NCBI RefSeq assembly: GCF_042660085.1 | Contig: NZ_JBHSTI010000001.1 | Location: 1-32,000 of the forward strand | Length of the DNA stretch: 32,000 nucleotides | DNA from: Longivirga aurantiaca | GTDB taxonomy: Bacteria > Actinomycetota > Actinomycetes > S36-B12 > CAIYMF01 | Direction of reading: 5' to 3' | Shown here: piece after piece, positions 1 through 32,000 of the stretch | Layout of the letters: each line of letters opens with the position of its first letter | Position numbering within the stretch: position 1 is the stretch's first letter | Translations under genes and position numbers: made by a program | The notes under the pieces: generated by a model | What the model was told of the DNA's origin: nothing | Database searches by the model: none | The model's input: only the letters and a program-made list of their open reading frames with translations

Positions 1-18
1 CCCCCGACTCGATCCGCA

Positions 19-56
19 CCTGACGGCCCCGCCTCGTCCGAGGTGGGGCTGTCAGG
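19..56. terminator. GC-rich stem-loop at the window edge, possibly the terminator of a gene upstream of the window
   Basis: CCTGACGGCCCCGCCTCG / CGAGGTGGGGCTGTCAGG are complementary apart from two G-U wobble positions. There is no U-tract. It lies 87 nt upstream of the first CDS. Confidence 0.3.
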
Positions 57-107
57 TTCCCCGGGCCGCGCGCCGGGAGCCGCTGCTGACTCGCCGGTCA
101 GTACGCC

Positions 108-135
108 GCGTACGCAGCCACCGGTCCGCGTACGC
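108..135. promoter_or_regulatory. Two copies of the 8-bp palindrome GCGTACGC, a candidate operator
   Basis: The 10-mer CCGCGTACGC occurs at 106-115 and 126-135, a 20-bp phase. Each copy contains the self-complementary GCGTACGC. The second copy overlaps the -10-like hexamer just upstream of ATG 143. Confidence 0.25.
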
Positions 136-136
136 T
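131..136 (+). promoter_or_regulatory. -10-like hexamer TACGCT, leaderless-type promoter for the 143 CDS
   Basis: A TANNNT hexamer lies exactly 6 nt upstream of ATG 143 and there is no Shine-Dalgarno sequence. The same geometry recurs at eight other genes in the window. Confidence 0.4.
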
Positions 137-142
137 CCCGCC

Positions 143-2599
143 ATGGCGGACCCCGTTCTCCCCTCCCGTGCCCGCGTCGTCGTGATCGGCGGCGGTGTCA
201 TCGGCTCCTCGGTCGCGTACCACCTCGCCGAGCTCGGCTGGACCGACACGCTGCTCCTCGAGCGCGACCGGCTCACCTCCGGCACCACCTGGCACGCGGC
301 CGGGCTCATGGTGACCTTCGGCTCGACCTCGGAGACCTCCACGGAGTTCCGGAAGTACACGCGCGACCTCTACTCCCGGCTCGAGGCCGAGACCGGCCAG
401 TCGACCGGCTTCTCACCGGTCGGCTTCATCGAGATCGCGACCGACGCCGCGCGCCTCGAGGAGTACCGCCGCGTCTCGGCGTTCAACCGCTACTGCGGCG
501 TCGACGTCCAGGAGATCTCTGCCGGCGAGGTGGAGCAGATGTTCCCCATCGCCCGGGTCGACGACGTGCTCGCCGGCTTCTACGTGGCCGAGGACGGCCG
601 CGCCAACCCGGTCGACGTCACGATGGCGCTGGCGAAGGGCGCGCGGCAGAAGGGCGCGACGGTGCTCGAGGGCGTGCCGGTCACGGCTGTCACGACCAAG
701 GACGGCGCTGTCACCGGGGTGGACACGCCGTACGGCCATGTCGAGTGCGAGGTCGTCGTGAACTGCGCCGGAATGTGGGCGCGGCAGCTAGCCGAGCAGA
801 ACGGCGTCAACGTGCCGCTGCAGGCGGCCGAGCACTACTACCTCATCACCGAGGAGTTCGACGCGATCTCCAAGTCGTTCCCGGTGCTCGAGGACCCTGC
901 CAACTACGGCTACTTCCGCGAGGAGGGCGGCGGCCTGATGGTCGGCCTCTTCGAGGCCGTCTGCGCGCCGTGGAAGGTCGACGGGATCCCCGACTCCGCG
1001 TCGTTCCTGGAGCTGCCGCCGGACTGGGACCGCATGGGCCCCTACCTCGAGGCCGCGATGAGCCGCATCCCGATGTCGAACGAGGTGGGCATCCGGAAGT
1101 TCTTCTGCGGGCCGGAGAGCTTCACGCCGGACCTTCAGCCCGTGGTCGGCGAGGCGCCCGAGGTGCGCGGCTACTTCGTGGCGGCCGGCCTCAACTCGAT
1201 CGGGATCCTCACCGGTGGCGGGATGGGCCGCGCGGTCGCCGAGTGGGTCACCACCGGCCACCCGACGGTCGACGTCACAGGCTTCAACATCGACCGCCTG
1301 CACACCTACCAGCGCAACCCGGAGTACCGCGCGACGCGCACGGTCGAGAGCCTCGGCCGGGTGTACGCCACGCACTACCCGGACAAGCAGATGCAGACCG
1401 CGCGCGGCGCCAAGCTCTCGCCGCTGCACGAGCGGCTCGCGGCGCGGCGAGCGTGGTTCCGCGACGTCAGCGGCTGGGAGAACCCGGGCTGGTACGCGCC
1501 CGAGGGTGCCGAGCCCGACTTCGGCGAGCCCACCTTCGGCCGACCGTCGTGGTGGCCGTACTGGGAGGCCGAGCACCACGCCGCCCGCAACGACGTGATC
1601 GTGATGGACATGAGCTTCATGTCGAAGTTCCTCGTGCAGGGCGACGACGCCGGCGCGCGGCTCAACTGGATCTCCGGCAACGACGTCGACGGCGAGACCG
1701 GTGTCATCACGTACACCCAGTGGCTGGACGAGCTCGGCAAGCTGCAGGCCGACCTCACGGTGACCAAGCTCGCCGACGACCGGTTCTGGGTCGTGGCGTC
1801 GGACACCGCGCACCGGCACGTCGAGACGCACCTGAGGCGGCACTTCGCAGGCCACCACGCGTTCGTCACGGACGTGACCGGCGCCTACGCGCAGATCAAC
1901 GTGCAGGGCCCGCGCTCGCGCGAGCTGCTGCAGTCGGTCACGACCGCCGACCTGTCGGACGAGGCGTTCCCGTTCCGCGCCGCGCGCGAGATCGACCTCG
2001 GCTTCGCGCGCGTGCTCTGCATCCGCATCACCTACCTCGGTGAGCTGGGCTACGAGCTCTACGTGCCGGCCGAGCAGGCGGTGCACGTGTACGACCGGCT
2101 GGTCGCGGCCGGGCCGGCGTACGGGCTCCGGCACGCGGGCACCAAGGCGCTCGCGAGCCTGCGGATGGAGAAGGGCTACCGCGACTACGGGCACGACATC
2201 GACAACACCGACACCGTGCTCGAGGCCGGGCTCGGCTTCGCCGTCGCGCTCGACAAGCCCGGTGGATTCCTCGGCCGCGACGCCGTGGCCGCGCAGAAGG
2301 CGGCGGGGCCGTTGCGCAAGCGGCTCGTGCAGGTGCTCGTCGACGACCCCGAGCCGCTGATGTTCCACGCCGAGGTGATCAGGCGCGACGGCGTGCCTGT
2401 CGGGTACATCCGAGCGGCGTCGTACGGCTTCACCCTCGGCGGCGCGGTCGGTCTGGCGATGATCGAGGCCGACGAGCCCATCGACGCCGCCTGGATCTCG
2501 GCGGGGTCGTGGACGGTGGAGATCGTCGACCGCGAGTGGCCGTGCACGGTCTCGCTGCGGCCGCTGTTCGACCCCGCCAACGAGAAGATCAAGCGCTGA
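143..2599 (+). CDS. FAD-dependent oxidoreductase fused to an aminomethyltransferase (GcvT) folate-binding domain; dimethylglycine/sarcosine oxidase-dehydrogenase family
   Basis: 818 aa. The N-terminus has the dinucleotide-binding motif VVVIGGGVIGSSVAYHLA followed by TSGTTWHAAGLM, typical of the DAO family. The C-terminal ~400 aa is GcvT-like (ITYLGELGYELYVP, MEKGYRDYGHD). The length matches the ~830-aa dimethylglycine oxidase class. Confidence 0.9.
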   Translation: MADPVLPSRARVVVIGGGVIGSSVAYHLAELGWTDTLLLERDRLTSGTTWHAAGLMVTFGSTSETSTEFRKYTRDLYSRLEAETGQSTGFSPVGFIEIATDAARLEEYRRVSAFNRYCGVDVQEISAGEVEQMFPIARVDDVLAGFYVAEDGRANPVDVTMALAKGARQKGATVLEGVPVTAVTTKDGAVTGVDTPYGHVECEVVVNCAGMWARQLAEQNGVNVPLQAAEHYYLITEEFDAISKSFPVLEDPANYGYFREEGGGLMVGLFEAVCAPWKVDGIPDSASFLELPPDWDRMGPYLEAAMSRIPMSNEVGIRKFFCGPESFTPDLQPVVGEAPEVRGYFVAAGLNSIGILTGGGMGRAVAEWVTTGHPTVDVTGFNIDRLHTYQRNPEYRATRTVESLGRVYATHYPDKQMQTARGAKLSPLHERLAARRAWFRDVSGWENPGWYAPEGAEPDFGEPTFGRPSWWPYWEAEHHAARNDVIVMDMSFMSKFLVQGDDAGARLNWISGNDVDGETGVITYTQWLDELGKLQADLTVTKLADDRFWVVASDTAHRHVETHLRRHFAGHHAFVTDVTGAYAQINVQGPRSRELLQSVTTADLSDEAFPFRAAREIDLGFARVLCIRITYLGELGYELYVPAEQAVHVYDRLVAAGPAYGLRHAGTKALASLRMEKGYRDYGHDIDNTDTVLEAGLGFAVALDKPGGFLGRDAVAAQKAAGPLRKRLVQVLVDDPEPLMFHAEVIRRDGVPVGYIRAASYGFTLGGAVGLAMIEADEPIDAAWISAGSWTVEIVDREWPCTVSLRPLFDPANEKIKR

Positions 2600-2609
2600 C
2601 CGCCGTACG

Positions 2610-3617
2610 GTGGCGGGCGTGACCGAGCGCGAGATCACCGGGCCCGTCGACCTCTGCACGCCGAAGGGCCGCGTCAACCGCGACGCCGTGGGGTGGACGC
2701 GGCAGCCGCTGCACCGCACCGCGGTGCCGGGCTGGGGACGCACGAAGCGCTGGGAGTACTGGGGCGTCATGACGCCGTCGGTGTTCGTCGGGCTCACGGT
2801 GTCCTCGCTCGACTACGCCGGCGTCGAGGCGGTGTACGTGCTCGACCGCGCGACCGGCCGCGAGCACGTGCACGAGGCGGTCGTGCCGCTCGCCCGCGGC
2901 GTGGTGCTACCCGATCGTTGCGGCACGGGCCGTGCGTCGGCGTCCGCGAAGGACCTGCGGATCGAGCTCGTCGAGGTAGCGGGCGGCACGCACATCAGCG
3001 CCACCGCCCCGGGGATCGAGGTCGACGTCGTCGCCGCGCTGCCCGAGGGGCACGAGCGCATGGGTGTGGTCGTTCCGTGGTCCGACACCCGCTTCCAGTA
3101 CACGGTGAAGGACGTCGGGCGGCCGGTCTCCGGCACGGTCGTCGTCGACGGCGCTCAGCACGAGGTGGGTGGCGCCGGCTCGTTCGGGGTGCTCGACCAC
3201 GGCCGGGGGCGGTGGCCGTACTCGCTCACGTGGAACTGGGGCGCGGGCCACGGCACAGTCGACGGACGCGGCATCGGCGTCCAGGTGGGCGGCCTCTGGA
3301 CCGACGGCACCGGCTCGACCGAGAACGCCCTCGTGGTCGACGGCGTCGTGCACAAGGAGTCGGGCACCTTGCGGTGGGAGTACGACCGCGCGGACTGGCT
3401 GCGGCCCTGGCGGATCCGGACCATCGACTCCGACCGTGTCGATCTGGCCTTCACCCCGCGGCACGAGCGGGTGGCGCGCACCAACCTGCTCGTGGTCGCG
3501 AACGAGACGCACCAGTGCTTCGGCACCTGGTCGGGGTGGATGAGCACCGACGACGGCGAGCACGTCCGCGTGGACGGCGCCGAGGGTTGGGCCGAGGAGG
3601 CCCGCAACCGCTGGTGA
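2610..3617 (+). CDS. DUF2804 domain-containing protein
   Basis: 335 aa. The N-terminal pattern (ITGPVDLC..G.vN.DAVGW.R.PLH......GWGR.KRWEYWGV) matches my recollection of DUF2804 proteins. It starts 10 nt after the upstream stop. The start could be GTG 2610 or GTG 2619. Function unknown. Confidence 0.75.
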   Translation: MAGVTEREITGPVDLCTPKGRVNRDAVGWTRQPLHRTAVPGWGRTKRWEYWGVMTPSVFVGLTVSSLDYAGVEAVYVLDRATGREHVHEAVVPLARGVVLPDRCGTGRASASAKDLRIELVEVAGGTHISATAPGIEVDVVAALPEGHERMGVVVPWSDTRFQYTVKDVGRPVSGTVVVDGAQHEVGGAGSFGVLDHGRGRWPYSLTWNWGAGHGTVDGRGIGVQVGGLWTDGTGSTENALVVDGVVHKESGTLRWEYDRADWLRPWRIRTIDSDRVDLAFTPRHERVARTNLLVVANETHQCFGTWSGWMSTDDGEHVRVDGAEGWAEEARNRW

Positions 3618-3630
3618 GGCAAGCCTCACC
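3613..3630 (+). terminator. Palindrome GGTGAGGC-AA-GCCTCACC overlapping the DUF2804 stop codon, a possible terminator
   Basis: Perfect 8+8 inverted repeat, effectively a 6-bp stem with a 6-nt loop. There is no U-tract. It is followed by a 98-nt lower-GC spacer and a separate -10-like element for yjjI. Confidence 0.35.
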
Positions 3631-3703
3631 TGATCGCCTGTGCTGCAACGGGAATCACGTGCCCGAATGCCCGATCGCGCAGCCGTGGAAGGCCAGCCGC
3701 ACC

Positions 3704-3709
3704 TACTCT
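3704..3709 (+). promoter_or_regulatory. -10-like hexamer TACTCT, leaderless-type promoter for yjjI
   Basis: A TANNNT hexamer lies 6 nt upstream of ATG 3716 and there is no SD within 20 nt. Confidence 0.4.
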
Positions 3710-3715
3710 GGACTC

Positions 3716-5269
3716 ATGGACATGTCCGAGGTACGCACGCGCGCCCGCACGCTCGTCGACAGCCCGGCGCTCACGTACAAGCAGCGCGTCCAGGCGCTCG
3801 CCGGCCTCGCCGAGGAGACGCTCGACCCGCCGCCCACCTCCACCGCTGTGACCGACGCGCTCGCGACCGGGCTCGTGTGCGACATCGGCGAGGGCCATGC
3901 GCCGTACCGGCCCCGCTACCTGCTGCCCGACTACCCCAAGGCGCTGCGCCAGGGCTCGGAGTTCCTCGGCCTGAAGCCGCCGACCGACCTCTACGAGGCC
4001 GTCGCGTTCCTGCTGTCGATGTACTCCCAGGTTCCGTCGATCACCGGCTACCCGGTCTACCTCGGCGACGTCGACTCGCTGCTCGAGCCGTACGCCGAGG
4101 GCGTCGACGACGAGACGCTCACGAAGATCCTGCGGCTGATGTGGGTCACGATCGACCGGTCGCTGCCCGACGCGTTCACCCACGCGAACCTCGGGCCGGA
4201 CGACTCGCGCGTCGGCCGCACGATCCTGGCGCTCGAGCGCGAGCTGCTGCAGACCGTGCCGAACCTGACGCTGAAGGTGGACGCCGAGCGCACGCCCGAC
4301 AGCCTCGTGCTCGACGCCGTCCGCACGGTGTTCGCGTGCGGCAAGCCGCACTTCGTCAACCACGCGATGATGACTGCCGACCTCGGGCCCGACTACGGCG
4401 TCGTCTCCTGCTACAACTCGCTGCGCGTCGGCGGGGGCTCGCACACGCTGGTGCGGCTCAACCTCGCCGAGTCCGCGCGCCGGAACGTCGGCGGCGTCGA
4501 CGACTACCTCGCCGCCACGCTGCCCGAGCACGTCGCCGTCACGGCCGAGCTCATGGCCGCGCGCATCACGTCGCTGGTGGAGCAGGCGCAGTTCTTCGAC
4601 CACAGCTGGCTCGCCGACGAGGGCCTCGTGCACCTCGACCGGATGTCGGCGATGTTCGGCGTCTACGGCCTCGCCGAGTGCGTCGACTCGCTCGTCGCCG
4701 CCGGTGGCGGCACCGGCCGCTACGGGCACGACGCCGATGCCACCGCGCTCGGGTGGCGCATCGTCGAGCGGGTCGCCGAGCTCGTCGCCGCGACCCCGCT
4801 CCCCTACTGCGAGGGCAACGGCGGCCGCGCGTTCCTACACTCGCAGTCCGGCATCGACTCCGACCTCGGCGTCACCGCCGGCACGCGCATCCCCATCGGC
4901 GACGAGCCCCCGCTGTACGAGCACCTCGCGGCCGTCACGCCGAACCACAAGTGGTTCGCCTCGGGCGTGAGCGACATCCTGTCGTTCGACGACACTGCCG
5001 TGCGCAACCCGCAGGCATGCGTCGACGTCGTACGCGGCGCTCTGGCCACCGGAATGCGCGACGTGACGTTCAACCTCGACAGCAACGACTTCATCCGCAT
5101 CACCGGCTACCTCGTGCGCAAGAGCGACCTCGCCAAGCTCGAGGCGACCGGCGTCGCCCGTCATGGCAGCGACGTCCTCGCGGCCGGGTCGGTGGCGAAC
5201 TCGCACTCGGACAAGCGTGCGCCGAAGCGGGTGATCAGCCATGAGTCAGCCCCTCGGGCTGCTGGCTGA
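3716..5269 (+). CDS. yjjI: YjjI-family glycine (glycyl) radical enzyme
   Basis: 517 aa. This is the in-frame 3' part of track ORF 2693..5269; the upstream 341 codons are an off-frame read of the DUF2804 gene. Its length and N-terminus parallel E. coli YjjI. The C-terminal glycyl-radical-type motif is FIRITGYLVRK, with the Gly codon at 5105-5107. It is immediately followed by its dedicated activase. Confidence 0.85.
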   Translation: MDMSEVRTRARTLVDSPALTYKQRVQALAGLAEETLDPPPTSTAVTDALATGLVCDIGEGHAPYRPRYLLPDYPKALRQGSEFLGLKPPTDLYEAVAFLLSMYSQVPSITGYPVYLGDVDSLLEPYAEGVDDETLTKILRLMWVTIDRSLPDAFTHANLGPDDSRVGRTILALERELLQTVPNLTLKVDAERTPDSLVLDAVRTVFACGKPHFVNHAMMTADLGPDYGVVSCYNSLRVGGGSHTLVRLNLAESARRNVGGVDDYLAATLPEHVAVTAELMAARITSLVEQAQFFDHSWLADEGLVHLDRMSAMFGVYGLAECVDSLVAAGGGTGRYGHDADATALGWRIVERVAELVAATPLPYCEGNGGRAFLHSQSGIDSDLGVTAGTRIPIGDEPPLYEHLAAVTPNHKWFASGVSDILSFDDTAVRNPQACVDVVRGALATGMRDVTFNLDSNDFIRITGYLVRKSDLAKLEATGVARHGSDVLAAGSVANSHSDKRAPKRVISHESAPRAAG

Positions 5270-5969
5270 CGTCGTCCCGTTCTCCTGGGTCGACGGGCCG
5301 GGCAACCGGTTCGCCGTGTTCCTCCAGGGGTGCAACCTCGACTGCCTGGTGTGCCACAACCCGCACACGATGCCGCTGCAGACGCCGCTCGCCCGGTCGG
5401 TGACTGTGGCCGAGCTCGTCGACGAGGTGCGTCCCCAGGCGCCGTACCTCTCGGGCGTGACCGTCTCCGGCGGCGAGGCGACGCTGCAGGCACCGTTCGT
5501 GGCCGCCTGGTTCGACGCGCTGCGCGAGGACCCGGCCACCGCCCACCTGACCCGCTTCGTCGACAGCAACGGCTGCGCCGACGACGAGGTGTGGGACCTC
5601 CTGCTCCCGCGCACCGAGGGCGTGATGCTCGACCTCAAGGCGCTCGACCTCGGCACCCACCTCGAGCTCACCGGGTCGTCGAACTTCCCGGTGCTGCGCA
5701 GCCTCGACCGGCTCGCGCTCGCGCACAAGCTCGCAGAGGTCCGGCTGCTCATCGTGCCGGGCCGCAACGACTCCGAGGAGACGCTCCGCCGCACCGGCGC
5801 GTACGTCGCTGCCCGGGCACCCGGTGTGCCCGTGCGCGTCATCGGCTTCCGGCCGCACGGCGTACGGGCCGCAGCGCGGTCCATCCCCGAGCCGACGCCC
5901 GAGGAGCGCGCCCACTACGGCGCCTGGGTCGCCGAGTCCGTCGGCGCCGACCTCGTCACCGTCGTCTGA
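5241..5969 (+). CDS. yjjW: YjjW-family glycyl-radical enzyme activase (radical SAM)
   Basis: 242 aa. SWVDGPGNRFAVFLQGCNLDCLVCHNP is the activase N-terminal signature and carries the CX3CX2C cluster (Cys codons 5331-5354). It overlaps yjjI by 29 nt. Confidence 0.85.
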   Translation: MSQPLGLLADVVPFSWVDGPGNRFAVFLQGCNLDCLVCHNPHTMPLQTPLARSVTVAELVDEVRPQAPYLSGVTVSGGEATLQAPFVAAWFDALREDPATAHLTRFVDSNGCADDEVWDLLLPRTEGVMLDLKALDLGTHLELTGSSNFPVLRSLDRLALAHKLAEVRLLIVPGRNDSEETLRRTGAYVAARAPGVPVRVIGFRPHGVRAAARSIPEPTPEERAHYGAWVAESVGADLVTVV

Positions 5970-5974
5970 CGCGA

Positions 5975-6020
5975 TTTGGTAGTGGTTTCTCGCAGCAGAG
6001 CGCGAGATTCCACTACCGAA
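5975..6020. repeat. 19-nt-arm imperfect inverted repeat just after yjjW; terminator and/or operator
   Basis: TTTGGTAGTGGTTTCTCGC (5975-5993), 8-nt loop, GCGAGATTCCACTACCGAA (6002-6020). 16 of 19 positions pair, with a symmetric TT/TT internal mismatch. It is locally AT-richer than its surroundings. Confidence 0.45.
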
Positions 6021-6044
6021 TCGGGCGTTGGTACGAGCGGCGAT

Positions 6045-6050
6045 TACGCT
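6045..6050 (+). promoter_or_regulatory. -10-like hexamer TACGCT, leaderless-type promoter for the 6058 CDS
   Basis: A TANNNT hexamer lies 7 nt upstream of ATG 6058. Confidence 0.35.
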
Positions 6051-6057
6051 CTCGACC

Positions 6058-6918
6058 ATGCTGATCGTCGACGCGCACGAGGCGCACACCTGGTTCGGGT
6101 TCGGCGTCGCCGGCAACTTCGCCGGCCACCTCGAGCAGGCGGGCGAGGCGGGCGACTTCGTGTCGGTCACGGCGCCCGAGAACGCGCCGAAGGGCATCTT
6201 CCCCTTCTACGTGCCGGGCAAGGACTCGTACCTCGGCACCTTCCCGATCTCGTCCGACGCCGTGCAGCTGCCGGAGTCCGACACCCCGCTCAACCTGCAG
6301 ATCGAACCGGAGGCCGGCCTGCTCTGCCACGTCCACTACGGCGAGGACGGCAGCGTCGAGCGGCTCGCACCGTATGCGATCGGGGCGTTCAACGACTGCT
6401 CGATCCGCCGCCCTGACGCCAAGAAGCTGAGCGAGAAGAAGAACTGGGGCCCGGCGTCCAAGGGCCTCGCCGCGCGCCTGCTCACGGTCGACGACCTCGG
6501 CCCCGCCGGAGGCACCGCCGAGCTGCGCATCGCGAGCTTCCTGCGCCGCGCCGGCGAGGCGCACGCCTACGGTCTCGACTCCCCCGTCGTCGGCTACTCG
6601 TACTACGGCGACGTCCTGCTCGACTGGATGGTCGAGCGCCTGCACCACCAGAAGGGCGCGCCCGAGACGCCGCTCGAGGACGTCGGGCAGTACCTCCTCG
6701 ACGCCGGCCGCCCCGCCACGGCCGTGATCGGCATCGGCGCCACGCGTTACACCGAGGTCGGCGAGAGCACCTACCTCGAGGACGGCGACCAGGCGATCGT
6801 GATCGTGTACGACGCCGACGCGAGCACGCCCGAGCAGGTCGCGGCCGCGGTCGCCGCAGGCACCGAGGACGACCTCGAGCATGCCTCGGTGCTGCGCCAG
6901 ACCGTCCGCACCGCCTGA
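6058..6918 (+). CDS. Hypothetical protein, divergent fumarylacetoacetate-hydrolase (FAH) superfamily-like
   Basis: 286 aa from ATG 6058; the track ORF starts at TTG 6028. Several stretches resemble the FAH-fold motif order by eye: GNFAGHLEQAG, IEPEAGLLCHV, GAFNDCSIRRPDAKKLSEKKNWGPASKG and VIGIGATRY..G.STYLEDGD. The similarity is weak, so the function call is tentative. Confidence 0.55.
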   Translation: MLIVDAHEAHTWFGFGVAGNFAGHLEQAGEAGDFVSVTAPENAPKGIFPFYVPGKDSYLGTFPISSDAVQLPESDTPLNLQIEPEAGLLCHVHYGEDGSVERLAPYAIGAFNDCSIRRPDAKKLSEKKNWGPASKGLAARLLTVDDLGPAGGTAELRIASFLRRAGEAHAYGLDSPVVGYSYYGDVLLDWMVERLHHQKGAPETPLEDVGQYLLDAGRPATAVIGIGATRYTEVGESTYLEDGDQAIVIVYDADASTPEQVAAAVAAGTEDDLEHASVLRQTVRTA

Positions 6919-6933
6919 GCAGCACCTGACGCA

Positions 6934-6966
6934 CGAGAGCCCCGGCCGCATCGGCCGGGGCTCTCG
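6934..6966. terminator. Bidirectional hairpin terminator between convergent genes
   Basis: Perfect 14-bp stem CGAGAGCCCCGGCC / GGCCGGGGCTCTCG with a 5-nt loop. It sits in the 60-nt gap between the FAH-like stop (6918) and the sdhB stop (6979). Confidence 0.6.
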
Positions 6967-6978
6967 AACGTCCAGGGA

Positions 6979-7773
6979 CTAGCGCGGGGTGCTGCCGCCC
7001 GGCGTCGCGCCCGGCTTCTCGCGCTTCTCGTTCTTCCGGAAGAGCGACGCCACCGAGAAGATCGGGTCGTACTTGCGGTCGGCGACGCGCTCCTTGAGCG
7101 GGATGAGCGCGTTGTCGGTGATGTGGATGTGCTCGGGGCAGACCTCGGTGCAGCACTTGGTGATGTTGCAGTAGCCGAGACCGTGGTCCTCCACGGCGAC
7201 CTCGCGACGGTCGGCCGTGTCGAGCGGGTGCATGTCGAGCTCGGCGATGCGCATGAGGAAGCGCGGGCCGGAGAACGTGGTCTTGTTCTCCTCGTGGTCG
7301 CGCACCGCGTGGCACACGTTGTTGCAGAGGAAGCACTCGATGCACTTGCGGAACTCCTGGCTCCGCTCGACGTCGACCTGCTGCATCCGGTAGTCGCCCG
7401 GCTCGAGGTCCGCGGGCGGCGCGAACGACGGCACCATGCGGGCCTTCTCGTAGTTGTACGAGACGTCCGTGACGAGGTCGCGGATCACCGGGAACGTCCG
7501 CAGGGGCGTGATCGCGATCGTCTCGTCCTCGGTGAACGTGTTCATGCGCGTCATGCACATGAGCCGCGGCTTGCCGTTGATCTCCGCGCTGCACGAGCCG
7601 CACTTGCCGGCCTTGCAGTTCCAGCGGACGGCGAGGTCAGGAGCCTCGGTCGCCTGCAGACGGTGGACGATGTCGAGGACGACCTCGCCCTCGTTGACCT
7701 CGACGGCGAAGTCCTGCAGCGCGCCGCCCTCGTCGTCGCCGCGCCATACCTTGAACTTGGCGGTGTACGTCAT
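6979..7773 (-). CDS. sdhB: Succinate dehydrogenase / fumarate reductase iron-sulfur subunit
   Basis: 264 aa from MTYTAKFKVWRG. Cys clusters are CKAGKCGSC, CIECFLCNNVC and CNITKCCTEVCP. The ATG overlaps the sdhA stop (TGATG at 7771-7775). The longer track ORF to 7932 is an in-frame read-through into sdhA. Confidence 0.9.
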   Translation of the reverse strand: MTYTAKFKVWRGDDEGGALQDFAVEVNEGEVVLDIVHRLQATEAPDLAVRWNCKAGKCGSCSAEINGKPRLMCMTRMNTFTEDETIAITPLRTFPVIRDLVTDVSYNYEKARMVPSFAPPADLEPGDYRMQQVDVERSQEFRKCIECFLCNNVCHAVRDHEENKTTFSGPRFLMRIAELDMHPLDTADRREVAVEDHGLGYCNITKCCTEVCPEHIHITDNALIPLKERVADRKYDPIFSVASLFRKNEKREKPGATPGGSTPR

Positions 7774-9656
7774 CAGTGGGCACCCTTCGGGAGCTCGGCC
7801 TCGGTGAGGTACTTCTTCAGCTCGCTGACCTCGAAGAGCTCGATGAGGTCCTCGCGCATCGGCGGGATCGGCTGGCGCTCGATGGCGACGCCGTCGCCCT
7901 CCGCGCGGCAGACGATGTTGACCTGGCGCCACTCAGGGTTCATGCCCGGGAAGTCGTCGCGGGTGTGGCCGCCACGGCTCTCGGTCCGCTCGAGCGCGGC
8001 CTTGGCGACCGACTCGCCGACCAGCAGCATGTTGCGCAGGTCGATCGCGAGGTGCCAGCCCGGGTTGAACGCCCGGCCGCCCTCGACCTTGGCGTTCTGC
8101 ACGCGCACCTTGAAGTCGTCGAGCCGCTCGAGCGCCTCGACGAGCTCGGCCTCGGTGCGGATGATGCCGACGAGGTCGTTCATCGTCTGCTGCAGCTCGG
8201 CGTGGATGACGAACGGGTTCTCGCCGCTCTCGATGTTGAACGGGAGCAGCGCCTCGGCCTCGGCCTCGGCCAGCATCTCGTCGGTGACCGCGGGCCGCGA
8301 GCCGCCGAGCCGGTCGATGTACTCGGCAGCACCGAGCCCGGCGCGACGGCCGAAGACCAGCAGGTCCGAGAGCGAGTTGCCGCCGAGACGGTTCGAGCCG
8401 TGCATCCCGCCGGAGACCTCGCCTGCGGCGAACAGGCCGGGGAGCTTGGTCATCTCGGAGTCGGGGTCGACCTCCACGCCACCCATGACGTAGTGGCAGG
8501 TCGGACCGACCTCCATCGGCTCCTTGGTGATGTCGACGTCGGCCAGCTCCTTGAACTGGTGCCACATCGACGGGAGCTTCTTGCGGATGACGTCGGCGGG
8601 CAGCCGGCTCGACACGTCGAGGTAGACGCCGCCGCGGGGGGATCCACGGCCCGCCTTGACCTCGGAGTTGATCGCGCGGGCGACCTCGTCGCGGGGCAGC
8701 AGCTCCGGAGGCCGGCGGTTGTTGTCGGGGTCGGTGTACCAGCGGTCACCCTCCTCGGGCGTCGTCGCGTACATCGCCTTGAAGACGTCGGGGATGTAGT
8801 CGAACATGAAGCGCTTGCCCTCGGAGTTCGTGAGGACGCCGCCATCCCCTCGCACCGACTCGGTGACGAGGATGCCCTTCACCGAGGGCGGCCAGACCAT
8901 GCCCGTCGGGTGGAACTGGATGAACTCCATGTTGAGCGTGGTCGCGCCGGCCTTCATCGCGAGGGCGTGACCGTCGCCGGTGTACTCCCACGAGCCGCTC
9001 GTGACCTTGAACGTCTTGCCGATGCCACCGGTCGCGAGCACGACGGCAGGTGCCTCGAAAAGGACGAAGTCGCCGGTCTCGCGGTAGTAGCCGTAGGCGC
9101 CGGCGGCGCGGCCGTCGGCGGTGAGCAGGCGGGTGATGGTGACCTCGGCGAAGATCTTGATGCCCGCCTCGTAGTCACCCGTCGCGCGGAAGTCGTCCTG
9201 CTGCAGCGAGACGATCTTCTGCTGCAGCGTGCGGATCAGCTCGAGGCCCGAGCGGTCGCCGACGTGGGCGAGGCGCGGGTACTCGTGGCCGCCGAAGTTG
9301 CGCTGGCTGATCTTGCCGTCGGGCGTGCGGTCGAAGAGCGCACCGTAGGTCTCCAGCTCCCAGACTCGCTGCGGCGCCTCCTTGGCGTGCAGCTCGGCCA
9401 TCCGCCACGAGTTGAGGAACTTGCCGCCGCGCATGGTGTCGCGGAAGTGGACCTGCCAGTTGTCGTTCGAGTTCACGTTGCCCATGGCCGCGGCGATGCC
9501 GCCCTCGGCCATGACGGTGTGGGCCTTGCCGAACAGCGACTTGCAGACGATGGCGACGCGCTTGCCCAGGAGTCGCGCCTCGATCGCGGCGCGCAGACCG
9601 GCGCCACCGGCACCGATGACGACGACGTCGAAGGAATGGCGCTCGAGCTCGGTCAT
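7773..9656 (-). CDS. sdhA: Succinate dehydrogenase / fumarate reductase flavoprotein subunit
   Basis: 627 aa. It carries VVVIGAGGAGLRAA and SLFGKAHTVMAEGGIAAA (FAD attachment His region), plus RLGGNSLSDLLVFGR. An AAAGGAA SD precedes the ATG. Confidence 0.95.
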   Translation of the reverse strand: MTELERHSFDVVVIGAGGAGLRAAIEARLLGKRVAIVCKSLFGKAHTVMAEGGIAAAMGNVNSNDNWQVHFRDTMRGGKFLNSWRMAELHAKEAPQRVWELETYGALFDRTPDGKISQRNFGGHEYPRLAHVGDRSGLELIRTLQQKIVSLQQDDFRATGDYEAGIKIFAEVTITRLLTADGRAAGAYGYYRETGDFVLFEAPAVVLATGGIGKTFKVTSGSWEYTGDGHALAMKAGATTLNMEFIQFHPTGMVWPPSVKGILVTESVRGDGGVLTNSEGKRFMFDYIPDVFKAMYATTPEEGDRWYTDPDNNRRPPELLPRDEVARAINSEVKAGRGSPRGGVYLDVSSRLPADVIRKKLPSMWHQFKELADVDITKEPMEVGPTCHYVMGGVEVDPDSEMTKLPGLFAAGEVSGGMHGSNRLGGNSLSDLLVFGRRAGLGAAEYIDRLGGSRPAVTDEMLAEAEAEALLPFNIESGENPFVIHAELQQTMNDLVGIIRTEAELVEALERLDDFKVRVQNAKVEGGRAFNPGWHLAIDLRNMLLVGESVAKAALERTESRGGHTRDDFPGMNPEWRQVNIVCRAEGDGVAIERQPIPPMREDLIELFEVSELKKYLTEAELPKGAH

Positions 9657-9679
9657 GAAGGGGTTCCTTTACGCGGCCG

Positions 9680-10474
9680 TCAGAAGGAGATGTGCAGGTC
9701 GGTGCTGAGGATGCCGGACGCCAGCAGGTAGACGTAGAAGTCGGCGAGCACGACGGTGCACAGCGAGATCCACGCCCACTTCATGTGGTGGGCGTTGATG
9801 CGCGACACGAACGTCCACATCTTGTAGCGGACGGGGTGCTTGGAGAAGTGCGTGATCCGGCCGCCGACGGCGTTGCGGCAGGAGTGGCACGACAGCGTGT
9901 ACATCCACAGGGCAGCGGCGTTGACGCACAGGATGATCGTGCCGAGGCCGATGTAGCCCCAGCCGCCCTCGGGCTTCCGGAACGCCGCCACGGCGTCGAT
10001 CGTCAGCATGATGTTGAGGAGCAGCGCCAGGTAGAACGTGTAGCGGTGCATGTTGTTGAGGATCAGCGGGAGGCGGCGCTCACCGGTGTACTTGCCGTGG
10101 GGCTCGGCGACGGCGCAGGCCGGCGGCGACATCCAGAACGACCGGAAGTAGGCCTTCCGGTAGTAGTAGCAGGTGAACCGGAACGTCAGCGGGATCCACG
10201 CGATCAGCAGCGCCGGGGAGAGCGTCCACCACGAGATCGGGCCGGCGGGGATGGCGCCCGGGTCGCAGGTGGTGACCAGGCACGGCGAGTAGTACAGCGA
10301 GACGTACGGCTCGAACACGTAGTACTGACCGCTGAACACGCGCCAGGCGGAGTACACGACGAACGCCGTGAGCGCGAGGAACGTGACGAGCGGCTGGATC
10401 CACCAGCGGTCCGTCCTCAGCGTCCTGACGTCGATCTTCGCGCGTCCTGGTGCGTCGACACCGGTGCTGGCCAT
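9680..10474 (-). CDS. sdhC: Succinate dehydrogenase membrane anchor, single-subunit Sdh1 type (Rv0249c-like)
   Basis: 264 aa polytopic membrane protein and the first gene of the C-A-B operon, the same order and size class as mycobacterial Sdh1. It has a Cys/His-rich stretch SCHSCRNAVGGRITHFSKH (9836-9889). An AGGGAG SD lies upstream. Confidence 0.75.
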   Translation of the reverse strand: MASTGVDAPGRAKIDVRTLRTDRWWIQPLVTFLALTAFVVYSAWRVFSGQYYVFEPYVSLYYSPCLVTTCDPGAIPAGPISWWTLSPALLIAWIPLTFRFTCYYYRKAYFRSFWMSPPACAVAEPHGKYTGERRLPLILNNMHRYTFYLALLLNIMLTIDAVAAFRKPEGGWGYIGLGTIILCVNAAALWMYTLSCHSCRNAVGGRITHFSKHPVRYKMWTFVSRINAHHMKWAWISLCTVVLADFYVYLLASGILSTDLHISF

Positions 10475-10732
10475 GCGGCTCCCTGCCCGTTCTGCGTGAG
10501 TCGAGTTCGCGGGTCAATCCGTGGGCGAGTGTGCCAGGACCATGCCCCCCATGGGCCCCATACCCCGGCAAGCCGGAGGGGTCCGTGACACACGCCACAA
10601 GGCTCCGCGGAGCGGCGCCTCGGACGAGGCGGCGGGGCGTGGAGCCGGCGACGGGTCGAGCGGGGCGGAGCAGGCCCCGAGAACCCGCCGGTCCGGGAGC
10701 ACCCGGTCCACCGGGTCACAGGTTCCTCCTGG

Positions 10733-10795
10733 CACGGCGTCCCTGCCAGCCAGGGACGCCGTGAGGTCCGTCACCGTCGCGGGACGCCGTCCCGC
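10733..10795. promoter_or_regulatory. Three copies of the 10-mer GGGACGCCGT arranged as two palindromes; candidate operator in the divergent sdh / M20 intergenic region
   Basis: There is a perfect 13-bp inverted repeat CACGGCGTCCCTG-CCAGC-CAGGGACGCCGTG (10733-10763) and a 17-bp palindrome GCGGGACGCCGTCCCGC (10779-10795). The motif copies are at 10734-10743 (inverted), 10753-10762 and 10781-10790. Confidence 0.45.
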
Positions 10796-10838
10796 CCTGC
10801 GGCACGGGCCCCCGGTGGGTTCCCCCGCCCGCGGCCCC

Positions 10839-10844
10839 TAGCGT
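10839..10844 (+). promoter_or_regulatory. -10-like hexamer TAGCGT, leaderless-type promoter for the M20 peptidase gene
   Basis: A TANNNT hexamer lies 6 nt upstream of ATG 10851 and there is no SD. Confidence 0.4.
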
Positions 10845-10850
10845 GCTCCC

Positions 10851-12176
10851 ATGGCCCCCACCACCAGCCCGGACGCGCTCGGCGCCGACGCGGTCGACCT
10901 CGCCGTCCGTCTCATCCGCGTCGACTCGACGAACGGGAACGAGACCGCCGCGGCCGAGCTCCTGGCCGAGCACCTCGAGGGGTGCGGCGCCGAGGTCGAG
11001 CTCGTCGCCCGCGACCCGCGCAGGGCCAACCTGGTCGCCCGGCTGCGCGGCACGGGCGCCGGCCCGTCGCTGGCGTTCGTGGGCCACCTCGACGTGGTCC
11101 CGGCCGACGCGCGCGACTGGACCCACCCACCGTTCGCCGGCGTGGTCGACGACGCCGGCGTGCTCTGGGGTCGCGGCGCGGTCGACATGAAGAACGAGGT
11201 GGCCTCCCGCACCGCGGCGTTCGCCTCGCTCGCCCGCTCGGGCTGGCACGGCACGGGCGACCTGCTGCTCGTCATGGTGGCCGACGAGGAGGACGGCTCG
11301 GCCGAGGTCGGCATGAACTGGCTGGTGAAGGAGCGCCCCGACATCGCGACGACGTACGCGCTCAACGAGGGCGGCGGCCTCGCCTTCGACCTCGCGGACG
11401 GCCGCCGGATCGTCGAGGTCGCCATCGGCGAGAAGGGCACCTGCCCGGTGCTGGTCGAGGCCGTCGGCGAGGCCGGCCACGCCTCGATGCCCGGCATCGG
11501 CGACAACGCCGTCGTGATCCTCGGCGAGATCCTGCGCCGGGTCGGCAGTGGCGTCGGCGAGCCGGTGGAGCACCCCGCCGTACGCCGGATGCTCGAGGCC
11601 CTGCTCGGCGCCGACGAGGTGGCCCGGCTCGGGCTGGTCGGCTCGGTCGAGGCCGCAGCAGCCCTGCACGAGACGTGGGAGCACGCCATGCCCGCCCTCG
11701 CCGGCACCACGATGGCGCCGACGATGCTGCACGGCTCGGCCGCGCGGAACGTCATGCCGGGCCGCGCCGGGGTGGAGCTCGACTGCCGGACCCTGCCAGG
11801 CACGACCGACGAGCAGGTGCTCGCCGCAGTCCGCGCCCGCCTCGGCGACGGGGTCGCCTACGAGCTCTCCTTCGCCGAGCCCGCCGTCCACGGGAACTCC
11901 TCCGCGGCCGAGGGCAGGCTCTGGGACGTCGTCAGCGCCTACGTGAGCGAGCACCTCGGCGGCGTGCCGCTGCCCGTGCTGTGCACGGGCTTCACCGACT
12001 CCGTCTACCTCCGCCGCGAGTTCGGCACCGAGGCGTTCGGGTTCAACACCTACGTCTCGACGCCGACCGTGGTCGTCGAGGAGGGGTTCCACAACCGCGA
12101 CGAGCGGATCCACGTGGACGACATCGCGCTCTCGGCGGCCTTCCACCTCGACGCCGCACGCGCGCTGCTCGGCTGA
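10851..12176 (+). CDS. M20/M25/M40 family metallo-hydrolase (ArgE/DapE/CPG2-like peptidase)
   Basis: 441 aa. FVGHLDVVPA...W..PPF, GRGAVDMKN and ADEEDGS are the canonical M20 metal and catalytic motifs. Confidence 0.85.
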   Translation: MAPTTSPDALGADAVDLAVRLIRVDSTNGNETAAAELLAEHLEGCGAEVELVARDPRRANLVARLRGTGAGPSLAFVGHLDVVPADARDWTHPPFAGVVDDAGVLWGRGAVDMKNEVASRTAAFASLARSGWHGTGDLLLVMVADEEDGSAEVGMNWLVKERPDIATTYALNEGGGLAFDLADGRRIVEVAIGEKGTCPVLVEAVGEAGHASMPGIGDNAVVILGEILRRVGSGVGEPVEHPAVRRMLEALLGADEVARLGLVGSVEAAAALHETWEHAMPALAGTTMAPTMLHGSAARNVMPGRAGVELDCRTLPGTTDEQVLAAVRARLGDGVAYELSFAEPAVHGNSSAAEGRLWDVVSAYVSEHLGGVPLPVLCTGFTDSVYLRREFGTEAFGFNTYVSTPTVVVEEGFHNRDERIHVDDIALSAAFHLDAARALLG

Positions 12177-12183
12177 GCGGGCG

Positions 12184-13407
12184 TCAGACCAGCGGGTGCA
12201 GGAACAGCCCGCTCGCCAGCTTCGGCTCGAACCACGTCGACTTGGGCGGCATGACCTCGCCCCGGTCGGCGACGGCGAGCAGCTCGTCGGTCGAGGTCGG
12301 GAAGAGCGTGAACCCCACGGCGAACGAGCCCCCTGCCACGAGCCGGTCGATCTCGCCCGCACCCCTGATGCCCCCGACGAACGCGATCCGCGCATCGGTG
12401 CGCGGGTCCGCGATACCGAGGAGCGGTCGCAGCACGAGCTCCTGGAGGACGGAGACGTCGAGGCGCGCGAGGGCGTCGGTCTCGTCCACCGCACCGGGGC
12501 GCGCGATCGCGGTGCGCCACCCGTCCGAGAGCCGGATGCCGAACGAGTGCCGCCCCGACGGGGTGACCGGACCGTCCGCGGGCACGAGGTCGAAGTGCTC
12601 GCCCACAGCCTCGAGGAGAGCGTCCTCGGTGAGGCCGGCGAGGTCGCGCACCACCCGGTTGTAGGCCATCACGTGGACGTCGTCGAGCGGGAAGACCACG
12701 GCAAGGAACGCGTCGTGGGTGCCGGGCTGCCCCACCCGCTGGGCGTGCACCCGCGAGGCGGCGGCGCTGCGGTGGTGCCCGTCGGCGACGTACAGGTCGC
12801 CGGCACCGGCGAAGGCCGAGCGCAGCGCGTCGACCTGCGCGGCGTCCGTGACGACCCACAGCGTGTGGCCGACGCCGTCCCGCGCGACGAGGTCGACCTG
12901 CGGCTCGCGCGCGGTGACCTCGGCGACCACCGCGTCGACGGCGGCCGAGCGCCGCGACAGCAGGAACACCGGCTCGTCCTGGGCGTCGAGGGCGGCGACG
13001 TGCCGCACCCGGTCGTCCTCCTTGTCGGGCCGCGTGTGCTCGTGGGTGCGCACCCGCTGCTCGTCGTAGTCGGCCACGGCGACCGTGGCGACCACGCCCG
13101 TCTGCACGACATCGCCCATCACCTGCCGGTAGACCGAGTACGTCGGCACCTCGTCGCGGACGAGCACACCGTCGGCCACGAACGCGTCGAGCGTGCGGCG
13201 GCCGAGCGCGTACACCTCGTCGCTGTGCGGGTCGGCGTCGTCCGCGAGGTCGATCTCCGGCCGCGAGACGCGCAGGAACGACATCGGGTCCCCGGCTGCG
13301 TACGCGCGCGCCTCGGCGGTGTCGACCACGTCGTACGGCGGGGAGACCACGCGGGCCTCGAGCCCGGCAGCGGGGCGCAGCGCGCGGAACGGGCGGACGT
13401 CGACCAT
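12184..13407 (-). CDS. DUF1015 domain-containing protein
   Basis: 407 aa. The N-terminus MVDVRPFRALRP....A..VVSPPYDVV is the characteristic DUF1015 start. It is convergent with the M20 gene, with a 7-nt gap. Confidence 0.8.
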   Translation of the reverse strand: MVDVRPFRALRPAAGLEARVVSPPYDVVDTAEARAYAAGDPMSFLRVSRPEIDLADDADPHSDEVYALGRRTLDAFVADGVLVRDEVPTYSVYRQVMGDVVQTGVVATVAVADYDEQRVRTHEHTRPDKEDDRVRHVAALDAQDEPVFLLSRRSAAVDAVVAEVTAREPQVDLVARDGVGHTLWVVTDAAQVDALRSAFAGAGDLYVADGHHRSAAASRVHAQRVGQPGTHDAFLAVVFPLDDVHVMAYNRVVRDLAGLTEDALLEAVGEHFDLVPADGPVTPSGRHSFGIRLSDGWRTAIARPGAVDETDALARLDVSVLQELVLRPLLGIADPRTDARIAFVGGIRGAGEIDRLVAGGSFAVGFTLFPTSTDELLAVADRGEVMPPKSTWFEPKLASGLFLHPLV

Positions 13408-13413
13408 GTGCCG

Positions 13414-13419
13414 AACCTA
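13414..13419 (-). promoter_or_regulatory. -10-like hexamer TAGGTT (minus strand), leaderless-type promoter for the DUF1015 gene
   Basis: A TANNNT hexamer lies 6 nt upstream of ATG 13407. It overlaps the TAG stop of the upstream YhhN gene. Confidence 0.3.
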
Positions 13420-14091
13420 GCCGGTGACGACGGCCGGCTGCGCGCCCTGCCGCGACCGCGCGAGCGCCACCCAGCCGACGGTGATGAGCACCTGAGCCGC
13501 GGCGTAGGTGGCCATGACCAGCACGCCCGATGCGGGGATCGACACGTCCGCCGCGCGGAGGCCGATGAGCAGGTCGGACACGAGGAACAGCACGCCGCCG
13601 ACCCCGACGAGGCGGCTTCCTGTCGCCAGCGCGCACGCCGCCATCGCGACGAGGGCCAGCGAGTAGACCGTGATGGGCCAGCGCAGCTCGCCGAGCAGCG
13701 GCCCGAGCGCCACGTTGAGCGCCACCCAGAGCAGGGCCCAGCCGACCACGACCACGGGGCGGTCGCGGAGCCACGCGCCCGCTCCGAGCCGGAGGAACCC
13801 GCGGATGTAGCAGACCTGCATCACGAGGAAGGCGACTATCCCGGCGAGGAACGCGAGGGTGCCGGGCAGCTCGAAGAGGACGTCGCCGAGCAGGGCGAAG
13901 GCGAGCCCGGCCATGAGCAGCCGCGGCGGCCGACGGTCGGTCGCGAGCCACGCCCACACCAGCAGCAGGCCGACGATGAACGGCTTGGTCGCGGTGGCGA
14001 CCGGCTCGAGCCCGACGCCGACCGCGACGACGTTGACGGCGCAGACAGCGACGAACGCGGCGAAGACGCCACGGGGCGAAGGCATGCGCAT
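13417..14091 (-). CDS. YhhN-family (lysoplasmalogenase-like) membrane protein
   Basis: 224 aa from MRMPSP, or MPSP at 14085, which has a better GAGG spacing. It has multiple TM helices, with KPF..GLLL near the N-terminus and FLVSDLLIG near the C-terminus as in the YhhN family. The track ORF to 14439 is over-extended. Confidence 0.7.
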   Translation of the reverse strand: MRMPSPRGVFAAFVAVCAVNVVAVGVGLEPVATATKPFIVGLLLVWAWLATDRRPPRLLMAGLAFALLGDVLFELPGTLAFLAGIVAFLVMQVCYIRGFLRLGAGAWLRDRPVVVVGWALLWVALNVALGPLLGELRWPITVYSLALVAMAACALATGSRLVGVGGVLFLVSDLLIGLRAADVSIPASGVLVMATYAAAQVLITVGWVALARSRQGAQPAVVTG

Positions 14092-14132
14092 CCTCGGGTG
14101 GGGGTGGGCGGGACGCGCACACCCTACGTCGG

Positions 14133-14585
14133 TCAGACCCTGCGTCGCGCGGCCTTGGCCGCCGCGACGAACGCGTCCGGCGGCGTCCCCGCGATGACCT
14201 CGGCGACGAGGTCGAGGTCGAGGTCCGCAGCCTTCGTGAACCGCACGCAGGACTTGCCCATGTCGAGCCGCTTGGGGCCGTCCCACCGTTCGCGGAAGAC
14301 CTCTTCGGAGATGCGTCCGGCCGCGGAGTAGACGGTCATCAGGTAGAGCGAGCAGTAGTTCTTCTGCGCGGCGAGGGCGACGTACGCGAGGGCATGGCCG
14401 TTGTACGTGTCGGGGTACACCTCGAGCGGGACGGCCCACGTGATCATCCCGTAGTCCATGGTCTCGACGTAGCCGTCGGGGAGGTTCGCGTTGACGAGCT
14501 CCCGAACCGCCTCGATCTCGGCGGCGCGGTCGGGAGCGAGCTCCGCGACGTACTGGTCCGGGGTGAGCGCTCCGGACGACACCAT
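14133..14585 (-). CDS. DUF1801 domain-containing protein
   Basis: 150 aa from MVSSGALTPDQYV. It has a strong GGGAGGGAG SD upstream. The sequence pattern (YGMITWAVPLE.YP.TYNG..L.Y..LA.QKNY.SLYL) is typical of DUF1801/YdhG-like proteins. Confidence 0.7.
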   Translation of the reverse strand: MVSSGALTPDQYVAELAPDRAAEIEAVRELVNANLPDGYVETMDYGMITWAVPLEVYPDTYNGHALAYVALAAQKNYCSLYLMTVYSAAGRISEEVFRERWDGPKRLDMGKSCVRFTKAADLDLDLVAEVIAGTPPDAFVAAAKAARRRV

Positions 14586-14605
14586 GGCGGTCTCCCTCCC
14601 TGCGG

Positions 14606-16036
14606 TCAGATCCCCGACTGCGCGGTGATGCGGCCGTCGGCGATCGCCTGCACGAGCGCAGCGTGGTCCTGACGGTTCTGGTCGGCGTAGTGGTGGCCGA
14701 ACTCCACGAGCGCGTCGTCGAGCTTGCGGCTGCTGCCGACGTACGACGCGATCGCGACCCGGTCGCCCGAGCGGGCGTGGGCGCGGGCGAGCGTCCAGGC
14801 GCAGACCTCGCCGTACACCCGCATGCCGATCGGGAGCAGGGTCGAGACGTCGACGCTGCCCTTGCCGTCGCGCAGCTGGCGCACGTAGAAGTCGCGCGGC
14901 TGGCCGTCGATGCCGTGCCCGTGGTACCAGCCGAGGAAGATGTCGGTCGAGGCCTGCATCAGCTGCTGGCCGGCTACCACGCGTCGGCCGTGCGACTCGA
15001 ACGTCGAGTGCCCGAGGTACGGCTCGAGCACCGACGCCTGCGCCTCCTTCCACTGCAGGATCAGCGGGTCGGTGCCATCCCTGCCGAGGAGCAGCACGAT
15101 CCAGGCCCGGGTGCCGACGCTGCCGACGCCGACGACCTTCCGCGCGAGGTCGACGAAGCGGTACTGCTGCACGAGGTCGCGCCGGTCGTCGGGCAGCGAG
15201 CGGAGGTAGTGGCTGAGGAACCGGTCGGCGACCGACGCGACCCACTCCCAGTCGGTCTCCAGGAGCTCGTCGACGGGGACGATCAGAGGCGGCTCCGACC
15301 GGAAGCGCGGCCCGTCGTCGGTCTGCCTGGTCAGCTTGGCGAAGGCCTGCATGCTGTCGCGCGAGGCGAACTTCGCCGACTGCCGGTTGAACGCCTTGAC
15401 GCGCGCCGGGGCGATCTGGGTCCGCACCGTGTCCAGCAGGGCCTCCACCTCGAGGCGGGAGTACCAGACCGCGAGGTTGCCCTGGGTGGCGAACGTCGCC
15501 ATCGCGGTGCGGTACGTGCGGACCGAGTCGCGCACGACCTCCTCGATCTCGTCCTGCGTGTAGCCGTTGTCCTGCCCGGCGATGACGAGCGAGGCCATCA
15601 GCCGCTTGAGGTCCCACTCCCACGGGCCCGGCAGCGTCTCGTCGAAGTCGTTGAGGTCGAACACCAGCCGACGGTCGGGCGAGTTGTAGACCCCGAAGTT
15701 GAGCAGGTGCGCGTCGCCGCAGAGCTGGGCGTTGATGCCGGACGACGGCGTGCCCGCGAGATCAGCCGCCATGACCGCCGCCGCTCCGCGGTAGAACGCG
15801 AACGGCGAGGACGCCATCCGGCCGTACCGGATCGGCACGAGCTCGGGCACACGCGTCGCCGCCTGCTCCTCGAGGATGCTGAGGGGGTCGCGGCGGTCGG
15901 GTGGCAGCACCAGTGCCGCGTGCGACGAGCGCGGCAGCCGCTTGCGCGCCTCCTTGCCGCGCGCGACCTGCTGCTCGACCGTGCCCCGTCGACCCGACAG
16001 CACGTGGTGCGACTCGTGGTCCTCGACAGCGTTCAT
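14606..16036 (-). CDS. DUF2252 domain-containing protein
   Basis: 476 aa from MNAVEDH. SPFAFYRGAA..M..DL, GD.HL.NFG and FD.NDFDE are the motifs I associate with DUF2252. Its ATG overlaps the upstream ROK gene stop (ATGA at 16033-16036). Confidence 0.8.
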   Translation of the reverse strand: MNAVEDHESHHVLSGRRGTVEQQVARGKEARKRLPRSSHAALVLPPDRRDPLSILEEQAATRVPELVPIRYGRMASSPFAFYRGAAAVMAADLAGTPSSGINAQLCGDAHLLNFGVYNSPDRRLVFDLNDFDETLPGPWEWDLKRLMASLVIAGQDNGYTQDEIEEVVRDSVRTYRTAMATFATQGNLAVWYSRLEVEALLDTVRTQIAPARVKAFNRQSAKFASRDSMQAFAKLTRQTDDGPRFRSEPPLIVPVDELLETDWEWVASVADRFLSHYLRSLPDDRRDLVQQYRFVDLARKVVGVGSVGTRAWIVLLLGRDGTDPLILQWKEAQASVLEPYLGHSTFESHGRRVVAGQQLMQASTDIFLGWYHGHGIDGQPRDFYVRQLRDGKGSVDVSTLLPIGMRVYGEVCAWTLARAHARSGDRVAIASYVGSSRKLDDALVEFGHHYADQNRQDHAALVQAIADGRITAQSGI

Positions 16037-16782
16037 CTCTGCAGCTCCCATGCCCGCACTCCACCGACGATCCCTGCCGTGTTCGGGACGATGACGACGT
16101 CGTCCCCGAGGACGGCGATGACCTCGGGCGACAGCACGCGCGCATTGCCGCCGCCGACGTACAGCCTGTCCCACACGAAGACCGGACGCAGCGCATCGAC
16201 CACACGGCGCACCCGCCGTGACCAGAACGCCGGGCCGAGCCGCTTGCGCTCCTTGTCGCCGATGTAGGTGTCGTACGACTGGCCCCAGCGGACCGGCGCC
16301 TGGGAGAGCTCGAGGTGGGGCGCGAGCCGACCGCCGTCGAAGAGCGCGCAGCCGAGCCCGGTGCCGAGGGTGAGCACCAGCTCGAGGCCCACCCCGGTGA
16401 CGACGCCGGCGCCGTGCACCTCGGCGTCGTTGAGCACGAGAGCGGGCATCCCGAGGCGGGCCGCGAGCGCGGCCTGGGCGTCGAAGCCGTGCCACTGCTC
16501 GACGAGGTCCGGCAGCACCCTGCTGCGCGGACCGCTCTCGGTGACGTAGTGCGGGGTCACGATGACGACGCCGTGGCGGATCATCCCGGGCAGGCCCACC
16601 GTGGCGCGGTCGGCCTTCGGCAGCTCGGTCGCGAGGCCCGCGACGGTGTCCAGGAACCGGTCGATCGACAGCGGGTACGGCGTCGGCACGCGGACCGGCT
16701 TGGCGTGCAGCGTGCCCGCGGGGTCGAGCACGGACGCCTTGATGCCCGTGCCCCCGCAGTCGACGGCGAGCGTCATGGTCAT
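16033..16782 (-). CDS. ROK family sugar kinase, polyphosphate-glucokinase-like
   Basis: 249 aa from MTMTLAVDCGGTGIK (ATP-binding DxGGT). ALVLNDAEVHGAG and LTLGTGLGCALF are ROK signatures. The size fits actinobacterial PpgK, but the substrate cannot be assigned from sequence. Confidence 0.75.
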   Translation of the reverse strand: MTMTLAVDCGGTGIKASVLDPAGTLHAKPVRVPTPYPLSIDRFLDTVAGLATELPKADRATVGLPGMIRHGVVIVTPHYVTESGPRSRVLPDLVEQWHGFDAQAALAARLGMPALVLNDAEVHGAGVVTGVGLELVLTLGTGLGCALFDGGRLAPHLELSQAPVRWGQSYDTYIGDKERKRLGPAFWSRRVRRVVDALRPVFVWDRLYVGGGNARVLSPEVIAVLGDDVVIVPNTAGIVGGVRAWELQR

Positions 16783-16882
16783 GGGCGGATCACGCGGGGC
16801 ATTCTGCTCCCCCCGGCCGCCTACGGCGGCCAGACCCGACGACACGCCGTACTCGCACTAGGACACGTGTTCGATACCTTGC

Positions 16883-16888
16883 TAGGGT
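16883..16888 (+). promoter_or_regulatory. -10-like hexamer TAGGGT, leaderless-type promoter for the AlkB-like gene
   Basis: A TANNNT hexamer lies 6 nt upstream of GTG 16895. The ACACGTGT palindrome lies just upstream (16863-16870). Confidence 0.35.
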
Positions 16889-16894
16889 GCCGCC

Positions 16895-17524
16895 GTGGCA
16901 CTCGCGGTCCAGGCCTCCCTGCTCGACCTCGCCGACGACGTGCGCCTCGGGGCGCTCGGCGGCCGGGTCCGCCGCACCCTGCTCGCGCACGGCGCCTGGG
17001 TCGACCACCGCCCGGGCTGGGTGGAGGGCTCCGACTCCGTGCTCGACACCCTCGTGCGCGACATCCCCTGGCGCAGCGAGCGGCGCCGGATGTACGACCG
17101 CGTCGTCGACGTCCCGCGCCTCATCAGCTGGTACGACGACGCCCGCGACCTGCCGGTGCCGGTCCTCGTCGACGCACGGGCGGCGCTGTCGGCGTACTAC
17201 GCCCCCGAGCTCGGCGAGCCGTTCGTCAGCGCGGGCTGCTGCTTCTACCGCGACGGCCGGGACTCCGTGGCCTGGCACGGCGACACCATCGGCCGCGGAG
17301 CCACCGACGACACCATGGTGGCGATCGTGTCGTTCGGCTCGCCGCGCACGCTGGCGCTGCGTCCGCGCGGCGGCGGGCCGAGCCTCACCTTCCCGCTCGG
17401 CCACGGCGACCTGCTCGTGATGGGCGGGTCGTGCCAGCGCACCTGGGAGCACGCGGTCCCGAAGACCTCGCGCGCGGTCGGGCCGCGCGTGAGCATCCAG
17501 CTCCGACCCGCCGGGGTCGCCTGA
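16895..17524 (+). CDS. alkB: AlkB-like Fe(II)/2-oxoglutarate-dependent dioxygenase
   Basis: 209 aa. The Fe ligands are likely in WHGD and WEHAVP (HxD...H) and the 2OG-binding Arg in RVSIQLR. It has the overall ALKBH-like layout. Confidence 0.75.
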   Translation: MALAVQASLLDLADDVRLGALGGRVRRTLLAHGAWVDHRPGWVEGSDSVLDTLVRDIPWRSERRRMYDRVVDVPRLISWYDDARDLPVPVLVDARAALSAYYAPELGEPFVSAGCCFYRDGRDSVAWHGDTIGRGATDDTMVAIVSFGSPRTLALRPRGGGPSLTFPLGHGDLLVMGGSCQRTWEHAVPKTSRAVGPRVSIQLRPAGVA

Positions 17525-17544
17525 TCCCCTGTTCGGGCCTCTGG

Positions 17545-17587
17545 CACGGGTCGCGGGCCCGGCCTCCTCGCGGAGACCGGACCCGTG
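17545..17587. terminator. Two-tier GC-rich hairpin between convergent alkB-like and MFS genes
   Basis: The outer stem is CACGGGTC / GACCCGTG (8 bp). The inner stem is CGGCCTCC-TCGC-GGAGACCG, with one mismatch. There is no U-tract. Confidence 0.3.
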
Positions 17588-17602
17588 ACCCGGTGCGGAC
17601 CG

Positions 17603-19144
17603 TCAGCCCATGTGCACGACGGCGGAGTCGTCGGCGGCCTCCACCGCGTCCTTGCCGATCTTCAGGAACACCGCGGTGATCACCGCAGCCGCGACCAGGA
17701 AGAACCCGCCCCAGAGGAACGCCTGGGTGTAGCCCTCGGTGAGCGCGATCTTGGTCGTGGCGTCGGTCGGCTCGCCGGGGTTGGCCACGAACCACGCCGT
17801 GGTGGCGGCCACGGCGATCGTGTTCAGCAGGGCCGTGCCGACCGAGCCGCCCACCTGCTGGGTGGTGTTGAGCACCGCCGACGCGACGCCGGCGTCCTCG
17901 CGACCGATGCCGTGCAGCGACGTCGTGGAGATCGGGATGAACACGTGGGCCATGCTCACGCTCATCACGACCATCGCCGGGAACACGTGGGTCCAGTAGT
18001 TGGAGTCGGCCTCGAGGGTCGAGAGCCAGAACAGTCCGATCGAGGCCCCGATGAGGCCGGGGATGATGAGCGGCTTGGGCCCCACGCGCGGCAGGAGCTG
18101 GCTCGCCACGCCCGCGCCCAGGATGATGCCGATGCTGAACGGCAGGAACGCGAAGCCCGCCACCACCGGGGTCATCTCGAGGACGACCTGCAGGTAGAGG
18201 CCGAGGAACAGGAACATCGCGAACATGCCGATGCCGACGACGAGGTTGACGGCGTAGCTGGTGCCGCGGTTGCGGTCGCGCAGGATGCGCAGCGGCAGCA
18301 GCGGGCTCACGGCGCGGCTCTCGATGACGAAGAACGCGACGAGCAGCACGATCGCGGCGCCGAACCAGACGAGGGTCGCGGTGTCGGTCCAGTGCGCGGT
18401 GTCCTGGAAGCCCTGCGGCGCGGCCTTGGTGAAGGCGTACACGAGGGCGACGAGGCCGAGGGTGGCGGTGATGGCGCCGGCGACGTCGTAGCGCGCGGCA
18501 CCGGTGGCCTTGCTCTCCTTGACGAAGCGCGAGGCGAGCACGGCCGCCACGATCGCGATCGGCACGTTGACGAACAGGCACCAGCGCCACGAGAAGTACT
18601 GCGTCAGGACGCCGCCGAGCAGCAGGCCGACCGCGGCGCCACCGCCGGAGATGGCGCCGTAGACGCCGAACGCGCGTGCGCGCTCCTTGGGCTCGTGGAA
18701 GGTGACCGTGAGCAGCGACAGCGCCGCGGGCGCGAGCAGGGCGGCGAACGCGCCCTGGAGGGCGCGGGCGGCGAAGAGCATCTCGGGGCTGGCCGCGAGG
18801 CCACCGAGCGCGGAGGCGAAGGCGAAGCCGATGAGGCCGACGATGAAGATCTTCTTGCGGCCGACGTAGTCGGCGATGCGCCCGCCGAGCAGCAGCAGAC
18901 CGCCGAAAGCGAGGGTGTACGCGGTGATGACCCACTGCTGGTCGGCGTCGGCGATGCCGAGGTCGGCCTTCGCTGCCGGCAGCGCGAGATTCACGATCGA
19001 GGCGTCGAGCACGACCATCAGCGCGCTGATGCCGATGACGAACAGGGCCCGCCAGCGGTTGGGGTCGGGCACGACGTCGTAACCGTGCTCGTTCACCTCG
19101 CCAGAGGTTGCGGTCGAGGCCGCGAGGTCGGGGGTGTTGGACAC
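17603..19144 (-). CDS. MFS transporter, DHA2 (EmrB/QacA, 14-TMS) family
   Basis: About 513 aa. LDASIVNLALP, GRIADYVGRKK and a 14-helix layout are present. I chose the GTG start at 19144 because a GGAAGG SD lies 9 nt upstream and the N-terminus is sensible. The track start 19351 adds 69 low-complexity residues. Confidence 0.8.
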   Translation of the reverse strand: MSNTPDLAASTATSGEVNEHGYDVVPDPNRWRALFVIGISALMVVLDASIVNLALPAAKADLGIADADQQWVITAYTLAFGGLLLLGGRIADYVGRKKIFIVGLIGFAFASALGGLAASPEMLFAARALQGAFAALLAPAALSLLTVTFHEPKERARAFGVYGAISGGGAAVGLLLGGVLTQYFSWRWCLFVNVPIAIVAAVLASRFVKESKATGAARYDVAGAITATLGLVALVYAFTKAAPQGFQDTAHWTDTATLVWFGAAIVLLVAFFVIESRAVSPLLPLRILRDRNRGTSYAVNLVVGIGMFAMFLFLGLYLQVVLEMTPVVAGFAFLPFSIGIILGAGVASQLLPRVGPKPLIIPGLIGASIGLFWLSTLEADSNYWTHVFPAMVVMSVSMAHVFIPISTTSLHGIGREDAGVASAVLNTTQQVGGSVGTALLNTIAVAATTAWFVANPGEPTDATTKIALTEGYTQAFLWGGFFLVAAAVITAVFLKIGKDAVEAADDSAVVHMG

Positions 19145-19370
19145 GGTGGTGCCTTCCGCTTCGGGTGCGGGCGCCGGGAGGCACCTGTTCGTGGTGGCAC
19201 CCGGCTGGGTCGCAGGGGGTGCTCTCGGGCTGGTGTGCCGCGGTGGACCCGCGGCTCGAGGCGCAACCATCGCCGCCCCGGTGTTGTTCCCACTCTGCCT
19301 GAGCGGTCCGACACCGGCTTCTTCGTTTCTGCTGCGCTGGTTCGGGCTCAACCCGCAGCCAGCCGACGGC

Positions 19371-19376
19371 TACGGT
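19371..19376 (+). promoter_or_regulatory. -10-like hexamer TACGGT, leaderless-type promoter for the HipA-like kinase gene
   Basis: A TANNNT hexamer lies 6 nt upstream of ATG 19383. Confidence 0.4.
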
Positions 19377-19382
19377 GACCGC

Positions 19383-20162
19383 ATGACCTCGGCGTTGCGT
19401 ACCGTGCGCGCGACCCGCTACGTGCTCGCCCTGCGCGAGGGCGGCTCGTTGCCGGGCATCGTCGAGGCCGACGACCTGGGCACCTACGTGCTCAAGTTCC
19501 GCGGCGCGGGCCAGGGCCTGCTCGCCCTCGTGGCCGAGGTGGTGACGGGCGAGCTCGCCCGCCGCCTCGGCCTGCCGGTGCCCGAGCTGGTGCTGGCCGA
19601 GCTCGACGGCGGCCTCGCCAACGCCGAGCCCGACGAGGAGGTGCAGGACCTCCTGCGCGCGAGCCACGGCCTCAACCTCGGGATGGACTTCCTGCCCGGC
19701 GCCCTCGGCCTGGAGCGGCCCGACGGCGTCGACCCGCGCCTCGCAGCGCAGGTCGTCTGGTTCGACGCGCTCGTGCTCAACGTCGACCGCTCGTGGCGCA
19801 ACCCCAACCTGCTGCGCTGGCACGGCGACCCGTACCTCATCGACCACGGCGCGGCCCTCTACTTCCACCACGACTGGTCGAGCGCGGCGACCGTGCCGGG
19901 GCGGGCCTACCCCTCGCCGCGCGACCACGTGCTCATGCCCGTGGCCGGCCCCCTCGACGCCGCCCACGCCGCGCTCGCACCCCGCGTCACCGCCGAGCTG
20001 CTCGACGAGGTGCTCGGGCTCGTGCCCGACCAGTGGCTGACCGCGGACGACGCTCACGCCGACGAGCGGCGTACGGCGTACCGCGACCTCCTGCTCGCCC
20101 GCGCGACGAACGCCGACGCGTGGCTCCCCGCCCTGGAGGTGGCCCGTGCCTCATACCTATGA
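19383..20162 (+). CDS. HipA-like serine/threonine kinase family protein
   Basis: 259 aa from MTSALRTV. YVLKFRGAGQG is a P-loop-like region with Lys. LVLNVDRSWRNPNLL is a HipA-type catalytic D-x-x-x-x-N loop. LIDHGAAL is a DFG-equivalent. It is always read together with the overlapping DUF3037 gene. Confidence 0.7.
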   Translation: MTSALRTVRATRYVLALREGGSLPGIVEADDLGTYVLKFRGAGQGLLALVAEVVTGELARRLGLPVPELVLAELDGGLANAEPDEEVQDLLRASHGLNLGMDFLPGALGLERPDGVDPRLAAQVVWFDALVLNVDRSWRNPNLLRWHGDPYLIDHGAALYFHHDWSSAATVPGRAYPSPRDHVLMPVAGPLDAAHAALAPRVTAELLDEVLGLVPDQWLTADDAHADERRTAYRDLLLARATNADAWLPALEVARASYL

Positions 20163-20532
20163 GTGGGCGGTGCTGCGGGTCGTCCCGCGCGTGGAGCGCT
20201 GCGAGTTCGTGAACGTCGGCGTGGTCGTCTACTGCCAGGCGCTCGACTACCTGGCCTGCTCCGTCGCCGACGACCTCGGCCGGGCCCTGTCTCTCGACCC
20301 GACGCTCGACGTCGAGGGCGTGCGCGCCCACCTCGACGCCGTCCGCGCGGTCTGCGAGGGATCGCCCGAGGCGGGCGCGAACGGTGCCCGCAAGCAGGGC
20401 GAGCGCTTCCGATGGCTCGTCGCCCCCCGCAGCACCGTGGTGCAGCCCTCCCCCGTGCACACGGGCATCACCGAGTCCCCGGAGGCCGAGCTGGCCGACC
20501 TTGCGGCGCGGATGGTCGCGCCGCCCTCGTAG
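20146..20532 (+). CDS. DUF3037 domain-containing protein
   Basis: 128 aa. The N-terminus YEWAVLRVVPRVERCEFVNVGVVVY is the DUF3037 hallmark as I recall it. GTG 20146 is preceded by GGAGGTG at a 5-nt spacing. It overlaps the kinase gene by 17 nt. Confidence 0.75.
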   Translation: MPHTYEWAVLRVVPRVERCEFVNVGVVVYCQALDYLACSVADDLGRALSLDPTLDVEGVRAHLDAVRAVCEGSPEAGANGARKQGERFRWLVAPRSTVVQPSPVHTGITESPEAELADLAARMVAPPS

Positions 20533-20566
20533 GCCCCCTCCTGGACACGCGCCGGGCGGGATTGGC

Positions 20567-20572
20567 TACCCT
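20567..20572 (+). promoter_or_regulatory. -10-like hexamer TACCCT upstream of the small membrane protein gene
   Basis: A TANNNT hexamer lies 7 nt upstream of ATG 20580. Confidence 0.3.
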
Positions 20573-20579
20573 CCATGCC

Positions 20580-20789
20580 ATGAGCGGCGCAGAGAGCACC
20601 CACGACGAGCACCACGCCCACAAGGACAGCCCGGTCGCGGCGTCCATCGTCGGGCTGGTCATCGTGATGATCTTCGGCCAGGCCTTCGCCGTGCTCAACA
20701 GCGGCACCTGGGAGACCGGGGTGATCATCGCCGCCGTCGTCCTGGCCGCCTGGACCCTCGTGACGATCTGGGTCCTCGACCGCGACTGA
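20580..20789 (+). CDS. Small membrane protein with a His-rich N-terminus
   Basis: 69 aa. MSGAESTHDEHHAHKDSP is followed by two hydrophobic helices. It is convergent with the copD/ctaG gene, with a 21-nt gap. Coding status is supported only by the ORF, the hydropathy pattern and the start context. Confidence 0.5.
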   Translation: MSGAESTHDEHHAHKDSPVAASIVGLVIVMIFGQAFAVLNSGTWETGVIIAAVVLAAWTLVTIWVLDRD

Positions 20790-20810
20790 CCCCGGCCGAC
20801 GCCTCGTGCG

Positions 20811-22877
20811 TCAGTCCGACCCCTCGCCGCGACGCTTCTCGCTGTCGGCGAGCCGCGCGAGGTACGCGTTGTAGTCCGCGTGCACGTCGCGCCCCCTGCC
20901 CGTCGACGCCGCGCGCTCCTGGGCCCGGTCGCCGCGCCTCGCCTCGCGCTCGTCGCTCTTCACCCACTGCAGGAACAGCGCGATCATCACGATCACGATG
21001 GGCACCTCGCCCAGCGCCCAGCCGATGCTCCCGCCGAGGTGCTGGTCGGCCAGCAGGTCGGTGAGGTACGGCCGCTCCAGCCCGCCGAACCAGTCCTCGG
21101 CGAGGACCTGCGTGGTGGCCATGATCGCCAGCGAGAAGAACGAGTGCAGCGGTATCACGACCAGCAGGATGATGATGCGCACGAGGTACGGCGGACGCGT
21201 GGGCCCCGGGTCGACGCCGATGAGGCTCCAGAAGAAGAGCGAGCCGGCGAGCAGGAAGTGCACGCCCATGAAGATGTGGCCCCAGTGGCTCGTCATGAGC
21301 GTCGGGAACAGCGCCGTCAGGTAGAGGACGTAGAAGCTCGCCACGAAGATGACGGCCGCCACGATCGGGTTGGAGATCACCGTCACGTACCGCGAGTGGA
21401 TGACCATCGTGAGCCACTCGCGGGGGCCCACCTGGTCGCCACCCCGCGGGAGCGTGCGCAGCGCGAGGGTCACGGGCGCCCCGAGCACGAGGAAGATCGG
21501 CGCCACCATGCTCAGCACCATGTGCTGAACCATGTGCACGCTGAACAGCACCGACGCGTACGTCGCCAGCCCGGTGTTGGTCGCGACCAGGATCAGCGCG
21601 CAGCCGACGTACCAGAGCAGGCTGCGGCTGACCGGCCACCGGTCGCCCTCGCGCCGCAGGACGTGGGTGCCCGTCGCGTAGAGCGCGATCATCAGGCAGC
21701 CGACCGCCAGCCAGAAGCCGTCGAGCCGCGCCTCGCCCCAGAGCAGCCCCGTGAGCGAGGGAACCGGCGGCAGGTCGAAGCCGAGCAGCAGCCTCGCCGG
21801 GCTGAGCGCGTCGACGGGCAGCTCGCCCGAGACGGGCGGCGGCGTGCGCGACAGCGCGACCGCGACACCGACGGTCGCTGCCATCACGAGCACCTCGACC
21901 GCCGCGATGCGCAGGAACCCGCGCCGCGCGGTGTCGCCCGAGAGCGCGGGCAGCACGTGCCGCCGGTGCCAGACGCCGAACCACGCGAGCGCGCCGATCA
22001 GCACCACCTTGAGCAGCACGAGCCGGCCGTACGACGTGCTCAGCAGATCCGACGGGGAGGCGAGCCGCACCGCGGCGCTCGCGACGCCCGACAGGGCGAG
22101 GGCCACCGCGCACCACAGTGCGAGCCGGCTGAACCGCGGCACCGCCACCGGCAGCGGGCGCCGGTCGCTCGAGCCGAGGAGGACGAGCGCGACGAGCCCG
22201 CCGACCCACACCGAAGCGGCGAGCACGTGGAGCATGAGGCTCGAGACGGCGAGGGTGTGCTGGTCGGAGGTGCCCGCGTGCGACACGAGCGTGGTGGGCA
22301 GCGTCGCTCCGAGCGCGACCAGGCAGAGCAGGCCCGCACCGGTCGTGGTGCGGATCCACCGGGCGCACACCGCGACGCTCAGGGCGAGCAGCAGCTGCAC
22401 GAGCAGGGCGCGTCCGAGCTCGACGTCGGAGACGAAGCTCCGGAGCAGGGTCGGGTCGAGCACCTCGCCGATCGGCAGCGCGATGATGTCCGACAGCGAC
22501 GTCACCATCTGGCCCAGGACGATGGCGCACCAGACGAGCGCCGACCAACGCGCTGCCCGGGTCCAGGTGAGGCGTGCACCGCGCAGGAGCCCGTCGCGCG
22601 CAGGCACGAGCACCGCACCGAGCAGCAGCAGCCCTACCGTGAGCACCGCCGCCAGGTCGCCGAGCACCCGCAGCACCGGCACCGCCCACTGCGTGCCGAG
22701 GCCGGGGTCGGGCAGCCCGTCGGGGGCGGTGACCGGTCGACCGTCGCCGACCCAGAGCAGCAGGGCCATCACCGTCACGGCGACGACGACGGCGGCGCCG
22801 AGCAGCACGGCGGGGCGCGGGGCGGCAGCGCCGTCCGCCTCCCGTCTCTGCGGCTGGGCCGCCGTCGTGGTGGTCAT
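20811..22877 (-). CDS. copD: Bifunctional copper resistance CopD / cytochrome c oxidase assembly CtaG-like membrane protein
   Basis: 688 aa polytopic protein. The N-terminal half is CopD-like and the C-terminal half is caa3-CtaG-like (HMVQHMVL, HSFFSLAIM). Its ATG overlaps the copC stop (ATGA at 22874-22877). Confidence 0.8.
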   Translation of the reverse strand: MTTTTAAQPQRREADGAAAPRPAVLLGAAVVVAVTVMALLLWVGDGRPVTAPDGLPDPGLGTQWAVPVLRVLGDLAAVLTVGLLLLGAVLVPARDGLLRGARLTWTRAARWSALVWCAIVLGQMVTSLSDIIALPIGEVLDPTLLRSFVSDVELGRALLVQLLLALSVAVCARWIRTTTGAGLLCLVALGATLPTTLVSHAGTSDQHTLAVSSLMLHVLAASVWVGGLVALVLLGSSDRRPLPVAVPRFSRLALWCAVALALSGVASAAVRLASPSDLLSTSYGRLVLLKVVLIGALAWFGVWHRRHVLPALSGDTARRGFLRIAAVEVLVMAATVGVAVALSRTPPPVSGELPVDALSPARLLLGFDLPPVPSLTGLLWGEARLDGFWLAVGCLMIALYATGTHVLRREGDRWPVSRSLLWYVGCALILVATNTGLATYASVLFSVHMVQHMVLSMVAPIFLVLGAPVTLALRTLPRGGDQVGPREWLTMVIHSRYVTVISNPIVAAVIFVASFYVLYLTALFPTLMTSHWGHIFMGVHFLLAGSLFFWSLIGVDPGPTRPPYLVRIIILLVVIPLHSFFSLAIMATTQVLAEDWFGGLERPYLTDLLADQHLGGSIGWALGEVPIVIVMIALFLQWVKSDEREARRGDRAQERAASTGRGRDVHADYNAYLARLADSEKRRGEGSD

Positions 22878-23542
22878 GACGAGGAGCCTGCCTTGCCACG
22901 GCGTGAGGCCGCCACCGCAGCGGTCGCCAGGACGAGCACGGCGAGGCCGCCGAGCACCCACGGCAGGGCCGATCCTCCGGTGGCCTCGGACGAGACCGGC
23001 GACGTGCTGGGCTCGGGCTCGACCGATGCGCTGCCGGTCGGTGCTGCCGCCGACGACCCGGACGGCTCCGCGGTCCCGGGCTCCGAGGCCGACTCGCTCG
23101 GCTCGTCCGTGGCCGTCGGGCTCGGCGACGGCACCGAGGCGACGGTGAACATGAGGCTGCCGGTGACGGGATGCCCGTCCGAGGAGACGACGCGGTACGA
23201 CACCCGCACCTCGCCGGCGACGGTGGGCGGCGTGATGGCCCGGGTGATGACTGCGCCGTCGACGACGAGCGGGCCGTCGGCGAGCCGCACGCCGGCGGAG
23301 TCGGTGACGACGACGGCCGTGCCGAGCTCCAGCACCTCCTCGCCGAAGGTGAGGGTGACGGCCGCGGGTGCCTCCTCGAGCGAGGCGCCGTCAGCCGGGT
23401 CGGTCGAGACGAGCTCGTCGTGCGCCGAGGCCGGGGACGCGAGCGCCACCGGGGCGAGGACCAGTGCGGCGGCCGCGACCGCGGCGCCGACAAGCGATCG
23501 GATCCGGCGCCGCGAGGCGCGAGCAGGACGGGACGTGGACAT
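22874..23542 (-). CDS. copC: CopC-domain copper-binding protein (secreted, C-terminal membrane anchor)
   Basis: 222 aa. A signal peptide ends at ASA, followed by HDELVSTDPADGASL (mature N-terminal His, CopC/YobA signature) and VSSDGHPVTG. It also has a Ser/Pro/Glu-rich linker and a C-terminal TM helix. An AGAAGG SD is present. Confidence 0.85.
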   Translation of the reverse strand: MSTSRPARASRRRIRSLVGAAVAAAALVLAPVALASPASAHDELVSTDPADGASLEEAPAAVTLTFGEEVLELGTAVVVTDSAGVRLADGPLVVDGAVITRAITPPTVAGEVRVSYRVVSSDGHPVTGSLMFTVASVPSPSPTATDEPSESASEPGTAEPSGSSAAAPTGSASVEPEPSTSPVSSEATGGSALPWVLGGLAVLVLATAAVAASRRGKAGSSS

Positions 23543-23596
23543 GCAGGACCTTCTGTCGGTGGTGGGGTGGCGGCAGCGCACGCCCCACCTTCCAGG

Positions 23597-24181
23597 TCAG
23601 CAGGGCGCGAGGAGCCTCGGCGGCCCGCGCCGCGGGCGTCGGCCGACCACGACCAGGCCGGTGCCGGACACAGCCGCCGAGCAGCCCGTGACCGCGAGCG
23701 TCACCATCGCCGGGACGGTGGCGCGCGCGGTGACCAGCCGGACAGCGTGCACCAGCGACCAGAGCGAGAGGGCGCACGCCTCGAGTGCCGCGAGGAGGAG
23801 GGCCGCGACCACCACGGCCGCCGCGTGCGCGAGCAGCATCCGGCCGTCGGGCCCGACGTGCGCGTGGGCCGGGTGCGACGCCGGGCCCACCGCGGACAGG
23901 CGCGGGTCGACGGCACCCGTCGGCGACGTGAGCCACAGGACGCCGTGCACCGCGGGCTGCGCGGCGACGAGGGCCACCAGCAGGCGCGGCGCCGTCCACC
24001 GCTGCGCCGAGGCGACGACGGTGCCGGCCACGACCAGGGCCAGCGCCGCGACGACCGCCGGCGTGACGGCGTCGCCGCCGCCGAGCACGTGGCCGCCGAC
24101 GGCGACGAGCGCCCCGACCAGCCCCACCACGAGGCCGCGGACGCGCCGCAGCGGCGTCACAGGTCGTCGGCTGCCGGTCAC
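23597..24181 (-). CDS. Hypothetical polytopic membrane protein with a His-rich loop, first gene of the cop operon
   Basis: 194 aa with about 4-5 hydrophobic segments and a loop sequence ASHPAHAHVGPDG. The GTG start at 24181 is supported by a TACGAT hexamer 6 nt upstream. I recognised no family. Confidence 0.5.
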   Translation of the reverse strand: MTGSRRPVTPLRRVRGLVVGLVGALVAVGGHVLGGGDAVTPAVVAALALVVAGTVVASAQRWTAPRLLVALVAAQPAVHGVLWLTSPTGAVDPRLSAVGPASHPAHAHVGPDGRMLLAHAAAVVVAALLLAALEACALSLWSLVHAVRLVTARATVPAMVTLAVTGCSAAVSGTGLVVVGRRPRRGPPRLLAPC

Positions 24182-24187
24182 CCGGCC

Positions 24188-24193
24188 ATCGTA
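24188..24193 (-). promoter_or_regulatory. -10-like hexamer TACGAT (minus strand), leaderless-type promoter for the cop-cluster membrane protein gene
   Basis: A TANNNT hexamer lies 6 nt upstream of GTG 24181. Confidence 0.35.
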
Positions 24194-24405
24194 GGTGAGG
24201 GCCGGGGGCCCGCCCGCTGGGGCTGCGGTGAACGGCGGGAGAGCGAGCCGGGGCTTCGTCCGTCCCCGAGCCTCGCCCGCGCGTGCGGGGAACCTCTCAG
24301 TTGCCTCTCCCCGGTGGGATCGGAGCCCTCACCGCGCCAGAATGCACGTGCGCGCGCCGTGAGCGAGCACGCCATCCGGCGCCAGGCACCGACGGAGAGA
24401 GAGTC

Positions 24406-24777
24406 ATGAGCGACATCACCGCGGAGACCGTGAACCGCGCTCGCCTCGACTCCCTCGTCGACGAGATCGGCGACCAGGACATCGTCCGCCAGGCCGTGCA
24501 GAGCTTCCTCGACGAGCTGGTCGAGCGCCTCCAGGCGATCCGGACCACGATCTCGGGCGGCGACGCCGCGGAGATCAAGAAGGCCGCGCACGCCCTCGGC
24601 TCGCCGGCGGCCATGCTCGGCGCGATCGAGGTCAACCGCATCTGCCGCGCCATGCAGGACCAGTGCGACGCCGGCGGGGACGTGCTCGCGCCTGTGATGG
24701 CCGACCTCGACGCCAGCTCCGCGCGCACAGTGTCCGGGCTGCGGGCGTACCTCGCCGAGTCGGCGGCCACCGCCTGA
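24406..24777 (+). CDS. Stand-alone Hpt (histidine phosphotransfer) domain protein
   Basis: 123 aa. KKAAHALGSPAAMLGA matches the Hpt H-x-L-K-G-S-x-x-x-x-G motif, with His62 at codon 24589-24591. A GGAGAGAGAG SD lies upstream. It is convergent with the hybrid kinase, with a 34-nt gap. Confidence 0.8.
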   Translation: MSDITAETVNRARLDSLVDEIGDQDIVRQAVQSFLDELVERLQAIRTTISGGDAAEIKKAAHALGSPAAMLGAIEVNRICRAMQDQCDAGGDVLAPVMADLDASSARTVSGLRAYLAESAATA

Positions 24778-24811
24778 GCCGTGCGCCCCGCGCGCGGTCT
24801 GCGTCGGCGGC

Positions 24812-26545
24812 CTACGTGCTGCTCGCGCCGTCCAGCCAGCGCTGCACCATGCCGGAGAGCGCGTCGATGCCGAACGGCTTGCTGAGGTAGTCGACCATCC
24901 CTGCGTCGCGGCACAGGTCGCGCTCGGTCTGCCCGACGTGCGCCGTGAGCGCGACGATCGGCACGTCGGCGGGGGTCGCACCGCCACCGTGGATGCGCCA
25001 CCAGCGCGTCGCCTCGCGCCCGTCCATGCCGGGCATCTGCACGTCCATGAGGACGAGCCCGTACGCCGTGACCCGCAGCGCCTCGATCGCGGCCTCGCCG
25101 CTCTCGACCACGTCGGTGGTGACGCCGAGCTTCCCCAGCATCGCGGCGGCGAGCCTGCGGTTGACGTCGTTGTCGTCGACCAGGAGCACCCGCGTGCTGT
25201 GGTCGGACCGGACCGTGGGCACGTGCACCGGTGCGTGCACGCGCAGCCGGGCCGCCGTACCGCCCTCGGCGCGGCGCCTGACCTCGACCGTCCCCCCGAG
25301 GGCCGCAGCGAGGCGTGCGGTCTGGGCCAGTCCGGAGCCTCCGGTGGGCCGGCTCGGCGTCTCCCAGGAGCAGCCGATGCCGTCGTCGACGACGTCGAAG
25401 ACCACGGCGTCGTCCTCGAGCGAGACGCTCAGCTGCACGGCCTCGGCGTGTGCGTGACGCACGGCGTTGTCGACGAGCTCGTCGAGGACCTGGGTGACGA
25501 GGGGCAGGGCGAGCTCGACCGGGTGGTCGCCCGGAGGGACCGACGCGACGGTCACCGGCACCGCGGTGCTCGAGTGGCGCTCGGCGACCTCGGTCACCAG
25601 GTCGCGCAGCACCGTCGGGGTACGCGGCCCGGCGACGCGACGCTCGGTGCCGTCGGCGATGGCGACGAGGGCGTCGGCCAGGCGGTCCAGCCGGTCGAGG
25701 TCGGCCGTGCCCTGCGAGTCCTCGGCGTCCACGCGGCCGCGCAGGTCGACCGAGACGTCGTGCAGCTCGTGCACGACCCACGCCGCGTACGCCGTGCGCG
25801 CGTCGTCGGTGCTCCTGCCGTGCCGGGTGAGCGCGGCCACGTCCTGGGTGCGCTGCGCCAGCAGCTCCTCGAGCCGGCGGCGGTCGTCGGCCTGGCGCTG
25901 CTGGGCCCGCTCCCACTCGACCGCGCGCCCCAGCTGGGCGGCGAGGGACGGTGCCAGCTGCAGCAGCCGCTCGTCGGCCGGCATCGGCTCGGGGTGCAGG
26001 AACTCCACGACTGCGACGACCTCGATGCCGGTGATGATCGGGAACGCCCAGGTGGATCCGGCCGCCTCGCCCTCGCGCCCGCGCCCCGGCGCCACCGACG
26101 TGTCGGGCACCCACGCCGCGAGGTGCGAGGCACCCACCTCGCCCGGGAGCCCCACCGCCGGGGTGAAGCGCCGGTCGACGGTCGCACCCATCACCGCATC
26201 GAGGAAGTCGAGCTCGACGGGGTCGGCGTCCCAGATGTCGGAGGTGACGAACGCGCCGTCGGGCTCGCGCAGCAGCACGTGCGAGACCGCGAACCTGCAG
26301 TGCCGGCGTACGACCTTCGCCGCTGCGCTCATCGCGGACAGGGCGTCGTCGGTCTCGTTGACGATGACCGCGATGGAGGCCAGCAGCTCCACCTCGCGGG
26401 CGCGCTCGAAGGCCCGCCTCAGCTGCATCTCGGCCGTGCGCTCGGCCTCGAGACGCGCGGCCCGCTCCTGCGCGGCGCGGTGCTCGAGGCGTGCGATCCC
26501 GTCCGGACCGACGTCGTCCGGGACCGAGCGCGGGTCGATGCTCAC
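24812..26545 (-). CDS. Soluble hybrid sensor kinase: coiled coil - GAF - HisKA-like - HATPase_c - receiver
   Basis: 577 aa from GTG 26545 (GTGA overlap with the upstream stop). The GAF-like region runs from EVELLASIAV to AAQLGRAVE. The H-box-like sequence is AAWVVHELHDVSVDL, the N-box LDELVDNAVRHA, and the G-boxes DDGIG and GGSGLA. The receiver is intact: LLVDDN, LVLMDVQMPGMDG (Asp codon 25043-25045) and YLSKP. No TM segment. Track ORF 24812..28324 is over-extended into the upstream gene. Confidence 0.8.
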   Translation of the reverse strand: MSIDPRSVPDDVGPDGIARLEHRAAQERAARLEAERTAEMQLRRAFERAREVELLASIAVIVNETDDALSAMSAAAKVVRRHCRFAVSHVLLREPDGAFVTSDIWDADPVELDFLDAVMGATVDRRFTPAVGLPGEVGASHLAAWVPDTSVAPGRGREGEAAGSTWAFPIITGIEVVAVVEFLHPEPMPADERLLQLAPSLAAQLGRAVEWERAQQRQADDRRRLEELLAQRTQDVAALTRHGRSTDDARTAYAAWVVHELHDVSVDLRGRVDAEDSQGTADLDRLDRLADALVAIADGTERRVAGPRTPTVLRDLVTEVAERHSSTAVPVTVASVPPGDHPVELALPLVTQVLDELVDNAVRHAHAEAVQLSVSLEDDAVVFDVVDDGIGCSWETPSRPTGGSGLAQTARLAAALGGTVEVRRRAEGGTAARLRVHAPVHVPTVRSDHSTRVLLVDDNDVNRRLAAAMLGKLGVTTDVVESGEAAIEALRVTAYGLVLMDVQMPGMDGREATRWWRIHGGGATPADVPIVALTAHVGQTERDLCRDAGMVDYLSKPFGIDALSGMVQRWLDGASST

Positions 26546-28950
26546 TGGGCCTGCCCGAGCACGACGTCGAGCAGCCGACGGAGCTCGCCGATGTCGACCG
26601 GCTTGCCGATGTGGCCGTCCATGCCGCTGGTGCGGCACCGGTCGAGCACGGCGTCGTCCGAGCCGCCGAACATCGCGTACACCGGCACCTTGGCCACGGC
26701 TGGGTTGCGCGACCTGCGGATGCGCTCGGTCATGTCCGGACCGTCCAGTCCCGTCATGCGTGCAGACACGAGGACGAGCCTCGTGCCCGGGGCGGACTCG
26801 AGGAGCTCGAGAGCCTCCTCGCACGAGGCGACGGCGACGCCCGAGGTGCCCAGGCGCTGCAGCAGGCGCATGACGTGGCCGCGGCGCGGCTCGCTCGACT
26901 CGACGACGAGCACCGAGGGGGCGACCCGCACCGGGGTCTCGCGCACGTCCTCGTCCGAGGTGTCGGCGGCGACCTCCTCGAGGCGCAGGACGAAGCGGAA
27001 CGCCGATCCCACGCCGACGGCGGAGTCGACCACGATCTGCCCACCCATGAGCCCGACGAGCCGGTCGGCGATCGCGAGCCCCAGCCCGGTGCCCTCCTGG
27101 CTGCTGCGGGCCTGGACGAAGGGGTCGAAGATCGACGCGGCCTGCTCGGGCACGATGCCGGGGCCGGTGTCGCGCACCTCGACCTCGACGACGGACTCCG
27201 GGCCGCGCTGGGACACCAGGCGCAGCGCGAGCGAGACCGAGCCGGACTCGGTGAACTTCACCGCGTTGCCGACGAGGTTGACGAGCACCTGCCGGAACCG
27301 CACCGGGTCGCCGAGCACGCGCGACGGCGTCCCGGGGTCGATCGACAGCGCCAGCTCGATTCCCTTCGCCCGCGCCTGCGGCCCGAGGAGGTCGACGACG
27401 GCCTTCGCGCTGTCGGCGACCGAGAAGGGCTCGGTCACGAGGTCGATGCGGCCGGCCTCGACCTTCTGCAGGTCGAGGATGTCGTTGATGATCGACACGA
27501 GGTTGGTGGCCGACATGTCGATGACGCCGACGAGCTCGCGCTGCTCGCCGTCGAGGTCGGTCGTGCGCAGCAGGTCGACGGTGGCGAGCACGCCGTGCAT
27601 CGGCGTGCGGATCTCGTGGCTCATCGAGGCGAGGAACTGCGACTTCGCGTCCGAGGCTGCGATCGCCTCGTCGCGGGCGCGGGCGAGCGCCCCCTGGTAG
27701 AGCACGCGGTCGGTCGCGTCCCGGAACATCCAGAGCGCCCCGAGGTCCTGCCCCTCGGACACGATGGGCTGGAAGTCGAACTCGAGCACGCGCGATCCCG
27801 AAAGGGTCAGCGACTGGTTGGATGTGGGCCACCGACGCGCGGTGAGGGTCTCGGTACGCCGCAGGAACGCTGCCGGGTCGTCCTCGGGGCGCACGACCTG
27901 CGCGATGGCCGCGCTGATCGGAAGCCCGGTGAGCTCGTCGGGGTCGGCCTCGGAGCGGAACATCTGGCAGAGCATGGCGTTGGCCATCACGATGCGTCGC
28001 TGCCGGTCCTCGACGAGCACGCCCGACTGCATGTGGTCGAGGAGCGTGGTGAGGCGCGACATCGTGTCGTGCAGCTCGATCTCCGCGGTCTTGGTCTTGG
28101 TGATGTCGAGCATGAAGCCGAAGCGGCGTCGTCGCCCGTCCTCGTCCTCGACGACGGTGTCGACCGCCCGGGTCCAGACAACCTGACCGTCGGCGCACAG
28201 CAGCCGAACCTCCTCGTCGTACGGGCTGTCGTCCGCCTCGGCGGCGCGGTTGGCCGCCCAGGCCCGCTCGCGGTCCTCGGGGTGCACGACCACCCGGAAG
28301 AAGAAGGCCTGCTCGGTGAGCCACCGGCGTACGGGGTAGCCCAGCCAGTCGACCACCTGGGGGCTGATGAACTCGGCCACCGACTCGTCGCCGAGGGTGT
28401 CGATGTACATCACGAGCGGCTGCAGCTCGACGATGCGGCGGTACTGCGCCTCGGCCCGGGTGAGCATCCGGTTGGCATCACGGAGCTCGGTGGCCGACCG
28501 CTGCAGCTCGGCGTTCAGCGTGCGCAGGTCGTCGAGGCTGCGCTCCTGGCCGCGGCGCAGGAACAGCAGGTCGGGGGTCTGGTCGACCGGGGAGAAGTCC
28601 GCCGCGGACAGCCCGAGACGATCGAGCTCCTGGGACGAGGAGACGATCGGGTTGCCGATGAGCAGGACTCCGGGCGGGTCCGAGACGTCGACCGCCTGGA
28701 AGCGCAGCCGGGGACCCTCGGGCAGCAACCGCATGAGCAGCATGGAGTCGCGGTGGTCGCGGATCTGCTCGATCGTGGACACGCCGAGGGGGCGGACCAC
28801 CTCGAGCACCTCGAGGAGCGGGCGACCGACCAGGTCGACCCCGAGGCGCGCCCACGACGGGCCCTGCCGGACGACGACGAGGTCCTCGTCGCACAGCACC
28901 CCGAACGGTGCCGCGCGGTCGAGGTCGTCGTCGCGGAGCTGGATGCTCAC
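26542..28950 (-). CDS. Soluble sensor histidine kinase: HNOBA - PAS - PAS - HisKA - HATPase_c - degenerate receiver
   Basis: 802 aa. The N-terminal ~170 aa aligns by eye block-for-block with the sGC beta1 H-NOX-associated domain (see findings). It has two PAS-like repeats, an H-box FLASMSHEIRTPMHG, an N-box VNLVGNAVKFT, and DTGPGI / GTGLGLAI. In the C-terminal receiver fold the acceptor position reads LVLVSARMTGLDG, with a Ser codon at 26764-26766. GTG 28950 overlaps the H-NOX stop. Confidence 0.85.
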   Translation of the reverse strand: MSIQLRDDDLDRAAPFGVLCDEDLVVVRQGPSWARLGVDLVGRPLLEVLEVVRPLGVSTIEQIRDHRDSMLLMRLLPEGPRLRFQAVDVSDPPGVLLIGNPIVSSSQELDRLGLSAADFSPVDQTPDLLFLRRGQERSLDDLRTLNAELQRSATELRDANRMLTRAEAQYRRIVELQPLVMYIDTLGDESVAEFISPQVVDWLGYPVRRWLTEQAFFFRVVVHPEDRERAWAANRAAEADDSPYDEEVRLLCADGQVVWTRAVDTVVEDEDGRRRRFGFMLDITKTKTAEIELHDTMSRLTTLLDHMQSGVLVEDRQRRIVMANAMLCQMFRSEADPDELTGLPISAAIAQVVRPEDDPAAFLRRTETLTARRWPTSNQSLTLSGSRVLEFDFQPIVSEGQDLGALWMFRDATDRVLYQGALARARDEAIAASDAKSQFLASMSHEIRTPMHGVLATVDLLRTTDLDGEQRELVGVIDMSATNLVSIINDILDLQKVEAGRIDLVTEPFSVADSAKAVVDLLGPQARAKGIELALSIDPGTPSRVLGDPVRFRQVLVNLVGNAVKFTESGSVSLALRLVSQRGPESVVEVEVRDTGPGIVPEQAASIFDPFVQARSSQEGTGLGLAIADRLVGLMGGQIVVDSAVGVGSAFRFVLRLEEVAADTSDEDVRETPVRVAPSVLVVESSEPRRGHVMRLLQRLGTSGVAVASCEEALELLESAPGTRLVLVSARMTGLDGPDMTERIRRSRNPAVAKVPVYAMFGGSDDAVLDRCRTSGMDGHIGKPVDIGELRRLLDVVLGQAQ

Positions 28951-29504
28951 GGTGCCCCGGACGCCGTCAGCCGTACGTGGAAGACCTCGTGGTCGGTGCC
29001 GTCGGACGCGACGGCGTCGTGGGTGACCGCTGCGGGCGTGCCGTAGAGGTCGCCGAGCCCTTCGAGCAGGCCCACGACGAACGGCACGAGCCCGGCCCGC
29101 TCGGACCGGTAGTGGACGTCGAGGCCGTCCTCACCCGTCTCGACGACGTCGAACGACGGCGGTCGCAGCTCCGGGTAGAGCGACTGCAGCCGCGCGTGCA
29201 TCTCGTCGAGGTTGCGCAGCACGGACGCCACGTCGGTGCCCGTCGCGCCCAGGATGTCGCCGTAGCTCTCGGGCCCGACGCGGGTGGACCAGTAGTGGCC
29301 GAACCCGCGCAGCAGGTCCTCGGCCGGTGCGTCGAGCACCTCGCTCGCGGCCCCGACGAGGGCGTAGGTCACCGAGTCGTCGTAGTAGTGCAGGGCGGCG
29401 AACGTCTGGCTGGTCTCGGCCCGGAGGGCGATGCTGCTCCAGGCGGCGGGGCCGGCGTTCTCCACGACGTGGCGGCGCATCGCCTCGTTGATGAGCCCGT
29501 ACAT
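28947..29504 (-). CDS. hnoX: H-NOX (haem nitric oxide/oxygen binding, HNOB) domain protein
   Basis: 185 aa from MYGLINEAM (compare sGC beta1 MYGFVNHAL). The proximal-His context is NLDEMHARL, with His103 at codon 29196-29198. The haem-propionate motif Y132-x-S134-x-R136 is in VHYRSERAG. A GGAGAGGGG SD lies 8 nt upstream of ATG 29504. The track start GTG 29513 is too close to the SD. Confidence 0.85.
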   Translation of the reverse strand: MYGLINEAMRRHVVENAGPAAWSSIALRAETSQTFAALHYYDDSVTYALVGAASEVLDAPAEDLLRGFGHYWSTRVGPESYGDILGATGTDVASVLRNLDEMHARLQSLYPELRPPSFDVVETGEDGLDVHYRSERAGLVPFVVGLLEGLGDLYGTPAAVTHDAVASDGTDHEVFHVRLTASGAP

Positions 29505-29570
29505 CGACGGCACCCCTCTCCGACTCGACGGCGTGGCCGTGCGCCCGCGGCGGGCGGGCGGACGGTCGGA

Positions 29571-30257
29571 TCAGACCGGCTCGAACCGGTACCCGACCCC
29601 ACGCAGCGTACGGATGTGCCGCGGCGATGCGGCGGACTCGCCGAGCTTCTTGCGCAGCTTGCCGACGTGGACCTCGATGACGTGGTCGTCGCCGAACCAC
29701 TCGCCCCAGATCTGCTCGAGCAGCTGCTCGCGGGTGAAGATGCGGCGCGGGTTGCCCGAGAGCAGGTCCAGGATGTCGAACTCGATCTTGGTGAGCTCGA
29801 CCTCCTCGCCGTCGACCTTCACCTCGCGGGCCAGCGGATCGACGATCAGGTGGCCGAAGTCGCGGACCTCCTGCTGCGCGCGCTGACGGGGGCGGCGGCG
29901 CATCGCGCGGATGCGGGCGGCGAGCTCGCGCGGGGAGAAGGGCTTCGTGACGTAGTCGTCGGCGCCGACCGTGAGGCCCACGATCTTGTCGACCTCGTCG
30001 TCGCGCGAGGTGACCATCACGACGTACGCGTCGCTGAAGACGCGGAGCTGGCGGCACACCTCGACGCCGTCGCAGTCCGGGAGCGAGAGGTCGAGGATGA
30101 CGAGCTCGGGCTTGCCGGCCCGGGCGAACTCCAGCCCCTTCTTCCCGAGCGGGGTCGCGACGACGTCGTACCCCTCCTTCTCGAGGAGACCGCGAACGAG
30201 CAGGGTGATCTCTGGCGAGTCCTCGATGATGAGGGCTTGACCTCGCTGGGTGGCCAC
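29571..30257 (-). CDS. OmpR/PhoB-family response regulator (receiver + winged helix)
   Basis: About 228 aa. It has LVILDLSLPDCDG (acceptor Asp) and YVTKPF, with a C-terminal wHTH containing LTKIEFDIL and RTLRGVGYRF. The start is uncertain: GTG 30257 (AAAGGA SD 9 nt upstream) is preferred, with ATG 30308 and TTG 30374 as alternatives. Confidence 0.85.
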   Translation of the reverse strand: MATQRGQALIIEDSPEITLLVRGLLEKEGYDVVATPLGKKGLEFARAGKPELVILDLSLPDCDGVEVCRQLRVFSDAYVVMVTSRDDEVDKIVGLTVGADDYVTKPFSPRELAARIRAMRRRPRQRAQQEVRDFGHLIVDPLAREVKVDGEEVELTKIEFDILDLLSGNPRRIFTREQLLEQIWGEWFGDDHVIEVHVGKLRKKLGESAASPRHIRTLRGVGYRFEPV

Positions 30258-30454
30258 GATGCCTGTCCTTTCGCCTTGTCCGGTGACGGGGCGGACTGAC
30301 TGAGACATCGGCGCGGATTGCGCGCGTCCTGAGTTACTCCGTCCGTGTTCCACCGGAAGTACCTCTCCGGTCAACTCCGTCGCTCACTTCATCACATCCG
30401 CCTCTCGGGATGCTCAACGAGCGATCAGCGGACGAGAGCGATCGGAGAGGAACC

Positions 30455-30485
30455 GGTGACCGCGGCGTACGCCGACCCGGTCACC
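30455..30485 (-). terminator. Nested hairpin overlapping the AI-2E transporter stop codon, a possible terminator
   Basis: GGTGACC (30455-30461) pairs with GGTCACC (30479-30485). These enclose the palindrome GGCGTACGCC. On the minus strand it is followed by GGTTCCTCTCC. Confidence 0.3.
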
Positions 30486-31662
30486 CCGAGGACGCGGGGT
30501 CCTCGACGACGTCGTACGTCGGCGCGTAGGTCTCGAGGAACGACATCACGATCGCGGCGACGGGAACGGCGAGGAGGGCACCCGCAGCGCCGAACAGCGA
30601 GGCACCGAACATGACCGCCCCGAACGACACCGCTGGATGCAGGTCGACCGCCTTGGCGCTGATCCTGGGCTCGATGGTGAGGTTCTCGACCTGCTGGTAG
30701 AGCAGCGCCCACACCAGTGCGATGAGGCCGTCCTTCGGGTCGTCGGACAGCACGCCGATGAGCACCGGCAGCGCGATCGCGATGTAGGTACCGATGGTGG
30801 GCACGAACTGCGCCACGATGCCGGTCCAGATGCCGAGCGGCAGCCAGTAGGGCATCCCGATGAGGTACAGCACCAGGGCCGTCGTGCTGCCGTTGATGAA
30901 GGCGAGCACGAGGCGCGCCGCGACGTAGCCGCCGGCCTTCTGGATCGCGGTGTCCCAGAGCTCGCTGTTGACCTTCTGCGCGCTGCGCGGCAGGAACTTC
31001 GCGATCCACCGGCGCAGGCGTGGGGCGTCGGCCGACAGGTAGAACGTGAACAGCAGCAGCGTGAACACGTTGAAGACCGAGCCGAGGAACGTGAAGATCG
31101 CCCCGAAGATGCCGCCTGCCGCCCCGGCCGCCCACGACGCGATGGCGCCCGGGGTCAGCCCGATGCTGTCGAGGATCTTCTCCACGCTGAGGTCCGTCGA
31201 GAACTGCCTGTTGATCCAGTCGATGACGTTCGTGACGACGTCCGGCAGCGAGGTGATGAGCTGCAGCAGCTGCTCGACCAGCAGGTTCCCGAAGATCAGG
31301 AAGAAGACCACGGTGCCCAGGAGCGCGAGGATCATGATCAGGCCGGTCGCGAGGCCGCGCCTCATGCCCCGGCGCGCGAAGAAGCCGACCGCCGGCTCCA
31401 TGGCCACCGACAGGGCGAACGCCATGATGATCGTGAAGAGCACGCCGCCGGCATCCTCGAGCACGAACATGAAGAACCAGACCACGGCTGCGATGACGAG
31501 CACCATCGCCGCCACGCGACGCAGGTTGCCCAGGTCGAAGACGACCGTGGCCTCGCGCTCGGGCGCCTTCACGCGGTCGGCAGCGCGCACCCCGGGCGCC
31601 GTGCCGGGCGTGGTCTCCGCAGCAGCGATCTGATCGCCTGCAGTCTCGTCGTCGTTCGCCAT
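30481..31662 (-). CDS. AI-2E family transporter (PerM/UPF0118)
   Basis: 393 aa with about 8 TM helices. The conserved C-terminal region PYWLPLGIWTGIVAQFVPTIGTYIA...QQVENLTIEPRI is typical of the AI-2E family. A strong GGGAGGGG SD is present. Confidence 0.85.
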   Translation of the reverse strand: MANDDETAGDQIAAAETTPGTAPGVRAADRVKAPEREATVVFDLGNLRRVAAMVLVIAAVVWFFMFVLEDAGGVLFTIIMAFALSVAMEPAVGFFARRGMRRGLATGLIMILALLGTVVFFLIFGNLLVEQLLQLITSLPDVVTNVIDWINRQFSTDLSVEKILDSIGLTPGAIASWAAGAAGGIFGAIFTFLGSVFNVFTLLLFTFYLSADAPRLRRWIAKFLPRSAQKVNSELWDTAIQKAGGYVAARLVLAFINGSTTALVLYLIGMPYWLPLGIWTGIVAQFVPTIGTYIAIALPVLIGVLSDDPKDGLIALVWALLYQQVENLTIEPRISAKAVDLHPAVSFGAVMFGASLFGAAGALLAVPVAAIVMSFLETYAPTYDVVEDPASSG

Positions 31663-31857
31663 GTGCGTCCCCTCCCGGCGCTGGTCCCCCGGGCGATCGT
31701 AGAGGTGGGGCCGGGGGCAGGCGGGTGGTCGTGGCGCTACGGCTGGTTACGCGGGCGAGCGATCTCACAGCGGAGATCTCCCGACGGCCCGGCGACGGCG
31801 CCCGCGGGTCGCTAGCGTCGAACCCGTCAGCACGTCACGCCGCAGGACGGGAAGACC

Positions 31858-32000
31858 ATGCGCACGATCGCCCTCGAGGAGCTCGCCGGCATCCTCGCCC
31901 CCCTCCCGACCCACCCCCGCGTCGTCGTGTCGGGCAACTTCGCCACGCCGCACGTGGTGCTCGCAGCCGTCGACGCCGCGCTGCCGACGTACCGCCTGCA
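31858..32000 (+). CDS. Partial CDS (N-terminal 47 codons), acetyl-CoA hydrolase/transferase family-like
   Basis: MRTIALEELAGILAPLPTHPRVVVSGNFATPHVVLAAVDAALPTYRL resembles the N-termini of actinobacterial acetyl-CoA hydrolase/CoA-transferase proteins as I recall them. A GGACGGGAAG SD-like sequence lies upstream. It is truncated by the window edge. Confidence 0.4.
   Translation, partial: MRTIALEELAGILAPLPTHPRVVVSGNFATPHVVLAAVDAALPTYRL

What the first reader, a model, noticed from the sequence alone, without database searches (positions are those of the whole stretch)
24406..30257. Complete cytoplasmic H-NOX-headed phosphorelay (OmpR regulator, H-NOX, HNOBA kinase, GAF hybrid kinase, Hpt) in a high-GC actinobacterial context
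Five adjacent genes supply every part of a His-Asp-His-Asp relay headed by a stand-alone haem gas-sensor domain:
- an OmpR-type regulator (29571-30257);
- an H-NOX protein (28947-29504);
- an 802-aa soluble HNOBA-PAS-PAS kinase (26542-28950);
- a 577-aa soluble GAF hybrid kinase with receiver (24812-26545);
- a convergent 123-aa Hpt protein (24406-24777).

The H-NOX/kinase and kinase/kinase junctions are both GTGA start/stop overlaps (28947-28950 and 26542-26545). This argues for translational coupling and co-complex formation.

The bacterial H-NOX circuits I know of come from Proteobacteria, Firmicutes and cyanobacteria. They pair H-NOX with a simple kinase or a GGDEF/EAL enzyme. I am not aware of a characterised H-NOX pathway from high-GC Actinobacteria, or of this five-part, two-kinase architecture. 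No regulon target is visible in the window.
Basis: partly seen in the sequence, partly recalled or inferred. Interest (0 to 1): 0.85.

Follow-up and report, generated by a model that had tools for sequence, protein, structure and literature searches.

The report
Actinobacterial H-NOX two-kinase phosphorelay cluster
Five adjacent genes in an uncultured high-GC actinobacterium encode a probable nitric-oxide sensor (H-NOX haem protein), two soluble histidine kinases, a phosphotransfer protein and a DNA-binding regulator; the parts are all of known kinds, but this wiring (one kinase carries a dead receiver) and this bacterial lineage have not been studied.

Summary
All five genes, their coordinates, their domain calls and both GTGA start/stop overlaps are confirmed.

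One omission matters. The 802-aa HNOBA kinase also ends in a receiver domain, and its phospho-acceptor Asp is replaced by Ser729. It is a pseudo-receiver.

The H-NOX is of the Nostoc/sGC type. It has the proximal His103 and the YxSxR motif, Phe at the distal Tyr position, and no Cys. It probably senses NO or CO, not O2.

The cluster is conserved in at least 5 related MAG species labelled Candidatus Nanopelagicales, Actinomycetes or Actinomycetota. Relatives form an architectural series:
- H-NOX plus a single HNOBA kinase with fused receiver and Hpt, plus an OmpR-type regulator.
- A six-gene form with a second, Shewanella-type H-NOX in front of the GAF kinase.
- The five-gene form seen here.
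- Forms with no H-NOX at all.

The only complete His-Asp-His-Asp route here runs through HK2 Asp501, then Hpt His62, then regulator Asp56. HK1 most likely feeds this route in trans.

H-NOX relays that use a hybrid kinase and an Hpt are already characterised in Proteobacteria, and the HNOBA kinase type has a solved cyanobacterial domain structure. My verdict is a new variant of a known kind, uncharacterised in Actinomycetota. Interest is about 0.5. No regulon target was identified.

The parts
29571..30257 (-). OmpR-family response regulator, 228 aa, with phospho-acceptor Asp56 (codon 30090-30092). First gene of the minus-strand unit.
   Evidence: Pfam Response_reg 1.5e-26 and Trans_reg_C 8e-27. 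D56 verified. It is 97-99% identical to the L001-L003 orthologues. No NCBIfam equivalog passes its cut-off.
28947..29504 (-). Stand-alone H-NOX haem sensor, 185 aa. Key residues: proximal His103 (29196-29198), Y132-x-S134-x-R136 (29097-29111), and Phe142 at the distal Tyr position (29079-29081). It contains no Cys.
   Evidence: Pfam HNOB 1.1e-39 over the full length. Best solved relative is Nostoc Alr2278 H-NOX at E 1e-45, followed by sGC beta1 at 5e-27. H103, P111, P116, Y132, S134 and R136 are invariant across relatives.
26542..28950 (-). HK1, an 802-aa soluble kinase with the order HNOBA, PAS, PAS, HisKA, HATPase_c, pseudo-receiver.
   Evidence: Pfam. The kinase core resembles TorS, BarA, LuxQ and ArcB but no equivalog passes its cut-off. 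No transmembrane segment.
28444..28917 (-). HK1 HNOBA module (residues about 12-169): an sGC-type PAS domain plus signalling helix. It is the presumed docking site for the H-NOX.
   Evidence: Pfam HNOBA scores 41.6 bits against a cut-off of 23.4. Residues 12-156 align to sGC beta1 213-374 at E 8e-4, and to Nostoc punctiforme kinase H-NOXA 2P04 at E 0.078. Along with HisKA and the second PAS, it is among the best-conserved HK1 domains: 83-92% identity in the subclade.
27451..27648 (-). HK1 HisKA/DHp domain with phospho-His445 (27616-27618) in the motif SHEIRTPMHG.
   Evidence: Pfam HisKA 6.4e-19. The H-box is invariant in all orthologues. Codon checked.
26977..27312 (-). HK1 catalytic ATP-binding domain. 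The N, G1, F and G2 boxes are intact.
   Evidence: Pfam HATPase_c 5.1e-26. Box alignment.
26572..26913 (-). HK1 C-terminal pseudo-receiver. The phospho-acceptor Asp is Ser729 (26764-26766). The acid pocket DD reads E684-S685 (26896-26901). The conserved Thr is Phe761. Lys783 is kept.
   Evidence: Pfam Response_reg 2.4e-10. Alignments with CheY, HK2-REC and the orthologues. Codons checked. The domain is still 67-83% identical within the subclade.
24812..26545 (-). HK2, a 577-aa soluble hybrid kinase. Layout: N-terminal long helix (14-64), GAF (68-184; 25994-26344), DHp hairpin (192-298) with His259 (25769-25771), CA domain (309-437), and an intact receiver (453-571) with Asp501 (25043-25045).
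   Evidence: Pfam HATPase_c and Response_reg, with GAF_2 sub-threshold. AlphaFold full-length model pLDDT 86. The N-terminal model matches GAF folds. The full-length model matches hybrid kinases such as ShkA and the DHp-CA of CpxA. H259 is at least 90% conserved and D501 is invariant in 61 homologues. N, G1 and G2 boxes are intact.
24406..24777 (+). Stand-alone Hpt protein, 123 aa, with His62 (24589-24591) in the motif AAHALGSPAAMLG. It is convergent with HK2, 34 bp apart, and has a GGAGAGAGAG Shine-Dalgarno sequence upstream.
   Evidence: Pfam Hpt 5.4e-12. The His motif is invariant in all stand-alone orthologues and aligns with the fused Hpt domain of relatives. Sequence read.
28947..28950 (-). 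GTGA overlap: H-NOX stop codon and HK1 start codon.
   Evidence: Read directly from the sequence. Overlaps of 4 bp at the same junction are called in L012, L013 and L014.
26542..26545 (-). GTGA overlap: HK1 stop codon and HK2 start codon.
   Evidence: Read directly from the sequence. The same 4-bp overlaps are called at the HK1/HK2 junction in L013-L016, and at the HK1/HNOX2 and HNOX2/HK2 junctions in L008.
30258..30480 (-). Region upstream of the regulator gene. It holds a conserved block that includes an inverted pair of TGAGC-N5-GAGAGG (30401-30416 and 30435-30450). Role unknown: it could be an operator or a hairpin following the AI-2E transporter gene.
   Evidence: Alignment of seven loci. 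Pattern search. With 2 mismatches the pattern is not enriched in the window.
24182..24405 (.). Divergent intergenic region between Hpt and the operon encoding the 194-aa membrane protein, CopC and CopD-CtaG. It holds a conserved (T/A)GAG(C/G)-N5-GAGAGG element at 24293-24308.
   Evidence: The element persists in L001-L003, L013 and L004. Whether it is functional was not tested.

Best explanation
This is a functional, cytoplasmic, multi-step phosphorelay that ends at an OmpR-type transcription factor. One of its inputs is a haem H-NOX protein of the Nostoc/sGC type.

What is shown by sequence, profiles and models:
- The H-NOX keeps all haem-ligating residues and has an apolar distal pocket.
- Its gene is translationally coupled to HK1. 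The N-terminus of HK1 is the HNOBA module (PAS plus signalling helix) that follows the H-NOX domain in soluble guanylate cyclase. The pair is therefore a split sGC sensor attached to a histidine kinase instead of a cyclase.
- HK1 has an intact H-box (H445) and ATP-binding domain, but its own receiver cannot be phosphorylated (Ser729).
- HK2 has a GAF sensor, a DHp domain with H259, an intact ATP-binding domain and an intact receiver (D501).
- Hpt (H62) and the regulator (D56) are intact.

What is inferred:
- Fe(II) H-NOX binds NO (possibly CO) and changes HK1 autophosphorylation. By analogy with every characterised H-NOX/kinase pair, NO binding inhibits it.
- HK1~P passes its phosphoryl group in trans to D501 of HK2. 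HK2 also phosphorylates D501 itself, under control of whatever its GAF domain senses.
- The phosphoryl group then moves from D501 to Hpt H62 to regulator D56, which changes transcription.
- The relay thus integrates an NO signal and a second signal at a single receiver.
- The retained pseudo-receiver of HK1 probably serves as a docking or regulatory domain.
For: - Domains.
- H-NOX residues and nearest solved relatives.
- HNOBA match to the sGC PAS/coiled-coil region and to 2P04.
- Catalytic residues, and the dead receiver present in the whole subclade (window, L001, L002, L003/L014, L013).
- HK2 fold.
- Hpt His conservation, and homology with the fused Hpt of relatives.
- GTGA coupling.
- The gene order, including the convergent Hpt, is conserved across H-NOX identities from 93% down to 63%, while the upstream flank changes (AI-2E transporter in some loci, acetyl-CoA hydrolase in others).
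- Simpler relatives have H-NOX, HNOBA-kinase-REC-Hpt in one polypeptide, and an OmpR regulator. This is the same logical relay, and it supports the proposed order of transfer.
- HNOBA is among the best-conserved domains of HK1.
- Precedent for NO-bound H-NOX inhibiting a hybrid kinase that signals through a separate Hpt: PMC4436077.
- Precedent, from a paper title and abstract only, for one hybrid kinase working through another kinase's relay (LadS with GacS/GacA): PMC4866733.
Against: - No biochemical evidence exists for any step.
- The HK1 DHp specificity region and the HK2 receiver alpha-1 helix are essentially unchanged between forms where HK1 has a live receiver (L008) and forms where it is dead (window). 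There is therefore no sequence signature of rewiring toward HK2.
- HK1 could phosphorylate the OmpR regulator directly.
- The regulator-HK1-HK2-Hpt core exists in relatives with no H-NOX gene (L015, L016). The H-NOX is thus an accessory input, not the defining head.
- HK2 has no HisKA Pfam hit. In the L004/L005 lineage its ATP-binding domain is degenerate, so in some lineages HK2 acts only as a receiver or scaffold.
- The output genes are unknown.
- Ligand selectivity is predicted only from the absence of the distal Tyr. That rule is recalled from established H-NOX literature and was not tested here.
Confidence: 0.55

Rival explanations
1. There are two separate branches, not a linear relay. 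HK1, having lost its receiver, acts as a classical kinase and phosphorylates the OmpR regulator directly under H-NOX control. HK2 and Hpt then form either a second, independent input to the same regulator or a phosphate sink (regulator~P to Hpt to HK2 D501, followed by hydrolysis).
For: - The regulator gene is first in the same transcription unit as H-NOX and HK1.
- HK1 has no usable receiver.
- There is no sign of rewiring of the HK2 receiver surface.
- The Hpt gene is transcribed separately, from the opposite strand.
Against: - The HK1 H-box region (SHEIRTPMHG...) is nearly identical to that of relatives in which the kinase feeds its own fused receiver and Hpt (L010-L012). Its core is most similar to the hybrid or unorthodox kinases TorS, BarA, LuxQ and ArcB. 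This argues for a hybrid-type receiver as its partner.
- In the fused relatives, the OmpR regulator is reached through REC and Hpt.
Confidence: 0.27
2. Control is by kinase-kinase contact rather than phosphotransfer. HK1 modulates HK2, or the reverse, through heteromeric contact in the manner of RetS/GacS. The pseudo-receiver or the DHp domain acts as the interface, and the phosphoryl groups come from only one of the two kinases.
For: - The pseudo-receiver is retained at 67-83% identity, not decaying.
- The HK1 and HK2 genes are translationally coupled.
- In the L004/L005 lineage HK2 has a degenerate ATP-binding domain but is retained. Non-catalytic roles therefore exist in this family.
- RetS blocking of GacS autophosphorylation is a known precedent (PMC4866733 abstract).
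Against: Both kinases in the window keep a full set of catalytic motifs. No interface prediction could be run.
Confidence: 0.12
3. The H-NOX reports something other than NO, such as O2, CO or redox state.
For: - H-NOX proteins differ in ligand. Haem-free, thiol-based redox sensing is described for Vibrio cholerae H-NOX (PMC8738867).
- Nostoc-type H-NOX proteins also bind CO (recalled from established knowledge).
Against: - There is no Cys in the protein, so a zinc/thiol redox switch is excluded.
- Phe142 sits where O2-binding H-NOX proteins carry Tyr, and the closest relatives are Nostoc H-NOX and sGC.
Confidence: 0.12
4. The five signalling genes are adjacent by chance and have no shared function.
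For: None beyond the general abundance of two-component genes in Actinomycetota.
Against: - The order and orientation are conserved in at least ten contigs while a flank changes.
- The genes overlap by 4 bp.
- The parts are complementary: the only live hybrid receiver, the only Hpt, and one regulator.
Confidence: 0.02

Closest known systems
Nostoc/cyanobacterial H-NOX (Alr2278; PDB 2O09, 4IAE) and the Nostoc punctiforme H-NOXA/HNOBA-containing signal-transduction histidine kinase (PDB 2P04/2P08)
   Same: - The H-NOX here is closest to Alr2278 (E 1e-45; 42% identity in the alignment). It has the same proximal His, YxSxR motif and Trp, and an apolar distal pocket.
- The partner kinase begins with the same sGC-type PAS (HNOBA) module.
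- That the two cyanobacterial genes are adjacent is my recollection of Iyer, Anantharaman and Aravind 2003. I did not verify it here.
   Different: - The phylum is different.
- The match of HK1 to the 2P04 domain is weak (E 0.078).
- The actinobacterial cluster adds a second (GAF) hybrid kinase, a separate Hpt and an OmpR regulator.
- HK1's receiver is dead.
- To my knowledge the cyanobacterial pair has structures but no worked-out pathway.
Silicibacter sp. TrichCH4B H-NOX / hybrid kinase / stand-alone Hpt / response regulator relay (PMC4436077)
   Same: A stand-alone H-NOX gene lies next to a hybrid kinase. NO-bound H-NOX inhibits the kinase. The phosphoryl group passes through a separate Hpt protein to a response regulator.
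   Different: - That system is proteobacterial.
- It has one kinase with a live receiver and no HNOBA domain.
- Its output is a diguanylate cyclase, not an OmpR-type DNA-binding regulator.
- Its H-NOX belongs to a different H-NOX lineage.
Vibrio H-NOX/HqsK-LuxU-LuxO quorum-sensing input, and V. fischeri HnoX/HahK feeding the Syp network
   Same: The H-NOX controls a hybrid kinase/phosphatase. The signal converges with other kinases on a shared Hpt (LuxU), so this is a multi-kinase relay (PMC8738867; PMC6759604 and PMC12369376 abstracts). The window's Hpt weakly resembles LuxU.
   Different: - The Vibrio kinases are not HNOBA kinases.
- The kinases are dispersed in the genome, not in one operon.
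- The regulator is NtrC-type.
- No pseudo-receiver is involved.
Animal soluble guanylate cyclase beta1 (H-NOX, PAS/HNOBA, coiled coil, cyclase)
   Same: The H-NOX matches sGC beta1 at E 5e-27. The HK1 N-terminus aligns with the beta1 PAS plus coiled-coil region, residues 213-374. The sensor logic is the same: H-NOX next to an HNOBA PAS domain and a signalling helix.
   Different: - The sensor is split over two polypeptides.
- The output is a histidine kinase rather than a cyclase.
- A cyclase version of the split design was seen in passing in a Planctomycetota MAG (L006).
Unorthodox/hybrid kinase relays with cross-kinase input (GacS/LadS/RetS; RcsC-RcsD-RcsB)
   Same: These are multi-kinase systems in which one kinase works through another kinase's relay, or in which one partner is catalytically degenerate. 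LadS/GacS and RetS come from a paper title and abstract only (PMC4866733). Rcs is recalled from established knowledge.
   Different: Those systems have membrane sensors and no H-NOX. The degenerate element here is a receiver (HK1). In the L004/L005 lineage it is the HK2 ATP-binding domain.

Membership tests
H-NOX / HNOB (PF07700) | Full-length match to the HNOB profile above the curated threshold | tested here: met
   136.4 bits against a cut-off of 25.5, covering profile positions 1-163 of 163.
H-NOX / HNOB (PF07700) | Proximal haem-ligating His, the Y-x-S-x-R propionate-binding motif and the conserved Pro | tested here: met
   H103, Y132/S134/R136, and P111/P116 align with Nostoc H105 and Y134/S136/R138. 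All are invariant in 11 sequences.
H-NOX / HNOB (PF07700) | Actually binds haem and NO | not testable with these tools
   This needs the purified protein and UV-visible spectroscopy.
O2-binding H-NOX subclass (Thermoanaerobacter type) | Distal-pocket Tyr (Tt Tyr140) that hydrogen-bonds O2 | tested here: not met
   The position equivalent to Nostoc M144 is Phe142. The Tt-to-Nostoc residue equivalence is from memory.
Zinc/thiol redox-sensing H-NOX (Vibrio cholerae type) | Conserved Cys cluster | tested here: not met
   The window H-NOX contains no Cys. The second H-NOX found in six-gene relatives does carry C-terminal Cys residues and matches Shewanella H-NOX.
HNOBA / H-NOXA domain (PF07701) | Profile match above threshold, similarity to the sGC PAS/coiled-coil region, and a partner H-NOX | tested here: met
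   41.6 bits against a cut-off of 23.4. sGC beta1 residues 213-374 at E 8e-4; 2P04 at E 0.078. The H-NOX gene overlaps the start of the kinase gene.
Hybrid histidine kinase (HK1) | H-box His and intact N/G1/F/G2 boxes | tested here: met
   H445 lies in SHEIRTPMHG. NAVKF, DTGPGI, FDPF and GTGLGL are present.
Hybrid histidine kinase (HK1) | Receiver with a phospho-acceptor Asp and an acidic pocket | tested here: not met
   Ser729 replaces the Asp, E684-S685 replaces DD, and Phe761 replaces Thr. Only Lys783 is kept. HK1 is a kinase with a pseudo-receiver, not a functional hybrid kinase.
Hybrid histidine kinase (HK2) | DHp with a conserved His, an ATP-binding domain, and a receiver Asp | tested here: met
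   There is no HisKA Pfam hit. The AlphaFold model nevertheless shows a DHp hairpin (residues 192-298). H259 is at least 90% conserved in 61 homologues. N360, D387-x-G-x-G and G402-G-S-G-L are present. D457/D458, D501, T534 and K556 are intact.
GAF domain (HK2 N-terminus) | GAF fold | tested here: met
   Pfam GAF_2 is sub-threshold in the window protein (19.5 against 28.6), although GAF families are recorded for many orthologues. The AlphaFold model (pLDDT 90) matches 1F5M, 3CI6 and 3MMH at target-normalised TM-score (TMt) 0.73-0.80. The ligand is unknown.
Hpt (PF01627) | Profile match above threshold and a conserved phospho-His | tested here: met
   46.2 bits against a cut-off of 24.6. H62 is invariant and aligns with the His of the fused Hpt in L010-L012.
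OmpR/PhoB-family response regulator | Receiver with Asp, plus a winged-helix Trans_reg_C domain | tested here: met
   Pfam. D56 verified. The best NCBIfam models (MtrA, CreB, PhoB) are all far below their cut-offs, so this is not an orthologue of a named regulator.
Named H-NOX pathways (HnoX/HnoK/HnoBCD; HqsK-LuxU-LuxO; HahK) | Orthology of the H-NOX and its kinase to those systems | tested here: not met
   The window H-NOX matches Shewanella H-NOX only at E 3e-7. No NCBIfam equivalog passes. The system works like them but is not a member.

The most novel reading that the evidence does not exclude
In this actinobacterial subclade, the death of HK1's own receiver (Asp to Ser or Ala) has turned a self-contained sGC-type H-NOX/HNOBA hybrid kinase into an obligate trans-donor. 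NO, sensed through the H-NOX, and a second cue, sensed through the GAF domain, are then integrated at one receiver (HK2 D501) and passed through Hpt to an OmpR-type regulator.

If true, this would be the first H-NOX signalling pathway in high-GC Gram-positive bacteria. It would come with a natural series of variants (two, one or no H-NOX genes; live or dead receiver; live or dead HK2 ATP-binding domain) that records how a phosphorelay is rewired. A possible output is the neighbouring genes for copper delivery to cytochrome oxidase.
Probability: 0.3. Interest if true: 0.65.

Novelty: new variant of a known kind. Interest (0 to 1): 0.5.

Why it matters
H-NOX signalling has been worked out only in Proteobacteria. 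For cyanobacteria and Firmicutes there are structures but little pathway knowledge. A 2022 review explicitly lists actinobacterial H-NOX homologues as unstudied.

This cluster gives a compact, all-soluble system that could be reconstituted in vitro. It could test three questions:
- How an sGC-type H-NOX talks to an HNOBA (PAS plus signalling-helix) module when the two are separate proteins. This bears on how sGC is activated.
- Whether a kinase with a dead receiver donates to another kinase's receiver.
- How NO sensing is used by uncultured Actinomycetota known only from metagenome-assembled genomes.

It does not overturn any concept. Every part and the overall logic have precedents.

Tried and rejected
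1. I searched homologues with the HK1 HNOBA segment alone. Only four fragments came back, so I could not tabulate the taxonomy of HNOBA kinases. Cluster-member look-ups gave no organism names. The adjacency of H-NOX and the HNOBA kinase in Nostoc therefore rests on memory plus PDB and paper mentions.
2. I looked for the source of the window. The exact H-NOX sequence is not on record. The nearest relative is a Candidatus Nanopelagicales MAG at 93% identity (L001).
3. I considered CopC and CopD-CtaG as a regulon candidate. They sit next to the cluster in every form. But the wider downstream synteny (DUF3037, HipA_2, MFS, 2OG oxygenase, ROK, DUF2252) is also shared with a distant relative. The adjacency may simply be inherited, so I do not treat it as evidence of a target.
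4. I looked for a shared cis element. TGAGC-N5-GAGAGG occurs upstream of the regulator gene, and in looser form in the intergenic region between Hpt and the membrane-protein gene. It is conserved across loci. With 2 mismatches, however, it is no more frequent in the window than in shuffles (16 observed, 17.8 expected). The upstream pair is an inverted repeat just after the AI-2E transporter gene and could be a terminator hairpin. I make no operator claim.
5. Scans for sigma-70 promoters and intrinsic terminators found nothing. An Rfam scan found nothing.
6. I first thought loss of the second H-NOX and loss of the HK1 receiver Asp were linked. Loci L015 and L016 lack both H-NOX genes yet keep the Asp. 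The dead receiver is better read as a single event in the window's subclade.
7. I looked for rewiring signatures in the HK1 DHp domain and the HK2 receiver alpha-1 helix. I found none.
8. One literature search was badly specified and uninformative.

Full report
**1. Observation**

Pfam confirms each call:
- 29571-30257(-) is a Response_reg plus Trans_reg_C regulator.
- 28947-29504(-) is a full-length HNOB (H-NOX) domain, 1.1e-39.
- 26542-28950(-) has HNOBA (41.6 bits against a threshold of 23.4), two PAS domains, HisKA and HATPase_c.
- 24812-26545(-) has HATPase_c and Response_reg, with a sub-threshold GAF_2 hit.
- 24406-24777(+) is an Hpt.

Both junctions read ...ccGTGAgc... and ...ccaGTGAgc... 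on the minus strand, so they are true start/stop overlaps. A Kyte-Doolittle scan finds no membrane-like segment in any of the five proteins.

The GAF call, weak by sequence, holds structurally. An AlphaFold model of HK2 residues 1-215 (pLDDT 90) matches solved GAF domains 1F5M, 3CI6 and 3MMH at target-normalised TM-score 0.73-0.80. The full-length model (pLDDT 86) shows a long N-terminal helix, GAF, a DHp helical hairpin, a catalytic domain and a receiver. It matches full-length hybrid kinases.

**2.

HK1 also carries a C-terminal receiver domain (Pfam 2.4e-10, residues 680-793). I aligned it with CheY, the HK2 receiver, the regulator's receiver and the orthologues:
- The phospho-acceptor Asp is Ser729.
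- The acidic pair reads Glu684-Ser685.
- The conserved Thr is Phe761.
- Only Lys783 remains.

The same position is Ser or Ala in the close relatives L001, L002, L003/L014 and L013. It is Asp in the more distant L004, L005, L008, L015, L016 and L010-L012. The domain is still 67-83% identical within the subclade. It is a retained pseudo-receiver, not a decaying remnant.

All other catalytic residues are intact:
- HK1: His445 and the N, G1, F and G2 boxes.
- HK2: His259 (conserved in at least 90% of 61 homologues), Asn360, DxGxG, GGSGL, Asp457/458, Asp501, Thr534 and Lys556.
- Hpt: His62.
- Regulator: Asp56.

**3. The sensor**

The closest solved relative of the H-NOX is Nostoc sp. Alr2278 (E 1e-45), followed by animal sGC beta1 (5e-27). 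Shewanella H-NOX is far behind (3e-7).

His103 aligns with the proximal His105 of Nostoc H-NOX. Tyr132-x-Ser134-x-Arg136 aligns with the haem-propionate motif. These residues and Pro111 and Pro116 are invariant across relatives.

The residue aligned with Nostoc Met144 is Phe142. From my memory of the H-NOX literature, that position carries the O2-stabilising Tyr in the Thermoanaerobacter protein. There is no Cys anywhere in the protein, which rules out the zinc/thiol redox mechanism described for Vibrio cholerae H-NOX. I therefore infer an NO (or CO) sensor that does not bind O2 stably.

HK1 residues 12-156 align with the PAS plus coiled-coil segment of sGC beta1 (213-374, E 8e-4). They align weakly with the solved H-NOXA domain of a Nostoc punctiforme histidine kinase (2P04, E 0.078) (PMC2904703). 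The H-NOX and HK1 together therefore reproduce the sGC sensor (H-NOX, PAS, signalling helix) as two polypeptides, joined to a kinase instead of a cyclase. HNOBA is among the best-conserved parts of HK1.

**4. Distribution and evolution**

398 H-NOX homologues were found. Almost all come from metagenomes. The few named ones are 'Candidatus Nanopelagicales bacterium' or 'Actinomycetes bacterium'.

Among GTDB species representatives, a pattern search tuned to close relatives found five actinobacterial MAGs and two Planctomycetota. The window's own sequence is not on record; the nearest is 93% identical.

Gene neighbourhoods fall into a series:

| Form | Loci | Architecture |
|---|---|---|
| a | L010, L011, L012 (H-NOX 49-56% identical) | H-NOX plus one ~945-aa HNOBA-PAS-HisKA-HATPase-REC-Hpt kinase. 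An OmpR regulator is adjacent in L011, and one lies about 3 kb upstream in L010. |
| b | L008/L009 | Regulator, H-NOX1, HK1 with live receiver, H-NOX2, HK2, convergent Hpt. |
| c | L004/L005 | As (b), but the HK2 ATP-binding domain is degenerate. |
| d | Window, L001, L002, L003/L014, L013 | H-NOX2 absent and HK1 receiver dead. |
| e | L015 (Frankiales MAG), L016 | Regulator, HK1, HK2, Hpt with no H-NOX gene. L015 HK1 also lacks HNOBA. |

H-NOX2 in forms (b) and (c) keeps the His and YxSxR residues. It is of the Shewanella type (E 1e-22) and carries C-terminal Cys residues.

The constant core is therefore regulator, HK1, HK2 and Hpt. The H-NOX inputs come and go. The stand-alone Hpt aligns with the fused Hpt of form (a).

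**5. Mechanism**

The only complete His-Asp-His-Asp path in the window runs from a kinase His to HK2 Asp501, then Hpt His62, then regulator Asp56. HK1 cannot use its own receiver.

Its DHp is nearly identical to that of relatives that feed a hybrid-type receiver. Its kinase core resembles TorS, BarA, LuxQ and ArcB. I therefore favour trans-transfer from HK1 His445 to HK2 Asp501, with HK2 contributing a second, GAF-controlled input. [quoted passage not shown]

These steps are inferred, not shown. The main rival is direct phosphorylation of the regulator by HK1, with HK2/Hpt as a parallel input or sink. A second rival is kinase-kinase control of the RetS/GacS type. I found no sequence signature that discriminates between them.

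**6. Output**

No target can be named. CopC, a CopD-CtaG fusion and a 194-aa membrane protein follow the cluster in nearly all forms. The wider downstream synteny is also conserved, however, so this may be plain inheritance.

A conserved TGAGC-N5-GAGAGG-like element occurs upstream of the regulator gene and in the intergenic region between Hpt and the membrane-protein gene. It is not statistically distinctive in the window. No promoter-like site, terminator-like site or Rfam match was found.

**7. Comparison and novelty**

Each domain passes its membership test, with two exceptions:
- HK1 fails as a hybrid kinase because its receiver Asp is missing.
- The H-NOX fails the tests for the O2-binding and thiol-redox subclasses.

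No NCBIfam equivalog passes for any of the five proteins. The system works like the proteobacterial H-NOX relays but is not orthologous to them.

H-NOX relays built on a hybrid kinase and an Hpt are established, and a cyanobacterial HNOBA kinase domain has been solved. A 2022 review notes uncharacterised H-NOX homologues in Actinobacteria. Two literature searches found no characterised actinobacterial pathway.

The cluster is therefore a new variant of a known kind. The lineage is new and the wiring is new (two kinases, a pseudo-receiver, a split Hpt), but no principle is new. I score interest at 0.5.

Noticed in passing
L006:4767-6622 (Planctomycetota MAG RFON01000025): A stand-alone H-NOX (46% identical to the window's) is followed, with overlap, by a 499-aa protein carrying HNOBA plus a class III Guanylate_cyc domain. 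This is a bacterial 'split sGC'.
   Followed up: partly
L007:10001-13668 (Phycisphaerales MAG): An H-NOX and a 560-aa HNOBA-HisKA-HATPase-REC kinase are followed by a convergent 473-aa GAF...REC protein. The pairing of an HNOBA kinase with a GAF/receiver protein therefore recurs outside Actinomycetota.
   Followed up: partly
L008:9468-10004; L004:12977-13513; L005:11587-12123: Six-gene relatives carry a second H-NOX between HK1 and HK2. It is only 25-27% identical to H-NOX1 and is of the Shewanella type (2KII/4U99, E 1e-22). It keeps the His and YxSxR residues and has C-terminal Cys residues. Two H-NOX lineages thus sit in one operon.
   Followed up: yes
L004:13486-15231; L005:12096-13841: In these lineages the HK2 ATP-binding domain has lost its N, G1 and G2 boxes, while His259, GAF and the receiver are kept. 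This is a pseudo-kinase variant.
   Followed up: yes
L015:3375-8132 and L016:3254-8167: The regulator-HK1-HK2-Hpt core is present with no H-NOX gene. L015 HK1 starts at the PAS domain and has no HNOBA. L016 HK1 keeps HNOBA but has an internal deletion.
   Followed up: yes
window 20811-24181 (-): This stretch encodes a 194-aa five-helix membrane protein with no Pfam or NCBIfam match, a CopC protein, and a 716-aa CopD plus Caa3_CtaG fusion. The operon is transcribed divergently from Hpt and is adjacent to the relay in nearly all relatives. From memory, the fusion resembles the actinobacterial cytochrome aa3 copper-insertion factor CtiP.
   Followed up: partly
window 30401-30450 and 24293-24308: Conserved TGAGC-N5-GAGAGG-type elements occur at two places. 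One is an inverted pair upstream of the regulator gene. The other is a single copy in the intergenic region between Hpt and the membrane-protein gene. The pattern is not enriched relative to shuffles, and its role is unknown.
   Followed up: partly
window 29571-30257 compared with L001-L003: The regulator is 97-99% identical across species whose H-NOX (79-93%), HK1 (77-87%) and HK2 (70-86%) have diverged much more. This is unusually strong constraint on the output protein.
   Followed up: no
L012:579-8879: In a relative of the fused form, the H-NOX/kinase pair lies about 1 kb upstream of a cupredoxin gene and about 2.5 kb upstream of cydAB. A CydDC-like ABC transporter gene follows on the opposite strand. 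Together with the window's CopC/CopD-CtaG neighbours, this hints at a link to terminal oxidases, which are known NO targets.
   Followed up: no
window 19134-20789 (+): A HipA_2-like kinase gene is followed by a 208-aa ORF that corresponds by position to the DUF3037 gene next to HipA_2 in relatives. The 208-aa ORF had no Pfam hit at E 1e-4. The pair keeps its position next to CopD in L008, L013, L014 and L016.
   Followed up: no

Follow-up and report, generated by a model that had tools for sequence, protein, structure and literature searches.

Longivirga aurantiaca encodes a bacterial-type HNOBA domain at the N-terminus of a histidine kinase next to a stand-alone H-NOX gene

The window, a stretch of 32,000 nucleotides from Longivirga aurantiaca, carries a string of genes for a response regulator, an H-NOX protein and two histidine kinases, with a convergent Hpt gene at its end. 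Its features are the following.

29571..30374, minus strand: OmpR/PhoB-type response regulator, the first gene of the string (PF00072 and PF00486)
28947..29504, minus strand: H-NOX, a stand-alone haem sensor (PF07700, 136 bits; 42.8% identity to Nostoc Alr2278)
28606..28917, minus strand: HNOBA/H-NOXA PAS core, kinase 1 residues ~12-115 (PF07701, AF2, Foldseek)
28405..28578, minus strand: signalling helix/coiled coil, kinase 1 residues 125-182 (AF2 helix, aligning with the start of the sGC coiled coil)
27703..28371, minus strand: PAS_3 (residues 194-277) and PAS/PAS_9 (300-416) of kinase 1 (Pfam)
26977..27648, minus strand: HisKA (435-500, 68.2 bits) and HATPase_c (547-658, 91.7 bits) of kinase 1 (Pfam)
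26572..26913, minus strand: pseudo-receiver, kinase 1 residues 680-793 (PF00072, 41 bits; Ser at the acceptor position, LVLVSARM)
24812..26545, minus strand: kinase 2, soluble, with GAF-like N-terminus, H-box HELHD, HATPase_c and canonical receiver
24283..24777, plus strand: stand-alone Hpt, convergent with the operon, start codon uncertain (PF01627, 45.2 bits)

Kinase 1 is encoded by an 802-aa open reading frame (26542-28950, minus strand), in which PAS_3, PAS, HisKA and HATPase_c follow the HNOBA domain, in keeping with the PAS-PAS-kinase that the initial annotation had described; the receiver-like domain at the C-terminus was absent from that description. With its H-box HisKA and HATPase_c, the kinase core is predicted to be catalytically competent. 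H-NOX is a separate polypeptide, as had also been stated; it is 185-188 aa long and has its own reading frame, different from that of kinase 1. Its likely start is the ATG at 29504 (MYGLINEA...), with GGAGAGGGG just before it, while the list of open reading frames starts instead at the GTG at 29513. The TGA stop of H-NOX overlaps the GTG start of kinase 1 in the sequence GTGA, and the stop of kinase 1 overlaps the GTG start of kinase 2 in the same way. All reading frames at the locus are intact, with a GC3 of 0.90-0.95, and scans of positions 24000-31000 found neither promoters nor terminators. Relatives of the OmpR/PhoB-type regulator are 226-228 aa long, and the true start of the regulator is probably internal to 29571..30374. 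The regulator, which lies upstream of H-NOX here, keeps its position in the relatives L018 and L019, as does the Hpt gene, and the relay parts (Hpt, second kinase with receiver, OmpR-type regulator) are conserved in the cluster.

We found that residues ~1-180 of kinase 1 are a genuine HNOBA (H-NOXA) domain, composed of a compact bacterial-type PAS domain and a long signalling helix. The whole kinase matched the Pfam profile PF07701 with 41.6 bits (E 1.3e-10; gathering cut-off 23.4) in two stretches that jointly cover residues ~3-169, and the fragment 28430-28950 alone reached 47.9 bits (E 1.5e-12). The match is significant and not confined to a generic PAS score, so that the HNOBA assignment made from the sequence stands. 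PF07701 was found in none of 14 control genomes, and the single HNOBA copy of the 3.67-Mb genome lies beside the sole H-NOX there. The AF2 model of the N-terminus (pLDDT 92.5) predicts a PAS core whose strands and helices span residues 18-111 (pLDDT about 96) and, behind it, a continuous helix of 58 residues (125-182), which agrees with the coiled coil that had been expected after HNOBA. When this predicted model was used as the Foldseek query against the PDB, ranks 1-23 were all sGC alpha/beta PAS/coiled-coil chains, with 6JT0/6JT2 among the top matches, or NpSTHK H-NOXA (2P04/2P08), at E <=2e-6. The first generic PAS domain followed at E 1.8e-3, after a gap of ~1000-fold in E-value. The model matched 2P04/2P08 with a TM-score of 0.85-0.88 and an rmsd of 1.5-1.8 Å; these structures, dated 2007, are reportedly those of the Nostoc punctiforme STHK H-NOXA domain published by Ma et al. 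in JBC in 2008. A profile of the bacterial family, with the window sequence included, retrieved 2P04 at 3e-50 and sGC beta1 at 1e-32. The family-invariant positions P15, F16, G30, G42, P54, P101, D118, F119, D123 and D127 (window numbering), taken from alignments A1 and A2, are all present in the window sequence. At other common sites the window clade departs from the family consensus (FPFH to APFG, LRGQ to LRFQ, GSPW to GNPI, HD to VD).

In a library of 1.8 billion proteins, the bacterial HNOBA family comprises 946 clusters at 50% identity, in which the domain is mostly N-terminal on histidine kinases. The outputs attached to N-terminal HNOBA vary (HK, GGDEF/EAL, STAS, SpoIIE), and no Guanylate_cyc domain was found among the 73 closest family representatives. 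Nor did the top 150 representatives contain a natural H-NOX-HNOBA fusion; the relative P0051 spans only ~68 kinase residues. The linkage to H-NOX was examined in 76 metagenome loci that came from a scan seeded by 7 consensus-like sequences, each with a gene for an N-terminal HNOBA and sufficient DNA upstream of it. H-NOX lies directly upstream on the same strand in 64 of these 76 loci and within 2.6 kb in another 8, whereas 4 have no H-NOX; the loci fall into 45 clusters at 80% identity and are not independent of one another phylogenetically. The conservation of the motif DFAxHDx[VIT][VAT]D in alignment A4 is due to the selection of the metagenome loci through it. Among 24 congeneric species, HNOBA occurs in 18 and H-NOX in 16, never without HNOBA; both are missing in 6. 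HNOBA without H-NOX was seen in L019 (none nearby), in the 4 metagenome loci and in G006 and G008. Within the sampled Actinomycetota, the pairing occurs only in the genus of the window and in one related genus; the other H-NOX genes sampled in this phylum belong to the HnoK-like class, unlike that of the window. A scan of genome contigs with the window H-NOX returned only close relatives and two Planctomycetota MAGs, in which the two genes are likewise adjacent, and cyanobacteria are missing from it because the peptide patterns used were exact. A close relative of NpSTHK (70% identical) has the same order of H-NOX and kinase genes. The pairing of H-NOX with an N-terminal HNOBA kinase is thus widespread in bacteria and, since a cyanobacterial version has already been crystallised, the example in the window is correct but ordinary.

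The split arrangement of the window is that of the Nostoc H-NOX/STHK operon, in which the gene for an sGC-like H-NOX is likewise followed directly by that for a soluble kinase with N-terminal HNOBA and helix. The window H-NOX is 43% identical to Alr2278 of Nostoc sp. PCC 7120, which we take to be the protein of PDB 2O09 and related entries, and matches Nostoc H-NOX structures at E 1e-45; its HNOBA domain, whose predicted PAS fold superposes on 2P04 at 1.6-1.8 Å, lacks the sGC-specific insertion as NpSTHK does. The two HNOBA domains differ in that they share only ~20% identity, with several consensus residues changed in the window clade. Moreover, the window adds two PAS domains, a pseudo-receiver, a GAF kinase, an Hpt and an OmpR regulator, and its host comes from an actinobacterial lineage that otherwise rarely has the pairing. 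The initial annotation had called such fusions essentially unstudied. This is too strong, as the H-NOXA domain of the Nostoc punctiforme kinase has been crystallised (2P04/2P08; according to passages in PMC2576301 and PMC2828450), and many structures of its Alr2278-type H-NOX partner are available in the PDB. In the literature that we found, no kinase assay and no ligand-dependent kinase control has been reported for any HNOBA-type kinase.

Compared with sGC alpha1/beta1 (6JT0/6JT2, 6PAS, 4GJ4), the window module has a homologous PAS domain and helix (Foldseek E 3e-9 to 2e-7), and HNOBA likewise stands between the H-NOX sensor and the catalytic output. The segment-wise likeness to human sGC beta1 was reproduced by HMMER (6jt0_B 215-279 and 305-386; Manduca beta1 at E 0.001). 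However, the label "animal-sGC-type" had to be dropped, because bacterial proteins with an N-terminal HNOBA are the nearest relatives of the kinase 1 N-terminus (E down to 1e-57), whereas sGC chains in the PDB reach only E 0.001, and because the sGC insertion is missing: profile positions 77-115 are unmatched and the PDB alignments have gaps there. The identity to sGC is only 17-26%. In contrast to sGC, H-NOX and HNOBA are encoded in separate reading frames, kinase 1 has no class III cyclase domain (Pfam found no Guanylate_cyc in it), and the module presumably forms a homodimer instead of an alpha/beta heterodimer.

The functional model used for the window comes from HnoX/HnoK of Shewanella oneidensis and Vibrio cholerae, the sole class of H-NOX kinases with biochemical proof, where H-NOX with bound NO governs autophosphorylation and a relay of several steps (PMC8738867). 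H-NOX and kinase are co-operonic in both cases. However, HnoK is short (coiled coil, HisKA, HATPase_c) and has no HNOBA, while kinase 1 carries both HNOBA and two PAS domains; the window H-NOX is sGC-like and starts with MYGL, unlike the MKGI-type HnoX.

Taken with the gene order, the overlapping frames and the family-wide linkage, we consider it likely (probability about 0.8) that HNOBA is the input and dimerisation module of the soluble kinase 1, with the upstream, translationally coupled H-NOX as its cognate sensor. The ferrous haem of H-NOX would bind NO, and the liganded protein would change its packing on the PAS dimer and helix of HNOBA, in the manner of the beta1 H-NOX on the PAS/coiled coil of sGC. 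The helix would then transmit the change via the two PAS domains, so that it reaches the DHp/CA core and alters autophosphorylation in one sense or the other. As the receiver of kinase 1 has no acceptor Asp, the phosphoryl group would probably pass to the receiver of kinase 2 and on via Hpt to the OmpR-type regulator, or straight to this regulator. The proposed role of HNOBA as a relay of the H-NOX signal to the kinase is plausible.

HNOBA might also be a mere scaffold for dimerisation and transmission, with H-NOX docking elsewhere (DHp/CA or a later PAS domain), which is what HnoK-type kinases must rely on, and the linkage reflecting shared function instead of direct contact; we regard this as possible, though clearly less probable. 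The published description of NpSTHK H-NOXA as a PAS dimerisation domain (PMC2576301) is in line with such a role, and so are the HNOBA kinases that occur without H-NOX. Furthermore, the biochemical evidence for inhibition by NO-bound H-NOX comes from HNOBA-less kinases (PMC8738867), so coupling between H-NOX and kinase does not in general need HNOBA; the Actinomycetota examples of this kind are ~280-aa coiled-coil-HisKA-HATPase proteins. On the other hand, adjacency to H-NOX is near-obligate although the N-terminal HNOBA is the sole part that these proteins with varied outputs have in common. In the solved sGC structures (6JT0/6JT2), moreover, a single sensor lobe holds H-NOX, PAS and coiled coil, and by analogy with these cryo-EM structures and from the gene linkage a direct contact between H-NOX and HNOBA would be expected.

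An alignment with Alr2278 places the proximal His of the window H-NOX in NLDEMHARL and the Y-x-S-x-R motif in HYRSERAG, with Phe at the O2-stabilising position and no distal Tyr. By the established rules for H-NOX proteins, intact haem ligands together with the lack of a distal Tyr predict that no stable O2 complex forms and that the affinity for NO is high. Searches of the 96%-complete genome found neither an NO synthase nor a Cu nitrite reductase (NirK); any NO would therefore be exogenous, and denitrifiers are a common source of such NO in freshwater and soil. It is rather unlikely, given these haem ligands and this source of NO, that H-NOX reports redox state, CO or O2 instead. The missing NO synthase and NirK would nevertheless fit such a role, as would findings on other H-NOX proteins: the closest solved relative, Nostoc H-NOX, has been questioned as "NO sensor or redox switch" (Tsai et al. 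2010, as quoted in PMC12329717), and the H-NOX proteins of Vibrio and Caulobacter are reported to undergo haem-independent oxidative activation (PMC7108781, PMC12329717). This alternative touches the ligand only and is thus compatible with HNOBA as the input module for H-NOX; the odds of the two are not exclusive.

The receiver of kinase 1 is degenerate, with Ser in place of the acceptor Asp and E-S instead of the acidic pair D-D, which indicates that the wiring has changed. In an alignment with 49 homologs, 39 have D at the acceptor site, 8 have A and 2 have S; the ortholog P0050 (locus L018) contains the Asp. Both the change of the acceptor Asp to Ser/Ala and the absence of a second H-NOX (H-NOX2) are common to the window and the three relatives closest to it. 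Tentatively, an ancestral relay with two sensors, in which H-NOX1 acted on the HNOBA kinase and H-NOX2 on the GAF kinase, may have been rewired by the loss of H-NOX2 and of the kinase 1 acceptor. A single NO input would then pass from the His of kinase 1 to the kinase 2 receiver, Hpt and the OmpR regulator, or the dead receiver would serve as a docking or regulatory domain. If true, this would be a way of wiring two kinases that has not been described for H-NOX systems. The same two losses, together with the 6 of 24 congeneric species that lack both domains, could be read as decay of a module that no longer signals in the window lineage. This is very improbable, since the frames are intact with high GC3, the kinase 1 N-terminus is 80-96% conserved among several species-level relatives, the coupling overlaps are retained and the HisKA and HATPase scores are strong.

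Finally, a generic PAS domain or chance likeness at the N-terminus is ruled out despite weak pairwise phmmer matches to PDB chains (E 0.001-0.1) and a Pfam match broken into two stretches, as the score lies 18 bits above the cut-off, residues 1-190 match no other PAS family in Pfam, the 946 family relatives align end to end with every position of at least 90% conservation kept in kinase 1 (A1, A2), the family profile reaches 2P04 and three orders of magnitude in E-value lie between HNOBA and generic PAS in the fold search.

Among bacterial proteins, none is closer to the sensor-to-transducer half of the human NO receptor than the HNOBA-type kinases, and to our knowledge all biochemically studied bacterial H-NOX kinases are of the HNOBA-less type. 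A working pair of H-NOX and HNOBA kinase could therefore show the dialogue between H-NOX and PAS/coiled coil without the complication of the sGC heterodimer. The locus had been regarded as genetically tractable, a claim that we dropped because its close relatives are all uncultured MAGs; it is no better entry than cultivable, tractable Nostoc/Anabaena strains, which have the same pair and for which crystal structures exist. What the window contributes is an example from the Actinomycetota and, with its dead receiver, a natural variant.

We found the HNOBA kinase within a string of four minus-strand genes, running from upstream to downstream as OmpR-type regulator, H-NOX, HNOBA kinase and GAF-like kinase. 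The genes of this relay, its flanks and the Pfam domains of the HNOBA kinase are as follows.

30481-31662, minus: AI-2E-family transporter, flank of the relay
29571-30374, minus: OmpR-type regulator, first of the string
28947-29504, minus: stand-alone H-NOX, directly upstream of the HNOBA kinase; its ATG is preceded by GGAGAGGGG
26542-28950, minus: HNOBA kinase, ORF of 802 aa
residues 194-277 of the HNOBA kinase, minus: PAS_3
residues 300-416, minus: second PAS
residues 435-500, minus: HisKA
residues 547-658, minus: HATPase_c
residues 680-793 (26572-26913), minus: receiver-like domain
24812-26545, minus: GAF-like kinase, 577 aa (GAF-like domain, HATPase_c, receiver), downstream of the HNOBA kinase
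24283-24777, converging on the string: stand-alone Hpt gene
20811-23390, minus: CopD/Caa3_CtaG fusion (CopC in relatives), flank of the relay

The TGA stop of H-NOX overlaps the GTG start of the HNOBA kinase (GTGA, 28947-28950), and the stop of this kinase overlaps the GTG of the GAF-like kinase, again as GTGA (26542-26545). Thus, the three genes are likely translationally coupled, and the overlaps suggest a fixed stoichiometry of their products.

The initial annotation had described an animal sGC-type HNOBA domain at the N-terminus of the kinase (28430-28950), fused to PAS-PAS-kinase and separated from its H-NOX. The domain is confirmed: the kinase matches PF07701 with 41.6 bits (E 1.3e-10; Pfam cut-off 23.4 bits) in two stretches, profile positions 2-76 and 116-199, spanning about residues 3-169, and the fragment alone scores 47.9 bits. 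No other PAS family in Pfam matched these residues, and none of 14 control genomes contains PF07701. HMMER recovered the same segment-by-segment alignments to human sGC beta1, the PAS-PAS-kinase portion follows in the same protein, and H-NOX has its own ORF. The earlier reading as a whole is partly supported. The label "animal-type" is unjustified: the nearest relatives are bacterial, and the insertion of sGC is absent here (profile positions 77-115 unmatched; gaps in the HMMER alignment), as it is in the Nostoc punctiforme kinase NpSTHK.

An AlphaFold2 model, based on the window fragment aligned with 48 HNOBA N-termini from fetched loci, was confident (mean pLDDT 92.5) and showed a PAS core (residues 18-111) and a single unbroken helix (125-182). 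The 23 PDB chains found by Foldseek at E <=2e-6 comprise only sGC alpha1/beta1 (human or Manduca), the Manduca alpha PAS domain (4GJ4) and the H-NOXA domain of NpSTHK (2P04/2P08), the latter superposing with a TM of 0.85-0.88 (on target) and an rmsd of 1.5-1.8 A. Generic PAS proteins (PpsR, LOV, NtrB PAS) rank next, from E 1.8e-3. Therefore, a reading of these residues as generic PAS only is ruled out by this ranking together with the Pfam score. The profile of the same alignment matched 2P04 at 3e-50 and sGC beta1 at 1e-32.

When kinase residues 1-180 were searched by HMMER against all 1.84 billion cluster representatives, 946 clusters matched at E <=1e-3 and 84 at <=1e-10, with the match at the extreme N-terminus in almost all. 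In a Pfam census of 73 of these clusters we found HNOBA (72), HATPase_c (53), HisKA (52), receiver (33), PAS (about 26), Hpt (15), GAF (14), GGDEF (6), EAL (4), STAS (3) and SpoIIE (1), while a guanylate cyclase domain occurred in none of the 73. By these sequence matches, the window domain belongs to a large bacterial family whose prevailing architecture is HNOBA-kinase, and the protein is a further, actinobacterial example of an already known kind. Iyer, Anantharaman and Aravind (2003; reference 30 of PMC1592074) reportedly defined HNOBA through comparative genomics as a domain associated with H-NOX. The crystal structure of NpSTHK H-NOXA served as a model for the dimerisation of sGC (Ma et al. 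2008; as described in PMC2576301 and PMC2828450). Our literature search found no kinase assay for HNOBA-type H-NOX kinases; therefore, calling such fusions unstudied is justified as to function but not as to structure.

The H-NOX protein scores 136 bits against PF07700 and matches structures of Nostoc Alr2278 at E 1e-45 (42.8% identity). In the alignment its proximal His lies in NLDEMHARL and the YxSxR motif reads HYRSERAG. Six residues past the Arg of this motif lies a position that is Tyr in O2-binding H-NOX proteins and Ile in sGC. Because the window protein has Phe at this position, we predict a NO-type (or CO-type) sensor rather than an O2 sensor. Neither NO synthase (PF02898) nor copper nitrite reductase (TIGR02376) was found in the 96%-complete assembly, so any NO sensed would probably have its source outside the cell.

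A metagenome scan with seven consensus-like HNOBA N-termini gave 79 loci, which were searched with an HMM derived from the H-NOX sequences collected in this analysis. Among the 76 loci with at least 650 nt upstream, which were picked via one sequence motif and are not independent of each other, H-NOX lies directly upstream on the same strand (gap <=32 nt) in 64 and within 0.15-2.6 kb in 8, and 4 have no H-NOX. By hand count, it is adjacent in 35 of 43 evaluable clusters (45 clusters at 80% identity). In locus L075, a protein about 70% identical to NpSTHK residues 1-121 is preceded by an H-NOX, 65% identical to the Nostoc H-NOX, that stops 10 nt upstream; the Nostoc domain that was crystallised is thereby confirmed to stem from the same operon type as the window pair. 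Two Planctomycetota MAGs hold a minimal pair (L026:5001-7243, Phycisphaerales; L025), in which a 187-aa H-NOX overlaps by 4 nt an HNOBA-HisKA-HATPase-REC protein of 560 aa, the intervening PAS domains being absent. A gene for a GAF-REC protein lies convergent downstream of this pair. In the database protein P0051 (548 aa; 16-kb ENA contig), Trans_reg_C, H-NOX and the initial ~68 residues of the kinase appear as one call; this probably reflects a frameshift or an error of gene calling rather than a natural fusion.

The linkage is near-obligate although outputs vary, and we put the probability that H-NOX contacts HNOBA directly at about 0.6. A relay lacking such contact is the less probable alternative; kinases without HNOBA can be regulated by H-NOX, and HNOBA kinases without a neighbouring H-NOX occur in L019, four metagenome loci and the genomes G006 and G008. 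In L019 (5295-9832) the order is regulator, HNOBA kinase, 359-aa receiver protein and Hpt, the H-NOX gene being absent; the kinase N-terminus is 63% identical to that of the window and follows the regulator after 25 nt. If direct contact holds, NO binding would shift how H-NOX packs against the PAS dimer and the helix of HNOBA, an analogy with sGC drawn because sGC chains are among the best fold matches, and the helix may relay the change to the DHp/CA core by way of both PAS domains that follow it. By analogy, autophosphorylation would probably be inhibited, as reported for HnoK systems (PMC8738867).

The genome (3.67 Mb, 96%-complete) has one HNOBA and one H-NOX copy. The close homologs all share the architecture of the kinase, with lengths of 797-815 aa and 58-96% identity in the N-terminal part; they stem from metagenomes of freshwater and soil, and those named are 'Candidatus Nanopelagicales' or Actinomycetota MAGs. 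Of 24 species genomes of the genus, 18 have HNOBA and 16 have H-NOX, every one of the latter also having HNOBA; the pair is also present in a single other genus of the same order. Among 400 evenly sampled Actinomycetota genomes there was no PAS-core match elsewhere, the other PF07701 matches covering the coiled-coil tail only (profile positions 163-216). H-NOX was present in 21 of these 400, all of other classes. In the loci fetched from such classes (L112-L117) its sequence begins with MKGI..., and the next gene encodes a ~280-aa coiled-coil-HisKA-HATPase kinase that lacks HNOBA and is HnoK-like. This class is usual in Actinomycetota, whereas the window pair belongs to the cyanobacterial/sGC-like class; horizontal acquisition of this pair is likely. 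Actinobacterial H-NOX proteins are present in sequence networks, with none characterised (2022 review, PMC8738867).

What remains most interesting is the combination of a pseudo-receiver and a single H-NOX as a possible rewiring of the two-kinase relay. In the receiver of the HNOBA kinase, Ser (LVLVSARM) occupies the place of the phospho-acceptor and E-S that of the acidic pair. Since 39 of 49 full-length homologs have Asp here, 8 Ala and 2 Ser, it is a lineage-specific pseudo-receiver. With the acceptor Asp gone, the phosphoryl group would have to pass to another receiver, either that of the GAF-like kinase and on via Hpt to the OmpR regulator, or straight to the regulator. Only one H-NOX gene is present in the window and in the three relatives closest to it among those fetched (L020-L022; acceptor S/A/A). 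Congeners further removed, in which the Asp is intact, have a second one between the two kinases (L018:8528-9064; L023:7977-8510; L024:7968-8501), with a weak V4R match at its C-terminus, whose partner would be the GAF-type kinase and not the HNOBA kinase. The pattern rests on few related genomes, so each change was probably a single event, and we claim no causal link between them.

The cluster order is kept in relatives, and in L018 and L019, as in the window, the AI-2E-family transporter gene and CopC/CopD-CtaG genes are the flanks. This synteny is possibly functional, connecting NO with copper or with cytochrome oxidase, or possibly just inherited. At 19134-20162 on the plus strand, a few kb from the relay, another ORF encodes a HipA-like kinase domain (PF20613, 58.7 bits) and seems unrelated to the HNOBA kinase.
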